In this document: one piece after another, positions 1 to 64,000 of the stretch
Numbering within the stretch: position 1 is the first letter of the stretch
How the letters are laid out: every line of letters starts with the position of its first letter
Assembly: GCA_964510105.1 (NCBI GenBank)
Contig: CAZEAI010000008.1
Location: 6,923 to 70,922, forward strand
Length of the DNA stretch: 64,000 bases
Direction of reading: 5' to 3'
DNA from: an uncultured bacterium
Lineage (GTDB): Bacteria > Latescibacterota > MWCZ01
Position numbers and translations under genes: made by a program
Notes under the pieces: model-generated
Databases searched by the model: none
What the model was told of the DNA's origin: nothing
What the model saw: the letters and a program-made list of their open reading frames with translations, nothing else

Positions 1-86
1 GGTGCGGGTCACGACATCCCTGTTGAGTCAGCGACCGAGCCCATTCCCGGCACAAGCCCAGGCTGACACCATGGGGGAGGACAACG

Positions 87-1871
87 ATGGACCAGAAACC
101 TGTCAACGCGAGATTGTGGCGAAGACTAGCGGCGACGTGGATCGATTCGCTGGTTGTCTATGCTGTTGCGTCATTCCTGATCGCAGTCACGGCGGCGGCG
201 AGCGTACGGGTCTCGATCGAGCCGCTCTACGTGCTGCTGGCCGCCGCTTATGGAGCGGCGCTTCTGGCATGGCGAGGGCAGACCGTCGGCAAGGCGCTGT
301 TGGGAGTCGCTGTCGTCGACAAGACCGGTGGCGTGCCGAGCCTACGGGCCGCGCTGATCCGGGAGGCCCTGGGCAAATGGGGCATCGCCGTCGTGGCGCC
401 TGCGATTCTCGGCAGAGCGTTGGTGGGCCAAGGCTGGGTGCCGACGGTGTACGACGTGCTGCTACTGCTGCCGGTGTCGCTATCCTTGCTCATCTACTAT
501 TTGATCGCGAAGAGGACCTGGTACGACCGACTGGCCGGCACGGCAGTCGTGCGCACCTCCGCGCCCGGCTTTCGGGCATGGCCGGCATTCCTGGCCCTGA
601 TCGGAGCGGCAATACTGGGGGCGGGTGTGAAGGCCGCGGAGTACGCACAGTACGACTACGTGCCCTGTCGCCTGGCCGTGTACAGAAGCATGAGTTCCAC
701 GGAACCGTACGTGGAGTTCCTGGAGAGGGGGCACGCCTCGCCCGTCGACTACGTCATCGGGCTGTTCGACCGGTACGACGTGGTCGTGTTGTGCGAACGC
801 CTGCATCCGGAGGCGTCGCAGTGGAACTTCATCTACGACGTCGTGCGCGACCCGAGGTTCATCGAGCGAGTCGGACACATCTTCACCGAGTACGGCCACG
901 TGGGGATGCAGGCGTACCTCGACGACTTCATGTCAACGGAAGGACTCGACACGAGCGAGGTGAATAGACGAGCGGTTCATATCATGCGAAACATGCCGAT
1001 CTGGCCGGCATGGACCAACACGAACCTCTACACATATCTCACGCGCCTGTACGCTCTGAACCAGTCCTTGCCCGCAGACGAAAGGATCCGGCATCATCTC
1101 ACCGACGCGGCGGTCGACTGGTCCGAGGTCATAACGGAAGAGGACTACCAGGCGTACCGGCGGACGCTTTGGGATCGCGACGAGGACATGGCGCGGACCG
1201 TGATCGACGAGATGGAACGTCTCACCGTATCGGCCGATGTGCGGCCCAAAGGCCTCGTGATAATGAACACCAGACACGCCTACGATCTCACTGGACGTTC
1301 GCCGGACGCCCGGCGTCGAAACACATACGAGTACATCAAGGACGCTCTCGGCGAGCGATCGGCCAACGTGCTACTCAATCAGAGCATACTCATCTCGATG
1401 CCCATAGCGGGGGGGCTGTGGGAAGTGGCGTTCAACGAAACGGGTCACGTGCCGGCCGGTTTCGACCTCGACGGATCACCCTTTGGCGAAGACCCGTTCG
1501 ACTTGTTCCCGTTCTTCCCGGCGGCAAGGGCAAGGCTCAGGTTCCGCGATGTCTTCACTGGATTCGCGTACACACACCCTTGGGAAGCACAGTATACGCA
1601 GAGCGGCACACCGCGTATGTATGAGGGTTTCGAGCAGGAGGTGCTGCGCCGAGCAAGGCTCGTCAGCGAGCACAACGTGCGCGCACATGAGGCCTGCATC
1701 AAGGCGGAGCGAGAGGGACAGGTGCCTCGCACCCAAGAGCTCCCCGGTCGGAAGTTCGAAATACTCATTGAGCTTGTGCTGCTCTGCCTGAACGGCGTCG
1801 GACTGCCGATAGGCATCGCTGCGTTCGCCACGTTCCAGCTACGCGCACGTTCGAAGGGGATCGCCGCATGA
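87..1871 (+). CDS. RDD-family membrane protein with a large C-terminal domain of unknown function
   Basis: N-terminus (RLWRRLAATWIDSLVVYAVASFLIAV...) matches the RDD transmembrane domain pattern, with about 4 hydrophobic helices. The C-terminal 400 aa have no family I can name. The ORF is long and clean and ends at TGA. Confidence 0.55.
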   Translation: MDQKPVNARLWRRLAATWIDSLVVYAVASFLIAVTAAASVRVSIEPLYVLLAAAYGAALLAWRGQTVGKALLGVAVVDKTGGVPSLRAALIREALGKWGIAVVAPAILGRALVGQGWVPTVYDVLLLLPVSLSLLIYYLIAKRTWYDRLAGTAVVRTSAPGFRAWPAFLALIGAAILGAGVKAAEYAQYDYVPCRLAVYRSMSSTEPYVEFLERGHASPVDYVIGLFDRYDVVVLCERLHPEASQWNFIYDVVRDPRFIERVGHIFTEYGHVGMQAYLDDFMSTEGLDTSEVNRRAVHIMRNMPIWPAWTNTNLYTYLTRLYALNQSLPADERIRHHLTDAAVDWSEVITEEDYQAYRRTLWDRDEDMARTVIDEMERLTVSADVRPKGLVIMNTRHAYDLTGRSPDARRRNTYEYIKDALGERSANVLLNQSILISMPIAGGLWEVAFNETGHVPAGFDLDGSPFGEDPFDLFPFFPAARARLRFRDVFTGFAYTHPWEAQYTQSGTPRMYEGFEQEVLRRARLVSEHNVRAHEACIKAEREGQVPRTQELPGRKFEILIELVLLCLNGVGLPIGIAAFATFQLRARSKGIAA

Positions 1872-1924
1872 CGACCGAGCCATGCACGCACCGGTATTGA
1901 TGCACGCGGAGCAGTACCGATCAA

Positions 1925-3409
1925 TCAGTCGCCAAACCAGAAGGAGTATAGCTCCGCCTGCCACAGGTGAAATCGGAGGCGCACGGTCCGGCCCATCAGC
2001 GCGGACAGGCTGTCGCTCCCACTCCAGCGGGCGACCTCGTCGATGCTGTCGACAGTCGCTGGCGCGCAATCCTCGCGCGTGAATCCAGCGAGCGCGCCGC
2101 CCGTATCCGCGTCGAGCACCTCCACGAGCACCTTGCCGCGCCACGAGTCCACGTTCAGGTGGAGCCGCTCCGCCGACACTACCAGCGGACATGTCAGCAC
2201 GCTACCCCATTCGACGCCGCCCTTGAGCGAGACGAAGCCGTCCATGCGCAGCCGCGCCATGCAGACAGCGCCCGCATCGAGGTATTTCCGGGCGAGCGTG
2301 TCCGCGATCGAGATGCTCCGATACCGCAGGCCGGTATAGTAGAACCACAGCTCGTTGTTGCGCACAACGGGCCCGTTGGTCGTGACGATCTGCCCAGTAT
2401 CGTAGGCGCTGCCGTCACCGATTGGCGAGTGTTCCATGAACACCGCACGGTCGGCGACGCGGTCCCACCGTCGCAGGTCGCGGCTCGACGCCAGCTCGAC
2501 GGATTTGCGGCTATCCACGTTCTCGTACATCGGTGGATGCTTCGCCGCCCAGTGGTGCATGACCGGCAGCGCCAGATGCATGCCTTCGTACGGAAACACG
2601 GGGAAGTTGTACACGTCCGTGCGCCACTCGTCCGGACGGTTGTACACCGGGCCGAGGTACGCTGGATCGTCGATGATCCGCTGCAGTCGTGCGGCGCCAT
2701 TCTCCTGATCTGTCTGATCGGCGTGGAACGCGAGTTCCTGATCCGACCAGTGCTCGAAGTCCTCGCTCGTCGTCAGGAAGAACGAACGGCCGTACGGTCC
2801 GCCGTGCTTGACCGTCGCGATGAAGAGCTTCCGCTCGGCGTCCAGGGTGACGTTGGCCTCGTCGCTGCTTGGCATCGACGCCCATCCGGGGTCCTCCCAG
2901 GTCAGCGCGTCCGCCGAGACGAGCGGCTTCAGCTCACCGCCGCGGTACGCCAGACCCTTGAATCGGCGGCTCGGATCGTCGTCATGGGGATCGTGGATCG
3001 GTCCGAGCAGCATGCCCTGCGCCGACGGCAGGATGTTGTTGGCCGTGCCGATCGGCTCGCCGTTCCAGCGCGGCCCCTCGTAGTCGTGCAGCCCGAGGAT
3101 CGGCTTCTCCCAGTTCACTCCGTCGCTGGACGTCGCGTAGCAGTAGAAGGCGCTCCCGCCCGCCGGCGCACCGGTGGCATCGAGCCGGACTTCGGGGTCA
3201 AGCGATTCGGCCGAGCTCAGGTAGATCATCGTAAAACATTGCTCGACAGGGTCCCACGCCGGGGTCGTGCGGATCTGTATCGCGCAGTTCTCCCAGCGAT
3301 GTTCCGGGCGCACGACGGCGTTGCCGGGGGCTTTCTCCGGCTGATGGAGCTTGCGGGCGAGGTTGTGGATATCCTCGATATCGTGGTCGTCGATGAACAG
3401 GTGTTTCAT
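1925..3409 (-). CDS. beta-propeller glycoside hydrolase-like protein (GH32/43/130 clan-like)
   Basis: 494-aa ORF with buried-Asp/aromatic blade motifs (ELWFYYTG, DGFVSL, WSDQELAF) typical of 5-bladed beta-propeller glycosidases. The family assignment is tentative. Confidence 0.45.
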   Translation of the reverse strand: MKHLFIDDHDIEDIHNLARKLHQPEKAPGNAVVRPEHRWENCAIQIRTTPAWDPVEQCFTMIYLSSAESLDPEVRLDATGAPAGGSAFYCYATSSDGVNWEKPILGLHDYEGPRWNGEPIGTANNILPSAQGMLLGPIHDPHDDDPSRRFKGLAYRGGELKPLVSADALTWEDPGWASMPSSDEANVTLDAERKLFIATVKHGGPYGRSFFLTTSEDFEHWSDQELAFHADQTDQENGAARLQRIIDDPAYLGPVYNRPDEWRTDVYNFPVFPYEGMHLALPVMHHWAAKHPPMYENVDSRKSVELASSRDLRRWDRVADRAVFMEHSPIGDGSAYDTGQIVTTNGPVVRNNELWFYYTGLRYRSISIADTLARKYLDAGAVCMARLRMDGFVSLKGGVEWGSVLTCPLVVSAERLHLNVDSWRGKVLVEVLDADTGGALAGFTREDCAPATVDSIDEVARWSGSDSLSALMGRTVRLRFHLWQAELYSFWFGD

Positions 3410-3475
3410 CGCTGCCTCCCTCGGTCCAGCCGATTACTCGCGCCGCCCAATCGCAGCGCTCGTTCACCGACCGGA

Positions 3476-4606
3476 TCATATCCAACCGGTAAGTTCGGCC
3501 AGCAGGCGGCTGTAGTCCACGAAGTCCGACCACGAGATGTCGTGCGGCACCCCGTGGTCGCAGCCGGGGATGTAGCCACCATCCCTGAGTAACGGCGGCA
3601 CCACGCGCATCACCTCCCGGCGCATCTCATCACCCCCGGCGGCGATAGATCGCTTGTCGATGCCCCCCATGAATGCCATGTCCGTCCCGAATCGCTCGCG
3701 CAGCGCGACGATGTCGTTACCCGCGGCGACTTCCATCGGTCGGCACGAGTTGATGCCGGACTCGATCCAGATGGGCATCAGCTCATCGACCCGTCCGTCC
3801 GAGTCCATGTTCACTACCGGACATCCGCCGGCTTTGATCGCGGGCACCCACCGGTCGTATGACGGCTGAAGGAAGCGTCGCGCCATGGCCGGCGAGATCA
3901 TGCTGTGCGCTTTGTAGGCCATGTCCTCCGATATTTCGATGTACTCCAGTCGGACCCGGTCCAGAACCGGTTGCATAGTTGCAGAGACGAAGTCTGCCCA
4001 GAACCGAGCCATCTCATCCACGAGTTCCGGGTCGTCGATCATCAGCACGCACAGACGCTCCATCCCGCACCACTCCCGCAGTTGCCAGAACGGAGCGTTG
4101 AAATGAACCATGGCGACGTCGTCGTGCCCTTCGTGGGCTCGACAGCGTTCCTCGAAGTCATCGGGGAACCGCCCCTCGGCTCCAGACTCGTAGCGACACT
4201 TCATGTTCTCCCAGTCGTCGCGGCCCTCGACGGGGAACTTGTGCCACTTGCGCGTGACGAAGTCCTTGCCGTAGCGGATGTAGGTGTAGTCGTACTCGTC
4301 CGATATCTCGGTGATAGCCCCCATCCAGTCCTGGACGATGTAGTGCCCATCCCGGTGTTCGAGCACCTTCTCCTCGAACTGCGGGATCATCCGGAAATCG
4401 ACACCGAGATCGGAAGCCGGAACAGCTGGCTCGTTCGGATGGAATCCGAGTGCGTCGTAGACAGCCTCCATGTAGTCGACGCCATCGGGCAGACCTTCCC
4501 GCTGCCACCGGGAAAGCGTCTTCTCGCGTGGGTGACCGGGAGCGAAGGGCACCCGGTCGGGGTTGCCGAACCGCATTGTCTCGATAAAGCGCTCGCGCTG
4601 ATTCAT
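3476..4606 (-). CDS. uroporphyrinogen decarboxylase (URO-D)-superfamily protein (MtaA/CmuA-like)
   Basis: N-terminal MNQRERFIETMRFGNPDRVPF plus a roughly 370-aa length and downstream conserved blocks typical of the URO-D/methyltransferase family. Confidence 0.65.
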   Translation of the reverse strand: MNQRERFIETMRFGNPDRVPFAPGHPREKTLSRWQREGLPDGVDYMEAVYDALGFHPNEPAVPASDLGVDFRMIPQFEEKVLEHRDGHYIVQDWMGAITEISDEYDYTYIRYGKDFVTRKWHKFPVEGRDDWENMKCRYESGAEGRFPDDFEERCRAHEGHDDVAMVHFNAPFWQLREWCGMERLCVLMIDDPELVDEMARFWADFVSATMQPVLDRVRLEYIEISEDMAYKAHSMISPAMARRFLQPSYDRWVPAIKAGGCPVVNMDSDGRVDELMPIWIESGINSCRPMEVAAGNDIVALRERFGTDMAFMGGIDKRSIAAGGDEMRREVMRVVPPLLRDGGYIPGCDHGVPHDISWSDFVDYSRLLAELTGWI

Positions 4607-4700
4607 GCTGTGTGTCGCTCCATGTGGTCGTGGTCGGCTTCGCCTTGCCCACCCGCGTCGCTTCCGCGCGACGGGTTGGGGGCCGGTCTCGGTACCGCCG

Positions 4701-5792
4701 CTACTCCATGTTGTCCGGATCCCAGATCGTGGCGGCTATGTGCTGCTCGGGACGCTCCGGTGTCGTGTAGTAGTAGATCGTGACAAGCCTGCCGTCCGGT
4801 CGCTGGACCATGCGCGGGTATCCCAGATCCCACGTTCGCCCATCGTCTCGCAGGATCATCTCATCCCCCCACGTGGCGCCACCGTCGGCGCTGAGTTTCG
4901 CCCGGATTCCGTAGGGAGCGGCGCGGTATCCGTATGCAACGCAGAGCCTGCCGTCCGCGAGGCATACCATGGCCGAGGGATTACCGTTGCGCCCGGCGCC
5001 CGGCGCCGTCTCGGCAACCTTGCTGAGAAACTCCCACGTCGCGCCGTCGTCGTCCGATCGATAGACGTCTATCCAGTTGTCGTCGACGATTTCGCCGCCA
5101 GGTCCCTCGGTGTCTATTCGCCTGCGCAGCGCCGACACGAGCGTGGTCTCGGAGCAGCGAACAGTGGAGGGCATCACCGACCGCGCCTTGTCTTCAGGCG
5201 AGGTCATCCACGACACGAACTCGAACGTTCTCCCGGCGTCGGCCGTCCGCAGACACACCGCGCGATCACTCATCTTCGCCCCCACATTCGGAGCAATCGC
5301 GGACATGAAGACGTGACAGTCCGATCCGTCGTTGACGATGTAGTCGGTCCGGGCGGTAAGCTTCTCGCCGACTCCCGGCAATTCGTACGGACCCTCCCAT
5401 GTCCTGCAACGGTCGTAGGACACCAGGAACACGTTCCCACCGCAACGCATGGCGAAGTCCGGATGGGCGAAGTCGATTCCGCTCTGCGGCGTCGCGAGAT
5501 CGTCGACATCATCCGTCGTCCACCTGAAGCCGTCGTGGCGGGGAAGGTCACCGGGCTCCTCGACGCTCCACGTCTCGCCGCCATCCAGGCTTCGCGCTAG
5601 GACGCTCCGACTGGGTCGCTCTCGATCCTTCGAGTGAGACGTGTCGCTGGCCTTGTAGTATGCCTGCTCGAAGCCGACGACGATCTCGCCGTCCCAGCTC
5701 CAGTCGCCTGCGTTGGCTGGCCATCCGCCGAAGCGACCGGGCTCGTAGTAGACGACCACGTGCACCTTCGACGACCTTGCGTTCTCGCTCAC
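4701..5792 (-). CDS. BNR-repeat exo-alpha-sialidase-like glycoside hydrolase
   Basis: Repeated S-x-D-x-G-x-T-W motifs (SLDGGETW, TADAGRTF, SDDDGATW, SADGGATW) are characteristic of BNR/sialidase beta-propellers. Confidence 0.65.
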   Translation of the reverse strand: MSENARSSKVHVVVYYEPGRFGGWPANAGDWSWDGEIVVGFEQAYYKASDTSHSKDRERPSRSVLARSLDGGETWSVEEPGDLPRHDGFRWTTDDVDDLATPQSGIDFAHPDFAMRCGGNVFLVSYDRCRTWEGPYELPGVGEKLTARTDYIVNDGSDCHVFMSAIAPNVGAKMSDRAVCLRTADAGRTFEFVSWMTSPEDKARSVMPSTVRCSETTLVSALRRRIDTEGPGGEIVDDNWIDVYRSDDDGATWEFLSKVAETAPGAGRNGNPSAMVCLADGRLCVAYGYRAAPYGIRAKLSADGGATWGDEMILRDDGRTWDLGYPRMVQRPDGRLVTIYYYTTPERPEQHIAATIWDPDNME

Positions 5793-6120
5793 CGCTCTCT
5801 CCCTCCGTACGACCGCCCACCGGCGAGGCGACTACTGCTGCTCTGTGCCGCGGGATCGAACCCAACCCGCCGCGACACTGACCGTCGCCGTCGGTCCACT
5901 CTCCGCATCGGTATCCATGAACATGTAGCGGAATCCTGCGCGCGGGGCCATGCCGCCGGTGTGTTGCGTCGGGCCGAAGCGGTGTTACTTTCGCGAGTAG
6001 TTGGGCGGGCGGGCTCAAGCACCCGATATCCGGGAATGAGCGTCTCGGCCCCGGGGTAGTGTCGACCATCGGAATGAGCTCGACATCTCAGGCAACGCAG
6101 CTGCAGGGAGCAAGGCAGAC

Positions 6121-6840
6121 ATGTCGGACAGGAAATACGTACGACCAGACATCGACCGCGCCCAACTCGTGAATCCTGCCCGTCAGGCCGGTGAGTTCAC
6201 GCTCGAGGAGAACGAGATACAGCGGATCTTCGACGAGCGCGTCCGGCAGGAAAGGACGACATTCGGCGTTGCCCACCACCAGTACGACGCTCCGTTCAAC
6301 TACGACAATTTCCGCGTCGAGCTGGGCCGCCCGTGGGAGAACGCGGCGAATCAGAGCCGGCCGGACGCACCCGAGGAGGACCTGGGAAGCCGCTCCGATG
6401 AGTACGAGCCAGGCTACGTTGGCGCCGAGATGAATCCGGATGGCGTCGAGATCGACGTCCCTCCTTACGGCGCCATCACGTTCGTGGAAGATCAGCCGAT
6501 CGTCGAAGTCACCGTCGTCGGCAGCGCGTGCGTTCCGCCGGGGTACGTGCTGCTCCACGGTGAGCCGGTGGAATGGACGTACGCCAGATCCGGTGTGAAG
6601 ATGCGCGTGGACAACCTCTGGGGCGAGCACCTCCGGTGGCATCTGTGGAGCAAAGGCATCGACGAGAGCTACCGCGACGCAGGACTGAGCTGCGCCATCT
6701 TCCGGACTCCGCCGTGCCGCAAGATCACGATCATGGCAGGCAGCCAACACACGATCGACGCGCTGGACGTCAAGAACATGCGCCACGACGCTCATTACGC
6801 GGTGCGGCATATCTACGTCACGATGCAGACACCGGCATAG
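6121..6840 (+). CDS. hypothetical protein
   Basis: 239-aa ORF preceded by an AGGGAG RBS-like motif. No recognisable family. Confidence 0.4.
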   Translation: MSDRKYVRPDIDRAQLVNPARQAGEFTLEENEIQRIFDERVRQERTTFGVAHHQYDAPFNYDNFRVELGRPWENAANQSRPDAPEEDLGSRSDEYEPGYVGAEMNPDGVEIDVPPYGAITFVEDQPIVEVTVVGSACVPPGYVLLHGEPVEWTYARSGVKMRVDNLWGEHLRWHLWSKGIDESYRDAGLSCAIFRTPPCRKITIMAGSQHTIDALDVKNMRHDAHYAVRHIYVTMQTPA

Positions 6841-6850
6841 CGGCGGCGCA

Positions 6851-9751
6851 TCACTCGCCGCTCAATGCCGCCGAGACAGCGCGGACATCTCCGTAGATGT
6901 CGTCCCAGCCGGTGTAGCGGGCATCGAAGATCACGAGCGCTTCCTCCGCGAGGCCCCGCAACGGCGAGAGGTCGAGACCGGAGTCGACAACCGGTTTGTG
7001 CGCGTCGTACGACTGCCCAAACGCGTCGGCCGCTGAGGCATTCACGAGTACGCACCCAAGCGATGCGGTCGCGGCCCTGACGCTCTCCACCGCCTCGACA
7101 AGCGTCTGCCCGTACATCGTCGCATGGCCGGTGTTGAGCGCGTAGCGAAGGTTCGTCGCGCCGACCTCTCCGACGAATCCCAGCATCGCCTCGGCCGTTC
7201 CATGCCACTTCACCGGGTGGTGCTCGAGATTCAGCGACGGATCGTCGGGATGCGATACATCCACGCCGTAGTAGGATTCGCCCGGTTGGTGCTGCACGTA
7301 CAACGTCACGTTCCGCTCGCGAGCCCGCCGACAGAGATCGTCGACACCGCGCAGAAACGACTCGTCGATGCCCACTTGGTCGCACGGGTACTCCGGCTCC
7401 CGGTGGAGAGAGATCACCGCGTCGCGAGCGCCCCAGAGCGCCATCTTGTCCAGTAGCTCGTCGATGATGACGACGCTCTCCTCGTACCGCATCGCGAAGT
7501 TGTCGAGCAGCGTCAGATCGGGGTAGAAGTTCAGGCCGGAGCTGACGTCGACGATCAGCCGCAGCGACTGCCGTTCCAGCCAGCCTTTTTCGCGAGCGAG
7601 CTGCTCGACACTCCGCGTTCGGAGATAGCGCCAGTCGACCTTGACGCCGTCGAAATGCTGGAAGTACGTCGGCCACGCGAGTATCGCCGACTTCGCGTCG
7701 GATACGCCCGGCACCGCAAGGGCTCGGTTCCTGACTGGGGCGGGAGGCTCCGCTTCGGGCAGCATCCGCACGTCCGCGCCGGAAAGTGAAACCTCGAACA
7801 GTCGCACGTCGCCGCCGGCAATGGTATCGGCTGTCGACGCGCCGCGAGTGTCGTCGAACCCGGTCGGTCCGTAGCCCGGCGCATTCGCTTCGGAGCGATC
7901 GAGGGTGAGTTCGCGCAGCCCGGTCACCGTGCCGGTTGTCGCTGAGATGGCGAGTGGCTTCTCGTCCAGACCGTTGTTCTGAACGCCGAGGGTGTACGCG
8001 CCGTCGGGCCGTCTGCATGCGATGAAGCTCAGATCCTCGCCGACGGCAAAGATCTGCTGCATGCCGAATTCGTCGGCCAGCACGCGCTTCACGTGTTCCA
8101 GCATCGTGAATGGACACGGCAGCGCGCGCTCCTCCCCGCTCTCGACAGGCCCTGTCACCAGCGGTTCGGAGTTCAGGCCCAGCGGGCTGAGCAGGAGCGT
8201 GATATGCCCCGCGCCGAGCGGGATGAGCGAGATCGCCGGTTGCCCGGCACACTCCGCGATGGTTTCGGCCCCGGCGGGCAGCTCGATGGTGCAAAGCTCA
8301 AAGGCGTTCACTTCCTCGACCGATGCGCCGTCGGCAAATCGGACCGTGCTGCCGGTTGGGACCGGGTGCGCGCTGCCTATACCCCATTCCGGCCAGATAG
8401 CACGAGCATTCGCCGCTGTGACGACCAGGCTGCCGCCACCGTCGACGAACTGCTCCAGATTGTAGCGCGTCTCGGCGTTCGCCCCCTCGTTCAGTGTACC
8501 GGCGAGGACCACCAGGCCGTACTGCCCGAGCACCCACGACGAAGCATCTGACAGCAGGCAATCCGCGATGTCTCCGTACGGAGTGGGCGAGAGGAAGCCG
8601 CGCTCATCCCGGAAGTATGAGGCGTCCTCGTAGCCGGGGTACAGCACGGAAAGCACAGCGTGGGTCAGGTAGTCGCCCGCGTCGTACGGCATGGCTCCCC
8701 ACACCTGGTAGTAGTGCTCCGTGTAGAGATGGCGCGGCACCGCCCACCCGGCGAAGTGATCCAGCATGAGCGCGACCGGGGCATGCATGACACCGGGCTG
8801 TCCGTGCTCCTTCACGAAGCGCGCCGCACCGGCCTGTATCTGACCGATCGGCGACAACTGCCTCTCGTCGCCATCTCCGATAATCCACCCACTCTCGAAT
8901 CCGGCGGCGACGCAGTTATAGAGGTAGTGGGTGTACATCAGGCGCTTCATGAGCGACAGACTCGTGCCCAGCCCGGGACCGTAGGTGTACCCCTGCGCTT
9001 CTCCCTCGCTGCCGTATTCCTTGAGGCTCCAGCGGTTGAACACCGACACGTTGCCGAACCACGGTATGCCGTACTGCCTGCCCGCACCTCGGATGAAGGC
9101 ATAGTAGATTTGCGAGTTCGGCAGCGCCTGCGCTGTCTCGGCGCCGATGAGTGTGTGGTTGCCCTCCCGTATCTGATAGTGCCCGAAGCTGAGCGAGACG
9201 AGTGTGCTCAGGTGGTTGTCCAGATCGTCGCCCATGCGTTCGAAGTGGCGCTGGAAGTTCAGGTAGTGCGCGAAGCGATCGTCCGGCGATGGGCACTGCT
9301 GCTGAGCGTAGCCTCCTATGTACCTGCCGTCCTGCTCGCCATTGTCGATACTGAGGAACCGGTCTCCGAGGATGCGCGTCAGTTCACCGACCATGCCATC
9401 AGGTGGCATGATGTGTCCCCACTTCGTCGGATCGCCGGAGCCGGGTACGTGGCCCGAGATGTCGAACAGATACAGGTCGCGGTTCGCTACTTCCTCTACC
9501 AGCTCCAGGAAGTTCTCCGTGTGAATCGTGGGGAGCAGTAGCCACAACACGTTGCCCAGGCCGAAGCGGTCAACGTACTCATCCAGCGCCTCGCGCCAGC
9601 CGACGAGCCTGCCATCCTTTGTGCCGAAATTCCTGAGCGTGATGAACTGCATCCGGTTCCGGAAGGTCTCCCACGTCGGCACGCGCACGTGCCGGCGCTG
9701 ATAGTCCGGGTGGATGGTCGGATCAAGCAGATGCGGGTATATCGTCGCCAC
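6851..9751 (-). CDS. large multidomain protein: N-terminal glycoside-hydrolase-like region fused to a C-terminal xylose-isomerase-like TIM-barrel (sugar phosphate isomerase/epimerase) domain
   Basis: 966-aa ORF. The C-terminal roughly 270 aa (LIVDVSSGLNFYPDL...TLYVQHQPGE...LRYALNTGHATMYG) resemble AP-endonuclease-2 / xylose-isomerase-like TIM-barrel proteins. The N-terminal roughly 650 aa are unassigned. Confidence 0.45.
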   Translation of the reverse strand: MATIYPHLLDPTIHPDYQRRHVRVPTWETFRNRMQFITLRNFGTKDGRLVGWREALDEYVDRFGLGNVLWLLLPTIHTENFLELVEEVANRDLYLFDISGHVPGSGDPTKWGHIMPPDGMVGELTRILGDRFLSIDNGEQDGRYIGGYAQQQCPSPDDRFAHYLNFQRHFERMGDDLDNHLSTLVSLSFGHYQIREGNHTLIGAETAQALPNSQIYYAFIRGAGRQYGIPWFGNVSVFNRWSLKEYGSEGEAQGYTYGPGLGTSLSLMKRLMYTHYLYNCVAAGFESGWIIGDGDERQLSPIGQIQAGAARFVKEHGQPGVMHAPVALMLDHFAGWAVPRHLYTEHYYQVWGAMPYDAGDYLTHAVLSVLYPGYEDASYFRDERGFLSPTPYGDIADCLLSDASSWVLGQYGLVVLAGTLNEGANAETRYNLEQFVDGGGSLVVTAANARAIWPEWGIGSAHPVPTGSTVRFADGASVEEVNAFELCTIELPAGAETIAECAGQPAISLIPLGAGHITLLLSPLGLNSEPLVTGPVESGEERALPCPFTMLEHVKRVLADEFGMQQIFAVGEDLSFIACRRPDGAYTLGVQNNGLDEKPLAISATTGTVTGLRELTLDRSEANAPGYGPTGFDDTRGASTADTIAGGDVRLFEVSLSGADVRMLPEAEPPAPVRNRALAVPGVSDAKSAILAWPTYFQHFDGVKVDWRYLRTRSVEQLAREKGWLERQSLRLIVDVSSGLNFYPDLTLLDNFAMRYEESVVIIDELLDKMALWGARDAVISLHREPEYPCDQVGIDESFLRGVDDLCRRARERNVTLYVQHQPGESYYGVDVSHPDDPSLNLEHHPVKWHGTAEAMLGFVGEVGATNLRYALNTGHATMYGQTLVEAVESVRAATASLGCVLVNASAADAFGQSYDAHKPVVDSGLDLSPLRGLAEEALVIFDARYTGWDDIYGDVRAVSAALSGE

Positions 9752-9808
9752 GGTCAGGTCCTCTCAACATGTGCGCGGCGGAGCACTTCGCCACGAGACG
9801 GCGCGTGG

Positions 9809-12460
9809 CTATTCGACGGTAACCCGGTCCCCACCGACAAGATCCACGGGCTCGGCGAGACTCAACACGGTCAGCCCATCAACCGCCGATACACCTGCCG
9901 CCGCGACGGCGTCGTTGATCCGAATCGTCGTCACACTCGGCTTCACGCGCAGCTCGGCGAATGCCAGCGTTCCACCGTCGCACGAAATCGTGAGCGTGCC
10001 GTCCCGCTGCTCCAGAGTGCCCCAGCCTGTCGACGAGACCCACGGCGTGCGAATGTCGTCTTCCACCGGCGCGATGGTAATGCGGCTCGCCGGGATGTCC
10101 ACGGTGAAGCCGGAGGCGGCGAGCATCAGCGTCCACGATGACATCGCGCGGTAGTAGTGGTTCCCACACTCAAGGTGATTCCAGGTCTCCCCGGCGCGAG
10201 CGTGCCGATCCTCGATGTTCTGTACGACGGCGCGTGCATCGTCGATCCGACCGTAGCCGTAGAGCAGCGCCGCGAAGAGATATTCGATGCCGGTCCAGTT
10301 CGCGTCCGCCTGGATGTTCTGGAACGTGTGGTAGATGCGCGTCCCGGCGAAATCGGCGGGGTACGCCGCGTTGAGCAGCCCGCCTTCATCGGTGTAGTCG
10401 TGACGCATGACGGCGTCGCACGCGGCCTGGATGCGTTCCTCCGGTAGGCCAGGCGGCAGTCCGACCACCTTCGCGAACCACTCGCCGTCGATCTGATCGG
10501 CCATGCAGCACTCGTCTCGGAGGTCGCCGTCGACCCACAGGCTGTAGTACTCGCCGTTCCAGAGTTTCTCGTCGAACGATGCCGCACACGACTCCCGCAG
10601 CGACTCCCATCGCCCGGCGCGTTCGGCGTCGCCCATATCCGCCGCCATCCGCGACGCGGCGGTTAACGCGGCGAGCCACAGGCTGGCGATGTACGACGGC
10701 GTGCCGTAGAAATTCCAGTTGTCGTACGTATTCTTGCGCGTGTCGTGGTCCGGCAGGCCGTCGCCGTCGGCGTCGAGCAGGAGCATGTTGTCCAGCGCGC
10801 GGACGACGCCGGGCCACTGGCGTTCGAGGTAGGAGCGGTCGCCGGTCCAGAGCCAGTCGCGGCACGTCAACAGAACGAACTGCGGATTCATGTCGACGCG
10901 TTCGAAATCGTCGTCCACCTGCTGGAGGTCCACGGCGAGCAGGTGTGGAATGCGCCCGTCGTCGCGCTGGTATCTCGTGGAAAGCTCCATCTGCACCGTC
11001 TCAAGCTCAGGGAAGAGCGCGAGCAAGCTGAACGACCCCTGATACGAGATATCCATCGTGTGGAACCCGCAACAGCGAAGCCCCTCCCAGATGCCGAACC
11101 GGCCGTTCCTGATCCACCAACTACACTTCACGAGCGTGCCAAGCTGCCCCGACCACGCGTTCGGGTAGACCTCGTCCAGGCTCGTGTCGCATAGCGTGTC
11201 GGCGAACCGGCGCGCAACCGGGACGATGTCATCGCGATTCGCCACGAGGTATCGACACGCCTCGCCCGCGTCGGCGAACCAGTTTTCATACATGTGACCG
11301 AGGAGTTCCTCGTTCGCCGCGTAGTGGTAAGGAAAGTGCCACGAAAGCGCGAACCGTATTTCGCGCTCCTCGCCCGGCTCAAGCGTCACGTCCACGATGA
11401 GCGCACCGTCACCCCACGCGCTGTCGTCCGCGCCGCCGTACGCGGATATCCCGGCCAGGGAGGTCTTCACGAACACGCGCAACCCGTCGTCGGTGTCCAG
11501 CGCGCCCGGCTCCGCCGATTCCACGCGCCGACGTATATCGGCCACGTACGGCATCTCGCAGAGGTCTGCCGCGAGTTTCTGCAGCGCCGTGATGTCCATG
11601 GCGTCCACATCGGCGTCGGTGAGCGCACGCCACTCAGTCGGAGCCGTGGAACGCCCCCGCGCCGCTCCGGCGAGACCCGCTCGGAGATCGCGGTACAGGC
11701 CCTGCATCCATGAGGCGTACGACGGCGAACCGAACGACGTCCCCTGCCCCATGAAGGCCCGATACTCCCCGGCAACCCACGATAGCTCACCACCATTCGC
11801 CGCCAGACACATGCTGCCCGTGGTGGGACGGCGCTCGACCGCGCGTATCGTGGACATATCGAGATACGCCGTGCCGCCCTCTACCGAGACAGTGTTCACG
11901 AGGCCGCGGTCGCGCATCCCGTCGTGTATGGGATTCCGCATGCAGGCGAGAAGGGACGCGGATACGGTCCGGTCGCCGTCGTTGCGCAGCCGGTAGGTGG
12001 CGTAGAAACCGGGCGTGCCGGATGTTCTCGCATCGTGCGGCACGAACGGCGCGCTGAATTCGGACGTCACCTTGATCGGCAGCGAGGCGTCTTCGTAACG
12101 CAGCCGCGCCACGGGGAATCGCTGCTCGAACGCTATCTCCTGCACCGATTTCAGCCACGATGACGAGTAGAGCGTGCCGGACGGATTCGGATTCATGCCG
12201 AGGGTCCGGACCACCGGCTCCCCATCGACGATCTGGGTCCGCAAAACGAACGCCAGCGCGTCGGGCGGCATATTCGGCGTGGGGGTACCGCTGAACACGT
12301 CGGAGCGGTTCTCGGGCCAGGCTTGTGGTTTCTGTCCGAGCTGGAAGATCTCGTCCCAGTCGTAGAATCCGCCGTCCGGCCGCAGCTCTACCGATCCCGC
12401 TCCGACTCCGCCCAGCGGAATGCCACTCGCTCCCGCCATCCTCGTACGTATCTCGCCCAC
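9809..12460 (-). CDS. glycoside hydrolase family 116 (GBA2-type beta-glucosidase / glucosylceramidase-like)
   Basis: N-terminal GIPLGGVGAGSVELRPDGGFYDWDEIFQ motif is the signature of the GH116 N-terminal domain. Large (about 880 aa) with an (alpha/alpha)6-like catalytic region. The start is placed at a GTG with an upstream GGAGAGG; the ORF-finder start was 12604. Confidence 0.6.
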   Translation of the reverse strand: MGEIRTRMAGASGIPLGGVGAGSVELRPDGGFYDWDEIFQLGQKPQAWPENRSDVFSGTPTPNMPPDALAFVLRTQIVDGEPVVRTLGMNPNPSGTLYSSSWLKSVQEIAFEQRFPVARLRYEDASLPIKVTSEFSAPFVPHDARTSGTPGFYATYRLRNDGDRTVSASLLACMRNPIHDGMRDRGLVNTVSVEGGTAYLDMSTIRAVERRPTTGSMCLAANGGELSWVAGEYRAFMGQGTSFGSPSYASWMQGLYRDLRAGLAGAARGRSTAPTEWRALTDADVDAMDITALQKLAADLCEMPYVADIRRRVESAEPGALDTDDGLRVFVKTSLAGISAYGGADDSAWGDGALIVDVTLEPGEEREIRFALSWHFPYHYAANEELLGHMYENWFADAGEACRYLVANRDDIVPVARRFADTLCDTSLDEVYPNAWSGQLGTLVKCSWWIRNGRFGIWEGLRCCGFHTMDISYQGSFSLLALFPELETVQMELSTRYQRDDGRIPHLLAVDLQQVDDDFERVDMNPQFVLLTCRDWLWTGDRSYLERQWPGVVRALDNMLLLDADGDGLPDHDTRKNTYDNWNFYGTPSYIASLWLAALTAASRMAADMGDAERAGRWESLRESCAASFDEKLWNGEYYSLWVDGDLRDECCMADQIDGEWFAKVVGLPPGLPEERIQAACDAVMRHDYTDEGGLLNAAYPADFAGTRIYHTFQNIQADANWTGIEYLFAALLYGYGRIDDARAVVQNIEDRHARAGETWNHLECGNHYYRAMSSWTLMLAASGFTVDIPASRITIAPVEDDIRTPWVSSTGWGTLEQRDGTLTISCDGGTLAFAELRVKPSVTTIRINDAVAAAGVSAVDGLTVLSLAEPVDLVGGDRVTVE

Positions 12461-12677
12461 GTTCGCCTCTCCATGCCGGGGGTCCTGCCGACGGTGAGTT
12501 CCGCCGCACGATAAGCTACCGCGCGAAGTTGGAGTGGGGGTAGGCGGTACGCGCCTGCCCGTGTCGTCGCGAACGCCGTTGGGGTGAACGCGGCGGCTTG
12601 TCATCTTTCAGCTTCAACTTGATGCCGTAGGTCGGGACTGACACGCGGCTCCGTCGCGTCTCTCATGTCGCGGGGAA

Positions 12678-13979
12678 TTGTGCTCCATGATGCCGATACA
12701 AGCTCGCGCTGTGTACATCAAGCGGGAGGCCTATGAGGACCCCCGCGCTATGGAGCGCGTCGACCGAATGCTGCCGTTCATTCATTGCGAATCAGAGCCG
12801 GTGGTCATCGACGACGAGGGGTGGTACCGGCTCGTTCTCGACGGAGGACTCAACTCACTGCCCCGACACGGGCGAAATGCCGACACGATCGAGCCGATCG
12901 TCATCTTCAACGCCTTCCTCTACGACCACACGCCGGAGGAGCGCGACCGGCGGCGCGAGAAATTCCCGAAACTGTTCCGGACGCCCGGTACGAACGATCC
13001 ATACAGTGGCTACGGCGGCTGGGAGTGGCGCAAGTCGGGCGCGGACGAATACCGCCGAACCACGGGACTCGTCTGCCAGCCGGCGTACGCCATCCATTCG
13101 ATCTGGGGTTGTCATTTCCGATGCTCGTACTGCGATCTCGGCGGCGTAGCGAACGTCTACGTGAATCTCGACGATTGGATCGATCGTATCCGGGCGGGCC
13201 TCGGTAACCTTAACAACGCACCCGATCAAACGCTCTTCCAGTGGGACAACGGCGCGGACGTCGTGTGCTGGGAGCCGGAGTACGGTGCGACGAGGCTGCT
13301 CGTCGATCTCTTCGCGCGGACGCCGGGCAAGCATCTCGAACTCTACGTCGGTAAGAGCGATCACGTCGACTACCTGCTCGACTACGACCACCGCGGCCAC
13401 ACGGTCTGCTGCTGGAGCATCGCCGCGGAGACGCAGTGCCGCGATCTGGAGAAGCGCACCGCATCGCTTGAGGACCGCCTCCGCGCGGCGAGGCGGTGTG
13501 AGGACGCGGGCTATCCGGTCAGGATGCGCCTCAGCCCGATGGTACCTATCGCGGGATGGCAGGACGAGATCCCGCACATGCTCCGCCGCATCTTCGAGGA
13601 AACATCGCCGGAGATGCTCACCATCGAACCGCTGCGCTTCTATACATATGACCAGCTCGTCAGGGACTTCGCGCCCGGAGTTCTCGACGCCGAATTCGTG
13701 GACGCCATGCGCGATCTGCCCGACGACACCGGCGACTGGCACCGGCGCGAGTTTCCCGACGAGCTTCGGCAGCGCATGTTCGCCCTTGTGCTCGACGAAG
13801 TAGCTCGCCTGTCACCGGCGACGCCGGTGGCGTTCTGTCGCGAGAAGCGAACGATGTGGGATGCGCTCCAGAGCGACCTGGCGCGGATGGGGCAGCACCC
13901 CGACGATTACGTATGCAACTGCGGCCCGCGATCCGTCGGCCCGGATGCTCGCCTTCTACCCACGGTGGCGCCCGTGTGA
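12678..13979 (+). CDS. radical SAM protein, spore-photoproduct-lyase (SPL/SplB)-like family
   Basis: CHFRCSYC = CxxxCxxC radical-SAM cluster motif within a roughly 430-aa ORF. The overall layout resembles COG1533 DNA-repair-photolyase-like radical SAM enzymes. Confidence 0.5.
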   Translation: MCSMMPIQARAVYIKREAYEDPRAMERVDRMLPFIHCESEPVVIDDEGWYRLVLDGGLNSLPRHGRNADTIEPIVIFNAFLYDHTPEERDRRREKFPKLFRTPGTNDPYSGYGGWEWRKSGADEYRRTTGLVCQPAYAIHSIWGCHFRCSYCDLGGVANVYVNLDDWIDRIRAGLGNLNNAPDQTLFQWDNGADVVCWEPEYGATRLLVDLFARTPGKHLELYVGKSDHVDYLLDYDHRGHTVCCWSIAAETQCRDLEKRTASLEDRLRAARRCEDAGYPVRMRLSPMVPIAGWQDEIPHMLRRIFEETSPEMLTIEPLRFYTYDQLVRDFAPGVLDAEFVDAMRDLPDDTGDWHRREFPDELRQRMFALVLDEVARLSPATPVAFCREKRTMWDALQSDLARMGQHPDDYVCNCGPRSVGPDARLLPTVAPV

Positions 13980-14158
13980 TACACCTACCCATGCGTCTGG
14001 ACCGGGGGCTCAGCCCTCCCGTCCCGAGGACGCGCACAACACTACCCATCGTCGCCGCGGCGGGAATCGAGTGTCGCAGCGGCGACGTGAACGACTCCCT
14101 CCGGCTTTGTGTGGAGAACGCTCCCGTCGCGGTCGGGCGGACATCGAAAGGAATCCCA

Positions 14159-16221
14159 TGAAATCGCTGCTGATCGCCGTCGTGCTCGCCTGGATGCCGA
14201 CACACGCCGGTGTGCTGGAGAACGGCACGCTGATGGTCGACGGGAAGCCATTCTTCCCGTTCGGCACGTGGGGCGGCAGTCCGGAGCTCTGCGCAGACCT
14301 GGGGCTGAACACGGCGCTGCACACCGTGCCGAAGACACCGGAGGGAGTTGAGGAATTCCGGACGCGCCTGCGCGTATTCGCCGACCATGGGACGCAGGTC
14401 GCGGTTTTCCTGGGGTACGGCGGCAGCGAGCCTGTGCCGTGGACGCGCGGTGAGGTAGTCAACGCAACGGCGCTTGAGGGCGAGCCGAACCTGCTCGCGT
14501 GGTACCTCGGCGACGACGTGTACGAGACCGGCTTGCCAGGCGTTCGGCAAACGTCGGAGTATCTCCGCGAGCTGACGCCGGACATCCCGACCGCGGCGGA
14601 CTACATCGGCGACGTCGACTCGCCGGAAGCGCAGGATGTGTACGGCAACTACGTGGACATCAAGAACAACTACGCATACCCAATCCCCGGCGACGATCCC
14701 GTAGACGTACCGAGCCTCGACGAGTATGCCGCGTTCTTCGACGACAACCTCGCCGCATTCGGCGAGCCGCGCTGGACGGTAATCCAGTGCTTCCAGTGGA
14801 ACCGGCACTCAGATCGTTACAACCTCGGCGTCGGCGACGCCACCGGAGCGATCCCGGAGCCCGAGCAGGTGCGGCTTCTGGCATTCACGGCGCTGCATCG
14901 CGGCGTGCGCGGGCTCCTGCTCTATCCGGACCGCTCACTTGCCGCGCAACCGGAACATGCCGGCGAGTGGGCGCTGCTCGCACGAGAAATCGACCTCGTC
15001 GCGCCGCAGCTTGCGGCAGGACGCTGGGAGCCGGATCTCGCCTGCTCCGACCCGCAGGTACGCGCGTCGGCGTTCATCACGGATACGGCCGTGGTGATAC
15101 CGGCGCTCCAGGCGAAACCGCACTACAACCGCTGGGTGGACGCGGCAATCGCCGAGGAGTTCACCATCGACTGCCCGTGGCTCGCGTCGGAAGCGCCGCG
15201 AGCGGTAGTGGTAGCTCCGCCGGACGTCCATGAGTGCTCCGTAGAGCCGCTCGGCGACGGAATGGTGCGAGTGCGCGTCCCCTCGCTTGAGATCGCACAG
15301 TTCGTGGTGTTGACGTCCAGCGACGAAGCTGTCGCATCGCTGCGGACCGGCGCTCGTGCGGCGGCGAACTCGCTGGCGCACGTCATCGTACCGGCGGCGG
15401 CGGCGCAGGCGCGGGAATCGGCCGCGATTCTGCGGCATTCGGGCAGAGGCGGCGCGCGGCAGGCGGCGGCGCTGGTGGCGCAGTGCGCGCGCTCATCGGT
15501 AGCCGGGCGGCACGACGAGGCCCTGCGCCATTGGCGCGCTGCGTTGCGCACTTCACGGACGGCCATCGACGGCTTGATGAAGAGCCTCGACGCCGAGCGC
15601 GGCCTCTTCCCGGCGTCGCAGCGAGTGTACCTCGAGTCTCCGCACGCACTGCACAACATCTCCGGCATAGCGCGCCCGCTGAGCCTCGATCCGCAGTGGC
15701 ATTTCGTGACCGAATGGGACGTCGTAGGCCCCTTCGCGCTGGGCTGGAACGGCACGTTCGTCGAGGGGAACACGCATCAGCCGGCGCCCGCGCCGAAATT
15801 CGACCACCCGTACCCCCCTGAAATCGATCCGGCGGCCCCCGGCCCGTTCGCCACCGTGGACGGCCCGGCGATGTGGCGCTCGGCGGAAACGAACGTTTCG
15901 GGTATGTTGAACCTGGTCGGCCTGTTCGACACGCCGGACACCGTCGTCTCCTACGCGCGCGTGATCGTGACTGCTCCGCGCGACATGGCGGTGGAGGCGA
16001 GCCTCGGCTCGAACGACGGCGCGAAGGTGTTCGTCAACGGCGAGGAAGCTTTCTCGCGCTACTGCGCACGCACGGCGTTCCCACATCAGGACGCGTTCCC
16101 CGTTGACCTGCGGGCGGGGCGCAACGTCGTGCTCGTCAAGGTAGCGAACCTGGCGTTCGGCTGGCAGTTGTACTTCTCGATCAGGGACCAGGAACGCGTG
16201 CTCAGGTATTCCCGCGAATGA
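14159..16221 (+). CDS. secreted hypothetical protein, glycoside-hydrolase-like TIM-barrel region plus a C-terminal beta-sandwich module
   Basis: Signal peptide MKSLLIAVVLAWMPTHAG. The C-terminal roughly 150 aa are shared with ORF 21751-23559. The real start is internal to the ORF-finder ORF 13861-16221. Confidence 0.45.
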
Positions 16222-16264
16222 GCTTGCGAGCCCACTAACCCGTTCATGCCGGAAGGATCATACC

Positions 16265-19200
16265 ATGAATCGCCGCAGTACGCGCAGACTTGCGCGCGTC
16301 ATGACGCTACTCGCTACGCTCGGCACGCCCGCGCCGACCCTCGCCGCGAATGCAGAGGTACTGTGGGTGTACGAGACCACGGGCGGATACCTCGACAGCT
16401 CTCCGGCCGTCGCGGATCTGGACGGCGATGGTAGCCCGGACATCTGCATGACGAGCCTGGCCGGACCCGTTTTCGCGCTGGACGCCCTCGGCCGAGAGAT
16501 ATGGAAGATCGACCTGAAGGAGCGGATCACCATCGCGCCTACAGCCGCCGACGTGAGCGGCGATCGCGCTCCGGAAGTCCTCGTCGTGACGCAGACCGGT
16601 CGACTATATTGTCTCGAGGGCCGCAGCGGAGACGTCATCTGGGTCTACGACATACCGTCCCGCGCCAGGCTGGACAGCGTGGCGAGTTACACGCTGGAAT
16701 TCACGCCGGACGAACCGATCAAGCATGGCGGCACGACAATCGTCGCCGCGGACATCGACGCGGACGGCGCGGTGGAACTCGTAACGAACACGGTACGCGG
16801 TGCGGTGCTCTGCCTGAACGCGGCGGGCGACCTGCTCTGGAGCTACGACGCCGGCGAGAACCTGCCCGCGGCGCCCGCTGTCGGGGATCTCGACGGCGAC
16901 GGGGTGGCGGAGGTGGTGATCGGTTCCCTGGAACATCCCGCGACATGCCTCTCCGCCGAGGGCACGCTCCGCTGGCAGTACGATGCCGACGCCGATCTGC
17001 CGAACATCGGCCGTAACAAGGACATTGCCAGCCCCGTCATCGCCGACCTGGACGGAGACGGGCGAGGTGAAGTCGTCACAGTCGATGAGAACACGATGCT
17101 GGCACTCGACGCCGACGGCGCGGTGTTGTGGACGACCGTGGTCTCCCGCAAGCGAGTCGACGCGTCGCTCACCATCGCCGACGCGGATCGTGACGGCTCG
17201 CCCGAGATATACGTCGTCGACCTCACCGGAGACGTGGTCCGAGTGAACGCCGACGGCGCCCGCGTCTGGACGACGAACATCGGCCAACGGTGCCGCCGCG
17301 GTTTTTCGGTTGCCGACGTGGACGGCGATGGGGCGGTCGAGATCGTCGTCGGCGCCTACACCGGCAAGATCCACGTCTTCGCGCCGGACGGCGTAATCGA
17401 AGAGGAGCTGGAAATCGGCTCCGGAACGAACGCTACGAGCACACTGGCGGACCTTCTCGGCGACGGCGGCGTATGCGTCGTCACTCCGGAAATCACGGGG
17501 AATCTGGCGGTCTACCGCTGGGCTCCCGGCACCACGGTATCCGAGATACTCGTACCGGGGTATCGCGGCGGGAACTCCCGCACGGCCTCATCGTTCACCA
17601 CCCCCGTCGAACGGGAGCCCCTCTTCGAAGCGCTCTCCACCGGCTCCATATACGACCGCCGCCCGGTCTTCACCGTGGAACTGAAGAACCCGGCGCGCGA
17701 CGCGCTCACGGTCAGGCTCACCGTCGCGGACGACAACGGCATCGCCGGGGAAACGACGCGGACCATCCGAGGGAACTCGCGTGGAGCCCGCCTCTCGTAT
17801 GACGGCGATCGCCTCGTGGGAAACGCGATCTACACTTGCACGGCGTCTCGCGACGACAGCGTGTTGGAGTCCCACACGTTCACGCGGGTGATCCGACCGT
17901 TCGCCGCGGCTCTGGACGCTCTGCGGGAGCAGGCGGCGCGTATCGAGACGCTCATGTCGGAAGTATCCGACGTCAGCGGCGTCGCGGAGCGTCACGCATA
18001 CCTCCAGGGAGCGCTGCCCGCGCTTGCCTCCCGCACGGGGGAGCTTGGCCACCTTTCGGCGATGCAGCTTCGCGAACTGTGGAGCAATCTCGCCGCGCTA
18101 TCGGAGGACCTCGCCAGGCTGGAGATGCTTGTCAGCGCGGCCCGAGACGCCGGCACGGCTCTGGTCGTCTCCCAGGCCAACCCGTGGGCGCCGTTCGGCG
18201 GCGTGGACGAGCTTTCGGAGGGCCGGATGGGCGGCGAAAGTCTCTCCGTGGAGGCATTCGGGGGCGAAGTCGAGAGCGCGGCGCTCAACGTCTGGAACTT
18301 CTCGGGTACCGCGAAGACGCTCCGTGTGACGATGAGCGGCCTGGCGCTCGGCGACACCGTGGTCTCGGACGCAGTGACGGTGCGCGAAGTGGTCGCCGTC
18401 CCGACGCAGCGAGCGAAGATGAGCGCCGACGCCGTTCCGGAGCTTCGCGGCAGCCGCACCATCGTCGTACCGGCCTGGAGCGCGCGCCAGGTGTGGCTGG
18501 AGGTCCACACGGAAGCCCTTCGAGCCGGAACGTGGACGGGCGAACTGCGCCTGAGGAACATGAGCGTCGTGACGGAGGAGGCAGTCGCGCCCGTGACCAT
18601 CACAGTCTGGGCGGTGGCGCAGTCGCGCGAGCACGTGTTCAACCTCTGCGGGTGGGCGAAGACCCGCGGTGAGGGTGTATTGGAGGACATGCTCAGCCAC
18701 GGCATGAACGTCTTCACCGACGCGCGTCCGGTGCCGTTCCAGTACGACGCCGACGGGAGCATCGTCTCGGCGGATTACTCCGCGCTCGACGCCTACATGG
18801 CCTCGCACGCTCCCGAGGGCACGGCCCTGTTCCACTCGCTCGTACGACTCACCGGACCCGCCGAGCGGTTCAGCGAGGTCTGGAACCGGGCGTACAACGC
18901 GGCCGTCAAGCAGTTCGTCGCACACGTGGAGGAAATCGGGTTCGACTACAGCGACTACGCGTACTACCCCGTGGATGAACCCGGCATCGGCGACGGTCGC
19001 CGCGTGGCTGCGTTCGTGCAGTGGTCGGCAATCACTCGACAAGCAGATCCGGACATCCGCATCTACACGAACCCCATCGATCTGCCGTACGAATGGCTGG
19101 AGGAGCTTAACCCGTACGTCGACATTTATGCTCCGTTCCATAGCGGAGCGTGGCACAACGATCCGCAAGAAGCCCGTCACGTGGAACTGATGCATGGCGA

Positions 19201-19699
19201 CGGCCACGAGCTTTGGACGTATACGTGCAGCGATAACGCCAAGCACCTATCGCCGCTGGGCTACAGCCGCGCGCAGCCGTGGATGTCATTCAACGACGGT
19301 CACACCGGCGGCGGCATCTACACGTATTCTCGCTACAACGACACCGACTGGCATGTGGCCGGACTGGAGTACAACCTGGTCTACTCCGGCGACGACGGCC
19401 CCATCCCGAGCAAGCGGTGGGAGGCCGTGCGCGACGGCGTCGAGGACTACTCGATGCTGATGGCGCTCAGGGCCGCGGCGGCAGCACCGGGCGCCCGTCC
19501 CGACCTCGTGCGAAGAGCGCGTGCGCTCTTGGCCGGCGATGTCGTGACGGTCGGCAACTTCTGCGGCCTCGACGACGACGGAACGGTGCCCGGCAAGGAA
19601 GGCATGTCCGCCGCGCGACGCCTCGCCGACCGGCGGTACGCGACTATCACCTCGGTCCGCCGCGAAATGCACGACCTGCTGGAGGCGTTCGCGGAGTAG
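16265..19699 (+). CDS. secreted FG-GAP/PQQ-like beta-propeller protein fused to a glycosidase-like C-terminal region
   Basis: Signal peptide (MNRRSTRRLARVMTLLATLGTPAPTLAANA). There are at least 7 repeats containing ADLDGDG / ADVDGDG motifs (FG-GAP/VCBS-like), and a roughly 500-aa C-terminal region resembling ORF 14159-16221. Confidence 0.5.
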   Translation: MNRRSTRRLARVMTLLATLGTPAPTLAANAEVLWVYETTGGYLDSSPAVADLDGDGSPDICMTSLAGPVFALDALGREIWKIDLKERITIAPTAADVSGDRAPEVLVVTQTGRLYCLEGRSGDVIWVYDIPSRARLDSVASYTLEFTPDEPIKHGGTTIVAADIDADGAVELVTNTVRGAVLCLNAAGDLLWSYDAGENLPAAPAVGDLDGDGVAEVVIGSLEHPATCLSAEGTLRWQYDADADLPNIGRNKDIASPVIADLDGDGRGEVVTVDENTMLALDADGAVLWTTVVSRKRVDASLTIADADRDGSPEIYVVDLTGDVVRVNADGARVWTTNIGQRCRRGFSVADVDGDGAVEIVVGAYTGKIHVFAPDGVIEEELEIGSGTNATSTLADLLGDGGVCVVTPEITGNLAVYRWAPGTTVSEILVPGYRGGNSRTASSFTTPVEREPLFEALSTGSIYDRRPVFTVELKNPARDALTVRLTVADDNGIAGETTRTIRGNSRGARLSYDGDRLVGNAIYTCTASRDDSVLESHTFTRVIRPFAAALDALREQAARIETLMSEVSDVSGVAERHAYLQGALPALASRTGELGHLSAMQLRELWSNLAALSEDLARLEMLVSAARDAGTALVVSQANPWAPFGGVDELSEGRMGGESLSVEAFGGEVESAALNVWNFSGTAKTLRVTMSGLALGDTVVSDAVTVREVVAVPTQRAKMSADAVPELRGSRTIVVPAWSARQVWLEVHTEALRAGTWTGELRLRNMSVVTEEAVAPVTITVWAVAQSREHVFNLCGWAKTRGEGVLEDMLSHGMNVFTDARPVPFQYDADGSIVSADYSALDAYMASHAPEGTALFHSLVRLTGPAERFSEVWNRAYNAAVKQFVAHVEEIGFDYSDYAYYPVDEPGIGDGRRVAAFVQWSAITRQADPDIRIYTNPIDLPYEWLEELNPYVDIYAPFHSGAWHNDPQEARHVELMHGDGHELWTYTCSDNAKHLSPLGYSRAQPWMSFNDGHTGGGIYTYSRYNDTDWHVAGLEYNLVYSGDDGPIPSKRWEAVRDGVEDYSMLMALRAAAAAPGARPDLVRRARALLAGDVVTVGNFCGLDDDGTVPGKEGMSAARRLADRRYATITSVRREMHDLLEAFAE

Positions 19700-19732
19700 C
19701 CCGGACGCCGCACACATGACGGAGGAAGTTCC

Positions 19733-20974
19733 ATGAAACTGAGGCAGCCGCTCACAGGGAGCGCGGAGGCGCTCTTCGACTACGCCACCGATACGCCGGT
19801 CATCGACACGCATGAGCACATTCCCCGGACCGAGACAGACTACAACAATGCGACCATCGAGTTCGGACACCTGTTCAACCCTTACGTATCGAACGATCTG
19901 GCGTCGGCGGGCATGCCGTTCCCGAGGGATGTCTGGGCGGCGTTCCACAAGATAGAAGACGACTGGGATGCGTTCGAACCGTACTGGAATGCCGTCAAAC
20001 ACGGCAGCTACGCGCGTCCGCTCCGGATCGCGCTGCAACAGTTCTACGGCGTCGACGACCTCACCCGCGAGAACTACCGGGAGATCCTCGCCCGGATCAA
20101 CGAGAACAACACGCCGGGCATCTACGACCGTGTCTTCCGACAGGCATGCGGCATCGAGAGAGCGATTCGCTGCGGCGGAGACCTGCCCGAGATCGACGAT
20201 CCTCTCCTTGTTGGCAACATCACGTCACCGTCACTGCAGATCGGATCGAAGGATTCGCTGGAAACCATGGCGGAGCAGGTCGGCGCCGAGGGCATCTCCG
20301 GCCTCGACGAACTGATCGAAGTGTCGGACCGCTGGATGGAGATGCAGGCGGCCAACGGCGCGATGGAGTTCAAGAGCTTCGCCATGCCGGTGGAGGAGCC
20401 GGTGCGAGCCGACGCTGAGGAGACGCTATCGCGCCTCCTGGCGGGCGAGGCTCTGCCCGGTACGGAGACGACCGCGCTCGGCGCGTACCTCCGAGAGGCG
20501 AATGCGCGGAAGGCGGCCGAATTGGACCTGCCCCTCGCCCTCCACACCGGCGTCTGGAACGACTTCCGCACGCTCGCCGTGGCGGACGTGATCGGGTTCG
20601 TTCAGCGCAACCCCGATACCCGCATGGACATCTACCACCTCGGCATCCCCGACGTGCGGACGGCGTTGCAGGTCGTCAAGAATTTCCCGAACGCGTACCT
20701 GAACCTGTGCTGGTCGCACGTCGTCGCCAGCGACATGACAACGAACACGCTGAAGGAAGCAATCGACCTCGTTCCGATGAACAAGATCTTCGCGTTCGGC
20801 GCGGACTACGTCCTGTTCGTCGAGAAGGTGTACGGGCACCTGCACATGGCGCGGGAGAACGTCGCGCTGACGCTGGGCGATCGCGTCGACCGCGGCCTGA
20901 TGGACCTCTCCGAGGCGAAGCAGATTCTGCGCGCGTGGTTCTACGACAACCCGAAGGCGTTCTACCGATTGTGA
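19733..20974 (+). CDS. amidohydrolase-family (TIM-barrel metal-dependent hydrolase) protein
   Basis: N-terminal VIDTHEHIP metal-binding HxH motif. About 410 aa. Conserved downstream His/Asp positions. Confidence 0.55.
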   Translation: MKLRQPLTGSAEALFDYATDTPVIDTHEHIPRTETDYNNATIEFGHLFNPYVSNDLASAGMPFPRDVWAAFHKIEDDWDAFEPYWNAVKHGSYARPLRIALQQFYGVDDLTRENYREILARINENNTPGIYDRVFRQACGIERAIRCGGDLPEIDDPLLVGNITSPSLQIGSKDSLETMAEQVGAEGISGLDELIEVSDRWMEMQAANGAMEFKSFAMPVEEPVRADAEETLSRLLAGEALPGTETTALGAYLREANARKAAELDLPLALHTGVWNDFRTLAVADVIGFVQRNPDTRMDIYHLGIPDVRTALQVVKNFPNAYLNLCWSHVVASDMTTNTLKEAIDLVPMNKIFAFGADYVLFVEKVYGHLHMARENVALTLGDRVDRGLMDLSEAKQILRAWFYDNPKAFYRL

Positions 20975-20984
20975 GTCCCGCGGG

Positions 20985-21668
20985 CTATTCCGCGAGAAGC
21001 TCCCGCCCCTTCCGCGAGAGATCCCGGGCAATCGCCCTGACGGCTCGCTCGCCGAGTTCGCGCGACGCGTGGATTCGCGGGTCGTCGCCGCCGACGCCCT
21101 CCAAGGGCACGGCTGTATCCTTCGGCAGTCGGTAGATGTCCACGAGTTCGGGCCGTAGATGCCACAGGATGGACGTCTCCCACTTGGCCGCGTGATCGCT
21201 GGCGAAATCCAGATCGTCCGCCCATTCCATGTCGTCCGTTCCGTAGACGGCCATCGCTCCGGAATGCGCCTCGGCGACCTCCAGCATGAGATCGCGCTGC
21301 TGCTGACAGGTGTGTCCCGTGGCGAGGATCGCCGCGCGGAAGCCAACGGCCTCCAGCCCGTCTAGCGTCGTCGAGAGCACGGTCGCGAGGAACTCGGGAG
21401 TAACGGGAAGATTCGCGGCGTGCTTGTAGGCCGCTCCGTACGGGACCATGTACGGGATGCCGTAGAACACCGGCGGGAACGCGATGCCGCCGTCTATGCG
21501 CGCGGCCTCGCAGCAAAGCGCGTGCATCTTGATGGCATCATTACCCAGCGCGAGGTGTTCGCCGTGCCACTCCAGCGAGCCGACCGGAACGAACGCCAGC
21601 GGACACTGCTCCATCCGGGCTTCGAACTGATGAGGCAGCAGATTCTCGTATTGTACGACGTCTTCCAT
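20985..21668 (-). CDS. creatininase-family amidohydrolase
   Basis: VPVGSLEWHGEHLALGND motif, which is the creatininase-family metal-binding signature. The start is trimmed to MEDVVQY. Confidence 0.7.
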   Translation of the reverse strand: MEDVVQYENLLPHQFEARMEQCPLAFVPVGSLEWHGEHLALGNDAIKMHALCCEAARIDGGIAFPPVFYGIPYMVPYGAAYKHAANLPVTPEFLATVLSTTLDGLEAVGFRAAILATGHTCQQQRDLMLEVAEAHSGAMAVYGTDDMEWADDLDFASDHAAKWETSILWHLRPELVDIYRLPKDTAVPLEGVGGDDPRIHASRELGERAVRAIARDLSRKGRELLAE

Positions 21669-21750
21669 CCCTGAACTCCCGGCGGCTGCTTGCCACGTTC
21701 GCCCGGCGTTTGCCGGACCAGCGCACAAGCGGCCCTGAAACGGCCCCGGT

Positions 21751-23559
21751 CTACGGGTCCACCCAACGCAGATCCGGAACGGGGTCTCCGTCCTCGGCGG
21801 TGATCCGCAGGTAGAAACCCCACTCGCTGCCCCCCGCGTCGCCGATCTTCACGGCGATCTCCGACGTACCGGCAGGTAGATCGACCGGGAAGCTGTCGTC
21901 GTCGATCGCCGCCGGACGGGGCTCCAGCAACGTGGCGATGCGCTCGCCGTCGACAAACACGGCGCCGTAGTCGTTGCTGCCGAAGCGTATCCAGACCCGC
22001 TCCGGCCGGGCAAGCTCCACGTGCGTGACGCTCCAGGCGACGGGAGTGCCCTCCTTGCCGAAGATCGCCTTGAGGTCGACGTAGTTTGACGAGTCCAGCG
22101 CAACTGCCTGTGGCGGCTCGGCGGTCTCGGGCAGAGCGTCGCCCCTCGGGTACGATGCGTCGAAGTCGCCCACCTGCCCCACAAAGGGGCCGGTATGCAG
22201 CCATCCGCGCGGGAATCCATCGTACTGCGGCGGCTCGCGATGTTCGCGCACGTTCCGTGCCGCTTCCGCGAAGAGATCGTCGTGGAGGGCCTCTCTGTCG
22301 CGAATGACGGCCAGGTACTCGGCTACGTTCGGGACGATCGGCAGCGTGTCGTTGGGCGAACCCACGTAGGTCACCATGTCTTCCGGGGTCATGCGCAGGA
22401 ACACCTGTCCGTGGCAGTACAGCCATGCGTATGCGCCGGAGATCATCCGGGCGGAGGCATACTGGTGCCGGAACGCCGTGGCGGGGTAGTTCTCGCTCTT
22501 GTCGGCCATCGATCCGACGAGACTGTCGCCGAACACTTCGGCTCTGCCGCCGTGACCGAGAAAGGCTCCAGACGAATCGAGTATCTCGCGGTAGTAACCC
22601 AGCGGCCACGTTCCGATGGCGCTCGTGCCTCGACGCTTCCAGTAGTCGATCGAACGGTCGCCACCGTTCTCGCGCAGCATGCCTACGAAAGCGCGCTCGT
22701 TGCTCTGAGCCAGCGTCAGCAAAGCGCGTGGTCGGGTCTGCGCGTACGTCATCTCGGTGCTCACGTGGAATCCGCCCGGCGCGTCCCGCTCGGCGAACGC
22801 CTGCATCATCCCCGTGAATATGTCCTCTCCGAGCGGCGTGTTGGTGGGAGCCCACTCGGGCAGGAACCAGAGGACCAGATCCGGGAAACCGTCGAGCATC
22901 GCTTCGGCGATCTCACGGCCGCGCATTCTGACCTGCGGCCGCAGGCGGTCGAAGGGGTAGCCCGGCTCCCGGTAGGTCGGGTAATCCAGCTCGTAGAGTT
23001 CGGAGATGTACTCGATATCGAACGAGAGGCCTGCGAATCCAGCGCCTTGAGCGAACACGGCCAGTTCGCGCAGGTTCTCGCGGATGCTATCCCACTCCGC
23101 GTCGTTGAACCAGTTCGGTCCGTGCATGGTCGCCGCGAGCGTGAGGCTGTTGTGTTCCATACCGACGACGCGGCAGCTGTCGTTCATCCGCCTGCACATC
23201 TGGAACAGAGGGTTCGCATCGCCGACAACACGGCCGGCCGGTTCATCCGGCGCGTACCTGTTCGGCACGGACCAGATGTCCTGGAACCAGTCGTTCACTA
23301 CCGTCGCCACCATGATCCCGTCGACGCCACTCTCAGCGAAAAACCCGGCATGGTCGGCGAGATAGTTGGGTGGGATCCTCAAGTACAGGATGTTCTTGAC
23401 TCGATCGCCGTCTGGGTCCACTCGGTACCGAGGTGCGGGATGGAGGACTGTTTCGCCGTAATCCGGCATGAGCGCAGGCCCGGGAGCCGAACAGCCGGCG
23501 AGGCCCAGGACTACCGTGGATGCCAAGACAGAGCCGTAGACCCGTTGAAGCGTAGCCAT
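21751..23559 (-). CDS. lipoprotein, hypothetical glycan-active protein with a C-terminal beta-sandwich module
   Basis: Lipobox LAGC in MATLQRVYGSVLASTVVLGLAGCSAP. The C-terminal module (FGSNDYGAVFVDGERIATL...FPVDLPAG) is shared with ORF 14159-16221. Confidence 0.45.
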   Translation of the reverse strand: MATLQRVYGSVLASTVVLGLAGCSAPGPALMPDYGETVLHPAPRYRVDPDGDRVKNILYLRIPPNYLADHAGFFAESGVDGIMVATVVNDWFQDIWSVPNRYAPDEPAGRVVGDANPLFQMCRRMNDSCRVVGMEHNSLTLAATMHGPNWFNDAEWDSIRENLRELAVFAQGAGFAGLSFDIEYISELYELDYPTYREPGYPFDRLRPQVRMRGREIAEAMLDGFPDLVLWFLPEWAPTNTPLGEDIFTGMMQAFAERDAPGGFHVSTEMTYAQTRPRALLTLAQSNERAFVGMLRENGGDRSIDYWKRRGTSAIGTWPLGYYREILDSSGAFLGHGGRAEVFGDSLVGSMADKSENYPATAFRHQYASARMISGAYAWLYCHGQVFLRMTPEDMVTYVGSPNDTLPIVPNVAEYLAVIRDREALHDDLFAEAARNVREHREPPQYDGFPRGWLHTGPFVGQVGDFDASYPRGDALPETAEPPQAVALDSSNYVDLKAIFGKEGTPVAWSVTHVELARPERVWIRFGSNDYGAVFVDGERIATLLEPRPAAIDDDSFPVDLPAGTSEIAVKIGDAGGSEWGFYLRITAEDGDPVPDLRWVDP

Positions 23560-23704
23560 GGGATACCCCGCGGAAGTGAGTGATGCGATCGATTCCGACG
23601 AATCTACTGGGCGTTCCTGCCTGGTGGCAATCCGGCGTGCTCTGGACGCTCGATCGGAGAGAGTCCGGCCGTTCGGAGCACGCCACGGATCGTCGCGGCC
23701 GCGC

Positions 23705-25720
23705 CTATTCCGACTCCCACGCTCCCAAGTCCGGAGCGGAGCCGCGATACTCCGCCGGAGCGACGACCCGGACGGTGCTATCCCGCCACGCAACGTGGGT
23801 CACACCTGCGTCGATTGCCGGGCTGCCCTCTTCGAATCGCATTTCGGCGTCGAGGAGCGGATCGGCGTGCAGCGTCGTGGCGACGTCTATGTTGGAGTCC
23901 TGATGGTCGGCTCCGTTGCTCCAGAACAGATTCCTCAGCACCTGCGAGTTTCCGACGGCATTCGAGACCGCAAGGACGCGTGCCCCCGCGAAGATGTTGT
24001 TGGCCGCCAGGAGGTTGCCGCCGCCGGTGAGGTGTTGACTGTTCCCGGCGAACGTGTTGCCGAACACGTGTATCGGCTCCGGGATGGGCGCGCCCGAGTA
24101 GTCCTCCCGCGTGTTCGCACTCGCCATGCAGCCGATGCCGGCCATGGCGTTCTCCGCGATGACGTTGCCCTCGAAGAGGAACGTTCGGTCCGACACGGTG
24201 TCGTAGTCGATCAGTTGGATGCCGTCCTCGCCGTTGCGCTCGATACGGTTGTTGCGAATGTGAATCGGAAGCACCCCGCCGGTGTACGGGTGGAGCCGTA
24301 TCTCCACACCGTCGTCGCCGTTGTCGGAAATCACGCAGTGCTCGATGGTCGCCGCCGTGGGGCCGTCCAGATCGATGCCGTCATCGCGATTGCCGGTGAA
24401 CCGGCAGTACTTTACGAGCCCACCGCCGCCTTCGTAGTCTATGCCGTCGGAGGTCTCGGTAACGTGGCAGTGGGTGAGCGTGAACGGCACGTCGGCGGTG
24501 ATTCCGTCATCGGCGTTGCGAATCGTGAAGCCGCTGATCGTCGTTCCACTCCCGGCGGCGGAGACTCGGACGGCGTAGTCGCCCCCGCCCCCGTCGATAA
24601 CGGTCTCGTCGATCATCTCGGGGCCGCTCGTGAGGAAGTGCATCGATACCAGTGTCAGCGCTTTGTCGGCCAGAACGAGCGATTCGGCGTAGACGCCCGG
24701 CGACACGACTATCGTGTCCCCGTCGGTCGCCGCACCTATCGCCGCCTGGATGGTCGGATGGTCGGCGGGCACGCGGACGGGATTCGCTACGACCGGCTCC
24801 CGCACGAGCCGTATCTCGCTGATCGCGCCATCCAGCGTGTTCTGCTTGGGGAACTTTCCATTGTCGATGCCGCGATGCGAGACGTAGATCGAGTGGATGT
24901 CCGGATGGTCGTTCGGGTCCGACGATGGCGCGAACGTGAGCCCGCCGGGCAGCGTGGCCGCTACGTCGGGCCTACCGAGGAACGCGAAGTCGAAGAGCTG
25001 GACAAACGCGCCGTCGGTCGTGAACTCCGCGATCCCTCCCCTCGAAACCAGGAACACGTTACCGGTCACCGGGTCGACACCGATGCCCTCGGGATCGCTG
25101 ATGTGTGCCTCGACGCTGAACTCGCCGAGGAACACGAACTGCCCGGTCTCCACGTCGAATCGGTACTTCAGCACCCGCTCCTGTTGCGTTCCCGACGCGA
25201 CGTAGAGCACTCCGGTCGTCTGGTCGCAGGCGATACCCTCGGGGTCCGTGTACCGTCCGTCAAGGGTCGTTGGTGTAGCGGCGATCGGCGGCCCGAACTT
25301 GCCGTCCTCATCGAAGCGGAACCGCAGGATTCGCTTCCGATCGTCGTCCGTCACGTAGAGATGATCGTCCAGCGGGTTGTAGGCGATGCCCACGGGTTCG
25401 GTTCTCGTGCCACTATCCGGCGGCGCGAAATATGCGGCGTAGCGAGTTTTCAGATCGAGCGACGCTTCGAATACGTTGTGGCCCGCGAAGACGAGTTCTC
25501 CGTTCGCGTCCGTGGACTCGCCGTACTCGCTGATCTCTGAGTCCACGATGATCAGGTGTCCGCTCGCCGGATGGTACATCAGGCCTGCCGTATCCGAACT
25601 GCGCACGGGGCTGCCGTCCCAGAGATTCACGTGCGCGATCAGCTCCAGGCGATCCGCCGTCGCGTATCCGCCGACGAGAAGTAGTGCGGCGACTGCGGCG
25701 ATTCGAATGTGACCCCTCAT
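23705..25720 (-). CDS. secreted protein with an N-terminal beta-propeller region and a C-terminal right-handed parallel beta-helix (pectin-lyase fold)
   Basis: Signal peptide MRGHIRIAAVAALLLVGGYATA. The C-terminal half is rich in N/G/D turns with a repeated I-x-N-N periodicity typical of parallel beta-helix repeats. Confidence 0.45.
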   Translation of the reverse strand: MRGHIRIAAVAALLLVGGYATADRLELIAHVNLWDGSPVRSSDTAGLMYHPASGHLIIVDSEISEYGESTDANGELVFAGHNVFEASLDLKTRYAAYFAPPDSGTRTEPVGIAYNPLDDHLYVTDDDRKRILRFRFDEDGKFGPPIAATPTTLDGRYTDPEGIACDQTTGVLYVASGTQQERVLKYRFDVETGQFVFLGEFSVEAHISDPEGIGVDPVTGNVFLVSRGGIAEFTTDGAFVQLFDFAFLGRPDVAATLPGGLTFAPSSDPNDHPDIHSIYVSHRGIDNGKFPKQNTLDGAISEIRLVREPVVANPVRVPADHPTIQAAIGAATDGDTIVVSPGVYAESLVLADKALTLVSMHFLTSGPEMIDETVIDGGGGDYAVRVSAAGSGTTISGFTIRNADDGITADVPFTLTHCHVTETSDGIDYEGGGGLVKYCRFTGNRDDGIDLDGPTAATIEHCVISDNGDDGVEIRLHPYTGGVLPIHIRNNRIERNGEDGIQLIDYDTVSDRTFLFEGNVIAENAMAGIGCMASANTREDYSGAPIPEPIHVFGNTFAGNSQHLTGGGNLLAANNIFAGARVLAVSNAVGNSQVLRNLFWSNGADHQDSNIDVATTLHADPLLDAEMRFEEGSPAIDAGVTHVAWRDSTVRVVAPAEYRGSAPDLGAWESE

Positions 25721-25772
25721 GCTGGTTCCCTCCTCCATGCCTGATCAGAGCCCTTGCGAACAACGCTCCGCC

Positions 25773-26705
25773 TCACGCCAACCGTGCCATCGCCTCGTCA
25801 TCCAGGACGATGTCGAGCGCTTCGACGATCTCCCGCAACTGCTCAACGGAACTCACGCCGACAAGCGGAATCACCGTGGCCTCGTGATGCCGCATCCACG
25901 CGACGGCGAGCTGCGGTGCAGACACTCCCAGCTCTCGCGCGACACGGTTGAGCTGCTCCAGCCGCGCATCGCTGTCAGGCCCTGCGTACTGTGAACGAAC
26001 TGGTATGTCCGGGCGCGAGGCGAGGGCTCCCTTCAGCATCGGCGCGTAGCCAACCAGCGGTACGTCGTGGGACCGGCAGTAGTCGAGCAGATCCTCGTTC
26101 GTCGCCTTCTGGATGCCGAAGTCGGCCCCGGGTGCGGGGCGCAGATACGAGTAACGCTGCTGGATGCAGCAGTAGGGACTCCAGCCGTTCGCCGCGCCTA
26201 TGCAGCGCGCTTCCACGAATCGCGTCGGCAGATAGTTGCTCCCGCCGATGAATCGCACCTTGCCCGCGCGTACGAGTCGCTCGAACGCGGCCAGTGTCTC
26301 CTCGAGCGGCGTGTCGCGGTCATCGGCATGGGCGTAGTAGAGGTCGATGGCGTCGATGCCGAGGCGACGCAGGCTTCGTTCGCATTCCTGCTCGATCTGC
26401 GCGGCGCGCAGGCCGGCGGGCTGATCGGGATACTCCATGCCGACTTTCGTCGCGATGAGGATTTCTCCTCGATTGCTCCGCTCGCGCATCCACGCGCCGA
26501 GGAACCGTTCGCTATCGCCGCCGCTGCAGCCGGGCGCGTCACGGTTGTAGATGTTCGCCGTATCGATGAAGGCGCCGCCGCACTCGACGTATGCATCGAG
26601 AATCCGTGTCGAGGCGTCCGCAGGAGTGTTGCTGCCGACATGCATCGCACCGAGGCATAGCTCGCTCACAGGTGCTCCGGTCGAGCCGAACGGAACGGTC
26701 TTCAT
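25773..26705 (-). CDS. aldo/keto reductase
   Basis: MKTVPFGSTGAPVSELCLGAMHVG...GGAFIDTANIYN...IDLYYAHADDRDTP...GKVRFIGGSN. These are classical AKR motifs. The start is trimmed from the ORF-finder start at 26915. Confidence 0.75.
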   Translation of the reverse strand: MKTVPFGSTGAPVSELCLGAMHVGSNTPADASTRILDAYVECGGAFIDTANIYNRDAPGCSGGDSERFLGAWMRERSNRGEILIATKVGMEYPDQPAGLRAAQIEQECERSLRRLGIDAIDLYYAHADDRDTPLEETLAAFERLVRAGKVRFIGGSNYLPTRFVEARCIGAANGWSPYCCIQQRYSYLRPAPGADFGIQKATNEDLLDYCRSHDVPLVGYAPMLKGALASRPDIPVRSQYAGPDSDARLEQLNRVARELGVSAPQLAVAWMRHHEATVIPLVGVSSVEQLREIVEALDIVLDDEAMARLA

Positions 26706-26908
26706 CGCTATTCCTTCCGTATGCATCAGGCAGGTTCCGGTGGGCCAACGTCCGAGTTCATCGCCCGCGACACATTGATGGTACCGACAACTCCCGCGCC
26801 GGCCTACGCCATCGCGACGCACGGTTGCGCCGAACCGACGAAGGTCCGATCCTGTGCGAACGACGTTGAACGATCGCATGACGGAACACCCCTCGAAGGA
26901 CACACCCC

Positions 26909-27985
26909 ATGACACACCGCGAACGCATCTTCGCCGCCGCGAACCGCGCGCCGGTCGACCGCGTACCCACGCTGGGTGGCTGGATCACCAGCGCGGCGCA
27001 CTATCAGGAGATCGTCGGCATCGGCGAGGACGAGTTCTGGGCCGACCCCGAATCGGCGGCAGTCGAAGCGTTCCGCCTGCTTGACGCGGACGGGCTCGTG
27101 GACGTGTTTATCCCACCGTCGCAGGAGCGGTATCGCGGCATGGACATCCACGATGTCGAGGCGCGCCACACGAGTTTCCCGAACCCGGAGGCCGTCCGCG
27201 ACCACATTCGGGAGCACTACGGCGACCTCGGCGCGTTTGAGCGAAGCTTCGACGGCGACGCGTTCCGACAGGAGTACGTCGAGGAACGGCGCGACAAGCA
27301 GCGCAAAGCCGGCGATATGGTCTGGATGCCGCCAATCTGGGGGGCGTCGGGCGGCTTCATGTGGTACACCCTATTCGGATACGAGAGCTACCTCGGCGCG
27401 ATCGCGGAGTACCCGGACGATATCCGACGCCTATACGAGTCTTCAGCGGCGGGATGCTATCTGGAGAACGTGGAGATCGCCCGCGCGGTCCGGGAGAACG
27501 ACTTCGCGCCGGTGTTCCTCATCGGTCAGGATATCTGCAGTACCGCGGGGCCGATCGTCAGTCCGGCGTTCGTCGAGAAGAACTACTTTCCATTCGCGAA
27601 GGAAGCGCTGCGGCCGCTGCACGAAGCGGGCATCAGGACGATCTGGCACTGCGACGGCAACGTTCTGCCCATCCTCGACCTCATCCTCGATCTGGGCGTC
27701 TCCGGATTACAGGGCTTCCAGGAAGAGCAGGGCGTCCGCATCGCCGATCTCGCCAAACGCACGACATCGACAGGCGAACCGCTCATGTTCTACGGGAGCG
27801 TGTCGGTGAGCGGCGCTCTCCCCCACGGATCGGTCGAAGACGTGAAAGGGCAGGTTCGCACAAGCATCGACGCGACCGATGGGCGCGGGCTGTTCATCTT
27901 CCCGGCGAACACGATCGGTCCCGAGGTTCCGCTGGAGAACATCCGCGCGATGTACGACGCGCCACGGGAGATCGCCGGTGGGTGA
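26909..27985 (+). CDS. URO-D-superfamily protein (uroporphyrinogen decarboxylase / MtaA-like)
   Basis: MTHRERIFAAANRAPVDRVPTLGGW N-terminus and a roughly 360-aa length, paralogous to ORF 3476-4606. Confidence 0.6.
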   Translation: MTHRERIFAAANRAPVDRVPTLGGWITSAAHYQEIVGIGEDEFWADPESAAVEAFRLLDADGLVDVFIPPSQERYRGMDIHDVEARHTSFPNPEAVRDHIREHYGDLGAFERSFDGDAFRQEYVEERRDKQRKAGDMVWMPPIWGASGGFMWYTLFGYESYLGAIAEYPDDIRRLYESSAAGCYLENVEIARAVRENDFAPVFLIGQDICSTAGPIVSPAFVEKNYFPFAKEALRPLHEAGIRTIWHCDGNVLPILDLILDLGVSGLQGFQEEQGVRIADLAKRTTSTGEPLMFYGSVSVSGALPHGSVEDVKGQVRTSIDATDGRGLFIFPANTIGPEVPLENIRAMYDAPREIAGG

Positions 27986-28010
27986 GAAGCGTACAGGAGG
28001 GATTCACACC

Positions 28011-29093
28011 ATGGCCGGCGAGCGTAGCATCGGTTTCGGGCAGATCGTGGAGGACTGGTCCACCGTCAAGAAGCGATGGGAGGCCTGGTGGGAGGGCAGC
28101 CTGTACGACGGCGCCATGGTCACGGTCACCGCGCCGCGGGACGGCGTCATCCCCGACGATCTGCCGGACGTAGACCCGGAGACGCAGTGGACGGACGTCG
28201 AATACATGATCCGGCGCGCGTTGCGGGCCGCTGATTCCACCTACTATGGCGGCGGAGCGGTGCCGTGCCTCTGGAACAACTGGTCGGCGGGACATGCCCT
28301 GTACCTCGGCTGCGAGCCTCACTTCTCGTCGGACACCGTCTGGGTCGATCCGGCGCCCGTCACGGAGAGTGGCTACCCCGAATTCGACGACTGGAGAAAC
28401 AGCGCATGGTACCGGTGGATGCTTGACAGCACCGAGGCCGCGGCGAAGGCAAGCCAGGGTCGGTATTTCGTCATGCCTGCCTGGGGGAATCACGCGGGGG
28501 ACAACCTCGGCCTCGTCAGGGGCACGCCGCAGCTCATGAGGGACATCGCGTTCGATCCGCAGTGGGCGAGGTCGGCGCTGAAGGAAGCGTCCGAGATCCA
28601 GATCGAGGTCTTCGAGGCGCTGTGGGATCGAGTGGCCCCGGAGAAGGTCGGCGTCGAAGGTTTCGTCAACTACGTGGGTGGCTGGTCATCAAAGAGGACG
28701 ATGGGATTCGACTGCGACATCTCCTGCATGGTCAGCGCGGAGACGTTCCGCGAAACATTCCTGCCGCCGCTCGTGGAGACGATGCACACCGTCGAGCACC
28801 GCTTGTACCATCTGGACGGACCGGGTGCCCTGCACCATCTGGACACGTTGCTGGACGTGCCCGAGTTGCACGCGATTCAGTGGGTCCCCGGATGGGGGCG
28901 GGAAGCCATGTCCGAGTGGATTCCGCTGCTGTCACGAATCCAGCTGTCCGGAAAGAACATCGTCGTGAGCGTCAGACAGCACGACGTGGACCTCCTGCTG
29001 GATGAGCTTCGCCCGGAAGGGCTGTGCATTCAGACCCACTGCCCCACCGAGGACGACGCGAGAGCGCTTCTTGACCGCGTAGCGGCGCGCTAG
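28011..29093 (+). CDS. putative URO-D-superfamily protein
   Basis: 360 aa with an AGGAGG RBS upstream of the ATG at 28011. The C-terminal blocks (HLDGPGALHHLDTLLDVPELHAIQWVPGWG) resemble the URO-D family. The similarity is weak. Confidence 0.35.
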   Translation: MAGERSIGFGQIVEDWSTVKKRWEAWWEGSLYDGAMVTVTAPRDGVIPDDLPDVDPETQWTDVEYMIRRALRAADSTYYGGGAVPCLWNNWSAGHALYLGCEPHFSSDTVWVDPAPVTESGYPEFDDWRNSAWYRWMLDSTEAAAKASQGRYFVMPAWGNHAGDNLGLVRGTPQLMRDIAFDPQWARSALKEASEIQIEVFEALWDRVAPEKVGVEGFVNYVGGWSSKRTMGFDCDISCMVSAETFRETFLPPLVETMHTVEHRLYHLDGPGALHHLDTLLDVPELHAIQWVPGWGREAMSEWIPLLSRIQLSGKNIVVSVRQHDVDLLLDELRPEGLCIQTHCPTEDDARALLDRVAAR

Positions 29094-29145
29094 CGCAGGA
29101 CCGATCCGGCCGCCCGCAAGAGCGCCCAACATTCGAGGAGAGATC

Positions 29146-30657
29146 ATGAACTTCCGCCCGCGCAGCGCTGAACGCCATCTGTGGGACACCTGGTTCTACG
29201 ACAAAGACGGCGAGTATTACCTGTACTATCTCTCGAATCCCCGGGACGCGAACGGCGACTGGCAACCGTGGGACGCGTTCTCCCTCGCCGTCAGCCGCGA
29301 CCTGCTCCACTGGGAGGAGAAGGGCGAGGTGTTCCGGAAATCGGACGACCCGGCCGACTGGGATAGCGAACTCATCACCACCGGCGACATCATCCGGTAT
29401 CAGGGCCGGTACTACATGACCTACCGGGCCACTCAGGACCGCGTGGAGAAGAACAACATCATCGTCTCCGACGACCTGCTGAACTGGGAGCGTATCAGCC
29501 CGTCGCCCGTCCTCGTTACCTGCGCACCCGGTTCGCCGTACGAATCCGACCCCGCACGGACGATCAACGACTACGTCGAGATGCGCGACGTGACAATCAC
29601 CGAACTCCCGGACGGCACGCTCGAAGGGCTGTTCACGGCGCGCGTTGACTCCGGGCCCCATACGGGACGGGGCGTGATCGGGCGCGCGTTCTCCCCGAAC
29701 ATGTCCGACTGGCGGATGACCGAACCGCTCTTCGCGCCGGGGAGATTCAACGTCATCGAAGTGCCGAGTCGGTATGAGCACGACGGAATCCACTACCTGA
29801 TGTACTGCGTGAACGGCTGGCTCGAATCCGCGCTGGAATCGAGCAACTACCCGTCGATTCACTGGTGCACGGGATACGCCGTGTCGCGGCAGTTCGACAC
29901 GGGCTTCGAGTACGTGCCGGACCAGGTCCTCGGCATAGGCGACGCGTACGTCGGGCGGCTCGTCGACGCGGGAGGAGAAACGCTATTCCTCCATCACCTG
30001 TGCGGGGATCGGCCCGCTTTCGCGTTGCCGAAGAGCGTCTCCTTCGCCGACGACGGGACGATCCGGCTTGGCTACTGGCCCGGCATCGACTCGCTCATCG
30101 CGGGCGAGCCGGTGCGCGGATTCTCGACGCTCCGCTTCTTCAAGGACGACGGGAAGGCGGTGTGCTCCGGGGAGATCGGCTCCGACGCCTGCACGCTCGA
30201 CAACGCCGGGGGGTTCGGCGACGCATACCTGGCCGGCAGCTACTCCGACTTCGTGCTGGACGTGGACATCTCCTTCGACCGGTGCGTATCCGCGGGCATC
30301 CTTCTGAACACGGACGTGCCCGCCCGGTCGGCTGCCATGGCGACACTGCACGCGGATCGCGGCGCCTTCCAGGTCGGCAGGTCGCGGAGAGTCTACAACC
30401 ACCTCGCGCCGCTGGATGTCCGCCATGAGTATGTCGATGACGGATTGCGACGCGGCCGCGTGCATCTGAAAGTAGTATCGCGCGCCGAGGGCTTCGACTG
30501 GTATCTCGACGGTGTGCACGTCCTGACCACCATCGACGAGGATCTGCTGGCGGGATCGATCGGCTTCTTCGTCCGCGAGGGCAGCGCCCGGTTCTCGAAC
30601 CTGACGATCGCCGCGCTTGAGCCGGAAGACTGCCCGAATTTGAGGCGGCCATCGTGA
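29146..30657 (+). CDS. GH43/GH32-like beta-propeller glycoside hydrolase with a C-terminal beta-sandwich
   Basis: HLWDTWFYDKDGEYYLYYL... and repeated W/D blade motifs. 503 aa. Confidence 0.5.
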   Translation: MNFRPRSAERHLWDTWFYDKDGEYYLYYLSNPRDANGDWQPWDAFSLAVSRDLLHWEEKGEVFRKSDDPADWDSELITTGDIIRYQGRYYMTYRATQDRVEKNNIIVSDDLLNWERISPSPVLVTCAPGSPYESDPARTINDYVEMRDVTITELPDGTLEGLFTARVDSGPHTGRGVIGRAFSPNMSDWRMTEPLFAPGRFNVIEVPSRYEHDGIHYLMYCVNGWLESALESSNYPSIHWCTGYAVSRQFDTGFEYVPDQVLGIGDAYVGRLVDAGGETLFLHHLCGDRPAFALPKSVSFADDGTIRLGYWPGIDSLIAGEPVRGFSTLRFFKDDGKAVCSGEIGSDACTLDNAGGFGDAYLAGSYSDFVLDVDISFDRCVSAGILLNTDVPARSAAMATLHADRGAFQVGRSRRVYNHLAPLDVRHEYVDDGLRRGRVHLKVVSRAEGFDWYLDGVHVLTTIDEDLLAGSIGFFVREGSARFSNLTIAALEPEDCPNLRRPS

Positions 30658-31003
30658 AGGCGATCCGGTGGGACGGTCTCGGGGGTTGCCGCAGCGGGAG
30701 TAGTTTCGCTCACGTCGGTCGCGACGGCGCATTCGCCGCCACACAACAGATAGACTAGGAGGGATTGGAGGTCTTCGCCGTTGCAGGGAGAGCATTCCCT
30801 CCGTCTGCGCGAGCACGGGCTTCTACTCACGTTCGTGCTTTTCCACGTCCATGCCGAACCGTGTGCCAGACGAGGGATTGACCTGTTGGATGGCCCGACG
30901 GATTTTGAACGCCGCATTCCATACCGAGTTTGCCGACAGGACACCGTAGACGGCCCGCGGGACGGGTTGCATTCCGAGCGCCGCACACAAGGAGGGCAAG
31001 TCG

Positions 31004-31531
31004 ATGAAGAGGCAGCTGTTCTATTCGCTACTGTCCGTGTACATTGCGACCGCCGTCATCACGCTCCTTGGCGTCATCGGCGTCTTCAGTGTGTCGGGCG
31101 GCATACTGGGGACACTTGTCACCGCCCTGCTCGTCCAGACGGCAGGCGCCGTGATCGCTCTCAGCCGCAGTGTGGACGTGTTCGGCGATGACGAGCAGGT
31201 CCTAGCAGCAACAAATGCAGGTCTTGAGCGTGAATTGCGGCAGCTTCGGGGAGAACAGGAAGAACTCTTGGAGGAGTGCAAGCAGGCCAAGGCGGAAAGG
31301 GACGAGCTTGGAGCGGCGCTCAGTGAGTACGACTGCGCTCGAAACGAGGTTTTGGCATTGGTCGGGCCGGGGCCGGTCAACATCGACACGATCTGCTCCA
31401 AGCTGCAAAGTGCTTCGGCGCGGGACAAGGAAATCGTGCTGCAGGTCATCGGTCGACTCGTTGAGGAGGGCAAGATAGAGGCAGACGACAGGTCAAGCAT
31501 CGCCAGAGAGTATCGCCTGAAGGTCTCATAG
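31004..31531 (+). CDS. membrane protein with a coiled-coil region, hypothetical
   Basis: Two N-terminal hydrophobic helices followed by an ELRQLRGEQEELLEECKQAKAERDEL coiled coil. An AAGGAGG RBS is present. Confidence 0.4.
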   Translation: MKRQLFYSLLSVYIATAVITLLGVIGVFSVSGGILGTLVTALLVQTAGAVIALSRSVDVFGDDEQVLAATNAGLERELRQLRGEQEELLEECKQAKAERDELGAALSEYDCARNEVLALVGPGPVNIDTICSKLQSASARDKEIVLQVIGRLVEEGKIEADDRSSIAREYRLKVS

Positions 31532-31754
31532 TATCCCAAGGCGGAGCCCGGATCGATACGACCCGCCTTCATGCGTTGGGCGCGCGCATCTTGCCAAAGC
31601 GCTACTCGCTGCGGGCAGTGACGACGCCGAGCCATCGGCGCGGGGGTCGCCGCGCGGAGGCGCGAGATCGGAACGTGTTCGAGGCCATCACGGAGAGTCC
31701 ACGAATCCTGAGCAGCGATGCCAGACCCGAAACGCACAAGGAAAGGTGTAGTCG

Positions 31755-32570
31755 ATGCTGAACGTGAAAATTGGGTGCCAGCCAATACTCTGGAAGTCAG
31801 GCACATTCGAGGAGATCGCCCACGAGATCGCCGACATCGGCTATGACGGCGTCGAGGCCCCCGTTGCGGCCTACAAGGGAAACGAGGCGGAGCTCCGCCG
31901 CATCCTGGACGAGACGAAGCTCGAACTCGCCTCGACGTATACCGCCGGCTACTACATGGATCCGGCAACGCGGCAGGCGGAGATCGAGAGCACCGTCGAA
32001 ATCGGAAAGATGCTGCCCGATTACGGCTGCCACGTCATGATCAGCGCGCCGCAAGCGATGCAGAAGGACCGGAAGGCGTACACGCTCTGGGAGCATCGCA
32101 TGTTCGCCGAGGCGCTGAACGAGATCGGCCGACGCCTCGCCGAGTACGACGTCGCGCAGGTATTCCACAACCACGCCTGGACGACGCACGAGACACGCCT
32201 CGAACTCGACCTGCTGCTGGCAAACACGGACCCGCGCTACCTGCAGATGGGTTTCGACACGGGACACCTGCGCCTCGGATGGGCCGACCCGGTGGAGATG
32301 TTCCAGCTCTACGGCGACCGCGTCGGATATGTCCATTTCAAGGATTCCTGCGGCCGTGCCGACGTGTGGGACGCCATCAAGAACGACGAGGACTGCTGGG
32401 TCGAACTGGGCAAGGGCGAAGTCGATCTCGAGGGAATCCTCGCCGAGCTGGACAAGCGCGACTACACCGGCTGGCTCACCTACGAGCAGGATCGCTCGAA
32501 GATCCCCGCGCGGGAAGCGGCGACTATCAGCCTGGCCCATGCAAGGGAGCTGGTGGCACGGTTCCAGTAG
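31755..32570 (+). CDS. sugar phosphate isomerase/epimerase (xylose-isomerase-like TIM barrel, IolE-like)
   Basis: 271 aa. The blocks ...DIGYDGVEAP...GFDTGHL...VHFKD match the AP_endonuc_2 / xylose-isomerase-like family. Confidence 0.65.
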   Translation: MLNVKIGCQPILWKSGTFEEIAHEIADIGYDGVEAPVAAYKGNEAELRRILDETKLELASTYTAGYYMDPATRQAEIESTVEIGKMLPDYGCHVMISAPQAMQKDRKAYTLWEHRMFAEALNEIGRRLAEYDVAQVFHNHAWTTHETRLELDLLLANTDPRYLQMGFDTGHLRLGWADPVEMFQLYGDRVGYVHFKDSCGRADVWDAIKNDEDCWVELGKGEVDLEGILAELDKRDYTGWLTYEQDRSKIPAREAATISLAHARELVARFQ

Positions 32571-32671
32571 TGGTCAGACCGGGCCGTGCGTCGTCGGTCC
32601 AGTCGCATATCGCCGGGCGGCGGGATGGTCCCGTTCATCGCGCCGCCTGGATGCGGATTCAGTGGGCAGCA

Positions 32672-34683
32672 TGATTGCATCGACAACCGAGTCACGAAAC
32701 GAGGCAGACGTGAGCAAGGCATCATTCCCGCGCCAGATGGTACATCTGGACTTCCACACTTCGCCGCACATCCCGGACGTGGGGCGCGAATTCCACGCCG
32801 ACGACTTCGCCCGGACCTTCGCCGACGCACATGTCGACAGCGTCACGCTGTTTGCCAAGTGCCACCACGGCCACTTGTACTACGACACCGATCGCGCCGA
32901 ACGGCATCCGACGCTGCGGAAGGGGCTCGACCTCCTAGGCGAGCAGATCGAGGCGCTGCACCGACGCGGCATACGTGCGCCGATCTACGTGAGCGTTCAG
33001 GTCGACGAACACGCCGCGAACACCCATCCGGAGTGGATCGCCGTGGCCCCGGTCGGCGCGAAACTCGTCGGCGGCGGACCGGCCGTTCCGGGCTGGCAGA
33101 TACTCGACATGTCGAGCCCGTATCAGGAGTACTTCGCCGAGCAGCTTGCGGAGGTACTCGGGAAGTTCGCCCCGGTGGACGGCCTGTTCCTCGACATGTG
33201 CTGGGACCAGGTCAGCGTCTCCCGCTGGGCGCTCGACAGCATACGCAGCCGTGGCTACGATCCGCTCGACGCCGAGGATCGCCATCGGTACGCGCGCGAG
33301 GTGAGCCATTCGTACATGGATCGCTTCAAGACCATGATCGATGACGCTCAGGGCCACGGCGAGCCGGCGTACATCTGGTTCAACAGCCGACCGAAGACGA
33401 GTCTGCACGTCGAGAAGAAGTTCCTCCGCCACGTGGAGATCGAGAGCCTTCCGACCGGCGGGTGGGGCTACGCGTATTTCCCGTATGTATCGCGATTCGT
33501 GCGGCCATTCGGTCTGCCGACGCTGAGCCATACGGCGCGTTTCCATCGGAGCTGGGGCGATTTCGGCGGGCTGAAGCCGGAGGCGGCGCTGCTCTACGAA
33601 TGTTGTCTGATGCTCAGCCAGGGCGTCACGAGCGGCGTTGGCGACCAACTCCACCCGCGAGGAGTCCTCGATAGGGCCGCGTACGAGCGAATCGGCAGCG
33701 TGTACCGGTACATCGAATCGTGCGAGCCGTGGGTGGACAACGGCAGGGTGCTGAGCCAGATCGCCGTGATCGTGGACCCGGAACTCGGAGACGACCCCGG
33801 ACCGTCAGGACTGGGCGTTGTCCGGGCGCTCCAGGAACTGCGCCAGCAGTTCGACCTCGTCACCTCCACGGCGAAGCTCGATTCCTACGAACTCGTGATC
33901 GTCCCGGAGACGACTCCCGTCGACGATCGGCTGCGCGAGAAGCTCGCGGCGTACATCAAGGCGGGCGGCGCGCTGATCGTCAGCGGCGCGGCAGCGCTGG
34001 ACGATGCCGGAAAGCCGGTACTCCGGGAGCTTGGCATCCGCGCGGACGGGATGTCGCCGTATTCAACCACGTTCCTCCGCGCCGCTCCCGGACTGGAGCA
34101 CGCGCTGCCGGCGCTGGATCACGTAATGTACGAGCCGGGATTCCGTATGACTCCGGCGCGGGGAGCGCAGGTTCTGTGCCACGTTGTGGAGCCGTATTTC
34201 GAGCGTACATGGGAGCATTTCTGCTCGCACGCGCAGACGCCGCCGGACCACGCCGGCGAATGGGCTGCGGTCGTCCAGCACCGGAACGTGATCACGCTGG
34301 CGGCGCCGATCTTCACCGCGTACGGCAAGCACGCGAGCGTGCCCTATCGCCAGTTGCTCGGCGCGTGTATCGACCGTTTGCTGCCGCGCCCTCTCGTGCG
34401 CGACGACGGCCCGGCTCATCTGGAGACATCCGTGGTGAGGAAGGGGCGCCGGACGATCGTGCATCTCGTCAGTTTCTGCGCGGTGAGGAAAGCCGACGGG
34501 ATGGACATCGTGGACGATCCGTTCCCGCTCGTCGACATGCCACTGGCTGTGCGATACGATAGCGCCCCGCGGCGTGCGCTTCTCGCACCGGCGAACGAGG
34601 AGATTCCGTTCACGTATGATGACGGCTACGCGCATATGAACGTGACGTCGCTGACCGGGCATACGATGGTCGTAATCGAGTAG
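32672..34683 (+). CDS. putative glycoside hydrolase (GHL6-like catalytic domain with a GH42-type trimerisation-like domain)
   Basis: MVHLDFHTSPHIPDVG...FAKCHHGHLYYDTD resembles the hypothetical-glycosyl-hydrolase-6 family. The start is uncertain (32672 ATG or a nearby GTG). Confidence 0.45.
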
Positions 34684-34892
34684 CCGTAGCCGCGGTGGCG
34701 TTCGATGTAGCGCCATGCTCCTATCGCAGGCCACATTCGCGCCGAAAGCGCACTCCGGGCTGGGTTTGCGTATACGTGCGACACCTCCGTTCCTGACTGA
34801 TCACCCATTTGGCTCGCGGACGTTTCCAAGCGATATTGCTCGGCAGGTGTACCTCTGTGCTTGCCGAACCTCCTCGGACAAGGAGTGTGAAC

Positions 34893-35405
34893 ATGTCCCT
34901 CCGCCGCCTGTTCCCGTTCGTCGTCCTCGCGCTCTTGACATCACGCTCCCACGGCCAGGAGGCTTTTCGCGCCGCCCCGGTGGAGGAGCAGATCTCGATT
35001 GTGCAGGACATCGCGATCGCTGAACACACTCCTTCGATCAGAAATGCCTCCGTCACCAAAGACGGCCAGTACGTCGTTTCCCTGGACAACTACAACTACT
35101 ACAGCCTGTGGAGCCTCGGCGACGGCGCCCGGCTTCGCTACGAGTTCCTCGATTACGAGGACTACGAAGCGCAGGCGATGGCGATGTACCCGAACGGGTC
35201 TCATTTCGTCACCTTCGACACCCGATTCTCGGCCGAGACCCAGCGACCGGGCTTCGGCGTGCGTCAGTATCGACCCCACGACGGCAGTCTCGTTCGCACC
35301 CATTCGGGAGATTGGGGCGAACTCGCCGTCTTCGGAACGGTGTGGCGTGCCGCGGCCATCAGCGCCGACTGGCAGTATTTCGCCGGCGCGGTCAGGTCAA
35401 CGTAG
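34893..35405 (+). CDS. N-terminal fragment of a giant WD40/Fn3 T9SS cargo protein (signal peptide plus the first WD40 blades)
   Basis: AAGGAG RBS and signal peptide MSLRRLFPFVVLALLTSRSHG. The WD40-like motifs (TKDGQYVVSL, ISADWQYFAG) continue in the next segment in another frame. Confidence 0.5.
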   Translation: MSLRRLFPFVVLALLTSRSHGQEAFRAAPVEEQISIVQDIAIAEHTPSIRNASVTKDGQYVVSLDNYNYYSLWSLGDGARLRYEFLDYEDYEAQAMAMYPNGSHFVTFDTRFSAETQRPGFGVRQYRPHDGSLVRTHSGDWGELAVFGTVWRAAAISADWQYFAGAVRST

Positions 35406-38400
35406 AGGAGATCGGCTCTATCCCATCAGCGATCGTGATGCGCAAAACCGACGGCGAGGTCGTGTTCCGCTACACCGGCGATCCCGGCGTCGCCCAGGCT
35501 GTGGCGTTCAGCCCGGATGGCCAGTACTTAGCAGTCGGGGGGAATGAGCGGGATTCAGAATCGGGTTTCGTGAAAGTCTGGGAGCTTGCGACGGGCGATC
35601 TCGTACACACGCTCAGCCACGCACGAGTTGTCTATGCCGTGGCGTTCGCGCCGAACAGCGACACGCTCGTCTTCGGCGGCACCGACTTCACCGAGGAACC
35701 GGACACAGTCAAAGTGTGGGACCTCGGGAGCAGCACGCTGGTTCATGCCCTCCCACAGGAAGAACCCTATACGAAGGTCATCACAATCAGCCCGGACGGT
35801 GAAACCATCGTAACCGGTGGTCAGAGCATGGTCAACGTGTTCCGGATGGACGATGGCACGCTCGTCCGGTCGATCCCCGAGGTCCACTCGGCATCGCTGA
35901 AATCACTCTCTCTGGGCCTCGACGCCGAGATCGTGGTGTCGTCGAGCTTCGACGGAACCATCAAGGTGACCGAGTTGGGGTCCGGCCAGATTCTGCGGGA
36001 GATCGGCATCGGCACACTCCGGAGCGCGGTCATCAACTCCGCGGGACGGTATGTGACGTCTGCCAGCGGCGATGGTGCGCTTCGGAAGTGGAATCGATAC
36101 ACGGGCGAGCTGCTCCAGACATCGGTCGAGCGCCACACCGGTCCCATCGGTGCGCTATCGCTGAGGGGCGGAAGGTTGACGTCCGGCGGCGGCGGAATTG
36201 CCAGCTCGCTTCGATCGTGGTACGCTCGTACCCTCCGCCCGCGCGTCGAGTTCCTGGCCGAGTCGCGCACTAGATTCCTCGATGCAGTGGAGACGTATGC
36301 GGTCGATCGGTTCTACTACGTTGCGGCCACGCGTGGACAGGGCATCATGATCTGGGACGGCGAGACCGGCGAACTGGTCCACACTCTCGACGACGGGGCA
36401 ATCGTGGAGGCCGTCGCGGTCACCCCCGGTGGAGAGACGGTAGTCTCGGCGCCACGGGGCGGCAGCCTGAAGTACTGGCGATTGTCCGATGGAGAATTGC
36501 TCCACACCGAGGAGCTGGCGCACAACGATATCGTCGGTGGCCTCGCCATGACAGATGATGGGCAGTACGTGATTTCGGCCAGCATGGACGGCCTCATCAA
36601 GATCTGGCGGCTTTTCGACTACGGCCTGGAAGCCACGTTGACGCATCCGGAGTTGAGCGATGATAAGGGGTTGTTCGGCGTACGCGATCTGGCGGTGAGC
36701 CCGGATGGGCAGTACCTGGCGTGCGGCAGGCACGGCGACCTGTCATCCGTGGAAATATGGCGTATCAGTGACGGTAGCCTCGTTACGTCGGTGACGGGTC
36801 ACCGCGAGCCGATACGCAGCATCGCATTCGACGCCACGGGCAGCACGATCGTCACAGCCGGCGAGGACGACGTGATCTACACGTGGCTCGTGGATCCGCC
36901 GATGGGCATCATCCCGCCATCGAGCCTCGCGATCCAACCACGGTCCGGGCTTCCGGTGACCCCGATAATCCGCGCCACGCTTCACGGAGTCTCGGCCTGC
37001 ACCCTCAGCGTGAACGTCGACCCGACGAAGCTGGTGCCCGCCGAGAACTTCGTACCCGCCAGTGTGTACTCCGCGCAACCCGACGCAGCGGCGTCGTACA
37101 CGGTGGACGGCTCCACCATCACGGCGATAATCTCCGCGGGTCGGCCAGTCTCGCTTGTCAACGGATTCCTGGCGAAGCTTCTGTTCGAGGTCGCGCCGGG
37201 AGCCGAGCCGGGCACGGATGTCGCACTGACCTGGAACGTAAGCGGAACATCGTTAGGCGGCGACGCGCCGGACGAATTCGTCGACGCGGTCTACACGATA
37301 CCCGTGCCGCGCGACACGCGCATCACGGCCCTCTCGCCGGCAAGCGTGGCGGCGGGCGTCCCGAGCGAAGTGGTGATCTACGGCGCCAACTTCACCGGCG
37401 CGACGGAAGTCGCTCTTGTAGACGGTGGGGACGTGCCGATTGCGACATACTATGTCATCAACGACGGTCTCATTCGGGCGGTTCTCCCGGTGACGCTCAC
37501 CGCCGGCTCCTACCAGGTTCGCGTCTCGTCGCCCATCGGAACGTCTACGAGCGTCGAGACCCTCACCGTCACCGAGGCGTCGAGCGATACTCACCCGCCG
37601 GCCGGCGTGACCGATCTCAGCGTCGAATCGTCCACTACCACGAGCCTGCTCGTCCAGTGGACGGCACCCGCGGACACGCTCGACAATCTATCCATCGGCA
37701 CGGACCCGGTAGCGGGGTACGATCTGCGCGTGACGAGCGCGGTGATCGACTCCGAGACCTTCACGAGCCTGCCGCGTGTGCCTCTTTCGCCGCCGAAAGC
37801 TCCCGGCGAGATCGAGTCGGCATGGGTGGGCCCGCTGGAGTCCGGTCGGATCTATTTCGTTGCGCTTGTGAGCACTGACGATTCCGGCAATCGCTCCCAG
37901 ATATCGAATGTGGCCCACGGGATCACGTTGGAGGATACCGAGCCGCCGACCGCGCTGAAGCAGGTCGTAACCGCGATATCGGACGTGCAGGCTACCGTGA
38001 TCGTCGAGTCCGACGAACCGGCGAGAGCAGTGATGAAATTGTTCGAAGCGTTCGGCGGCTTGGCAGATACCATCGTCGTGGCAATCGACGAGCCGGCAAA
38101 GACACTTCGCCTTACAGCGGAGGGGCTCACGCCTTCGACGATATACGGGTACACCGTCGAACTCATCGATGAGCGCGAAAACTCATCCGTCACCACGATA
38201 CGTCCAATCACCACGTTGGCCTTCCCCGACGAGACACCCCCGTCGTTTGTTGTGCCGGTGTTCATGGGCACTCGCGCGGACAACTCCGTCACCCTGGGGT
38301 GGACCGCGAGCGAGCCGGTAACGTCGACGGTGTTGTACGGCGTCACGACCTCATACAGCGACTCGTTCGAGGTGACCGATGCGTCGCTCGCGAATGTCGT

Positions 38401-39985
38401 GAAGATCGAGGGGCTCGAGCCGTTGACGAGCTATCACTTGCAAGTTCGGCTGTACGATCTCGCCGGGAACGGCCCCATATCCAGCGACGACATCGTTCTG
38501 CGCACGCTACGCGATCCGGATGTCTACGCACCACAGTACATCGCGGCCCCGGCCGTCGTCTCGCGCGACTCGACCAGTGTCACGCTGACCTGGGCGACGG
38601 ACGTGCGCACGGAGGCAAGAATCGACTACGGTATGACCGAGGACTACGGCCTCGCGAAGGCCGTCTCCATTCTCGAGACGGCACACTCCGTGGTGCTGAC
38701 GAAGCTGCTCACCGACACCCGCTACTACTATCGCGTGACGGCGATCGACGAGGATGCAGCGGAGACGGCCTCGTCAGGCGGCGTCTTCCGCACAACGGAT
38801 GGACCCGATCTGAACCCGCCGGTGGTGCTGGAAAGTCCGGTGGCCATCGTCGGCACGGATGAAGTGCGGATACGCTACCGCACGGACGAGCCGGCGATGT
38901 CGCTCCTGCTGCTGTACGAGCAGGCGCAAGGCGCGCTGCTTCGCGTGATCCCGCCCGCGCTTGAGTTCACCACGGAGCACGAGGTGTACGTCGGCGGTCT
39001 GGAGCCGGGCAAGACGTACTACTACCACCTGACGCCGTTCGACATGGCGCGGAACGAGCCCATTCTCAGGCTGCGATCATTCCGCACGGCGGAGTCTCCT
39101 GACGAAACGCCACCTGTGTTCGTGGCGGGTCCGGCCGTCGCCTATTCCTCCGATGAGCGCGTGGTGATCCGGTGGCGCACCGACGAAGTCACTGCGGGTG
39201 AGCTTTGGTATCAGGCGGAGGGCGACTCGGTGGCAACGAGCGTCGTCGATCCAACGCTCGACTGGGGCCACCAGGTCACGATCACGAACCTCGAACCCGG
39301 CGCGAGTTTCGATTTCGCCGTCGTCGCGCGGGACATGAACGACAACGAGACGATCGAGCCCACCGGAAGCGTGATCAGCCTCGCCGCTGGAAAGCCCGCT
39401 AGGCTGGCCACCGGCAGGTCGAGTTCGTTCGCCACATCCGCGTCGCCGGACGAAGCGGCGCCGGTGATCCTGACCGGGCCGATGATCGTCGGCAGGAGCA
39501 GCCGGTCGCTATCGGTTGCGTGGAAGACCGACGAGGTCGGCACGAGCGTGGTGCGGTATGGCCGCGTGGCTGACGCGAGCGGGCGACTCGCCCAGGTCGT
39601 CTTCGACGGACAGACCGAAGACGGTGCGTTCGGTCGGGATCATCAGGTGACGCTCACGAACCTGACGCCTGGCGCAACATACCAGTTCGAGGTGGCGTCG
39701 GTAGACCAAGCGGGAAATGCCGAAACGACGTCCTCGCTGGCCGTAGCAAGCACAACCCCGACGGTGGACATTACCGCTCCGCGCATCACGGAGGGTCCGA
39801 ACGTCGACGTGAGCGACGACAAGGCAATCGTGCGCTGGCGCACCGATGAGATCGCCGACAGTGAGGTCAGCTACTGGGTCGGGAGTGATCCGGCAAACAC
39901 GGTGACGATCGGAGAGCGTACCAGGTCGCATGTGGTCGTGCTGACGAATCTGCAGGCGTCTACGGCCTACGAGTTCGTCGTATGA
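35381..39985 (+). CDS. central segment of the giant WD40 + fibronectin-III-like repeat protein (frame-shifted relative to 34893-35405)
   Basis: From QVNVEEIGSIPS onward there are clear WD40 repeats (FSPDGQYLAVGG, VWDLGSSTL...) and then at least 12 Fn3/PAP-N-like modules of about 100 aa each (...YYYRVTAIDEDAAE..., ...YQFEVASVDQAGNAE...). The first roughly 90 codons of the ORF-finder ORF (35108-) are Arg-rich overlap artefact. Confidence 0.55.
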   Translation, partial: RRRGQVNVEEIGSIPSAIVMRKTDGEVVFRYTGDPGVAQAVAFSPDGQYLAVGGNERDSESGFVKVWELATGDLVHTLSHARVVYAVAFAPNSDTLVFGGTDFTEEPDTVKVWDLGSSTLVHALPQEEPYTKVITISPDGETIVTGGQSMVNVFRMDDGTLVRSIPEVHSASLKSLSLGLDAEIVVSSSFDGTIKVTELGSGQILREIGIGTLRSAVINSAGRYVTSASGDGALRKWNRYTGELLQTSVERHTGPIGALSLRGGRLTSGGGGIASSLRSWYARTLRPRVEFLAESRTRFLDAVETYAVDRFYYVAATRGQGIMIWDGETGELVHTLDDGAIVEAVAVTPGGETVVSAPRGGSLKYWRLSDGELLHTEELAHNDIVGGLAMTDDGQYVISASMDGLIKIWRLFDYGLEATLTHPELSDDKGLFGVRDLAVSPDGQYLACGRHGDLSSVEIWRISDGSLVTSVTGHREPIRSIAFDATGSTIVTAGEDDVIYTWLVDPPMGIIPPSSLAIQPRSGLPVTPIIRATLHGVSACTLSVNVDPTKLVPAENFVPASVYSAQPDAAASYTVDGSTITAIISAGRPVSLVNGFLAKLLFEVAPGAEPGTDVALTWNVSGTSLGGDAPDEFVDAVYTIPVPRDTRITALSPASVAAGVPSEVVIYGANFTGATEVALVDGGDVPIATYYVINDGLIRAVLPVTLTAGSYQVRVSSPIGTSTSVETLTVTEASSDTHPPAGVTDLSVESSTTTSLLVQWTAPADTLDNLSIGTDPVAGYDLRVTSAVIDSETFTSLPRVPLSPPKAPGEIESAWVGPLESGRIYFVALVSTDDSGNRSQISNVAHGITLEDTEPPTALKQVVTAISDVQATVIVESDEPARAVMKLFEAFGGLADTIVVAIDEPAKTLRLTAEGLTPSTIYGYTVELIDERENSSVTTIRPITTLAFPDETPPSFVVPVFMGTRADNSVTLGWTASEPVTSTVLYGVTTSYSDSFEVTDASLANVVKIEGLEPLTSYHLQVRLYDLAGNGPISSDDIVLRTLRDPDVYAPQYIAAPAVVSRDSTSVTLTWATDVRTEARIDYGMTEDYGLAKAVSILETAHSVVLTKLLTDTRYYYRVTAIDEDAAETASSGGVFRTTDGPDLNPPVVLESPVAIVGTDEVRIRYRTDEPAMSLLLLYEQAQGALLRVIPPALEFTTEHEVYVGGLEPGKTYYYHLTPFDMARNEPILRLRSFRTAESPDETPPVFVAGPAVAYSSDERVVIRWRTDEVTAGELWYQAEGDSVATSVVDPTLDWGHQVTITNLEPGASFDFAVVARDMNDNETIEPTGSVISLAAGKPARLATGRSSSFATSASPDEAAPVILTGPMIVGRSSRSLSVAWKTDEVGTSVVRYGRVADASGRLAQVVFDGQTEDGAFGRDHQVTLTNLTPGATYQFEVASVDQAGNAETTSSLAVASTTPTVDITAPRITEGPNVDVSDDKAIVRWRTDEIADSEVSYWVGSDPANTVTIGERTRSHVVVLTNLQASTAYEFVV

Positions 39986-41527
39986 TCGGCGGACCTGCAG
40001 GACAACGGACCGGCCGAGGTGGCGGGCCTGTCGTTCACGACGTCCGCAAGCGCCGATGTCGATGCACCGACGATCGCCGGAATGGACGTGTCGGCGCTCG
40101 GTGACATCTCCGCGAAGATCGTCTGGACGACCAACGAACCGTCCGACAGCTTCGTGGAATTCGGAACGACGACGGCGCTCGGACTGGCGGAGGGCTCGGA
40201 GGAGACGGTGACGGACCACGAGGTGTGGCTGACGAACCTCGAGCCGAACACCGAGTACCATTTCGCGCCGACCTCTACCGACATCGCCGGCAACGACGCC
40301 TCCGAGCCGACCGACGCGTTTAGGACCCTGGCAGCGCCTGAGAGCGATCCGCCCGACGCGCCGCTCGGCGTGGACGCGGTGCCGGGAGACCAGGCGGTCC
40401 TCGTGACGTGGAACGCTGTAGCCGACGGAGACGTGGCGGGATACAATGTCTACCGTACTCCCGATGTGCTGGTGGCCACGCTCCTTCAGGACACAGTTCA
40501 CATCGAGGACGGGCTCGACAACGGAACGACGTATACCTACCAGGTGCAGGCGGTGGACGAGTTCGGTAACGAGAGCGCGCTCTCCACGGTGACCGGCGCG
40601 GCAACACCGGCCCCATCGAACGTTCCGTCGGCCCCGACCGCGTTGTACCCCACCGAAGGCTCCAGCGACGCGCTCCAGCCGTATCTGACGGCGGAACCGG
40701 CCGAACCATCCGCATCGCGGCCGGATGCGGAACTGGTGTACACGTTCGTGATCGCGCGCGACGCCGAGATGTCGGACATCGTCGCAACGAGTACACCGAC
40801 AGCGAAGCTCCCCGGCTATCGCCAGCCCTGGTGGAAGCTGGCAGTGATCGAGCTGGAGCATGACAGCACGTACTACTGGGCGGCGGCAGCCTCGGACGGC
40901 GTCTTCCGGGGGAGCCTGGGAACGCCGAACAGCTTCGTCGCGGACAGTTCCGCGGAAGCGGTACTCACCGACGTTGCGCTTGCGACCTTCGCCGCCACCC
41001 CCAACGCGCAAGGGATCACGGTGGAATGGTCCGGAGCCGAGCCCAACGACCGGTTCGTCGTGCTGCGATCCACTGAGGAGGACGGCCCGTCATCGCCGAT
41101 ATCGGGCTGGCTCACCGGGGAAACGTCGCACGAGTTCACGGACATGGCGGTTACCGGCGGCAGGGAATACTACTACCGACTGCAGCGCGTGTTCGCTTCC
41201 GGCGCAACTCACGGGTATGGACCCGTATCGGCCATCGCTTCGTTGCCGGACCGGTTCGCGCTCACCGGCGTCGCGCCGAATCCATTCAACCCGACGACGG
41301 TCATTCGGTTCGACGTCCCACGCGCCGAACCAATGCGGCTTGACATCTACAACGCCGTCGGGCAGAAGGTGCGGACACTCGTTGACGGCATCCTCACGCC
41401 GGGCGTACACGCTCGAACCTGGGACGGATGCGACGATACGCTGCGTGGACTCGGATCGGGCACCTACTTCATCAGGATGGAGGCAACACAGTACACAAAG
41501 ACGATCAAGGTCACCATGGTGAGGTAG
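39986..41527 (+). CDS. C-terminal segment of the giant repeat protein: Fn3-like modules plus a T9SS (Por) C-terminal sorting domain
   Basis: This lies in the same frame as 35381-39985, separated only by a TGA at 39983-39985. It ends with ...PNPFNPTTVIRFDVPRAEPMRLDIYNAVGQKVRTLVDG...GTYFIRMEA..., the TIGR04183-type T9SS CTD. The first ATG is at 40019. Confidence 0.55.
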   Translation, partial: SADLQDNGPAEVAGLSFTTSASADVDAPTIAGMDVSALGDISAKIVWTTNEPSDSFVEFGTTTALGLAEGSEETVTDHEVWLTNLEPNTEYHFAPTSTDIAGNDASEPTDAFRTLAAPESDPPDAPLGVDAVPGDQAVLVTWNAVADGDVAGYNVYRTPDVLVATLLQDTVHIEDGLDNGTTYTYQVQAVDEFGNESALSTVTGAATPAPSNVPSAPTALYPTEGSSDALQPYLTAEPAEPSASRPDAELVYTFVIARDAEMSDIVATSTPTAKLPGYRQPWWKLAVIELEHDSTYYWAAAASDGVFRGSLGTPNSFVADSSAEAVLTDVALATFAATPNAQGITVEWSGAEPNDRFVVLRSTEEDGPSSPISGWLTGETSHEFTDMAVTGGREYYYRLQRVFASGATHGYGPVSAIASLPDRFALTGVAPNPFNPTTVIRFDVPRAEPMRLDIYNAVGQKVRTLVDGILTPGVHARTWDGCDDTLRGLGSGTYFIRMEATQYTKTIKVTMVR

Positions 41528-42097
41528 GAGGCCGATCCGCCCCGGTCGGATTGGCGAATCGCGTGGCCGCGACGGGCGCTCTGTCCCTCGCGGCCGCCTG
41601 CGTGCGGGGTACCGCTGTGCGGGCTACCATGGGGGTGCCACGCCACCGCTGCCCTCGTCCGCACCCTCAACGCCGTGTCGACGTGCCTCCGGTGAGCGCT
41701 CAGGCTTCGCCCTTCGCGCAGGGTTTGATGTTCGCGCTATCCGAAGTAATTTCCACGCCATAAGCGGCAGTTAGCCATATCCGTTCCGTACCGAGCTAGG
41801 GCGAGGAAGGAATCGGTAATGGGCTCCCAACGGCTGTTCGACGGCGTACCTGTCGTACAGCGCTGCCTCGGCAGCCATCGCGAGACCCCCGCTGGATCTC
41901 CGAGTGCGTTCGGGCAAACGGCGTCTGCTCGCCACCTCCCAAGTTCCGCCCTGATCCATCCACGTCGTCCGACACCGCAGCCTTCGAATTGCAGCGTACT
42001 ACACCCGCGCCCGCGCCATCCCCACCATCGCAGACCATGCCATCGGCCTGCGCCGGAAGGGGCGGACGTTCTTGAGGCTCTCAAAGGAGAATGAGCT

Positions 42098-42601
42098 ATG
42101 CGAACAAGGCTGGGGTACTGGATCTCCGCCGGGATCGTCGTCCTGCTCGCGGGATGCACCGCGAACCAGGATTCCACGATCAAGTCGAATGTCGAGCGGT
42201 ACCTGACTGAGAGCGCTCGAGCTGTTAACGCGCGAGACTGGGAGGCTTACGGAGAACTCTTCACCGAAGACCTGCTGATGTTCGCTCCGGGATTTCCCGG
42301 GACAAGGGGGCGGGACGCTCGTCTGGAGATGGTTCAGGGCATCATGGCAGCGTTCCCTGACGGTCGCGTGGATGGGCAGCGGGCGTTCGGCAAGGGCGAA
42401 TGGGCCTGCTTCCAGTTCGAATTCTCCGGCACAAACACTGGGCCGCTCGCAGCGGCTGACGGCAGCGAGATACCCGCCACCAACAAATCTGTCAAGTTCT
42501 CATACTGCATCGTTGCGCGGTACGAGGCAGGGCAGATCGCCGAACTCCATGAGTACTTCGATCAGATGGACTTGCTGACGCAGCTTGGCCTTGTGCCGTA
42601 G
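42098..42601 (+). CDS. SnoaL-like (ester-cyclase / NTF2-fold) lipoprotein
   Basis: Lipobox LLAGC, followed by the typical SnoaL block ...DWEAYGELFTEDLLMFAPGFPG.... Confidence 0.55.
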   Translation: MRTRLGYWISAGIVVLLAGCTANQDSTIKSNVERYLTESARAVNARDWEAYGELFTEDLLMFAPGFPGTRGRDARLEMVQGIMAAFPDGRVDGQRAFGKGEWACFQFEFSGTNTGPLAAADGSEIPATNKSVKFSYCIVARYEAGQIAELHEYFDQMDLLTQLGLVP

Positions 42602-42760
42602 AGGGGGCTGAGCGACCGCATGGTGCGGACGGCGACCCCTGGCCTCGGCGAAAACAGTGGCGTCGGAGGGTTGACGCGTGCCGCTATGGCGAATCTCGCA
42701 CCGGATCAGCTCAACACAGGCTGCGTAGAGGTTAGGGACACTCTCAGAGGAGGGCGTACG

Positions 42761-43243
42761 ATGCGAGCGAGACAGACTTGCTGGATTGCCGTCGGGGTCG
42801 GCCTGATGTCCATGGGTTGCAGCGCGACGGGGATGGCGGACCGCGATGCTTTCGAGGCGGCAGCAAAGGAGTTGGCTCAGGACTACTCCGTGGCCGTGGA
42901 TAGTGGAGATGTGAATCTCTATGTCACCCATTTGGACGACAACGCGATATACATGGCGCCAGGCGCTCCGGAACACAGTGGGCGGGCGGCTGTCGGAAGA
43001 GCGTTGGGAGAGTGGTTCGCGGCAGTGAATTTCGAGGAATTCGCCGTCAACCTTGAAGAGTTCGAGGTGTTCGGTGATTTCGGCTACATCCGTGGCACGT
43101 ACTCCTGTCTCACGATCCCATGGGCAAGTGGGGACACAACTCGGTTTGAGGGCAAAGTCCTGAGCATCCTGAGACGGCAACCCGACGGTTCCTGGAGGAT
43201 CTACCGCGACTGCTTCAACTCGAACGGGCTTCCGGCTATCTGA
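42761..43243 (+). CDS. NTF2-like (DUF4440/SnoaL-type) lipoprotein
   Basis: Signal peptide with MSMGCS. The C-terminal ...RQPDGSWRIYRDCFNSN motif is shared with the 48597-51033 paralogues. Confidence 0.5.
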   Translation: MRARQTCWIAVGVGLMSMGCSATGMADRDAFEAAAKELAQDYSVAVDSGDVNLYVTHLDDNAIYMAPGAPEHSGRAAVGRALGEWFAAVNFEEFAVNLEEFEVFGDFGYIRGTYSCLTIPWASGDTTRFEGKVLSILRRQPDGSWRIYRDCFNSNGLPAI

Positions 43244-43452
43244 CGTTGGCGCCATACCGGCGCCGACGACGGCGAGCTGTCATGCGCACCGGGAGACGGA
43301 GACGCACCGGTCTTTACTACCAGCTATTCCTTAGTATATTACCCCCTGATGTCGATCGCTGAGCGGGATAGTTGTACACGGCCCGCCCGTTCCTAGTGCC
43401 CTCCGTAGGCGGGTGGTCCCGCGCACTGCCGGCGCCGCCCGAGGTGGTCGCA

Positions 43453-46400
43453 GTGGATACTCAACGGCGAGCAGACGACGCAACTCTGGTCGGGCGTTGC
43501 CTCGACGGTGACCGCGAGGCGTTTGCCGGGCTCGTGCAGGCCTACGAGCAGACCGCCCTCGCGACGGCGATGGCGTACGTCGGCAACTCGGACGACGCGG
43601 GAGACGTCACCCAGGACGCCTTCGTCACGGCCTTCACGTCGATCGGCGATCTACGAAACCCGGCGCAGTTCGGGAGCTGGTTCCGACGAATCGTGCAGCG
43701 GCACGCGCTTGAGCGTGTACGCGATGCCGGACGAAGCACCCCTCTCACCGACGAGCACGGCGCCACACCCCCGCCCGCGTCGCCGGATATGCCGCAGACA
43801 TCGTTCTCCGCCGACGTGTCGTCCGCCGTGCAACAGCTTCCGATGGCATACCGCGACATCGTCCTGATGTATTACCTCAACGACTTGTCCTACCGCGGCA
43901 TCGCGGAGATCATGGACCTGCCGGAGTCGACGATACGGAGCCGTCTGCGAACGGCACGGCGAAGGCTGAAAGGCGTCCTGCCCAGACAAGGCCGCAATCG
44001 CGGCGCCGACGACCACGGGCAGATCCGCTCGGCGATTCAGAAGTCGGTAGGCAAGCGCCACTATCGCGACGCTCTCGAACGCCTCCTGTCGGCCGGAATG
44101 GAGCACATACGCGATACGCTCTCGGATGAGGAACAGGAGCTGTTCGGACGGAACGTCGAGACGATCCTCTCGCACGTAACCGGCATCGAGGACGAAAGCC
44201 CGTGCAGAGCGGATTGGGGGGAGGCGCCCGACGTCGAGGGATTCGTCGGGCGCGCGGAGGAACTCGCGACGTTGCGCACGTGGATCGCGGACGAGCAGTC
44301 GCGCCTGATTGCCGTCATCGGTATGGGTGGAATCGGTAAGACAGCACTCGCGGCAAGAGCAGCCAGGATCGTCGCAGGCCAGTTCGAGTGCGTCTTCTGG
44401 CGATCGCTGGTGAACGGACCGCCGCTTTCGAATGTGCTCACTGAGTTGATCGGGCACCTTCTTGGCGAGTTCAGCGTGCCACGCTCCGATCGGATCGACG
44501 AGCAGATCCGACGCGTCATGGAGTACCTGCGGTCCCACCGCTGCCTCATCGTGTTGGATAACGTCGAGGGAATACTGGAGGCCGGCGCCGCCGGTCGCTT
44601 CCGCGAGGGATACGAAGGTTACGGGCAACTGATACGACAGTTCAGCGAGTGCCCTCACCAGAGCACGGCGCTGCTCACCAGCCGTGAGCGGCCGCGCGAT
44701 TTCGCTCTTGTGGAGCGTGTTGACGGAACCGAACTGCACGCCTTCGAGCTGAAAGGCTTGGATGGCGACGCCGCACGGGAGCTTCCGGGCCTGGAGAGCA
44801 TTGCAGCATCGGACGACGACTGGCAGACGCTGGTGGAGCATTTTTCCGGCAATCCGCTCGCTTTGAGGCTGGTGGCGGAGAAGGTGTTGGACCTGTTCGG
44901 GGGAGATCTGTCACACTTCCTCGCGGCCGGACTTCCGCTGTTCGACGACGTGCGCGACATACTCGATCGGCAGTTCGAACGCCTGACGCCGCTTGAGCGT
45001 GACGTGATGTGCTGGCTGGCGATCGTACGGGAGCCGGTAACTCCGGATGAGATCCGCGTACGACTGGTTCCGGCCGTGTCGGCGAGTGAGCTTCTCCAGA
45101 TCATGCACTCCCTCAGTCTGCGAACGCTCGTGGAGCACCGTTCGGGTACGTTCCTTCTGCAGAACGTCATCACCGAGTACGTTACCGACCGAATCGTCGA
45201 ACAGGCGGCCGGCGAAATCGCGGCGGGCCTGGTGACTCTCCTGGATACCCACCCGCTGACGATGGCAACGGCGAGACCCAACGTGAGAGACGCACAGCGG
45301 CGTCTGATACTGTCGCCCGTCGGCCTTCGCGTGGTGAACGAATTCGGCCCGAACGCCGTGGAAGAAGCGCTGAAGGCAACCGTCGATTCGCTTCGTGCCG
45401 GCGACGCGCTCCCGAACGGGTATGCCGCGGGCAACTACTTCGACCTCGTGGCTCATCTCTTCGGCGAGGTGGTCGGCTGGGATTTCTCGCACCTCTCGGT
45501 CCGTCAGGCGGACCTGACCAGTGCACACGTGCACGACACCAGCTTCGCGCACTCCGTGTTCGGCGAATGCGCGCTTCAGCACGCACATGGCAACGTGGAT
45601 TGGGCTGAATTCAGTCCCAGCGGCCGGGAGATAGCGATCTCAGCGTTCGGACGACTGGAAACGCGATCGTTCCCGGGCCTGGAGCCGCTCAGCGCCGATT
45701 GCACGGAGGGTGTACGGTCGGCGACGTACACGACAGACGGTCGCCTCCTCGCCATCCGTCTTGAGCACGCGGAGAGTTGGCCGGAAGCAGCCGATCGCTA
45801 CTCGCCTCGACGGATCGATGGTGGGACCGGTAGCAGATGGCATAACTCTGTGATGGATGTTGCATCTGGAGCGGCCCTGTTGGAATACGATGTGCAGTGG
45901 ATGAATATCGGCTGCCTATGCCCTTCCGGCAGGCTACTCGCCCACGACGACATCGACTTCACCATCAAGGTGCTCAACCTGGAGAACAAGGAGTGCGTCG
46001 CGACGCTGCCGAGCAGCGTAGGCCGCCTCTCTCAGCACGGACTGGCATTCCACCCGGACGGTGAGATGCTGGCAACCTGTGGCTACGACGGATCGGTCAG
46101 GGTGTGGGATGTTCGGTCAGCCGAATGCAAATGGACGTCCGAGCAACAAGGATGTAGCAGAATCGCATTCACCCCGGACGGCGACAAGCTTGCTATCTCC
46201 GATACCCACAGCCATCGGACTCGGTTCATGGACGCCGATTGCGGTACGTGTCGAGGCACCATGGAGGCGGCTCTGCTGTCGTTCCATCCCGACGGCAGAA
46301 CGGTGGCCGGTCACGATTCGGCCAACCGCATCGTGATCTGCGCCGTCGATACCTCCGATCTCGCGGCGACATTCCGAAGCGAAACGGGGATGGTGACGGC

Positions 46401-48279
46401 CGCCTCGTTCAGCCCGGATGGACGGTACTTGTTGGTGGCGGAGGAGCCGGGCCTGCTCCGCGTCTGGGATCTGGAGACGGGGCAAAGCCTGAATTCGTCA
46501 CAGGGAAACCGGCACGCGAACGAGCCGAGGGCCGATATCGACCCAACCGGAAGACTTGTGGCCGTAGGTGAGGAAGCGGGCCAGGTGCATGTCTGGGACG
46601 TATCGGCGTCGCGCGTCGTCACGACACTGCGTGAGCGAGAGGCCCTGCTATCTGCGCACGAGTTCACGCCCTCGGCAAGCTCTCCGTCTGAACGCGACTG
46701 GCTCAACATAGATGAAGAGTGGAGAGTCTACGATGAAGACTCGGAACTATGCATCAACACAGCGGATGGGAGTCTGCGACGACAGACGCACCGAATTGCC
46801 TCGCCTGTACGCGACGTGGTTTTCAGTCCGGACGGATCGCTTGTGTCGGGCGCGGATCCGGCGGACCGGGGATTCAGGGCATGGCACGTGAGCACGGGAG
46901 AGTGCGTTGGCTGGTACAACAGATCGCATGCCGTCCGCTATGTCTGTTTCGCGCCGAATAGCTCGCTCGTCGCCTGTCACACGACGGATGACGAGGCCGA
47001 ATATCCGACAACGATCTGGAATTGTCGTACCGGGCAGCTCGTTCGTGGGCTCCCGTGTCACTCGTGGCATATGGCTTTCACCCCGGACGGCAGAACCTTC
47101 GCGGGAGCGACCTACCGCGACGGGGAATTCGTCATGAACCTGTGGGACGTTTCCTCGGGTGAGCGACGGCTGTCCCTCGAAGCGCGGGAGTGGATAACGT
47201 ATTTCTGGCTCTACAGCGTGACCGGATTCAGCGCGGACGGGAGACTGCTGGGTACGTGTCTGGGCGGCCCGAACTACAGGGGAGCCATCGTGTGGGATAC
47301 GGCTGTAGCTGAGCCGCTGCTGAAGGTGCCCGGCAGCAAATACCTCAGCTTCCTCGAGAACGACCGAGTGTTGGTTCGCGGCGGGATGGAAGGCCAGACG
47401 GTGTCGGTCGTGGACGTCCGAACGGGTGAACAGATGGACTCGTGGAACACCAGTATCACCGGCCCGACCAGAGCATTCAGCTCCGACGGCAGGATGATTG
47501 TCACGGCATCGGAGCATCAGCCGGGTGTATCGGTCTGGAATGTCGACGATGGATCCCACGTGTGCACGATTCCCCGGATTCGTCCGTACGATGGAACGAA
47601 CATCGCGCACGCGGACGGGCTGACGCCTGCCGAAACAGCGACACTGAAACGCCTGGGCGCCATCGAGCAAGAGGTGGGGCTCTCCCCTGCCGAGCCCCAG
47701 TCGCCGCCGCGTTCGTCGCCACGGGACCCTCTCGAACGACGATTCACCGCATGGGCAGGGGGACCGAGGGCGCTCGTGTCGGTCGTCTGCGTCGAAGCGG
47801 CCGATCGAACCATCCTGTCCGACCGGCTTGAGGGTAACCAGCGCGTCGAACGCATGCGCGCCCGGCACGCACAACGGCTGCGGGATCTCACCGGTCGGCA
47901 CCACGGGCTGACAATCTGCGACGACGGCGCGAGCGCTTCCATCGCTTTCCACACACCCACGGAGGCGCTGGAGTTCACGCGAGAGTGCCGTCGAGAGACA
48001 GAAGCGGACGGGATCAGGCTGCTTACCGGCATCCATGTGGAATCGATCAGGATCGGGAGCGAGGACCCCTTCGACCACCTTGCCACACACCTTACCGGGA
48101 TAGTCGAGAAGGCGAATTCGTCCGGGGTCTGGGCGAGCGACGAATACAAGGACCTCCTTGCGAGATTCGGTCCGAACGGCCTGCCGGAGCCGGTGTGGAT
48201 CATGCACCCCAACTGCCAGCTCAAAGGGCTTCCGGGGAAGCACAAGCTATGGTCGCTGACCGACGACGCGCCGGCCTGA
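43453..48279 (+). CDS. ECF sigma-70 factor fused to an NB-ARC/STAND NTPase, WD40 repeats and a C-terminal class-III-cyclase-homology-like domain
   Basis: Sigma-70 region 2 (AFAGLVQAYEQTALATAMAYVGNSDDAGDVTQDAFVTAF) and region 4 (LPMAYRDIVLMYYLNDLSYRGIAEIMDLPESTIRSRLRTARRRLKG). Then FVGRAEELATLRTW...IAVIGMGGIGKTALA...CLIVLDNVE...GNPLALRLV, the NB-ARC P-loop/GxP motifs. Then at least 10 WD40 units (FHPDGEMLATCGYDGSVRVWDV...). Then a roughly 170-aa C-terminal domain matching the cyclase pattern (...IRLLTGIHVESIRIG...VWIMHPNCQLKGLPGKHKLWSL). This is one uninterrupted frame. The start is set at the GTG at 43453 after AGGTGG; the exact start is uncertain (43372-43453). Confidence 0.65.
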   Translation: MDTQRRADDATLVGRCLDGDREAFAGLVQAYEQTALATAMAYVGNSDDAGDVTQDAFVTAFTSIGDLRNPAQFGSWFRRIVQRHALERVRDAGRSTPLTDEHGATPPPASPDMPQTSFSADVSSAVQQLPMAYRDIVLMYYLNDLSYRGIAEIMDLPESTIRSRLRTARRRLKGVLPRQGRNRGADDHGQIRSAIQKSVGKRHYRDALERLLSAGMEHIRDTLSDEEQELFGRNVETILSHVTGIEDESPCRADWGEAPDVEGFVGRAEELATLRTWIADEQSRLIAVIGMGGIGKTALAARAARIVAGQFECVFWRSLVNGPPLSNVLTELIGHLLGEFSVPRSDRIDEQIRRVMEYLRSHRCLIVLDNVEGILEAGAAGRFREGYEGYGQLIRQFSECPHQSTALLTSRERPRDFALVERVDGTELHAFELKGLDGDAARELPGLESIAASDDDWQTLVEHFSGNPLALRLVAEKVLDLFGGDLSHFLAAGLPLFDDVRDILDRQFERLTPLERDVMCWLAIVREPVTPDEIRVRLVPAVSASELLQIMHSLSLRTLVEHRSGTFLLQNVITEYVTDRIVEQAAGEIAAGLVTLLDTHPLTMATARPNVRDAQRRLILSPVGLRVVNEFGPNAVEEALKATVDSLRAGDALPNGYAAGNYFDLVAHLFGEVVGWDFSHLSVRQADLTSAHVHDTSFAHSVFGECALQHAHGNVDWAEFSPSGREIAISAFGRLETRSFPGLEPLSADCTEGVRSATYTTDGRLLAIRLEHAESWPEAADRYSPRRIDGGTGSRWHNSVMDVASGAALLEYDVQWMNIGCLCPSGRLLAHDDIDFTIKVLNLENKECVATLPSSVGRLSQHGLAFHPDGEMLATCGYDGSVRVWDVRSAECKWTSEQQGCSRIAFTPDGDKLAISDTHSHRTRFMDADCGTCRGTMEAALLSFHPDGRTVAGHDSANRIVICAVDTSDLAATFRSETGMVTAASFSPDGRYLLVAEEPGLLRVWDLETGQSLNSSQGNRHANEPRADIDPTGRLVAVGEEAGQVHVWDVSASRVVTTLREREALLSAHEFTPSASSPSERDWLNIDEEWRVYDEDSELCINTADGSLRRQTHRIASPVRDVVFSPDGSLVSGADPADRGFRAWHVSTGECVGWYNRSHAVRYVCFAPNSSLVACHTTDDEAEYPTTIWNCRTGQLVRGLPCHSWHMAFTPDGRTFAGATYRDGEFVMNLWDVSSGERRLSLEAREWITYFWLYSVTGFSADGRLLGTCLGGPNYRGAIVWDTAVAEPLLKVPGSKYLSFLENDRVLVRGGMEGQTVSVVDVRTGEQMDSWNTSITGPTRAFSSDGRMIVTASEHQPGVSVWNVDDGSHVCTIPRIRPYDGTNIAHADGLTPAETATLKRLGAIEQEVGLSPAEPQSPPRSSPRDPLERRFTAWAGGPRALVSVVCVEAADRTILSDRLEGNQRVERMRARHAQRLRDLTGRHHGLTICDDGASASIAFHTPTEALEFTRECRRETEADGIRLLTGIHVESIRIGSEDPFDHLATHLTGIVEKANSSGVWASDEYKDLLARFGPNGLPEPVWIMHPNCQLKGLPGKHKLWSLTDDAPA

Positions 48280-48390
48280 CGCAATTCTCAGTCGCCGCGC
48301 GACCGACAAGTCGCACGGGCTCGGCACGATCCATGAACTCCTCGCGGCGCGTCGCCCCACCACGGGGATCGTCAGGCGGTATTTTCGCAG

Positions 48391-48495
48391 TGCGGTAAGC
48401 GACTTACGCACCTTTCGCGCTATACCCCCCTGGGGGTCGGAATGCCTCGACATGAGCACATCCAGCCACCGTACTCCATCTAGTAGGCAGCAGCG
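48391..48495. repeat. about 100-bp conserved intergenic element A with a CCCCCC-T-GGGGG palindrome
   Basis: About 75% identical to 51271-51360 (GCGACTTACGCA..TTTCGC.CTATACCCCCC(T)GGGGGGTCG.AATGCC...CATCC...CCATC). Confidence 0.5.
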
Positions 48496-48596
48496 GGCAG
48501 AGCAGCGGTGATTCGTATCGCCGTGAGAAGCCTCGTGTTGTACCGATTCGAACCAGATCAACTGGACACCCGGCACACACGCGGAGGAGGAGAGCA

Positions 48597-49085
48597 ATGC
48601 GCACGAAATCAGTGTGCTGGATCGCCAGCGGCATCATCGCCACCATCGTTGTTCTCGCGGGCTGCGGCGACGGCTCGGCGGACGCGTCGGGCGATGTGGA
48701 CTTCGGCGCAACTCTTGCGGAACATGCGGCGAAGTATGCCGCGGCGTGCAACGCGGGCGATGCGGACGCCTACTGCGCCTTACTCGACGAGAGTTTCACT
48801 CAGTTGCCACCAGGCGCTCCACCATTCATTGGGAAGGCAGCCGTCAGGGATGCGATAGGAGGGTTTTTCGAGGCATACGATCTCGAGGATTTCACGATCG
48901 AAACACAAACGTACGAGGTGTCCAGGGAATTTGCATGGAATTGGGGCACGTATTCCTATCGCACGGCTCCAATGGGTACGACCGATTTCGCTCCGTACGA
49001 GGGCAAGTACCTGAGCGTACTGAAGAAGCAGCCTGACGGTACCTGGTTGTTCTACATTGGCTGCTTCAACTCGAACACGCATTAG
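48597..49085 (+). CDS. NTF2-like (DUF4440/SnoaL-type) lipoprotein, paralogue 1
   Basis: GGAGGAGG RBS and lipobox VLAGCGDG. Conserved blocks ...AAACNAGDADAY...FAWNWGTYS...KKQPDGTWLFYIGCFNSN. Confidence 0.6.
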   Translation: MRTKSVCWIASGIIATIVVLAGCGDGSADASGDVDFGATLAEHAAKYAAACNAGDADAYCALLDESFTQLPPGAPPFIGKAAVRDAIGGFFEAYDLEDFTIETQTYEVSREFAWNWGTYSYRTAPMGTTDFAPYEGKYLSVLKKQPDGTWLFYIGCFNSNTH

Positions 49086-49248
49086 GGTAGATCGCGCCGT
49101 CGGCGATAGCACCAACGAAACGGGCGGGTCTCCTGAGATGGCAGCCCCGTACCGCCTGCACGGCCGACAGCGATCTGCGGAAACCGGAGCGACTGGGGAG
49201 TTCGTTCCGGCGCATCGTTCAACAGCTCCTCGAAGGGGAGGAAGAGCA

Positions 49249-49746
49249 ATGCGATCACGACTGACGCGTTGGATTATCAGCCGTATTGCGGGCAGCAGCG
49301 ACGACGCGACCACAGTCCCGACGACGGCGGAGACCGAGGGCTTCGAGACGGGCCCCGAGGAATTTGTGCGGGCCTTTGTGGCAGCGTGTAAGGCTGGGGA
49401 TCTGGATACCTACATGGCCCTTGTCGACAAGGACTTCGTCAGGATGCCCCCGGATGCTCCACCGATCGTCGGAGAAGCGGCGATCAGGGAGTGGGCCAAA
49501 GGTTTCTTCGAGACATTGGAACTTGAGGAATTCACGGTCGATAATCGCGAATCCCACGTGTTCGGCGATTTTGCCTGGTTCTGGGGCACGCACTACATTC
49601 GCTCGGCTGTCAAGGGACAGGAACCCTCGGTATGCGAGCATATCGACGGCAAGCACCTCACTGTTCTGAAGAAACAGGCTGATGGCTCCTGGGCGGTGAT
49701 CGCCGACTGCTTCAATGGAAACGCACCTCCTACTGTGCCAAACTGA
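49249..49746 (+). CDS. NTF2-like protein, paralogue 2 (lipobox Cys replaced: IAGSSDD)
   Basis: Same fold blocks as paralogue 1. The start is at MRSRLTRWIISRIAGSSDD, preceded by the GGGGAGGAAGAG motif shared by all paralogues. Confidence 0.55.
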   Translation: MRSRLTRWIISRIAGSSDDATTVPTTAETEGFETGPEEFVRAFVAACKAGDLDTYMALVDKDFVRMPPDAPPIVGEAAIREWAKGFFETLELEEFTVDNRESHVFGDFAWFWGTHYIRSAVKGQEPSVCEHIDGKHLTVLKKQADGSWAVIADCFNGNAPPTVPN

Positions 49747-49885
49747 CGCGGTGGGGGGGCATCCGAACGCGCCGGGCGGGCTGCCGTGCGGGTAGCTCCG
49801 GCCGCTCTCAACGTCGCACGGCGGTCAAGCGATCCACAGAGGCCTGCGCACCGTTCAGCAGCGTCTCGAAGAGGAGGAAGAGTAA

Positions 49886-50391
49886 TGCGAACGCAACTAG
49901 CCCGTTGGGTCACCAGCGGCATCATCGTCGTTCTCGCGGGCTGCGGCGACGACAGGGACAGCGGCCCAACGGCGGCCGAGATCGAAGCCTTCGAGGCGGC
50001 TGAGGTGACGCTTCCGCAAGCGTATGCCGCGGCGTGTAACGCGGGGGATGCGGACGCGTACGTCGCTCTTATCGATGACGACTACGTTCAACTGCCCCCT
50101 GATGCTCCACCGGTCATTGGGAAACCGGCCATGCTCGAGCGAATCAGACTGATGTTCGGGGCGTATGATTTCGAAGAATTCACCGTCGATAACCGCAAGG
50201 CGGAGATGTTTGGCGACTGGGGTTGGGTCTGGGGTACGCACTCCTATCTCCTGGCACCCCAGGGCACGACCGAATTCACAAAGTACGACGGCAAGCACCT
50301 GAGCATTCTGAAGCGGCAAGCCGACGGTTCCTGGCTGTTCTACGGCGACGCCTTCAACTACAACGCTCCCGCGATGAAACTGGCGCCCTGA
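49886..50391 (+). CDS. NTF2-like lipoprotein, paralogue 3
   Basis: MRTQLARWVTSGIIVVLAGCGDD lipobox. Conserved ...AAACNAGDADAY...KRQADGSWLFYGDAFNYN. Confidence 0.6.
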
Positions 50392-50523
50392 GCGAGCGTA
50401 CCGAAAGGCCGGACGCGACTCAGTGCACGGGTGGTCCCGCCCGTTCTCGACGCTGAGGCGGAGGGCGGGTCGCCCATACGACCGTCGCATCGGTTGGCTG
50501 CGCACTCGAAGGGGAGGAAGAGA

Positions 50524-51033
50524 ATGCGATCCCGACTGACGCGTTGGATTACCAGCCGTGTTGCGGGCAGCAGCGACGACACCACCGCCGTCCCGACAGC
50601 GGCGGATGTCGAGACTTTCGAGGCATTCCTTGCGAGGCTTGCGGTGGGTGCGGATGGGTATGCCGCGGCGTGTAACGCCGGGGATATCGACGCCTTCTGC
50701 GCCCTACTCGATGAGGACTTCACTCAGATGCCGCCAGACCAGCCACCATGCGTTGGGAAAGCGGCCGTTAGGGAGCGAATGGCAGGACTGTTCGCGGCAG
50801 TTGATCTCGAGGACTTCACGATCAACCACCAGGATTGGGCCATGTTTGGCGATTTTGCCTTCCTGTGGGGCACGTACTCCTGTCGCACGGCGCTGCAGGG
50901 GCAGACACCCCCGGTATGGAGTTCGTTCGACGGCAAGTACCTGAGTGTCGTGAAGAAGCAGACTGATGGTTCCTGGCTGGCGTACCTCGACTGCTTCAAC
51001 TCCAACGTTCCTGGAGCGGAATTGGCGCTGTGA
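50524..51033 (+). CDS. NTF2-like protein, paralogue 4 (lipobox Cys replaced: VAGSSDD)
   Basis: MRSRLTRWITSRVAGSSDD... and conserved NTF2-like blocks, with the same upstream motif. Confidence 0.55.
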   Translation: MRSRLTRWITSRVAGSSDDTTAVPTAADVETFEAFLARLAVGADGYAAACNAGDIDAFCALLDEDFTQMPPDQPPCVGKAAVRERMAGLFAAVDLEDFTINHQDWAMFGDFAFLWGTYSCRTALQGQTPPVWSSFDGKYLSVVKKQTDGSWLAYLDCFNSNVPGAELAL

Positions 51034-51270
51034 GCGAGCGTACCGACAGACCGGGGGGCTCCCGCGCATGGAGCCCCCCCGGTCTCCGTACCGCCCTTAC
51101 GCACGCGAGCCTGCCTGGCGCCGCATTCACCCGGCGTGCTCGCGGCGCCGTGACACCTCCTCCAACACCGCCTGACGCACTGATCGCGCCGCGTCGACGC
51201 GAGCTGCGGATTCCTCACGAACTGTCACGCCTCAATGAGAACCTCAGGGTTCCGTTCGCGCAGTCCAGTG

Positions 51271-51360
51271 TGCGACTTACGCAGATTTCGCCTATACCCC
51301 CCGGGGGGTCGCAATGCCCCGGTTCGGCCACATCCGGCTGTCCCCATCCATCTAACAGGC
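51271..51360. repeat. about 100-bp conserved intergenic element B (perfect CCCCCCGGGGGG palindrome)
   Basis: Paralogous to 48391-48495. Located between the last NTF2-like gene and the cyclase-homology ORF. Confidence 0.5.
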
Positions 51361-51437
51361 AAGCAATCACGGTCAACTGCCCGGACCGTGGGAGTCACAT
51401 CGCATCAGGGCGGGAAGATCGAGTTAGGGAGGCATCG

Positions 51438-52052
51438 ATGGCCTGCGATCGCGAATCGGGCGATCACGGATCGGGCGAAAACGACCTCAGCGTCGAGCCC
51501 GTGTCGAGCGGAATCGCGCTAGTCTCACTAGTAGCGACACTCCCCGCCGACCCGTCGGTCCTCGTCGCCCGGCTCGAAGGGAACGAGCGAATCGAGCGGG
51601 CACGCCGGGCGGTGGCGTCCAGGGCGAGCGACGTGATCGGGAATCACAGTGGATGGCAGGTCGCCGGTAACGGCGAATCGATCACGGCTGCCTTCGGAGC
51701 GCCATCGGAAGCGCTTGACTTCGCGCTTGAGCTGCAGTTCGACACCGGTTCGCGGCTCATCAGGCTGCGTGTGGCGGCGCACGTTGACGTCGTGGCAGAT
51801 CGGGGATCCGGCGTCGCCTGCGGCGACGTGGGACCGTACGACGACATGCTCGCCTTCACGCGGCAGTTGCTGCGGAGGAACGGCGGCACGGAGGTGTGGA
51901 CGAGCAACGATTTCAAGACTCAGATCGACCACCACGGCACAACGCGTCAACGAGAACTCGACTGGATGATGCGACCAAACTGCGTGCTCGACGGGTACGA
52001 GGGACGGCACATCCTCTGGTCGGTGAATAGCCGCGAGGCGGCGATTCCTTAG
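51438..52052 (+). CDS. stand-alone class-III nucleotidyl-cyclase-homology-like domain protein (degenerate)
   Basis: GGGAGG RBS. 205 aa. ...IALVSLVATLPADPSVLVARLEGNERIERARR...IRLRVAAHVDVVADRGSGVACGDV...DWMMRPNCVLDGYEGRHILWSV parallels the cyclase blocks (VTVLFADIVGFT / RIGIHTGxVV / xELKGK). It is paralogous to the C-terminal domain of the ECF-STAND protein. Confidence 0.45.
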   Translation: MACDRESGDHGSGENDLSVEPVSSGIALVSLVATLPADPSVLVARLEGNERIERARRAVASRASDVIGNHSGWQVAGNGESITAAFGAPSEALDFALELQFDTGSRLIRLRVAAHVDVVADRGSGVACGDVGPYDDMLAFTRQLLRRNGGTEVWTSNDFKTQIDHHGTTRQRELDWMMRPNCVLDGYEGRHILWSVNSREAAIP

Positions 52053-52167
52053 GCAGTTCGCTCTGCGAACTGCAAAACGAATGCGAGCGCCACGAGCGTT
52101 CGCCGCGCGGGCAGCCCCGCTCCACCCGTTCCTCCTCGGGGCTGCCTGCCATGGAAAGGAGTTCATC
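52053..52167 (+). promoter_or_regulatory. conserved intergenic element, copy 1: terminator-like hairpin, conserved spacer, then leader hairpin, upstream of a T9SS cargo gene
   Basis: GCAGTTCGC-tct-GCGAACTGC hairpin immediately after the stop codon. A conserved ACGAAxGCGAGCGCCACGxGCGTTCGCC spacer follows. A second hairpin GGCAGCCCCG-n17-CGGGGCTGCC sits 20 nt before the RBS. Confidence 0.5.
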
Positions 52168-53517
52168 ATGAACATGCGCCGCACCATCCTTCTGTGTCTG
52201 GGGATGCTGCTCTGCGCGGGAGTCCGAATCGCACACTCAGCCCCCGCCATCGCACCCGACTGGATACAAAGCGGCCATTCGAGCTATGTGTTATGTGTGG
52301 CGATAGACTCGGTTGGGAATACCATCGTTACGGGGAGCGCCGACCGCACGATTAAGGTGTGGGACCTGTCCGGCGGCAGGTTGCTGCGGACGCTCCCCGT
52401 TCCCGACAGTGGCGACGAGGGTCACACGGCCGGCGTACAAAGCGTGGCGATCAGCCCTGACGGGAGCACGATCGTCTCGGGAGACTGGGACCACACTACG
52501 AAGGTGTGGAACCTGTCCGACGGCAGGCTGCTACGCACGCTCATCGGCGGCAGAGGCGATGCGTGGAGCGTAGCTTTCGCCCCGGATGGTAACACGGTTG
52601 TCTCGGGCGGCTTCGATGCCACGATCAAGGTGTGGCGGCTGTCCGACGGCACCGTGCTGCGCATACTCAGAGGCCACACGAGCTACGTGACCAGCGTGGC
52701 AGTCAACGGGAATACTGTCGTCTCGGGGAGTGCCGATCGTACGGTCAGAGTGTGGGATCTGTCCGACGGCACGCTGTTGCGGACCCTCACTGCTTCAAGC
52801 TGCGCGGGCGCCGGTCATACCGCTTGCGTGGCCAGTGTGGCGATCAGCCCCGATGGGGACAGGATCGTCTCGGGGAGCGCCGACGGCACGATCAAGGTAT
52901 GGAATCCGTCCGACGGCACGCTGCTGCGAACACTCCCAGTCCCGGGCGGCGGCGACGCGGCACACACGGGTGGTGTCCGAAGCGTGGCGATCAGCCCCGA
53001 CGGGAACAGGATCGCGTCGGGAGGTCTCGACGCCACGATCAAGCTGTGGAGTCTAACCGAAGGCTCGCTGGAGAAGACCCTCGCCGCCCATGGGAACACG
53101 GTGTGGAGCGTGGCGATTAGCTCCGATGGCGGATCCATCGTGTCAGGTGGAGGAGACGCACGGGTGATCCGATGGGGTGTGTATCCGCCGCTCAAGACGC
53201 TGACACCGCCTAGTGCGGTAGAAGGGAATCCACGGCAAGCTCGTGCGACCTTGTCACAGAACGTCCCGAACCCGTTTAACCCATCGACGTCCATCCCGTA
53301 CTCGCTTGCGTCGGACGGCGTTGTGCGGCTCGAGTTGTACGACGCGATCGGCCGGCCGGTGCGGACGTTGCTGGCCGACTACCGCCACGCGGGAGAGCAC
53401 TCCGTCGTGTGGGACGGTCGCGACGACGCGGGTCGCGCGGTAGCGAGTGGCGTCTACGTTGTACGGATGGTGGCAAGCGGCTTCGTCACAGCGCGGAAGG
53501 TGACACTGCTGCGATAG
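52168..53517 (+). CDS. secreted WD40-repeat protein with a T9SS (Por) C-terminal sorting domain
   Basis: Signal peptide MNMRRTILLCLGMLLCAGVRIAHS. About 8 WD40 units (TIKVWDLSDGTLLRTL...). C-terminal NVPNPFNPSTSIPYSLASDGVVRLELYDAIGRPVRTL... T9SS CTD. Confidence 0.7.
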   Translation: MNMRRTILLCLGMLLCAGVRIAHSAPAIAPDWIQSGHSSYVLCVAIDSVGNTIVTGSADRTIKVWDLSGGRLLRTLPVPDSGDEGHTAGVQSVAISPDGSTIVSGDWDHTTKVWNLSDGRLLRTLIGGRGDAWSVAFAPDGNTVVSGGFDATIKVWRLSDGTVLRILRGHTSYVTSVAVNGNTVVSGSADRTVRVWDLSDGTLLRTLTASSCAGAGHTACVASVAISPDGDRIVSGSADGTIKVWNPSDGTLLRTLPVPGGGDAAHTGGVRSVAISPDGNRIASGGLDATIKLWSLTEGSLEKTLAAHGNTVWSVAISSDGGSIVSGGGDARVIRWGVYPPLKTLTPPSAVEGNPRQARATLSQNVPNPFNPSTSIPYSLASDGVVRLELYDAIGRPVRTLLADYRHAGEHSVVWDGRDDAGRAVASGVYVVRMVASGFVTARKVTLLR

Positions 53518-53645
53518 CGAGAGGATTGCCGCAGTTCGCCTAGCGAGCTGCAAGACGAAAGCGAGCGCCACGCGCGTTCGCCGCGCGGGCAGCCCCGTTC
53601 CACCCGTTCCTCTTCGGGGCTGCCTGCCATACAGAGGAAAGAGTC
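53518..53645 (+). promoter_or_regulatory. conserved intergenic element, copy 2
   Basis: About 90% identical to copy 1. Hairpin 1 carries a U-G wobble change (GCGAGCTGC). Hairpin 2 is identical. Confidence 0.5.
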
Positions 53646-56045
53646 ATGATACGCACACTGACAACGCTCACAGCCACGCTGTTCGCGCTCGGCCCGCTCG
53701 CTGGGGCAAATACGGACGTCAGCGGCGAAATCACGACTACCACGTGGACCGCCGCAATGGGCCCCTATCAAGTCACCGACACGATCACCGTCCCGACGGG
53801 CAACACGCTCACCATCGAGCCAAGCGTGGATGTGCTCTTCGACGCCGACGTGCCGTTCGTCGTCGAGGGCGCGTTGGATGCAGTCGGCACCGAAGTCGAC
53901 AGCATCCGGTTCATCGCGGGCACCGCCGACGAGTGGGGCGGCATCCGCTTCAACGGCGGCGACTCAAGCACGATCCACTACGCGCGCGTCAGCGATGCAT
54001 TCACCCACGCGCCCTCTCCGTTTGTTGGTGGCGAAGGAGGCGGCATCCACCTGTTGAGCTCATCGCTCGGTCTGGCACACTCTGTCGTAAGCGGCAACAC
54101 AGTCGAGGGCTACGGAGGTGGTCTGTTCGCCGACAGCGCCACCGTCACACTCGACTCATGCGCGATCACGGGCAACGCGGCGAAGAAGGCCATGGCTGGC
54201 GGCGACGGCGGTGGCGTTTATGCGGTCGAGTCGACCGTTTCGTTAACTGGATGCGCGGTGTCTCAGGACAGCGCCGCTGGCGCTGGAGGCGGCGTACACG
54301 GCCGGAACTCGACGCTGTCTCTCGAGGCGTGCGACATCCAAGACAACGCCAGCCTGTCCACTGGCGGAGGGCTCCACCTCGTTGGGGGCACCGTCGGTAT
54401 GACGGTATGCAGTGTCTCGAACAACGACGCCGGAGGCACAGGAGGTGGGCTATACACCACTGGGGTCGACATGGTCCTGGCTGACTGCGACGTATCGGGT
54501 AACGCATCAGGCGCGTCTGGGGGCGGGCTGTGCGTTGCGGGAAGCGGAAGCGGTCTCACCCTGACCGACTGCACTGTGTCAGCGAACGTGGCTGGTCTCA
54601 ACGGCGGCGGAATGGTTCTCAACGGGGTTACTGCGACGCTCGCAGGCTGTGCCGTCGATGGCAACTCGGCAGGTACGGCGCCGGTCGCAGGCGGCGGCTC
54701 CGGCAATGGCGGGGGATTTTCCGCAAGGGGTGGGGCGATCACGCTCTACAACTCCACGGTGAACCGCAACACGGCAGGCAAATGGGGTGGGGGGTTCTAC
54801 ACCGGCGGCACGGCGGTCACTATGGGTGCCTGCGAGCTCCGGGGAAATGCGTCCTGGGGAGGGGCCCCGACCGATTTCTTCGGCGGCTCGACCGTTACGA
54901 TGACGAACTGCCTCGTGGCCGGGAATACTGCCTTTCTGCCAAGCGCAGGCCTGGATTTCCATGATGCCTCCGCGACGCTGGTGAATTGCACCGTCGTCGA
55001 CAATCGGTCGCTGGGCGAACCCGGTTGTACCCCGCCGGACAGCGTATGGGGAATCATAGGCGCCGCCGCCAGCAGCCCGGACCAGACGATCACACTCATC
55101 AACTCCATCATCTGGGGACACAGTGGGGACCACGGTCTGGACTACTGGCTATGCGGAGCAGAAACGGGCGTCTGCCCGGGGATCTGCATCCCAGGACCTT
55201 TCCCGCCTGGCGCGCCGACGACTGCGACCTACTGCGCCGCCGGGGCCGTCAATGTGGAAGGGTGGTGGTCGAGCGTGGGGAACGTCAACGCCGACCCGAT
55301 GTTTGTCGACACGATCGCGTACGCGCTGCTGCCGAGCTCACCGTGCATCGACACGGGGTCACATTACATCCTCGATGAGGACGGCTCCCCGTCGGACATG
55401 GGGTACACCGGCGGAGGGCGGTACGGGCGGTGCCAGGTGTCACTCGTGCCGGACACGCTGTACCGCGACTCCACTGACTTCGTTCGCGTCAGGAACGTCG
55501 GCGACGCGCCTCTCGGCGTGTTCGAGCCGGACCTTCCTGATTCGTTTGTGACGGACATGGTCTTCCCGCAAGCCGTTGAGCCGGACAGCACGCTCTACAT
55601 TCCGGTGACGTATACCCAGCGCGGCTACCATGAGAAGACCGCCGTCATCCATACTTCTGATCCGTGGACACCGGATACGGTGGTGCTGCTGAAGGGCAAG
55701 TGGCCCGTGGCGATAGCAGCAATCGCTCGCCCACCGGCGTTCGCGCTGTCGCCGAACGTCCCGAATCCGTTCAACCCGGCGACGCGCATCCCATATGCGC
55801 TCGCGTCGGACGGGGATGTGCGGCTCGTGCTGTACAACACCCTCGGCCAGCGCGTGCGTACGGTCGTGGACGAATATCGAAGCGCGGGCGAACACTCCGT
55901 CGTGTGGAATGGGCGCGACGACGCGGATCGGCCCGCGGCGAGCGGGGTGTACATCGTGCGGCTGACTCACACTGGGGCGAATCGGAACGATTCGCGGACG
56001 AACTCGAACGCAGTGAGAGTTCGCAGGGTGACGCTGCTGCGATAG
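53646..56045 (+). CDS. secreted right-handed parallel beta-helix (Pmp-like) repeat protein with a T9SS C-terminal sorting domain
   Basis: Signal peptide MIRTLTTLTATLFALGPLAGA. Dozens of GGG[LV]x / NxAxxGGG repeats of about 22-25 aa. C-terminal NVPNPFNPATRIPYALASDGDVRLVLYNTLGQRVRTV... CTD. Confidence 0.65.
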   Translation: MIRTLTTLTATLFALGPLAGANTDVSGEITTTTWTAAMGPYQVTDTITVPTGNTLTIEPSVDVLFDADVPFVVEGALDAVGTEVDSIRFIAGTADEWGGIRFNGGDSSTIHYARVSDAFTHAPSPFVGGEGGGIHLLSSSLGLAHSVVSGNTVEGYGGGLFADSATVTLDSCAITGNAAKKAMAGGDGGGVYAVESTVSLTGCAVSQDSAAGAGGGVHGRNSTLSLEACDIQDNASLSTGGGLHLVGGTVGMTVCSVSNNDAGGTGGGLYTTGVDMVLADCDVSGNASGASGGGLCVAGSGSGLTLTDCTVSANVAGLNGGGMVLNGVTATLAGCAVDGNSAGTAPVAGGGSGNGGGFSARGGAITLYNSTVNRNTAGKWGGGFYTGGTAVTMGACELRGNASWGGAPTDFFGGSTVTMTNCLVAGNTAFLPSAGLDFHDASATLVNCTVVDNRSLGEPGCTPPDSVWGIIGAAASSPDQTITLINSIIWGHSGDHGLDYWLCGAETGVCPGICIPGPFPPGAPTTATYCAAGAVNVEGWWSSVGNVNADPMFVDTIAYALLPSSPCIDTGSHYILDEDGSPSDMGYTGGGRYGRCQVSLVPDTLYRDSTDFVRVRNVGDAPLGVFEPDLPDSFVTDMVFPQAVEPDSTLYIPVTYTQRGYHEKTAVIHTSDPWTPDTVVLLKGKWPVAIAAIARPPAFALSPNVPNPFNPATRIPYALASDGDVRLVLYNTLGQRVRTVVDEYRSAGEHSVVWNGRDDADRPAASGVYIVRLTHTGANRNDSRTNSNAVRVRRVTLLR

Positions 56046-56125
56046 TCGAGGCGAACCGGAGTTGCGTAGCAACTCCCAGACGAACGTGAGCATCGCGAGC
56101 GTTCGCGGGGCTGCCGGCAACACTT
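56046..56125 (+). repeat. conserved intergenic element, copy 3 (partial)
   Basis: GGAGTTGC-gta-GCAACTCC hairpin with two compensatory base-pair swaps relative to copy 1, followed by the CGCGAGCGTTCGC conserved spacer. No cargo gene follows. Confidence 0.4.
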
Positions 56126-56354
56126 GCCGGATACGCGCGGTCGGGCTGACGACTCTCAGCGCCGTTGACGAGGCGAAAGAGTGCGATCGAACGAGCGGGG
56201 CCCATGCGGGGAGCGGCGCGCGCCACGGGTATACTTGGCACCGACGGGCTGAGGCACAAAGAGGCTTGAACGCTCAAGAATTTGGGCGTATGTTCGGTAC
56301 GGGAACCAACCATGGGTGAGAGGAACACGACATCGCGTGTTGAGGAGGTTTGCC

Positions 56355-57344
56355 ATGCAGCCAATTCGCGTAGCAGTGACGGGCGGAGCGGGCCAGATCG
56401 GGTACAGCCTGCTCTTCCGAATCGCATCGGGCGAGGTCTTCGGTCAGGATCGTCCAGTACGTCTCCAACTCCTTGAGATCACGCCCGCGTTGAAAGCGCT
56501 TGAGGGCGTAGCCATGGAACTCACCGACTGTGCGTTCCCCACACTCGACGGCGTCGACATGACGGACGATCCAGAGGTGGCGTTCGACGGCGCGAACTGG
56601 GCGCTGCTCGTCGGCGCGAAGCCGCGCGGCCCGGGAATGGAACGCGCGGATCTACTCCAGGACAACGGCAAGATTTTCGTCGGGCAGGGCAAGGCGCTCC
56701 AGAAGGCGGCGGACGACACACAGATCCTCGTCGTCGGCAACCCATGCAACACCAACTGCCTCATCGCGATGCACAACGCGCCGGATATTCCGAAAGGGCG
56801 CTTCCAGGCGATGACGTTGTTGGATCATCGTCGCGCCAGAGCGCAACTTGCTCTGAAGGCCGGTGTCAACGTCGACGCGACCTCGAACATGGTGATCTGG
56901 GGGAATCACAGTGCAACTCAGTTCCCGGACTTCGAGCAAGCCAAGATCGGAGGCAAGCCCGCCGAAGAGGTGATCGGGGATCGCGCCTGGCTTGAGGGCG
57001 AATTCGTCTCGACCATTCAGAAGCGTGGTGCGGCCATCATCGCCGCACGCGGGTCGTCGTCTGCGGCGTCCGCGGCGAATTCCATCGTGTGGAATCTGCT
57101 GTGCATGACGCTGCCAACTCCCGAAGGCAACTGGTTCAGCGCAGCCGTTTGCTCCGACGGTAGTTACGGCGTCGAGGAAGGCCTCATAAGCAGCTTCCCG
57201 GTGGCTCGGTACGGCGGCGGGGACCTGAGCATCGTGCAGGGCCTGTCGATCAGCGACTATGCGCGTGGCAAGATCGACGCGTCGGTCGATGAACTCAGGC
57301 AGGAGCGGGAGATGGTCAAGGATATGCTCCCGGACCGCGCCTGA
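56355..57344 (+). CDS. mdh: malate dehydrogenase (NAD-dependent, LDH-like/cytosolic-type)
   Basis: [40 protein letters not shown] (Rossmann GxGxxG), [24 protein letters not shown] and IWGNHS are classic MDH motifs. Confidence 0.85.
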
Positions 57345-57505
57345 CGAGTGCGGCACCGTCGGGAGGATTCGCGTAGGCACGTTTGTCATGAACGATTCTG
57401 ACGCAGCCGGGGCGCGCCAGCGATGTTGGCGCGCTGGACTCCATCCGACCAGACGAGCGAATGTGCAACCGTCACGTCGGAGCGTCCTGTCACGGGGAAG
57501 TCTTC

Positions 57506-58606
57506 ATGGATGCGTCGATGATGTCGAAGTTCCTGCCAGGGATGGATCTGTGCGAAGCGTTCTACCATGAGGTCGTGTCCCCAATCATCGAGCAACGGTT
57601 CCCGGGCTTGGTGTACTCCGCTGCAAAGCTGCACCACGGATCGGATGTTCTGGGATTCGATACACCGCAGTCGATGGACCACGACTGGGGGCCGTCCAGG
57701 ATCGACCTCTTCCTGCGAGAGGTGGACTGCCACCGCCTGTCTGAAGAGGTGGGATCGGTTCTCTCGTCTGAGCTCCCGCATGTGTTCCGCGGGTTGCCGA
57801 CGGATTTCAGATCGGACGATGAGCACGCTGGGATCGTTCTTGTGGCTGAAGGACCTGTATTGCACAGGATCAACTGCACTACCACAGACCGATTCTTTCA
57901 TCGCTTCCTCGGATTCAGCCCGCTGGATCCCATCGGGGAGACGGACTGGCTGACCGTCTCTCCGCACTACCTTCGGATGATCGCATCGGGTAAGGTATTT
58001 CATGACGGATTGGGCGAGCTTCGGGCAGCACAGGATGCGCTGCGCTGGTACCCCAGTGATGTCTGGCTCTACCTCCTGTCGTGCCAATGGGGAAGAATCG
58101 ATCAGGAAGAGGCGTTCATGGCGCGGTGCGGCGACGTCGGTGATGAGCTTGGTTCCCGCCTCGTTGCATCTCGCATGGTGGAAGAGCTCATGAAGCTCTG
58201 CTTCCTGATGGAACGCCAGTATTGGACTTTCAGCAAGTGGTTCGGCACAGCTTTCTCGCGGCTGGAATGCGCCGCGACGTTGACCCCCGTGTTTGACGCG
58301 GTGCTCAGCAGCACGGGATGGAAGGAGCGAGAAAAGCACCTCTCGGAGGCGTATGTCGATGTGGGTATTATGCACAACACTCTTGGAATAACCACCTTCA
58401 TCGAACCGAACGTATCGCAGTTCTACGATCGGCCTTATCAAGTGCCACACGCTGAGCGGTACTGCTTCGCGCTGCGCGACTGCATCCAATCGGACACGGT
58501 GTTGTCCTGGCCGAAATACGTAGGCGGCGTCGGGCAGTTCGTGCACTCCACCGATGTTCTGTGCAGCACGGTGCACTGCAAGAGGATCGGAGCGATCTAT
58601 GAATGA
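57506..58606 (+). CDS. hypothetical protein
   Basis: 367 aa in a clean frame, convergent with cysNC. No family confidently recognised. The start is chosen at MDASMMSKF. Confidence 0.35.
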   Translation: MDASMMSKFLPGMDLCEAFYHEVVSPIIEQRFPGLVYSAAKLHHGSDVLGFDTPQSMDHDWGPSRIDLFLREVDCHRLSEEVGSVLSSELPHVFRGLPTDFRSDDEHAGIVLVAEGPVLHRINCTTTDRFFHRFLGFSPLDPIGETDWLTVSPHYLRMIASGKVFHDGLGELRAAQDALRWYPSDVWLYLLSCQWGRIDQEEAFMARCGDVGDELGSRLVASRMVEELMKLCFLMERQYWTFSKWFGTAFSRLECAATLTPVFDAVLSSTGWKEREKHLSEAYVDVGIMHNTLGITTFIEPNVSQFYDRPYQVPHAERYCFALRDCIQSDTVLSWPKYVGGVGQFVHSTDVLCSTVHCKRIGAIYE

Positions 58607-58777
58607 AGAACCGATCAAGTAAGGTCGCCCGAACGCGTGCGGCATCGTCGCCGTCTGCGCCCCGACCGGACCAGGGGCGAGCGGTCGCGCGGATATCTCG
58701 CGGTGTGCACCGTGGAAGTGCGGCGTAGGACCGATGCCGCGTACGCTGGTCGCTCTCGTCGTAGCGGAGCACGCAGT

Positions 58778-60646
58778 TCACCGCGCGCCGATCACGCCAC
58801 GCTGTCGGAGCAGGCCGAGGAGCCGATCCACGGCCTGGTCGACAGTGAGCTGGGTGGTGGAAACCACTATGTCGGGATCGCCAGGCTCTTCGTAGGGGGC
58901 GGAGATGCCGGTGAATTGCTTGATCTCGCCGCTGCGCGCTTTCTTGTACAAGCCTTTCGGGTCGCGTCTTTCGCATTCGTCCAGATCGCACTCGACGAAT
59001 ACCTCTATGAAGGCATCGCCTATGATCTCTCGGGCGCTATCCCGGAACGTTCTACTGGGAGAGATGAAGGACGCGATGACCAGCATGCCTGCGTCGTTGA
59101 ACAGATGCGCAGTTTCAGCGACACGACGAATGTTCTCTTCTCGATCGGCGTCTGAGAATCCGAGATCCCGGTTGAGGCCATGTCGAACGTTGTCGCCGTC
59201 GAGAACATAGCAGGCCTGCCCCATGTTCATCAGGCGCAACTCAAGCGCGTGAGCGATGGTCGATTTCCCGGAACCGCTGAGGCCGGTGAGCCACAACGTG
59301 GCCGGTCCCTGCCTGAAGAACCGCTGACGTTGATCTGTTGAAACCAGGCTCTGCGTGCGCGTGATATTCGCACTGATGACGCCGCCCTCATCGGGGAGTC
59401 GGTCGATGATCATGCCGCACGCAACCGTACGGTTGCTTTCAGGATCTATCAGAATGAAGGAGCCGGTGCTGCGATTGCGTTGATAGCTCTCACAGGGGAT
59501 CGGCTGGAATAGCCCCAGTGAAACGCGCCCGATCTCGTTTGTCGCCAAGGTGCCGGCATCTGCACGGTGGAGCGTGTCGGGATCGACTTTGTAGGTGATC
59601 TTCTCGACAGACGTGCGCAGGATGGCGGTGCCATGTTTGAGACGGTAGTCCACACTGATATCCAAAGGCGCTTCGTCCATCCACACAAGCATGGCTTCGA
59701 TCTCTCGACGGATCTGCGGTTGGTTGCCCGGATGTACCAACATATCGCCGCGGCTCAGGTCGATCTCGTCGGCCAGGCATACGGTGACTGCGTGCGGAGG
59801 GAAGGCGTAGTCGCTCTCACCATCGGCGGTGAGAATGCGCTCGACCGTCGTGTTCCCACCGGAAGGCAGGGCCAGAACCTCATCGCCCACGCGAAGGACA
59901 CCGGACTCGATACTACCACAGTAGCCACGAAAGCCTGAGTTCGGTCGGTTCACGAACTGGATGGGCATGCGAAAGTCGATCAGGTTACGGTCGCCGGCTA
60001 TTTCGACGGTCTCCAGATGCGGAAGGAGAGCGCTGCCCTCATACCACGGCATCTTCTCGCTGCGTGTTACGACATTGTCGCCGCAGAGCGCGCTGATCGG
60101 CATGAACGTGAGTCCGGGCAGGTCTAGCTTGGCAGCGAAATCCGCGTATTCGCCGTGCAGATCATTGTAGACGTCCTCGGAGTAGTCGACGATGTCCATC
60201 TTGTTGACGGCAACTACCACGTGGGCTGTACCCATCAGGGAAGCGATGAAACCATGGCGTTTCGACTGCGTGGTGATGCCGTTCTTGGCATCAAGCAGGA
60301 TGATCGCGAGGCCTGCGCCGGACGCCCCCGTGACCATGTTGCGGGTGTACTGCTCATGTCCCGGCGTGTCGGCGATGATGAAGCGACGTCGCGGCGTGGA
60401 GAAGTAGCGATAGGCGACGTCGATCGTGATGCCCTGCTCACGTTCGGCTTTCAGTCCGTCCGTCAGCAATGCCAGATCCGTATCGCGGCTCAGCTTCCTG
60501 GAGGCCTCGCCAACCGCATGCAGATGGTCCTCGTAGACGGAGTTCGTCTCGTAGAGCAGGCGTCCGATCAGGGTCGATTTGCCGTCGTCAACGCTTCCAG
60601 CCGTGCAGAAACGCAGGAGTTCGGTGCTCTGTGCGGGGTGGTTCAT
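58778..60646 (-). CDS. cysNC: bifunctional sulfate adenylyltransferase subunit 1 / adenylylsulfate kinase (CysN-CysC fusion)
   Basis: N-terminal GTPase fold (CTAGSVDDGKSTLIGRLL, DTPGHEQY, NKMD). C-terminal APS-kinase (LWLTGLSGSGKSTIA...GDNVRHGLNRDLGFS...KARSGEIKQFTGISAPYEEP). Confidence 0.85.
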   Translation of the reverse strand: MNHPAQSTELLRFCTAGSVDDGKSTLIGRLLYETNSVYEDHLHAVGEASRKLSRDTDLALLTDGLKAEREQGITIDVAYRYFSTPRRRFIIADTPGHEQYTRNMVTGASGAGLAIILLDAKNGITTQSKRHGFIASLMGTAHVVVAVNKMDIVDYSEDVYNDLHGEYADFAAKLDLPGLTFMPISALCGDNVVTRSEKMPWYEGSALLPHLETVEIAGDRNLIDFRMPIQFVNRPNSGFRGYCGSIESGVLRVGDEVLALPSGGNTTVERILTADGESDYAFPPHAVTVCLADEIDLSRGDMLVHPGNQPQIRREIEAMLVWMDEAPLDISVDYRLKHGTAILRTSVEKITYKVDPDTLHRADAGTLATNEIGRVSLGLFQPIPCESYQRNRSTGSFILIDPESNRTVACGMIIDRLPDEGGVISANITRTQSLVSTDQRQRFFRQGPATLWLTGLSGSGKSTIAHALELRLMNMGQACYVLDGDNVRHGLNRDLGFSDADREENIRRVAETAHLFNDAGMLVIASFISPSRTFRDSAREIIGDAFIEVFVECDLDECERRDPKGLYKKARSGEIKQFTGISAPYEEPGDPDIVVSTTQLTVDQAVDRLLGLLRQRGVIGAR

Positions 60647-60740
60647 GGCTGCTCAGTCCTACGTTCAACTCGTGCGGGAATGGATCGCGGTGGCCTGTTT
60701 TTGTACCGCGGTTCAGGCTCTGGGCTTTCGGCCGAGCAGC

Positions 60741-61628
60741 TTAGAAGTAGCCCTCGCGCTTCTTCTGCTCCATGGAAGCATCCTGATCGTGGTCGATGAC
60801 GCGTGTGCTGCGCTCCGATTGGCGAAACTCTTTCATCTCTTCGATGATCTCTTCAGTGCTGGTCGCGGTCGAGCGCACCGCCCCGGTACAAGGACTGCAT
60901 CCCAGAGTGCGGAACCGGCACATCACAGTCTGGCTATCCTCATCGGGATCGGCAGGAATCAGTTGGCCGTTCCTCTCGATCACCTGACGTTCCGTGGCGT
61001 AGTACATCGGTACAATCGGAATGTCCTCCTGCTGGATGTATTCCCAGACATCCAGCTCGGTCCAGTTCGACAGGGGAAACACCCGGATTGATTCGCCTGG
61101 ATTGAGCTTGGGATTGAAGAGGCGCCAGATCTCCGGGCGCTGGTTCTTCGGATCCCACTGGCCATACTCATCCCGGAAGGAACAGATGCGCTCCTTAGCG
61201 CGGGAACGCTCTTCATCGCGACGGGCGCCGCCGAAGGCAGCGTCGTAGCCGCCCTGACGCAGGGCAGCAAGCAGTGCCTGTGTCTTCAGAAGCTCGCAGC
61301 AGCGGACCGTGCCCTGCTTCGAGGGATGGGTGCCCTTGCCAATCGCATCCTCGTTCCGGTAGACCCGCAGGTCGGCTCCGATCTCCTTGCAGAAGCGGTC
61401 ACGAAACTCGACCATCTCCGGAAACTTGACGCCCGTATCTACATGCAGTAGCGGGAACGGTATCTTGCCGGGAGAGAAGGCCTTCTGGGCGAGCCGCACC
61501 ATCGTGGACGAGTCTTTCCCGATCGAGTAGAGCATCACGGGTTTCTCATACTCCGCGAAGACTTCCCGGATGATGTGGATACTCTCGGCTTCCAGGTCTT
61601 TGAGCGCGCCTATGCGATAGCTTTCCAT
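60741..61628 (-). CDS. cysD: sulfate adenylyltransferase subunit 2
   Basis: [47 protein letters not shown], the PAPS-reductase-fold CysD signature. Confidence 0.85.
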
Positions 61629-61715
61629 GCGTCCTGTTCTCTCCAGCACTGACCTGGGTGGCCGCCTGTAATCGTTCCTGATCGGGTTCGTTCCTGGTCG
61701 GATTCAGGCTCCCGC

Positions 61716-63179
61716 CTAATTCAGAGCGACCTGTTTCGCACCGCGATAGAGGTTGTTCGCTTCGTCAAGAAGAGATTGAGGAACGATGCCGGTATCCACT
61801 TCCCGCAGCCTGACCGGCTGGATCGTAGTCGCGGCTGAAAGCAATCTGTCAGGATGCTGAGCTCCAATCACATCGGCCAACGCTTGTAGTCCGTGCTCCG
61901 GATCCTCACACAGTCCGTCGTAATGGAGGAAATGCAGATTGCCTACACTGTTCGCCAACAGATGTCGGTAGCCAGCTACCCAGTACTCAAGCCAGAAAGC
62001 CAACTTTCCGGCGTCCTTCGACGTACGTCCATCCAACCAGCCATCGAAATCGATGGGTCGCAGGTTCTCGCCGAAGTCGAAGTGTCCGATCGCTCGCATG
62101 TATTCCGATGCGAATGGGTCATCTTTCTGGATACTGAGGAAATTCAGATGTTGCTTCAGCAATGAAGCTGCGTGCTGAAGCGGCTCCCGAAATGGGACGA
62201 GGATCTCCGAAGTCGGAAAATGCCTATGCAGCCAGCCGATACGCGCGGTGTTGGGGTTGTTCTTCGACACATATCGTGCTGTTGCTACATCCCGACCTCG
62301 GCGCAACAGGACGATCTTGCGCATGTGATCGCGAAAAAACTCTTCGAACTCTTCATGCGCCTCGTTCTGCCAGACTACGATGCGATCATCCCTGTAATGT
62401 GACCGCCAGAAGGTCTTCCACAGCACCTCCTCCAGCGCCTCGGGGCTATCGACATTCATGAGCATGCCGTCACCGTGAGCGCGTTCCCGCAGCGCGCTCT
62501 CGCGTCTGAAGACCGCAGAGAACTGGTTCCACAGACAGGGCGTGAGTACGAATGGCATATCGCGGTAACTGTGAGATGCGAGATCCGGCATCTGTGCGCA
62601 ACACTCGAGTAGCAGAGTCGTACCCGCGCGGGGCAACGCTGTGATGAAGACTGGACGATCGATCTTGCATGCGGCAAGCTGGCGGGCAAATAGCTGGCTC
62701 TCGATGTCGGCGAGCGGGATCTGTGCTACGTAGGTCTTGAACGCAATCCGGTGCACTAGCCGATCTATGGGCGAGTAATCGCTCTTTTTGTCGCCGATCT
62801 TCGGGGAGTTCGAAACCAGTGACAGAGCGAGAAAGGCGAATGCGCTGCTCGCGATGAGGAACGCCGGAGATACCGCGACATCCATGACCGACTGGAGAGA
62901 AACGAGGTCAAGACGATCACCGATCCATAGTACTCCTACTGGTAGCAGGAGCGCCGCTGCTCCACCAACGGCCAAGACGAAGGACAACCCGAACAACCGT
63001 TTCGCATCGGCCTGGACCGCGCTCTCTTTCGCGTCGTCATCCAAGGTTGTGCTGCGAATCACCTCAAGCGAACGACGTGCGATCGGGATGACCTCTCTGC
63101 TCTTGTCAATCAGTCCGAAAGCTCGAATGAGAGCGAAGAAGCCTACGACAAGGAAAGTCGCGACAATCCACTCGATCAT
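61716..63179 (-). CDS. membrane-anchored sulfotransferase-family protein
   Basis: N-terminal roughly 130 aa with 3-4 TM helices. Then ITALPRAGTTLLLE (5'-PSB, the PAPS phosphate-binding loop of sulfotransferases) and a downstream RxxxxxxS-like 3'-PB region. Confidence 0.55.
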   Translation of the reverse strand: MIEWIVATFLVVGFFALIRAFGLIDKSREVIPIARRSLEVIRSTTLDDDAKESAVQADAKRLFGLSFVLAVGGAAALLLPVGVLWIGDRLDLVSLQSVMDVAVSPAFLIASSAFAFLALSLVSNSPKIGDKKSDYSPIDRLVHRIAFKTYVAQIPLADIESQLFARQLAACKIDRPVFITALPRAGTTLLLECCAQMPDLASHSYRDMPFVLTPCLWNQFSAVFRRESALRERAHGDGMLMNVDSPEALEEVLWKTFWRSHYRDDRIVVWQNEAHEEFEEFFRDHMRKIVLLRRGRDVATARYVSKNNPNTARIGWLHRHFPTSEILVPFREPLQHAASLLKQHLNFLSIQKDDPFASEYMRAIGHFDFGENLRPIDFDGWLDGRTSKDAGKLAFWLEYWVAGYRHLLANSVGNLHFLHYDGLCEDPEHGLQALADVIGAQHPDRLLSAATTIQPVRLREVDTGIVPQSLLDEANNLYRGAKQVALN

Positions 63180-63415
63180 TCGGAGGGTTCCTCGGTCTCG
63201 CTATGACTGGACTTCTTCAGCATTCGTATCAGCCGCCTGACCGGATACCACACGAAACCGAACAAAGCGAGAACGATGGCCGCAACCACGGCGAGAAACG
63301 CACCAATGGCAGACAACCCAGCGCCCGGTCCGATATAGGCCATGGCAGACACTGGCGTCAGGCAGGCCAGGATGATGGCTCCGATTGCGCGCTCAGGCAC
63401 TCGTTGGCAGGCCAT
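63176..63415 (-). CDS. small integral membrane protein (2 TM), hypothetical
   Basis: 79 aa with two hydrophobic helices. The stop overlaps the sulfotransferase start (ATGA), which suggests translational coupling. Confidence 0.35.
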   Translation of the reverse strand: MACQRVPERAIGAIILACLTPVSAMAYIGPGAGLSAIGAFLAVVAAIVLALFGFVWYPVRRLIRMLKKSSHSETEEPSE

Positions 63416-63434
63416 GAATTCCCTCCGATCGTCG

Positions 63435-64000
63435 CTATCGACGCAGGAACCGAGAGTAGTCTACCGGCAGCCCTTGCGCCTGCGATACGAGTCCGACTAT
63501 TCCACGGTCGATGTAGTTGACGTACTCCCAGACGATCTCGCCTTCCCGGGTAACCTCAAACACTCTGCCGTAGTGTGCATCGGTGAGGAGTAGATTACCG
63601 TTCGGCAGCCACTGATGCGCTCCTTGAGCGCCAGTGAAGAACGGATTGTCCGCCCCGCCCTCGTAGTACACCCGCGTGCTGTCGCCGGGTGCCGATATGA
63701 TGAGTATACGACTGTGAAGGACACCGTCGTCCGACGGATTTCCCGGGTTGTTGTCGAAAACGGAGAAAGTGTCTCCATCGATGAAATCCGGATCGTGCTG
63801 CCTTGTGAAGATGCCAGTGGAGATGTACTTGATACTCTCGGTGTCTTCGTTGAAAACAAATATGGTACTAGGGTTGCGCAGCGAAACCAGCACGTCGCCT
63901 CTCCCAAAGAAACCTTCCTCCAACGCGTCGGGGAACGGCTCGGCGTCGTTCATGTGCAGTCGGTCGTCGAGGAGTTCGAAGTAGGGCTCCGCAGGCTGCT
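63435..64000 (-). CDS. arylsulfotransferase (ASST)-like beta-propeller protein, C-terminal part (5' end beyond the window)
   Basis: HQWLPNGNLLLTDAHYGRVFEVTREGEIVWEY resembles conserved ASST-family blade motifs. The gene is truncated by the window edge. Confidence 0.4.
   Translation of the reverse strand, partial: QPAEPYFELLDDRLHMNDAEPFPDALEEGFFGRGDVLVSLRNPSTIFVFNEDTESIKYISTGIFTRQHDPDFIDGDTFSVFDNNPGNPSDDGVLHSRILIISAPGDSTRVYYEGGADNPFFTGAQGAHQWLPNGNLLLTDAHYGRVFEVTREGEIVWEYVNYIDRGIVGLVSQAQGLPVDYSRFLRR

Follow-up and report, generated by a model that had tools for sequence, protein, structure and literature searches.

Does a small open reading frame that resembles the tail of a giant regulatory protein encode half of a split nucleotidyl cyclase, or a cyclase-like protein that works in another way? 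The question arises in a 64,000-nt stretch of DNA from an uncultured bacterium (the window), in which a stand-alone ORF and the C-terminus of an ECF sigma/STAND protein carry related domains. The first-pass annotation held that each copy has lost a different one of the two metal-binding Asp residues of class III cyclases. It suggested a heterodimer with complementary half-sites, like mammalian C1/C2, and as a fallback a non-catalytic dimerisation or regulatory role.

The two genes

The genes run in the following order: a SnoaL-like gene, the STAND gene, a conserved element, four SnoaL-like genes, a second copy of the element, the small ORF and a WD40/FlgD_ig gene (Table 1). The small ORF and the STAND gene lie 3.2 kb apart on the same strand.

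Table 1. Features of the locus, in window positions; residue numbers belong to the small protein unless STAND is named
Feature	Position	Strand	Basis or remark
Fifth SnoaL_2/DUF4440 copy	42620-43243		Pfam
ECF sigma/NB-ARC/WD40/pseudo-cyclase giant gene, 1635 aa	43372..48279	+	Pfam, NCBIfam
Sigma region of giant gene	~43516-43971	+	Pfam Sigma70_r2, Sigma70_r4_2; TIGR02937
NB-ARC match in giant gene	44290-44565	+	Pfam
WD40 region in giant gene	~45895-47571	+	Pfam
C-terminal pseudo-cyclase domain of STAND protein, residues 1456-1635	47737..48276	+	BLASTP, AF2, Foldseek
Conserved element, copy 1	48398..48500	+	~120 nt past STAND stop, ~100 nt before first SnoaL-like gene
Four tandem SnoaL_2/DUF4440 paralogues	48597-49085, ~49249-49746, ~49885-50391, ~50524-51033	+	Pfam; interval between STAND gene and small ORF
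Conserved element, copy 2	51271..51375	+	~65 nt upstream of small-ORF start
Small ORF, stand-alone pseudo-cyclase gene	51438..52052	+	204 aa + stop; ORF listing
CHD-fold core of small protein, residues ~25-197	51510-52028	+	AF2 fold
Metal Asp 1 (FTD): L35	51540..51542	+	STAND E1475; family alignment
D38 of LPADPS, at Gly of GST turn	51549..51551	+	Column 27 of alignment
Substrate Lys: A76	51663..51665	+	STAND C1516; family alignment
Metal Asp 2 (KTIGD): E80	51675..51677	+	STAND A1520; family alignment
Substrate Asp: G132	51831-51833	+	STAND D1565
Transition-state Asn: A139	51852-51854	+	STAND T1572
Transition-state Arg: Q143	51864-51866	+	STAND G1576
Hairpin Lys: D185	51990-51992	+	STAND K1618
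WD40 protein with FlgD_ig-like C-terminal tail	52081..53517	+	Starts 29 nt after small-ORF stop

The N-terminus of the giant protein is that of an ECF sigma factor: the NCBIfam model TIGR02937 (sigma70-ECF) scores 84.8 bits against a cut-off of 42.9, and Pfam Sigma70_r2 and Sigma70_r4_2 also match. An NB-ARC match (38.1 bits; cut-off 23.5) followed by WD40 propellers places the protein among the STAND NTPases. Its full sigma/NB-ARC/WD40/cyclase-like architecture was found in only three orthologue clusters (P0154, which is the window protein itself, P0005 and P0006); beyond these, the closest full-length relatives are cyanobacterial NB-ARC/WD40 proteins. When the STAND tail alone served as the query, a word-indexed search gave no match. 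The window also holds a second giant ORF (35108-39985), and WD40 repeats are the only part that it has in common with the STAND protein.

The small protein starts at an internal ATG (51438) of a longer ORF, 51030-52052, with a Shine-Dalgarno sequence (GGGAGG) 5 nt upstream. The identical 204-aa protein is present in public collections (P0001). Orthologue clusters P0002-P0004 (184-190 aa) are 59-67% identical to it, and locus L014 carries a fifth version. Orthologues occur in at least four other assemblies, and the frame is intact in five lineages. Pairwise comparisons among them give a dN/dS of 0.14-0.22, with dS at 1 or above; judged by this substitution pattern, the small gene is therefore real and under purifying selection. 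The STAND tail has a dN/dS of 0.27, and at the sequence level both domains are under such selection. The small-ORF clade is rare: it makes up four 90% clusters among 5.8 billion, and a scan of metagenome contigs returned one short locus.

The paralogy of the two domains, which the first-pass annotation had noticed by eye, is borne out. BLASTP aligns residues 27-197 of the small protein with STAND residues 1467-1630 at 35% identity over 171 aa (E 4e-31), within a STAND domain of about residues 1456-1635, and 39 columns are invariant across the paralogues. The ordered blocks that it listed are also real: they are the beta1 strand, the RLR/IH strand and the terminal HPNCxLxGxxGxHxLWS hairpin. The ORF itself exists where it was placed, and encodes 204 residues plus a stop; the Shine-Dalgarno site, the orthologues and the low dN/dS bear this out.

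Cyclase homology

Direct profile searches do not reveal the family. A Pfam scan gave no PF00211 (Guanylate_cyc) match even at E<=10 for either the small ORF or the STAND tail, and direct scans of the small ORF against Pfam, NCBIfam and PADLOC assigned it to no family. As a single sequence, the small protein retrieved from the PDB only Ma1120, at E 0.23. A profile of five sequences (A1) matched Ma1120 (4wp9) at E 1.6e-6 and the cyclase-homology domain (CHD) of Rv1900c/LipJ (1ybt) at E 1.1e-5.

An exhaustive hmmsearch of 1.84 billion representatives yielded 678 relatives at E<=1e-3, of which 291 reach E<=1e-10, mainly C-terminal domains of about 170 aa in larger proteins. Among 93 scanned relatives, 89 match PF00211 and 26 have WD40 propellers; individual members of the subfamily carry Roc or TIR domains, and canonical stand-alone CHDs of 170-250 aa are present as well. 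The NCBIfam LipJ/Rv1900c CHD model is matched by canonical relatives (E 6e-23), and the STAND tail gives a weak match to the CHD portion of NCBIfam LipJ.

The predicted structures point the same way. AF2 models of the small protein (pLDDT 86.7, pTM 0.80) and of the STAND tail (pLDDT 91.3, pTM 0.87) both have the CHD fold, with a beta-alpha-beta-beta-alpha-beta core and a C-terminal hairpin. In Foldseek searches of the PDB, the top 50 matches of each model are all class III nucleotidyl cyclases, with target-normalised TM up to 0.84 (small protein) and 0.87 (STAND tail) and E 3e-10 to 5e-12; the top matches of the STAND tail are Ma1120 and Rv1900c.

Both domains are accordingly assigned, from sequence profiles and modelled fold, to the class III cyclase-homology domains, because the profile matches PDB cyclases, 89 of 93 relatives are PF00211-positive and the fold agrees. 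The PF00211 search suggested by the first-pass annotation finds nothing directly, whereas the homology that it was to establish is reached through the profile, the intermediate relatives and the fold. A lack of profile or structural similarity, which would have counted against the idea, is not what AF2, Foldseek and the profile return: all lead to class III cyclases.

Two consequences for annotation follow from these searches. PF00211 misses the clade of the small protein and the STAND tail, and the JGI name of P0004, "class 3 adenylate cyclase", would wrongly imply cAMP synthesis.

Catalytic positions

Class III cyclases draw both metal-binding Asp residues of a site from one chain; the Lys/Asp pair, the Asn/Arg pair and the hairpin Lys come from the other. 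The seven positions were read off the family alignment with the canonical motifs FTD(I/V)vGST, KTIGDS, D-x6-N-x3-R and LKGF as the ruler. In an HMM alignment to Ma1120, residues K101, D157, A164 and R168, whose catalytic roles are described (PMC4215837), fall on A76, G132, A139 and Q143 of the small protein, and the register is therefore independently confirmed.

The canonical set is almost entirely lost. The small-ORF clade has none of the seven residues, and the STAND tail has two (D1565 and K1618). STAND orthologues P0005 and P0006 keep three and two, respectively, including in both cases Asp at metal site 1. Neither chain has the two metal-binding Asp (small protein L35/E80; STAND E1475/A1520). 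The substrate-specifying pair, which is Lys/Asp for ATP and of the Glu/Cys type for GTP, is A76/G132 in the small protein and C1516/D1565 in the STAND tail, where the Asp alone is kept. The Asn/Arg pair and the hairpin Lys are replaced by A139/Q143/D185 in the former; the latter has T1572/G1576 with K1618.

In the subfamily at large these positions are well kept: the full D-K-D-D-N-R-K set is present in 88 of the 142 sequences that are complete at all seven positions (a number that includes the two window copies and the P0001 duplicate), and the rest mostly vary only at Asn. Metal site 1 is Asp in 132 of 145 other relatives, and the transition-state Arg is present in 140 of 145.

The pattern of Asp retention given in the first-pass annotation was out of register by two to three residues. 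The Asp that it took as the first in the small protein (D38 in LPADPS) and the one that it saw as shifted in the STAND tail (D1478 in VEAAD) both lie three residues past the metal site, at the Gly of the GST turn. What it took as the second Asp in the STAND tail (ICDDG) corresponds to D1517 and D1518, three and two residues before a metal position that is itself Ala. The idea of reciprocity survives in inverted form. Acidic residues are indeed reciprocal, with the STAND clade acidic at metal site 1 (E/D/D) and the small clade carrying Glu at site 2 (position 80 in all four small-ORF cluster representatives); the orientation is the opposite of the one proposed.

D38 and D1478 were also considered as a relocated metal ligand. 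This was rejected: the column in which both fall (column 27) holds Gly in 98 and Asp in 26 of 145 relatives, and those 26 canonical relatives have the true metal Asp as well.

No complete active site

Combining the two chains does not repair the losses. One heterodimer site would consist of STAND E1475/A1520 with A76/G132/A139/Q143/D185 of the small protein, the other of L35/E80 of the small protein with STAND C1516/D1565/T1572/G1576/K1618; both are incomplete, and in every possible homo- or heterodimer site four or more of the seven residues are missing. As far as the residues tell, a canonical active site is restored neither in a homodimer nor in a heterodimer, because both metal ligands must share one chain and are split here. 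We infer that neither the small protein nor the STAND tail cyclises nucleotides. Judged by its residues, the pair most likely acts by binding, not by cyclic-nucleotide synthesis.

It is thus highly unlikely that the STAND tail and the small protein together form a C1/C2-like cyclase with one working site, as the first-pass annotation had envisaged. Such an enzyme would be in keeping with the two paralogous CHDs in one locus, with the reciprocal acidic residues (site 1 is Glu/Asp in the STAND clade, site 2 is Glu in the small clade) and with two residues of the STAND tail, the adenine-specifying D1565 and the hairpin Lys K1618. Against it, the metal ligands are divided between chains although they are required on the same one, and no chain has an acidic residue at both metal sites; both copies have replaced the substrate Lys (by A76 and C1516), the Arg (by Q143 and G1576) and also the Asn (by A139 and T1572); each conceivable site is short of four or more of the seven residues; and neither copy matches a PF00211 or PycC model. 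An enzyme of another kind, in which Glu80 and clade-specific residues serve a different nucleotidyl-transfer or hydrolytic reaction, is likewise highly unlikely. Glu80 and the clade-specific L28, S30, E47, A60 and P89 are invariant, and palm-like folds in general host diverse chemistries; yet one acidic residue is left, the triphosphate-holding Arg and Lys are gone, and the CHD subfamily offers no precedent.

Loss of residues falls short of strict proof of inactivity, as Ma1120 has Ala in place of the Asn and is active all the same, so that Asn alone is dispensable in Ma1120 (PMC4215837). Residual metal or ligand binding may persist, given that E80 is strictly conserved in the small clade and that STAND orthologues keep the site-1 Asp. 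It is possible that a degenerate interface pocket, in which E80, D1565 and K1618 are kept, could bind a ligand without turnover.

Genomic linkage

The small gene and the STAND gene can be followed in related genomes, although known lineages number three to five and lie mainly on short contigs, which leaves synteny statistics thin. SnoaL-like genes adjoin small-ORF orthologues in L001, L002, L003-L006 and L014. The STAND orthologue P0006, on a 124.7-kb contig of JGI sample 3300072015, is followed by a DUF4440 gene and then, as second gene downstream, by a 184-aa gene that has no Pfam match. STAND and small-ORF orthologues co-occur in the same samples, among them P0004 (small ORF) and P0006 (STAND), which come from one sample. 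Judged by gene order, linkage between the STAND gene, the small ORF and SnoaL-like genes recurs in several uncultured lineages. Within the window, the first tandem SnoaL-like gene (48597-49085) has a lipobox-like LAGC, and the WD40/FlgD_ig gene is probably co-transcribed with the small ORF.

One MAG, SRP077602_co2_316, preserves traces of an older arrangement. On one contig the conserved element comes after its STAND orthologue, and a decayed small-ORF-like frame (L008, 10894-11220; pairwise E 2e-8) comes next. On another contig (L001) an intact small ORF is flanked by SnoaL-like genes, and upstream of it lies a 35-aa remnant similar to the extreme STAND C-terminus (E 2e-7). The pattern looks like a duplicated segment, comprising the STAND 3' end and the small ORF, that has decayed reciprocally, which argues for ancestral adjacency of the two genes. 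Adjacency is not obligatory, since the small-ORF copy beside the STAND gene has decayed in this second MAG.

The conserved element is non-coding, is about 100 nt long and, besides its two copies in the window, also follows the STAND orthologue in L008 and L013. It was considered as a structured RNA and rejected: it has no Rfam match, and its consensus fold is weak (-8.6 kcal/mol) with little covariation. No sigma-70-type promoter was found either.

Origin of the pair

A BLOSUM62 NJ tree of 147 domains unites the small clade, the STAND clade and P0007 in one monophyletic group, and with the catalytic columns removed they still group in 59 of 60 bootstraps, although long-branch attraction could inflate the monophyly of two degenerate clades. 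Both clades sit on long branches within a LipJ/Rv1900c-like CHD subfamily whose other members are canonical cyclases, often WD40-linked. They have in common the derived residues L28, S30, E47, A60 and P89, which are rare or absent in canonical relatives. The simplest history suggested by these sequences is a single degeneration event, then duplication, in which the STAND tail would have been excised as a separate gene or the small gene fused onto the STAND gene.

Two further ideas were set aside. A one-residue insertion (RLEGNE versus LGNE) had looked like a rare marker common to both clades, but 59 other relatives have the residue too. The small ORF as an orphan C-terminal cassette that recombines into the STAND gene was rejected, as 35% protein identity seems too diverged for homologous exchange.

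Proposed function

The small protein is probably a catalytically degenerate, stand-alone class III CHD, a paralogue of the STAND tail, that acts through dimerisation. The retained fold would serve the head-to-tail dimerisation typical of CHDs. It is probable that the small protein forms pairs with the STAND tail, or competes with tail-tail pairing, and that it would in this way tune the oligomeric or active state of an ECF-type sigma/STAND protein with its NB-ARC switch and WD40 sensor. The evidence favours the fallback of the first-pass annotation, a non-catalytic dimerisation or regulatory role, with the catalytic set lost and the fold kept. Dead enzymes recur as interaction modules; degenerate GGDEF/EAL domains are one example, and the inactive site in mammalian adenylyl cyclases is another.

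In a more specific form, which is speculative and on balance unlikely, the small pseudo-cyclase would be a partner-switch: its CHD heterodimer with the STAND tail would hold the sigma factor off or on, and the ~100-nt element would be the target promoter. If true, this would be a new form of ECF control, in which two dead cyclases take the part of an anti-sigma factor.

A role independent of the STAND tail is a real possibility, if an improbable one. The small protein would then form homodimers and serve the SnoaL-like/WD40 secreted-protein cluster as a scaffold or by binding a ligand, with no contact with the tail. The small ORF adjoins SnoaL-like genes more consistently than it does the STAND gene, the WD40/FlgD_ig gene begins 29 nt downstream, and the subfamily contains stand-alone canonical CHDs of 170-250 aa. 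What ties the small protein to the STAND tail nonetheless is their common descent, the STAND-tail remnant upstream of one small ORF (L001) and the small-ORF remnant downstream of one STAND gene (L008), and the element upstream of the small ORF, which also follows the STAND gene. That the small ORF has no function at all, being an orphaned and decaying copy of the STAND 3' end, is very improbable. Decayed fragments of both module types in a related MAG and the loss of all catalytic residues are what such a copy would leave, but five lineages have kept the frame open, dN/dS is 0.14-0.22 where dS is >=1, the Shine-Dalgarno site is good, the fold is confidently predicted and 39 columns are invariant across the paralogues.

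Should the two domains dimerise, as the preferred reading of a dimerising pseudo-cyclase holds, the locus would offer a compact model for a cyclase fold repurposed to protein-protein control of transcription, and a further mechanism of non-canonical ECF regulation. To our knowledge, no earlier account pairs a free-standing dead class III cyclase with a dead cyclase tail of an ECF sigma/STAND protein, and a limited literature search found no such pair.

Relation to known systems

The nearest solved structures are the CHD of Rv1900c/LipJ from M. tuberculosis (1ybt/1ybu) and Ma1120 from M. avium (4wp3 and others), which have the same fold and order of elements. Compared with class III cyclases (PF00211), both window copies lack the metal Asp pair, the substrate Lys and the transition-state Asn/Arg; the small protein also lacks the substrate Asp and the hairpin Lys.

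By sequence, the closest relatives form an uncharacterised CHD subfamily whose members have FxxWAG as a lead-in and HP(D/N)CxLKGFxGxHxLWS as a tail and are often fused to WD40, Roc or TIR domains; its canonical members match at E down to 1e-41. The window copies share with it the terminal W...HPxC...G.H.LWS signature and the association with WD40. Within this subfamily, where 88 of 142 sequences keep all catalytic residues, the two clades of the window are degenerate outliers.

Pseudo-heterodimeric cyclases (mammalian adenylyl cyclase C1/C2; soluble guanylyl cyclase alpha/beta) likewise combine two paralogous CHDs with one or more degenerate sites, and they provide a precedent for the use of a dead cyclase site in regulation. 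In mammalian C1/C2 and soluble guanylyl cyclase, however, one chain supplies both Asp and its partner the Lys/Asp/Asn/Arg, so that one site works, whereas here no site is complete; the two CHDs of the window are also encoded by separate genes 3.2 kb apart. On the residues retained, the pair consists of pseudo-enzyme CHDs attached to an ECF/STAND regulator, and is neither an active cyclase nor a complementary pseudo-heterodimer.

A link to Pycsar is slight. Canonical subfamily relatives match PycC models weakly (E 1e-7), neither the small protein nor the STAND tail matches the PADLOC PycC models, and the scanned neighbours (SnoaL-like, WD40, FlgD_ig) include no cNMP-binding effector.

Regulators of the mycobacterial Rv0386 group combine a cyclase domain, an NB-ARC-type ATPase, TPR repeats and an HTH, and the CHD of Rv0386 is catalytically active. 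Like the giant protein of the window, they unite a CHD and a STAND NTPase with repeats and a DNA-binding module on a single polypeptide. The window protein has the opposite domain order, with the DNA-binding module N-terminal and the CHD C-terminal.

Control of ECF sigma factors through extensions is described for ECF41, regulated via a SnoaL-like C-terminal extension, and for ECF57, regulated via WD40-like repeats (PMC8999054). The proposed tail-mediated control would fit this pattern, because both groups are regulated through C-terminal extensions. Like them, the window protein has an ECF sigma2-sigma4 core with a long extension that includes WD40, and SnoaL-like proteins belong to the system. 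It differs from both in adding an NB-ARC NTPase and a pseudo-cyclase tail, with a stand-alone paralogue of that tail nearby. In contrast to ECF41, the SnoaL-like domains of the window are not fused to the sigma factor; they are separate genes, at least one of which has a lipoprotein-type signal.

Conserved non-coding element

A conserved non-coding element of about 100 nt occurs in four distinct versions across the window and related loci (see table). Its conserved blocks read GAyTTACrC..TTCGC..TACCCCCC(n)GGGGT, followed by GCrCAT and, after about 15 nt, CrTCTArTAGG. The element lies 3' of the stop codon of the STAND gene (the giant ECF sigma/NB-ARC/WD40 protein) and upstream of either the small pseudo-cyclase ORF or a SnoaL-like gene. 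An Rfam search with it gave no match, its predicted RNA fold is weak, and no sigma-70 promoter was found within it. The element may be a promoter or operator common to these genes, and it is possibly the target of the ECF-STAND protein.

Coordinates of the element, neighbouring genes and decayed copies
Feature	Locus	Position	Remark
Conserved element	window	48398-48500
Conserved element	window	51271-51375
Conserved element	L008 (STAND orthologue locus)	10629-10735
Conserved element	L013 (STAND orthologue locus)	from 7978
Conserved element	L001/L002/L007	~1798-1900	in L002 from 1415
SnoaL_2/DUF4440 paralogue	window	42620-43243	one gene
SnoaL_2/DUF4440 paralogues	window	48597-51033	four genes, tandem
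FlgD_ig-like C-terminal domain, large predicted protein	window	40019-41527
FlgD_ig-like C-terminal domain, large predicted protein	window	52081-53517
FlgD_ig-like C-terminal domain, large predicted protein	window	53646-56045
Second giant ORF	window	35108-39985	1625 aa
Small-ORF-like frame, truncated	L008	10894-11220	downstream of STAND orthologue
STAND-type CHD C-terminus, remnant	L001 (related-MAG contig)	268-375	35 aa; immediately upstream of intact small ORF

Neighbouring genes

The window contains five SnoaL_2/DUF4440 paralogues; a lipobox-like LAGC is present in the first of the four tandem genes. At other loci, too, the small-ORF and STAND orthologues have SnoaL-like genes beside them, and their proximity to an ECF-STAND gene deserves attention because ECF41-type sigma factors have a SnoaL-like regulatory domain fused to the sigma factor. 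Among the FlgD_ig-like proteins of the window, fn3 and phosphatase-N domains occur in one and a WD40 propeller in another; the two whose translations were inspected both end in ...VTLLR. Between the second giant ORF and the STAND protein, the matches listed are confined to WD40 repeats and include none to the sigma, NB-ARC or CHD (cyclase-homology domain) regions.

The STAND orthologue P0006, on a 124.7-kb contig (JGI 3300072015), is flanked by FlgD_ig-type proteins like those of the window. It is followed by a DUF4440 gene and then by a 184-aa gene, which has no Pfam match; its size fits the small pseudo-cyclase, of which it is a candidate homologue.

Decayed copies and canonical relatives

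Both module types, the small ORF and the STAND-type CHD end, are present as decayed copies in one related MAG. Taken together, the copies at L008 and L001 suggest a segmental duplication accompanied by reciprocal decay.

Canonical relatives of the CHD subfamily (e.g. P0009, P0022 and P0042) are fused to WD40 propellers, and examples carry Roc GTPase or TIR domain fusions. They share a distinctive tail, HP(D/N)CxLKGFxGxHxLWS, and match Pycsar PycC models weakly. They constitute an uncharacterised cyclase family, possibly related to conflict or signalling. The small-ORF orthologue P0004 is named 'class 3 adenylate cyclase' by JGI, a functional name that catalytic-residue analysis of the small-ORF family indicates to be misleading.

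Follow-up and report, generated by a model that had tools for sequence, protein, structure and literature searches.

A locally amplified hairpin repeat linked to the 3' tails of T9SS-type CTD genes in an uncultured high-GC bacterium

Short hairpin-forming sequences that recur between the genes of one small cluster raise the question of what maintains them there, and of whether they serve the secreted proteins encoded beside them. Such a case is found in a stretch of metagenomic bacterial DNA of 64,000 nt (hereafter the window; 63.6% G+C), in which a preliminary description had reported three copies of a hairpin-containing repeat upstream of T9SS cargo genes. The nearest named homologues come from Latescibacteria and Eisenbacteria, and the lineage is a T9SS-bearing, poorly known and uncultured one. 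The repeat lies in a co-directional cluster with the order four SnoaL/DUF4440 genes, a 204-aa gene, geneA, geneB and malate dehydrogenase (Mdh). The product of the gene preceding the first copy is unassigned; it has 204 aa as called in a relative and 340 aa as a mechanical ORF, and it ends with a TAG at 52050-52052. Two giant ECF-sigma/NB-ARC/WD40 genes lie just upstream of the cluster. The label of T9SS-type C-terminal domain (CTD) is a reasonable one for both geneA and geneB, as judged from profile matches. TIGR04183, the T9SS type A sorting model, scores 22.2 bits in geneA and 22.7 bits in geneB, with a cut-off of 23; FlgD_ig is above the Pfam cut-off in geneB and, for geneA, is not among the 25 Pfam families listed, so that the label of geneA relies on the TIGR04183 score and on the 59.6% identity of its CTD to that of geneB. 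A block of about 90 nt is common to the regions upstream of the first SnoaL gene and of the 204-aa gene, and to those two only, which suggests a single operon made of the 204-aa gene, geneA and geneB; no promoter-like site lies within the repeats. A syntenic contig, L007, is about 92% identical to the window in the flanking DNA and carries the closest geneB homologue (P0002), and two variants of it, L008 and L009, are also available for comparison.

All three copies were confirmed at the positions first given for them. The 64-kb window contains their shared core, ACGAANGNGAGCNNCNCGNGCGTTCGC, three times, where dinucleotide shuffles would give 0.01, and the patterns of the hairpins H1 and H3 are likewise non-random there. 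To these copies a fourth unit, c4, has been added, which lies inside the geneB coding sequence and is translated within the C-terminal extension THTGANRNDSRTNSNAVRV. The coordinates of genes, units and adjoining segments are collected in Table 1.

Table 1. Genes, hairpin units and adjoining segments of the repeat locus, in window coordinates
Feature	Position	Strand	Description
geneA	52168..53517	+	Signal peptide, WD40 propeller, FlgD_ig/T9SS-type CTD
geneB	53646..56045	+	Beta-helix protein, FlgD_ig/T9SS-type CTD; hypervariable among relatives
c1 H1	52053..52073	+	GCAGTTCGC TCT GCGAACTGC, 9 bp; starts at first base after stop TAG of the 204/340-aa ORF
c1 H2 module	52077..52103	+	A CGAATGC, 11-nt loop GAGCGCCACGA, GCGTTCG C; 7-bp stem with one U-G
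Copy 1 H3	52107..52149	+	13-bp stem (one G-U), 17-nt pyrimidine-rich loop; in geneA 5' UTR
c2	53531..53581	+	H1 53531-53551, the c1 stem with one U-G; H2 module 53555-53581; 13 nt past geneA stop
Copy 2 H3	53585..53627	+	In geneB 5' UTR (ATG 53646)
c4	55977..56024	+	Inside geneB coding sequence; H1 GCGAATCG GAA CGATTCGC; H2 CGAACTC..GAGTTCG; covariance model 45.9 bits, E = 4e-10
CTD tail of geneB	56025..56045	+	AGGGTGACGCTGCTGCGATAG, encoding RVTLLR*; the identical 21 nt end the non-coding L007 units 2a and 3a
c3	56058..56106	+	H1 GGAGTTGC GTA GCAACTCC at 56058-56076, 8 bp; H2 module 56080-56106; 12 nt past geneB stop
Post-c3 segment	56107..56130	+	GGGGCTGCC (H3 3' arm), then a separate 7-bp hairpin CCGGCAA CAC TTGCCGG (56114-56130)

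Each unit has a core of about 50 nt, in which H1 (an 8-10 bp stem with a 3-nt loop, variable in sequence and 19-23 nt long) is followed by a linker of 2-3 nt plus an A, and then by a second hairpin, H2 (25 nt; 27 nt as a module), with invariant outer pairs CGAA/TTCG, three covarying inner pairs and the 11-nt loop GAGCnnnnCGA. The first hairpin had been described as one of 8-9 bp, in agreement with the 9, 9 and 8 bp of copies 1, 2 and 3, and the U-G substitution noticed in copy 2 is also there. Two base-pair swaps had been attributed to copy 3; one C-G to G-C swap is indeed present, but in place of the second a whole base pair has been lost, L007 unit 1b being intermediate. Similarly, what had been taken for a conserved spacer is conserved but is no mere spacer, since it forms H2, which has compensatory changes of its own. 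In c1 and c2 the minimum-free-energy fold of this segment is a different one (GCGAGCGC/GCGUUCGC), which is not conserved among the other units, and the 7-bp CGAAnnn/nnnTTCG stem was adopted instead.

The hairpin H3 (GCGGGCAGCCCCG, 17 nt, CGGGGCTGCCTGC) is a separate element of the 5' UTR and is confined to sites followed by a gene with a ribosome-binding site; in the window it occurs only in copies 1 and 2, and copy 3 has just its 3' arm. It is the second hairpin of the preliminary description, which had located its end 20 nt before the ribosome-binding site; the distance from its end is 6 nt to the Shine-Dalgarno sequence and 18 nt to the ATG. For geneA these signals are AAGGAG at 52156-52161 and the ATG at 52168. 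An in-frame ATG at 52081, inside H2, is unlikely to be the start of geneA, as the Shine-Dalgarno sequence and the signal peptide belong to 52168 and c2 has no equivalent ATG.

The full repeat has a period of about 81-85 nt, made of CTD tail, stop codon, about 12 nt, H1, linker and H2. All units are on the sense strand of the co-directional cluster, 0-14 nt after real or relic stop codons; the claim that each copy starts right after a stop codon is correct for copy 1, but there is a gap of 13 nt in copy 2 and of 12 nt in copy 3. In several copies the unit runs on into a remnant of the final 21 nt of a T9SS-CTD gene (RVTLLR, stop), and the CTD 3' ends of geneA and geneB were themselves duplicated together (53252-53469 and 55747-55964, 77% identity; duplication D9). 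The repeat as a whole is therefore best described as having travelled, in the first instance, with the 3' ends of CTD paralogues. Its units have ends (GCAGTTCGC ... GCGTTCGC) that are direct and not inverted, and identity with a MITE was rejected for lack of terminal inverted repeats and of duplicated flanks. No Rfam family matched anywhere in the window at the gathering score, and permissive scans of the window and the L007 loci gave only chance-level matches (E >= 1).

The pairing of these hairpins was evaluated with a covariance model (R1) built from 11 distinct units (alignment A2). A search with this model yields 4 window units, 7 L007 units and 3 from L008; every one of them is on the + strand, and the next window match has E > 0.2. 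In a hand-registered table, 166 of 171 stem cells pair (97%), 160 as Watson-Crick pairs and 6 as G-U, and the rest consist of 1 A-C and 4 other combinations; the ratio of G-U to A-C, 6:1, points to a structure that would act on the sense strand. In the model alignment, which is fitted to the structure, 91.7% of the cells pair against 79.3% in shuffles, a count that understates the pairing because the 8-bp H1 variants are left out of register by both MAFFT and the covariance model, with their one-pair deletion misplaced. Nine pairs show double changes, a number reached in 0 of 500 shuffles, and the covariation score of 0.315 (0.106 in shuffles) was equalled by none of the 500 either, while slid-partner controls pair at only 24-39%. 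The claim that covariation supports a structure under selection has thus been upheld. The units come from two lineages that are about 92% identical and one outlier (L006, described below), and many of them are paralogues, for which reason the independent compensatory events are estimated at only some 4-6.

The changes can be followed in steps. Four types of H1 stem exist, namely GCAGTTCGC/GCGAACTGC (type I), GCGGTTGC/GCAACTGC (the intermediate of L007 unit 1b), GGAGTTGC/GCAACTCC (type II) and GCGAATCG/CGATTCGC, and the first three make a series from type I through the intermediate to type II. In H2 the inner pairs vary among GC/GC, CG/CG, GU/GC and UC/GA, and a one-sided intermediate, the G-A mismatch of L007 unit 1a, precedes the U-A pair restored in c4. 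The H3 stems, on the other hand, are invariant, and covariation support for H3 is consequently absent. When the copies were folded and compared with shuffles, the + strand gave z = -4.55, -3.10 and -1.80 for copies 1, 2 and 3, whereas the - strand was not stabler than shuffles (z = -1.86, -1.07 and -0.64).

Conservation in place provides another line of evidence. Between the window and L007, the longest stretches free of mismatches are found at the element regions, with 109 nt at 52064-52172 (spanning the H1 3' arm, H2, H3 and the ribosome-binding site) and 68 nt at 56054-56121; for geneA, the longest such run is 83 nt and the mean mismatch spacing 12.8 nt. Four-fold degenerate sites in the 204-aa gene, geneA, Mdh and CysNC are 86-94% identical between the two. 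Conservation is 100% in loops and linkers, the ACGAA/GTTCGC flanks do not vary, c3 is 100% identical to L007 unit 3b, and H2-H3 with the ribosome-binding site has been kept, with 0-4 changes, before two unrelated CTD genes in two genomes. The orthologous copies, more conserved than the neighbouring four-fold sites, are in this way shown to be under purifying constraint, and the sequence is conserved while modules are exchanged at the H2 edges.

This exchange is evident from the close relatives. L007 has seven units at the same three intergenic sites: 1a, 1b and 1c before geneA, 2a and 2b before geneB, and 3a and 3b after geneB. The window has one unit against three at the first site and one against two at the second, and at the third a coding unit corresponds to a non-coding one. 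Units 2a and 3a of L007 end in GTTCGCAGGGCGACGCTGCTGCGATAG, a non-coding copy of the last CTD codons, and a degenerate relic of 63 nt from a CTD 3' end precedes unit 1c. The window equivalent of unit 3a is c4, which is read in frame as part of geneB and gives its protein the C-terminal extension ...THTGANRNDSRTNSNAVRVRRVTLLR*; accordingly, the match of this protein to TIGR04183 ends at position 62 of the 72 in the profile. Another example is c1, in which the H1 of 1a is followed by the H2-H3 of 1c; this is the product of a deletion between two type-I copies of H1, by which 1b and the gene relic were lost. Similarly, c2 and L007 unit 2b have H2-H3 in common and differ in H1 type, and in L008 a chimera (L8_u1) of a type-I H1 and a 2a-type H2 stands directly before geneB, in a haplotype that lacks the geneA present in L007; geneB of L008 has a unit without H3. 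The mosaic junctions fall exactly at the linker between H1 and H2 and just after GTTCGC. Unit number and H1/H2 combinations are thereby shown to change between close relatives by recombination between units. Assemblies also break at the repeats, three contigs (L002, L003 and L008) beginning beside units.

The explanation considered best, with a probability of roughly 45%, is that of a locus-restricted, REP/BIME-like repeat between cistrons, the RNA stem-loops of which would serve in 3'-end protection or attenuation and which would have spread by local duplication and recombination. The units would be transcribed inside a polycistronic mRNA, where stem-loops near the stop codon could block 3'-to-5' exonucleases at the end of the upstream cistron; alternatively or additionally, they might bring about partial termination or ribosome stalling at that same end. 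As with the REP/BIME elements of E. coli, the effect would be to adjust how much the upstream genes yield relative to the downstream ones. At the other end of the cluster, the transcription unit probably ends in the segment that follows c3, before the promoter region that belongs to the Mdh gene, and c3 and the next hairpin would close the operon. This stem-loop model is favoured by the position at stop codons, the sense-strand specificity, the maintained pairing and the lack of U tracts and internal promoters. A scan for Rho-independent terminators found none in the repeats, and the hairpins are followed by AAAACGAA, CAGACGAA or CGCGCGGG; since no U tract comes after any of them, classical intrinsic termination is unlikely. 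Other genes in the window have, at their ends, unique GC hairpins close to the stop codon that also lack a U tract, so that H1 suits the local style of 3' ends.

In presumed function, the units are most like REP/BIME elements and the REP-stabiliser hairpins. Like the present units, the REP/BIME elements of E. coli and other Proteobacteria are short, imperfectly palindromic stem-loop sequences of transcribed extragenic DNA, found between cistrons or at the 3' ends of genes; they are also modular, with conserved linkers and a unit number variable between strains. Many of them lie <=15 nt from the stop codon, a position in which REPs cause ribosomes to stall and reduce translation; REP/BIME elements also attenuate transcription and make the upstream mRNA more stable (PMC12306157 and its references 12, 13 and 17). 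Their palindromes measure 20-40 nt, as compared with 19-23 nt for H1 and 25 nt for H2, both of which fold on the sense strand, with c4 lying in a coding sequence. The differences are also considerable: hundreds of REPs are dispersed in E. coli, whereas the window has four units in 64 kb, at one locus; BIME orientation alternates, whereas every unit here is on the + strand; REPs are associated with a RAYT (Y1 transposase) gene, and none was found in the window ORFs scanned; and the present units, which are joined to the relic of a coding tail, have no sequence similarity to any described REP. The intercistronic REP-stabiliser hairpins, such as that of malE-malF, are similarly stable, placed between co-transcribed genes directly after the upstream stop and on the sense strand only; in contrast, two or three hairpins with conserved loops, as found here, are more elaborate than a simple exonuclease block.

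Other known systems resemble the repeat in part. High-GC bacteria (mycobacterial and actinobacterial) have non-canonical intrinsic terminators made of hairpins without a U tract, or of tandem hairpins. The GC-rich stems near the stop codon and the missing U run are features shared with them; however, c1 and c2 belong to a probable operon and have no promoter-like site after them, and therefore cannot be efficient terminators. The BOX elements of Streptococcus pneumoniae, modular intergenic repeats of the form boxA-boxB(n)-boxC dispersed genome-wide, are alike in the variable number of an internal module and in a predicted stable RNA structure, and unlike in sequence, phylum and dispersal. Some points run against the REP/BIME-like explanation. 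A simple exonuclease barrier would leave the invariant loops, linkers and ACGAA/GTTCGC flanks unexplained, and these suggest sequence-specific recognition by a protein, on RNA or on DNA; moreover, palindromic hairpins could also be kept by a process at the DNA level.

A purely DNA-level repeat, selfish and of no service to the host, is rather unlikely, but it has several points in its favour. Here the units would act as single-stranded DNA hairpins, or H2 as a recombination core, for a RAYT/IS200-like transposase or a tyrosine recombinase. Copy number varies at all three intergenic sites in relatives that are about 92% identical, the mosaic junctions are exact (as in the c2/2b pair and the L008 chimera), the ACGAA...GTTCG flanks do not vary and geneA is missing from one haplotype. 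A further point in its favour comes from the core-pattern scans of public genome, metagenome and viral contigs. The single match in metagenome contigs, from a collection without the source sample, is L006, an unrelated contig in which the H2 is identical to that of L007 unit 1b in 29 of 30 nt and is followed by the same AGG, and in which H1 is a perfect 10-bp hairpin with a 3-nt loop, of wholly different sequence, separated from H2 by a 2-nt linker; this unit lies between genes for an amino-acid permease and a metallophosphoesterase, and a second short H2-like hairpin, then GGCTGCC, is found 2.5 kb away. This one instance hints at a wider family beyond the locus but is too little to establish one. 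The two matches in genome contigs (L004 and L005) are both in coding DNA of unrelated MAGs. The five viral matches were set aside as chance, the best (L024) being inside an ORF and the other four having 15-17 bits with broken inner H2 pairs, and blastn against plasmids and phages gave no match.

Against a DNA-level repeat, no transposase, RAYT, integrase or recombinase domain was detected when the larger non-overlapping ORFs of the window were scanned with Pfam, and model R1 finds no further unit in the 64 kb outside 52053-56106. Also unfavourable are the single orientation, which is that of transcription, the excess of G-U over A-C, the conservation of orthologous copies in place and the lack of terminal inverted repeats and target-site duplications; besides, homologous recombination between repeats suffices to produce the mosaics. 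The earlier suggestion of a mobile repeat can thus be kept for the variable copy number and module combinations between close relatives; the four window units, all in one 4-kb locus, give no sign of genome-wide spread. Integron attC sites present a related comparison, as they too are imperfect palindromes after promoterless co-oriented genes, with ...AAC and GTT... at the ends, as in H2, and gene presence or absence flanked by repeats. However, the H2 module has 27 nt against 57-141 nt, the cores are ACGAAC and GTTCGC instead of RYYYAAC and GTTRRRY, there is no integrase gene or attI, and coding-tail relics are present here; identity with attC was rejected on length, on cores and on the integrase, for which the scanned window ORFs gave no Pfam match.

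It is distinctly unlikely that the repeat is a cassette of terminator, promoter and leader, in which the upstream transcript would terminate at H1, with H2 as an ECF-sigma-type promoter and H3 as a stabilising 5' hairpin of the new transcript. Every H2 contains GAAC, 15 nt and GTT, which can be compared with the GGAAC-like -35 and CGT-like -10 motifs of ECF promoters; ACGAAC and CGTTCG are invariant and at fixed spacing in all units, the loops and linkers are fully conserved, and H3 starts 4 nt after H2, where transcription would be expected to start. Two ECF-type sigma fusion genes are located just upstream, and the neighbouring sigma/NB-ARC/WD40 proteins would be those that read such a promoter. 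ECF promoters usually have 16-17 nt between -35 and -10, however, and the 15 nt found here fall below this. The inner H2 pairs covary (CGC/GCG, CCG/CGG, CUC/GAG), a pairing that a promoter does not need. Units are also found in tandem, within a coding sequence and at the end of the operon, where they face an Mdh gene with a promoter-like region of its own. The regions before the sigma genes, the SnoaL genes and the window's third CTD gene contain no similar motif.

That the units are neutral relics, leftover 3' flanks of tandemly duplicated CTD genes with no present function, is quite improbable. The CTD-tail relics in L007 units 2a and 3a and before 1c, the co-duplicated CTD 3' ends and the one-locus distribution would all be expected of such leftovers, but the mismatch-free runs at the units exceed those of the adjacent coding DNA, and the stems still pair after sequence turnover, even in c4, which has diverged strongly.

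The proposal with which this locus was first presented, a leader or attenuator RNA dedicated to T9SS cargo, in which H2-H3 would control translation or termination according to secretion status, is very improbable and was not borne out by the distribution of the units. The retention of H2-H3 and the ribosome-binding site before the two CTD genes agrees with it, as does the pyrimidine-rich H3 loop facing a purine-rich Shine-Dalgarno sequence. The complementarity of the two is no better than that of shuffled loops, however, and H3 was rejected as an anti-Shine-Dalgarno element because the duplex energy does not exceed that of shuffled loops; in addition, the minimum-free-energy fold leaves the Shine-Dalgarno sequence free, the H3 stems do not covary, geneB of L008 has a unit but no H3, and no Rfam family is matched. 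Several CTD loci also have no unit. The covariance-model scan found none at the third CTD gene of the window (40019-41527), which has a unique stop-proximal hairpin only, none was found in the 15-25 nt gaps between the five tandem beta-helix/FlgD_ig CTD genes of contig L025, and none at the CTD-homologue loci L010-L014 (55-59% identity). In contigs carrying Mdh relatives of 74-79% identity, gene cluster and units are both absent. Conversely, units are found in other contexts, as c1 follows a non-CTD gene, c4 is within a coding sequence and the L006 unit is between the permease and phosphoesterase genes. Nothing in these comparisons ties the element to T9SS cargo as a class.

Least probable of all is that H2 (ACGAAC, 15 nt, GTTCGC) would be the core of a hairpin- or sequence-directed recombination that moves, deletes and rejoins T9SS-cargo genes and their tails as cassettes, a reading that fits the junctions at the H2 edges, the presence of geneA in L007 and not in L008, and the translated unit that supplies the final RVTLLR strand of geneB, and which, if true, would mean that an uncultured lineage shuffles its secreted surface proteins by an integron-like device. 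A diversity-generating retroelement was also considered for geneB and rejected, there being no reverse transcriptase and the variation of geneB not being confined to the C-terminus.

What is new in this locus is a hairpin repeat that has been locally amplified and is linked to a gene tail, and this can be stated soundly, the T9SS-specific interpretation not having been upheld. No new mechanism is opened by it, nor is an open question on T9SS regulation resolved. If the reading as REP/BIME-like stem-loops is true, this uncultured high-GC bacterium would possess lineage-specific intercistronic stem-loops of REP-like type, and repeats of this kind could arise and be amplified locally together with the 3' tails of paralogous genes for secreted proteins. 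They would also mediate the loss and gain of genes by recombination, and could even be absorbed into coding sequence. Their recognition would be of use in the annotation of metagenome-assembled genomes, since assemblies break at such repeats, and in understanding the turnover of hypervariable surface proteins.

Strong hairpins that carry no U tract, each of them unique, lie at the 3' ends of other genes in the window (see table). Their position next to the stop codons suggests that a hairpin without a U tract is the usual 3'-end signal of this organism. The repeat may also touch the start-site annotation of geneA, which encodes WD40 and T9SS-type C-terminal (CTD) domains. Within its second hairpin (H2), copy 1 contains an ATG (52081) that shares the reading frame of this gene and gives a mechanical ORF at 52081-53517. 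Automatic gene prediction could wrongly extend the N-terminus of geneA through the repeat. In addition, three metagenome contigs (L002, L003, and L008, the last syntenic with the window) start inside or beside a CTD tail or repeat units; short-read assemblies are evidently broken by the repeats.

Locations of the features described in the text
Feature	Position	Remarks
GC-rich hairpins without U tract	window 41531-41555, 43244-43268, 51053-51079	directly 3' of stop codons
REP-like 10-bp hairpins and a second H2-like hairpin	L006 2760-2870 and 324-368	10-bp hairpins CCCCTCTCCC/GGGAGAGGGG and CCCTTCCCCC/GGGGGAAGGG adjoin H2-like module
SnoaL/DUF4440-like tandem array	window 48597-51033	four copies, period ~640 bp
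Two further SnoaL/DUF4440-like copies	window 42098-43243	6 kb upstream of the four-copy array
Conserved ~90-nt block	window 48400-48489 and 51272-51361	contains palindrome CCCCCCTGGGGG / CCCCCCGGGGGG
Giant ORF 1	window 35108-39985	1625 aa
Giant ORF 2	window 43372-48279	1635 aa

In L006, an unrelated metagenome contig with a related unit, a second hairpin (ACGAACGC..GCGTTCGC) is present as well and is followed by GGCTGCC. L025 (1-13207 and 15325-17059), a locus of CTD genes without units, carries five beta-helix/FlgD_ig genes in tandem with gaps of just 15-25 nt, and a DarT and Macro-domain gene pair is found near this array.

The beta-helix gene geneB is hypervariable between relatives. Between the window (53646-56045) and the syntenic contig L007 (4316-6568), its amino-acid identity is 60% and its four-fold sites are 56% identical, compared with 92-97% amino-acid identity for the neighbouring genes, and the divergence is mosaic, with conserved ends and a diverged middle. 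A DUF4037 gene of the window (57461-58606) is missing from L007 and L008, which are syntenic with it, and no repeat unit flanks this indel.

In the SnoaL/DUF4440-like copies the ribosome-binding regions are repeated too. The ~90-nt block, which precedes both the first SnoaL gene and the 204-aa gene that lies before geneA, is probably a common promoter or regulatory region. CTD-protein and SnoaL-like genes come after each giant ORF. A domain scan of the second of these ORFs revealed ECF-type sigma-70 regions 2 and 4, an NB-ARC ATPase, and WD40 propellers in one protein; the first is assigned as a paralogue of the second by resemblance, namely in size, position, and the WD40-coding repeats that both ORFs share. 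This sigma-STAND fusion architecture is unusual.

Follow-up and report, generated by a model that had tools for sequence, protein, structure and literature searches.

The question raised by this locus is why a membrane-anchored PAPS-type sulfotransferase (ST) is encoded next to a beta-propeller resembling arylsulfate sulfotransferases (ASST) and to genes of sulfate activation. The stretch analysed (the window) is 64,000 nucleotides long, and its last part contains five minus-strand open reading frames, which are real. An earlier note on this DNA had called these genes and assigned their families correctly, as judged by the Pfam and NCBIfam matches:

58778..60646, minus strand: fused cysNC, 622 aa (NCBIfam NF004035 and Pfam)
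60741..61649, minus strand: cysD (NF003587; PF01507)
61716..63179, minus strand: membrane-anchored PAPS-type sulfotransferase (ST), 487 aa (Pfam Sulfotransfer_3)
63176..63415, minus strand: small membrane protein, 79 aa, hydrophobic
63435..64000, minus strand: ASST-like beta-propeller, C-terminal 187 aa (PF14269, Arylsulfotran_2)

The ASST-like gene and the small gene are 19 nt apart, while the small gene overlaps the ST gene by 4 nt, its TGA stop and the ST start forming ATGA, a coupling already recognized in the earlier note. ST and cysD are separated by 66 nt, and cysD and cysNC by 94 nt. No terminator-like site was found between the five genes on the minus strand. Because of this and of the short spacings, a single operon is plausible. 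The GC content of the five genes (0.56-0.60) is a little under that of the remaining window (0.63-0.65), where the genes nearby encode enzymes that degrade glycans rather than make them.

Comparison with related loci indicated that the conserved unit consists of the ASST-like protein, the small protein and ST, cysD-cysNC being secondary. These three genes form a conserved cassette that has not been described previously, found in many metagenomes as well as in Planctomycetota, Verrucomicrobiota and Cyanobacteriota. The small gene was directly upstream of ST in 77 of 80 loci. Of 54 loci, 39 had the ASST-like gene directly upstream and 50 had it somewhere in the locus; in the other 4 it was not found inside the flank at hand. 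In one locus (L082), a single 949-aa open reading frame joins ST to ASST through a basic linker and a TM segment. Extra ASST-like paralogues also exist, some without their own small gene or ST. The neighbours of the cassette are otherwise unrelated among phyla, and a search for a fourth conserved gene family across 55 loci gave none. The ASST-like gene and the small protein, which the earlier note had treated as side items, thus belong with ST to a unit conserved across phyla. Since the three are conserved together, the two enzymes are most likely steps of one pathway, as Cpz8 and Cpz4 are, rather than unrelated sulfation activities.

ST matched Sulfotransfer_3 over the gathering score (E 1.4e-14), and its model (pLDDT 90.1) gave Foldseek matches at a probability of 1.0 with Stf1 (2zq5), Stf9 (2z6v), TPST1/2 and the CurM ST, all of them PAPS enzymes. 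The sulfotransferase fold of 61716-63179, on which the earlier note had staked its reading, is therefore supported. By sequence, the closest matches among solved structures were TPST1/2, the match with Stf1 (2zq5) being marginal (E 0.05). Identity within the ST family is 52-67% across the full length, TM domain included. The following parts were delineated in ST:

62811-63179, minus strand: N-terminal 3-TM domain
61719-62672, minus strand: catalytic domain, after the 3-TM domain
62610..62636, minus strand: 5'-PSB motif LPRAGTTLL, residues 182-190 (alignment)
62256-62267, minus strand: K306 motif SKNN (HMMER against TPST1)
62163..62189, minus strand: candidate 3'-PB, R331-x7-S339 (FREPLQHAAS; HMMER against TPST1)

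The multi-TM anchor and the 5'-PSB motif had both been pointed out before; the former is made of three hydrophobic helices, and the latter, in which P183, R184, G186, T187 and T188 are invariant in the family, pairs with GVPRSGTTL of TPST1. In the HMMER alignment with TPST1, FREPLQHAAS falls opposite VRDGRASVHS, and SKNN opposite NKDP. R331 and K306 do not vary in the family, and conservation of S339 reaches at least 90%. Loop 1 contains a mean of 7.9 Lys and Arg residues and loop 2 a mean of 0.8, a contrast that points to a cytoplasmic catalytic domain. Fold, motifs and this charge-based topology support the reading of the 487-aa protein as a PAPS-dependent sulfotransferase whose three TM helices hold the catalytic domain at the inner membrane face.

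The ASST-like gene runs past the end of the window, so that its N-terminus and the equivalent of His252 lie outside the 187 aa seen. This fragment matched PF14269 (E 2.7e-22) and shares 55-61% identity with full-length cassette partners; full-length relatives contain 390-460 aa and a single N-terminal TM anchor each. A structure model was built on homologue P0277 (pLDDT 91.5). Its best folds were Cpz4 (9kf6 and 9kf4; E about 6e-16, 5.8e-16 for 9kf6), followed by E. coli ASST (about 5e-13). Candidate active-site motifs in the window are:

63783..63803, minus strand: RQHDPDF, with the candidate sulfuryl-accepting His equivalent to His436 of E. coli ASST (HMMER, MAFFT)
63873-63884, minus strand: SLRN, candidate Arg374 equivalent (motif order; HMMER S-x-R-N match to 9kf6)
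63945-63959, minus strand: LHMND, candidate His356/Asn358 equivalent (motif order)

The His of RQHDPDF, invariant in 120 ASST-like homologues, pairs with WQHD of 9kf6 (HMMER) and TQH(436)T of E. coli ASST (MAFFT). LHMND and SLRN come in the same order as HVNS and SSRH in E. coli ASST; the H-x-N equivalence is one of pattern, because its MAFFT placement was ambiguous. In the family, THHS, LHLND, SLRN, QHD and FYT parallel in order H252, H356/N358, R374, H436 and T501 of E. coli ASST. At the positions matching the ASST active site (H172, H264, N266, R290, H317 and T371 in P0277 numbering), the 120 homologues show no or almost no variation. Fold and conserved motifs support the assignment of the propeller as a PAPS-independent sulfotransferase of the Cpz4/ASST type. 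The net charge of the anchor is +2.3 in the N flank and +0.8 in the C flank, the former exceeding the latter in 91 of 113 sequences. This bias and one fusion predict an N-in signal anchor, with the propeller on the outer membrane face; the 22 anchors of the 113 without charge bias count against this topology.

The small protein comprises, in this order, a signal-peptide-like N-terminus ending in A-M-A, the sequence Y-I-G-P-G-A-G, one TM helix, W-Y-P and a polybasic tail; in the cassettes it spans 55-80 aa.

63317..63337, minus strand: Y-I-G-P-G-A-G of the small protein, with the invariant Tyr (alignment of relatives)

All 72 unique relatives have this Tyr and G-P-G; 65 of them have Ala at position -1, and 61 have Ala or Val at position -3. 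The A-x-A pattern suggests cleavage, by which the invariant Tyr is predicted to become the mature N-terminus, on the outer membrane face. The 79-aa protein most likely belongs to the sulfation complex as an integral subunit, and its invariant Tyr is a candidate carrier, a tethered aryl group for the ASST-like enzyme. Tyrosine-containing peptides are known to serve as ASST substrates (PMC13426309).

As for the supply of PAPS, cysNC matched NF004035 (bifunctional CysN/APS kinase) with 894 bits (cutoff 715) and contains GTP_EFTU and APS_kinase domains (PF01583, E 2.4e-67):

59408-60619, minus strand: cysN part, ATP sulfurylase GTPase subunit (Pfam)
58862-59302, minus strand: APS kinase part of cysNC (Pfam)

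Both the P-loop GLSGSGKST and the LDGDNVR motif of APS kinase are present. Since this domain is intact, the product should be PAPS, the cofactor of ST. CysD, the small subunit of sulfate adenylyltransferase, matched NF003587 with 448 bits (an alternative ATG start is at 61628). Strong homology establishes CysD and CysN-CysC as the enzymes that would activate sulfate to PAPS in the cytoplasm, and the idea of a dedicated PAPS supply beside a membrane-anchored ST, put forward in the earlier note, holds up.

How might the two sulfotransferases cooperate? The best reading is that the cassette is a membrane-embedded analogue of the two-step sulfation of caprazamycin, in which the PAPS-dependent Cpz8 sulfates a triketide pyrone, the donor for the ASST-type Cpz4 (PMC6731281, PMC4257720). 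By analogy, CysD and CysNC would make PAPS in the cytoplasm, and the inner-face ST would use it to charge a phenolic or enolic membrane carrier. The outer ASST-like enzyme would draw on the aryl sulfate of this carrier as donor, its histidine taking the sulfuryl group and handing it to the acceptor. Cytoplasmic PAPS would thus pay for sulfation beyond the cytoplasmic membrane. Action in series is suggested by the near-obligate gene linkage, the L082 fusion and the Cpz8/Cpz4 precedent. From this genomic evidence we infer that the cassette probably carries sulfate out of the cell interior to targets beyond the membrane; that all five genes form one sulfation unit, with the inner ST and the outer ASST-like enzyme in series, is an evenly balanced proposition. 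Neither a carrier-making enzyme (type III PKS) nor a transporter is encoded in the cassette, so that none of its genes accounts for the membrane-crossing step, a point against the relay. Furthermore, ST is not a Cpz8 orthologue (rank 35, E 0.011 with Foldseek), so that the analogy is functional only.

The two enzymes could instead share one envelope molecule without a relay. ST would use PAPS to sulfate a lipid-linked glycan or a lipid at the inner face and, after outward flip, the ASST-like enzyme would move or add sulfate among extracytoplasmic acceptors, possibly from environmental aryl sulfates. We find this unlikely. Two cassettes (L002 and L022) do lie amid Wzy, Wzz, glycosyltransferase and aminotransferase genes, in a third locus (L032) an epimerase and an NTP-transferase/GT2 gene come after ST-cysD-cysNC, and the top folds of ST are Stf-type mycobacterial enzymes, which sulfate envelope lipids. 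However, polysaccharide-synthesis clusters hold the cassette in 2-3 related loci only; most loci, like the window, have it among unrelated housekeeping genes or genes of glycan degradation, and no glycan-synthesis family is conserved beside it in 55 loci. The obligatory small protein and the ST-TM-ASST fusion would also be left unexplained. This is essentially the view of the earlier note, which had guessed at a sulfated polysaccharide or glycolipid and whose overall interpretation is partly supported.

That ST sulfates the small protein itself, as in RaxX/RaxST-type tyrosine sulfation, seems quite improbable. A TPST-like ST would then use PAPS from CysD/CysNC to produce a sulfotyrosine-tipped membrane peptide, from which the ASST-like enzyme would edit, remove or re-add sulfate. 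The relatedness of ST to TPST1/2 in sequence and fold, the invariant Tyr of the small protein and its translational coupling to ST are consistent with this, as is the fact that the raxP/raxQ products make PAPS for RaxST (PMC6637879). But a signal-peptidase-like site precedes the Tyr, whose predicted place is outside, apart from the cytoplasmic ST. The Tyr has no nearby acidic residues, and the double-glycine leader and the peptidase-containing exporter of raxX-raxSTAB (PMC6637879) are missing. The inner-face Tyr of W-Y-P is replaced by Phe in 8 of the 72 small proteins.

It is equally doubtful that cysD-cysNC is an ordinary assimilatory sulfate-activation operon, lying by chance beside a cassette that uses the general PAPS pool. 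About 95% of the related loci are without a nearby sulfate-activation gene, and CysN-CysC fusions also occur in sulfate-assimilating organisms. Yet the genes share one strand, with gaps of 66 and 94 nt and no terminator-like site between them, and the intact APS kinase domain would provide the cofactor of ST. In addition, the order ST-cysD-cysNC recurs in L032, with an ST 59% identical to that of the window, and an APS kinase adjoins ST in L061. The PAPS genes, found beside the cassette in about 3 of roughly 98 loci (the window, L032 and L061), are a rare yet recurring add-on. Finally, the propeller is very unlikely to be a non-catalytic binding or scaffold domain, with the PAPS enzyme alone transferring sulfate: beta-propellers are often binding modules, many non-enzymatic ones are among the Foldseek matches (E around 1e-9 to 1e-10) and the ASST-like profile fails to reach E. 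coli ASST by sequence alone, but the two solved ASST-type enzymes top Foldseek by 3 to 6 orders of magnitude and the active-site counterparts are conserved in the 120 homologues.

Among known systems, mycobacterial Stf with CysNC (sulfolipid-1, sulfomenaquinone) and rhizobial NodPQ/NodH resemble the locus in that CysD/CysNC, whether dedicated or shared, supply the PAPS for sulfation of envelope components or secreted products; Stf1 and Stf9 are the top fold matches of ST. In contrast, Stf and NodH are soluble, sulfate the final acceptor directly and work without an ASST-type second enzyme or a small membrane subunit. TPSTs and RaxST (raxX-raxSTAB with raxPQ) share with ST the Sulfotransfer_3 fold and the PAPS-binding motifs; RaxST also has a small Tyr-bearing product encoded beside it, and RaxP/RaxQ correspond to CysD and the fused CysN-CysC as PAPS source (PMC6637879). 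What sets ST apart is its N-terminal 3-TM domain, an extension of 170 aa, and His/Cys at the position aligned with the catalytic Glu in TPST. Whereas RaxX is a secreted double-glycine peptide, the small protein is a membrane protein of the Sec type; the cassette includes an ASST-like partner and lacks a RaxA/RaxB exporter.

E. coli ASST (uropathogenic strains; assT-dsbL-dsbI; PDB 3ELQ), for which we know of no natural donor, has the same six-bladed propeller, and its active-site residues, the sulfuryl-accepting His among them, find candidate counterparts in the same order in the cassette protein. The E. coli enzyme is extracytoplasmic (PMC13426309), as predicted for the cassette protein. The latter differs by its identity of about 12%, its size (390-460 versus 598 aa, without the N-terminal beta-sandwich), its signal anchor in place of a cleaved signal peptide, and its partners, ST and a small membrane protein rather than DsbL/DsbI.

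From the Cpz6/Cpz8/Cpz4 system of Streptomyces sp. MK730-62F2, the cassette differs in having no type III PKS or other carrier-making enzyme, a TPST/Stf-like rather than Cpz8-like ST, TM anchors on both enzymes with the ASST-like domain predicted outside, an obligatory 55-80-aa Tyr-tipped membrane protein, and a distribution over several phyla, not inside an antibiotic cluster. Still, the ASST-like protein finds its best structural match in Cpz4 (9kf4/9kf6), with S-x-R-N, QHD, SVFDN and LPNGN in common. In both systems a PAPS-dependent sulfotransferase is encoded together with a PAPS-independent ASST-type enzyme, and the series action through an aryl or enol sulfate that is known for Cpz (PMC6731281, PMC4257720) is what we propose for the cassette.

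The last 5.2 kb of the window contain five co-directional minus-strand ORFs:

58778-60646, minus strand: fused CysN/APS kinase (cysNC), 622 aa; NF004035 894 bits (cutoff 715), PF01583 E 2.4e-67
60741-61649, minus strand: CysD, 302 aa; NF003587 448 bits
61716-63179, minus strand: ST, the membrane-anchored sulfotransferase, 487 aa; PF13469 (Sulfotransfer_3) E 1.4e-14
63176-63415, minus strand: small protein, 79 aa; no significant family match
63435 to the window end, minus strand: ASST-like ORF, entering from beyond the window end, with its stop at 63435; PF14269 (Arylsulfotran_2) E 2.7e-22

The stop of the small gene overlaps the start of ST in an ATGA, the remaining intergenic gaps of the unit are 19, 66, and 94 nt, and no terminator-like sites were found between the genes on the minus strand. 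Because of these ORFs, their profile assignments, the overlap, the gaps, and the absence of terminator-like sites, we regard as accurate the earlier note's description of a five-gene sulfation cluster (ASST-like protein, small TM protein, ST, cysD, and cysNC) with an ATGA overlap and short gaps. CysD and CysN-CysC matched equivalog-level profiles of NodPQ/RaxPQ-type sulfate activation, and the APS kinase domain of cysNC is intact (TIGR00455 245 bits; P-loop and DGD motifs present). The GC content drops from about 0.65 (50-57 kb) to 0.56-0.60 over the sulfation genes (58000-64000), which is compatible with their acquisition by horizontal transfer. Contigs of identical sequence came from marine oxygen-deficient water-column metagenomes. 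A gene for a DUF4037 protein (57461-58606, plus strand; E 7e-30) is convergent with cysNC and is kept beside it in two of these contigs (L001 and L105); the 419-aa ORF opposite to it (57386-58645) is a high-GC shadow ORF.

A conserved unit made up of ST and cysDNC was rejected: the conserved unit is a three-gene cassette (ASST-like, small protein, and ST), and cysDNC neighbours are rare. The window carries one instance of this widespread, uncharacterised sulfation cassette, together with a PAPS supply of its own. A search for ST homologues yielded 1557 proteins at E <= 1e-3. The family is tight: identities among its members are 52-67% and extend over the whole protein, N-terminal membrane domain included. 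Named carriers belong to the Planctomycetota, the Verrucomicrobiota (Opitutales, Ca. Moanabacter), and the Cyanobacteriota (Pleurocapsa sp. PCC 7319, Myxosarcina sp. GI1, Hyella patelloides (LEGE 07179), and Okeania, including Okeania hirsuta). Upon inspection of loci, a gene for a 70-90-aa homologue of the small protein preceded ST in all of them, and a 390-460-aa Arylsulfotran_2 gene preceded the small gene in most, while the outer neighbours were wholly different from one locus to the next. We then ran HMMs of the three proteins over about 98 genome and metagenome loci, some near-duplicate contigs being kept. The small gene abutted ST in 77 of the 80 loci with enough upstream sequence; the ASST-like gene was directly upstream on the same strand in 39/54 loci and anywhere in the locus in 50/54, some having the order small-ST-ASST. 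All-against-all clustering of the ORFs of the 55 loci of at least 6 kb disclosed no fourth conserved gene family, the next real neighbour family being present in only 5 of them. The cassette is spread over at least three phyla, with carriers in hundreds of genomes and metagenomes.

In one locus (L082, 7728-10577, plus strand), a 949-aa ORF is a natural fusion of ST, a basic linker, a TM/hydrophobic segment, and an ASST-like domain carrying the THHS, HxN, SxR, and QHD motifs; a small gene (7771-8004) precedes it. The ASST part is interrupted by a stop or frameshift near 10577 and goes on in a different frame (10584-10901), which may reflect a sequencing error or a decaying gene.

In two other loci, L002 (1-21455) and L022 (1-21470), ST and the small gene lie within polysaccharide-type clusters (Wzy, Wzz/GNVR, GT2/GT4, DegT aminotransferase, and acetyltransferases); the former also contains three B12-binding radical SAM enzymes, and its ASST-like gene is a divergent paralogue located 7 kb downstream. 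Extra ASST-like genes were found near the cassette in L012, L014, L017, and L076, and several genomes had two or three paralogues. These fall into two classes of divergence, with HMM scores of roughly 650-780 and 210-340; the extra paralogues all have an N-terminal anchor, and none comes with its own small gene or ST. In L094, two copies of the small gene flank the ASST gene.

In the Pfam run, ST matched Sulfotransfer_3 with 55.3 bits and the ASST-like fragment matched Arylsulfotran_2 with 80 bits, both above the cutoff of 27; no NCBIfam model matched ST. The AlphaFold2 model of ST, built with 120 homologues, had a pLDDT of 90.1 and comprised three membrane helices with a cytoplasmic helical loop (residues 1-123) followed by a catalytic domain (from about residue 137 onward). 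Its best Foldseek matches in the PDB were all PAPS-dependent sulfotransferases, namely Stf1, Stf9, TPST1/2 (tyrosylprotein sulfotransferases), and the CurM ST, with a probability of 1.0 (2zq5, 2z6v, 3ap1, 5wri, and 4gbm). The sulfotransferase fold on which the earlier note's reading of 61716-63179 depended is therefore backed by both profile and structure comparisons, and ST is predicted, with good support for the fold, to be a PAPS-dependent, TPST/Stf-like sulfotransferase. The family profile reached TPST1 by sequence (E 0.0016), with the following correspondences:

ST LPRAGTTLL (5'-PSB, residues 182-190): aligned with GVPRSGTTL of TPST1
ST K306 (in SKNN): aligned with the Lys of NKDP of TPST1
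ST R331-x7-S339: aligned with the R-x7-S of VRDGRASVHS of TPST1

Residues P183, R184, G186, T187, and T188 of the 5'-PSB were invariant among 120 homologues, as were R331 and K306 in the family. The assignment of the 3'-PB and of the Lys is at the level of motifs, because the TPST1 alignment segments score weakly. RYVSKNN was rejected as the 3'-PB, since R331/S339 are the Arg/Ser pair according to the TPST alignment and the conserved Lys lies within RYVSKNN. The catalytic Glu pair of TPST was aligned with an invariant His-Cys of ST; candidates for the catalytic base are the invariant H203 (aligned beside the Glu pair), D207, and H235. The loops between the membrane helices contained on average 7.9 Lys+Arg (loop 1) versus 0.8 (loop 2), which indicates that the N-terminus is outside and the catalytic domain cytoplasmic, on the same side as PAPS.

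The small-protein family has a common pattern. A basic N-terminus leads into a hydrophobic stretch and helix breakers, in many cases P-x-P; then come A-x-A and Y-[VI]-G-P-G-x-G, a hydrophobic helix of 25 residues enriched in small residues, G-F-x-W-Y-P-x-[KR]-R, and a polybasic tail. The Tyr and the G-P-G were invariant in 72 unique sequences, in which the residue at position -1 to the Tyr was Ala (65), Ser (3), Gly (2), or Pro (1), and that at position -3 was Ala or Val in 61. This pattern is typical of a Sec signal peptide that ends in a site for signal peptidase I, and the protein is presumably cleaved there. Cleavage would leave a mature single-pass membrane protein about 53 aa long, its N-terminal Tyr lying at the outer surface of the membrane and its basic tail in the cytoplasm. 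Several of the peptides Leu-enkephalin, kyotorphin, and dermorphin start with Tyr. All three are among the Tyr-containing peptides reported to be sulfated by ASSTs (PMC13426309). The small-protein family (Y-[VI]-G-P-G), clustered at 50% identity, numbered 2171 clusters at E <= 1e-3 and 414 at E <= 1e-10. Fusions were sought in a library of 1.84 billion proteins, and the two long matches (P0424 and P0511) look like gene-call artefacts.

Because the window contains only the C-terminal 187 aa of the ASST-like protein, we analysed full-length partners from related loci. With the 187-aa fragment as query, only fragments of at most 323 aa were retrieved, and a second search was made with an alignment of locus-derived full-length proteins. 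The full-length partners have precomputed Pfam matches to both PF14269 and PF05935, and all consist of one N-terminal hydrophobic anchor, a conserved FPY motif, and the propeller. A plain count of K+R around the anchor gave no clear bias (1.7 vs 2.1); when acidic residues were included, the net charge was +2.3 for the N flank and +0.8 for the C flank, the former being higher in 91/113 sequences. The more positive N flank predicts an N-in, propeller-out orientation, which is also demanded by the fusion found in L082. On these two grounds, the ASST-like domain is predicted to be extracytoplasmic.

The model of P0277, a full-length homologue that is 61% identical to the window fragment, had a pLDDT of 91.5. 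Its best fold match was Cpz4, the ASST-type sulfotransferase of caprazamycin biosynthesis (9kf6 and 9kf4; E 5.8e-16 for 9kf6), followed by E. coli ASST (4p04; E 5.2e-13). E. coli ASST was not listed in an hmmsearch of the ASST-like profile against the PDB, and hhalign and HMMER aligned the THHS/THES blade alone with it. The link to E. coli ASST was therefore drawn from the fold search and the order of the motifs. We used the E. coli CFT073 ASST gene as a reference, the residue numbers of the literature being those of the precursor minus 27, and the list of active-site residues in PMC13426309.

Active-site motifs of E. coli ASST and their candidate counterparts in the cassette family
H252, TH(252)ES: THHS, from hhalign and HMMER
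H356 and N358, H(356)VN(358)S: LHLND, from the pattern only
R374, SSR(374)H: SLRN, aligned by HMMER with SGRN of Cpz4
H436, TQH(436)T...TIFDNG: RQHDP...SVFDNN, from HMMER against Cpz4 and MAFFT against E. coli ASST
T501, FYSPIT(501): PFYT, from the pattern only

The motifs of the cassette family come in the same order as in E. coli ASST and are invariant or nearly so. The window fragment itself contains LHMND, SLRN, RQHDPDF, and PFFT, the equivalent of His252 falling outside the window. The His of RQHDPDF (63783-63803) is invariant and aligned with QHD of 9kf6 and TQH(436)T of E. coli ASST. These alignments give good support to its being the equivalent of the sulfuryl-accepting His436.

The most economical reading of the cassette is a two-step sulfation. 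CysD and CysNC would furnish PAPS in the window, PAPS would charge a putative carrier at the inner face of the membrane, and the outer ASST-like enzyme would hand the sulfuryl group to an extracytoplasmic acceptor. There is good support for PAPS synthesis, for the PAPS-type fold, and for the ASST-type fold and its catalytic His; from the near-obligate linkage, the fusion, and the caprazamycin precedent we infer that ST and the ASST-like enzyme act in series, and from the predicted topologies that they lie inside and outside the membrane, and we hypothesize that the cassette performs a trans-membrane sulfuryl relay. A more specific version, which we think improbable, has a protein-borne carrier: the invariant Tyr of the small protein, or a membrane phenol held in the bundle that the ASST anchor forms with the TM segments of ST and the small protein, would be sulfated from cytoplasmic PAPS and, presented at the outer face, would serve the ASST-like enzyme as its physiological aryl-sulfate donor.

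Several rival explanations have to be weighed against this two-step sulfation. ST and the ASST-like enzyme might act independently on one envelope glycan or lipid; the ORFs scanned in the rest of the window, which encode glycoside hydrolases, propellers, and secreted proteins, give no pointer to the acceptor. The small protein, with its invariant Tyr, might undergo a tyrosine sulfation like that of RaxX by RaxST. Against this, it has a Sec-type signal ending in A-x-A and a TM helix, with no double-glycine leader, and no peptidase-containing ABC exporter is conserved near the cassette. An assimilatory cysDNC might also lie beside the cassette by coincidence, such neighbours being rare, but they are recurrent: in L032 (19-8519), ST, cysD, and cysNC follow one another as they do in the window, although the two STs are only 59% identical, and in L061 and L062 an APS kinase gene comes directly downstream. 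In the other 58 kb of the window, the ORFs scanned included no sulfur-assimilation gene (cysH or sir), no sulfatase, and no glycan-synthesis gene; several large ORFs there have no Pfam match. Finally, a non-catalytic ASST-like propeller is improbable, given the top fold matches to ASST-type enzymes and the conserved candidate active-site motifs.

Downstream of its cysNC, L032 encodes an NAD-epimerase, an NTP-transferase/GT2 fusion, and an unannotated 508-aa ORF; a further small-protein homologue lies at 8703-8945. The rest of the window contains glycoside hydrolases, BNR proteins, proteins with a FlgD_ig C-terminal domain, and large WD40 proteins. Its glycan-degrading genes are:

4701-5792, minus strand: BNR sialidase-like
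9809-12604, minus strand: GH116
16265-19699, plus strand: lambda-carrageenase-like propeller with FG-GAP repeats
29146-30657, plus strand: GH43/32-like
32329-34683, plus strand: GHL6/fucosidase-like

Several neighbours of these genes (40019-41527 and 53646-56045) end in a FlgD_ig domain. A 1635-aa ORF (43372-48279, plus strand) combines ECF sigma-70 regions 2 and 4 (residues 54-200), NB-ARC (307-398), and many WD40 repeats, an unusual architecture fusing a sigma factor to a STAND-type NTPase. WD40 proteins are unusually dense in the window, further WD40-rich proteins being encoded at 35108-39985 and 52081-53517 (both plus strand); the C-terminal part of one of these two, a 1625-aa ORF, contains fn3 and purple-acid-phosphatase-N-like repeats.

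ASST-type enzymes of bacteria have been under study for decades and find wide use in biocatalysis. According to a 2026 review (PMC13426309), it is still poorly understood what their natural substrates are and which physiological role they play. Cpz4 is the one solved case: it draws its sulfate from a carrier that a PAPS enzyme has charged. A general difficulty for sulfation beyond the cytoplasmic membrane is that PAPS, a cytoplasmic product, does not pass through it. The cassette pairs a PAPS enzyme predicted on one side of the membrane with an ASST-type enzyme predicted on the other, fused in one case, and is a testable candidate route for activated sulfate to the cell envelope or the environment. 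If the relay with a protein-borne carrier were true, it would be the first bacterial mechanism exporting activated sulfate over the cytoplasmic membrane, and a natural donor would be named for an ASST-family enzyme. Several cyanobacteria with the cassette are in culture (Pleurocapsa, Myxosarcina, Hyella patelloides, and Okeania hirsuta), so experiments on the question are feasible. We found no description of the cassette among open-access papers.

The closest known system is that of caprazamycin. In the accounts available in PMC6731281 and PMC4257720 (the latter citing Tang et al. 2013), a type III PKS makes a triketide pyrone, which the PAPS-dependent Cpz8 then sulfates, and Cpz4 takes the pyrone sulfate ester as donor for the final acceptor. 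As with Cpz6/Cpz8/Cpz4, a PAPS-dependent and an ASST-type sulfotransferase are encoded together in the cassette, the enzyme classes being those of Cpz8 and Cpz4. Unlike in that system, the two enzymes are predicted on opposite faces of the membrane and are occasionally fused, a small Tyr-tipped membrane protein stands in place of the PKS, and the cassette travels alone through several phyla. No type III PKS or other carrier-making enzyme was found in the five-gene unit of the window, and none is conserved in the 55 loci of at least 6 kb. ST itself is not Cpz8-like, Cpz8 (9kf2) ranking only 35th in the Foldseek search (E 0.011), with TPST and Stf much closer. The small protein differs from RaxX, too, by its Sec-type signal and TM helix and the lack of a conserved exporter.
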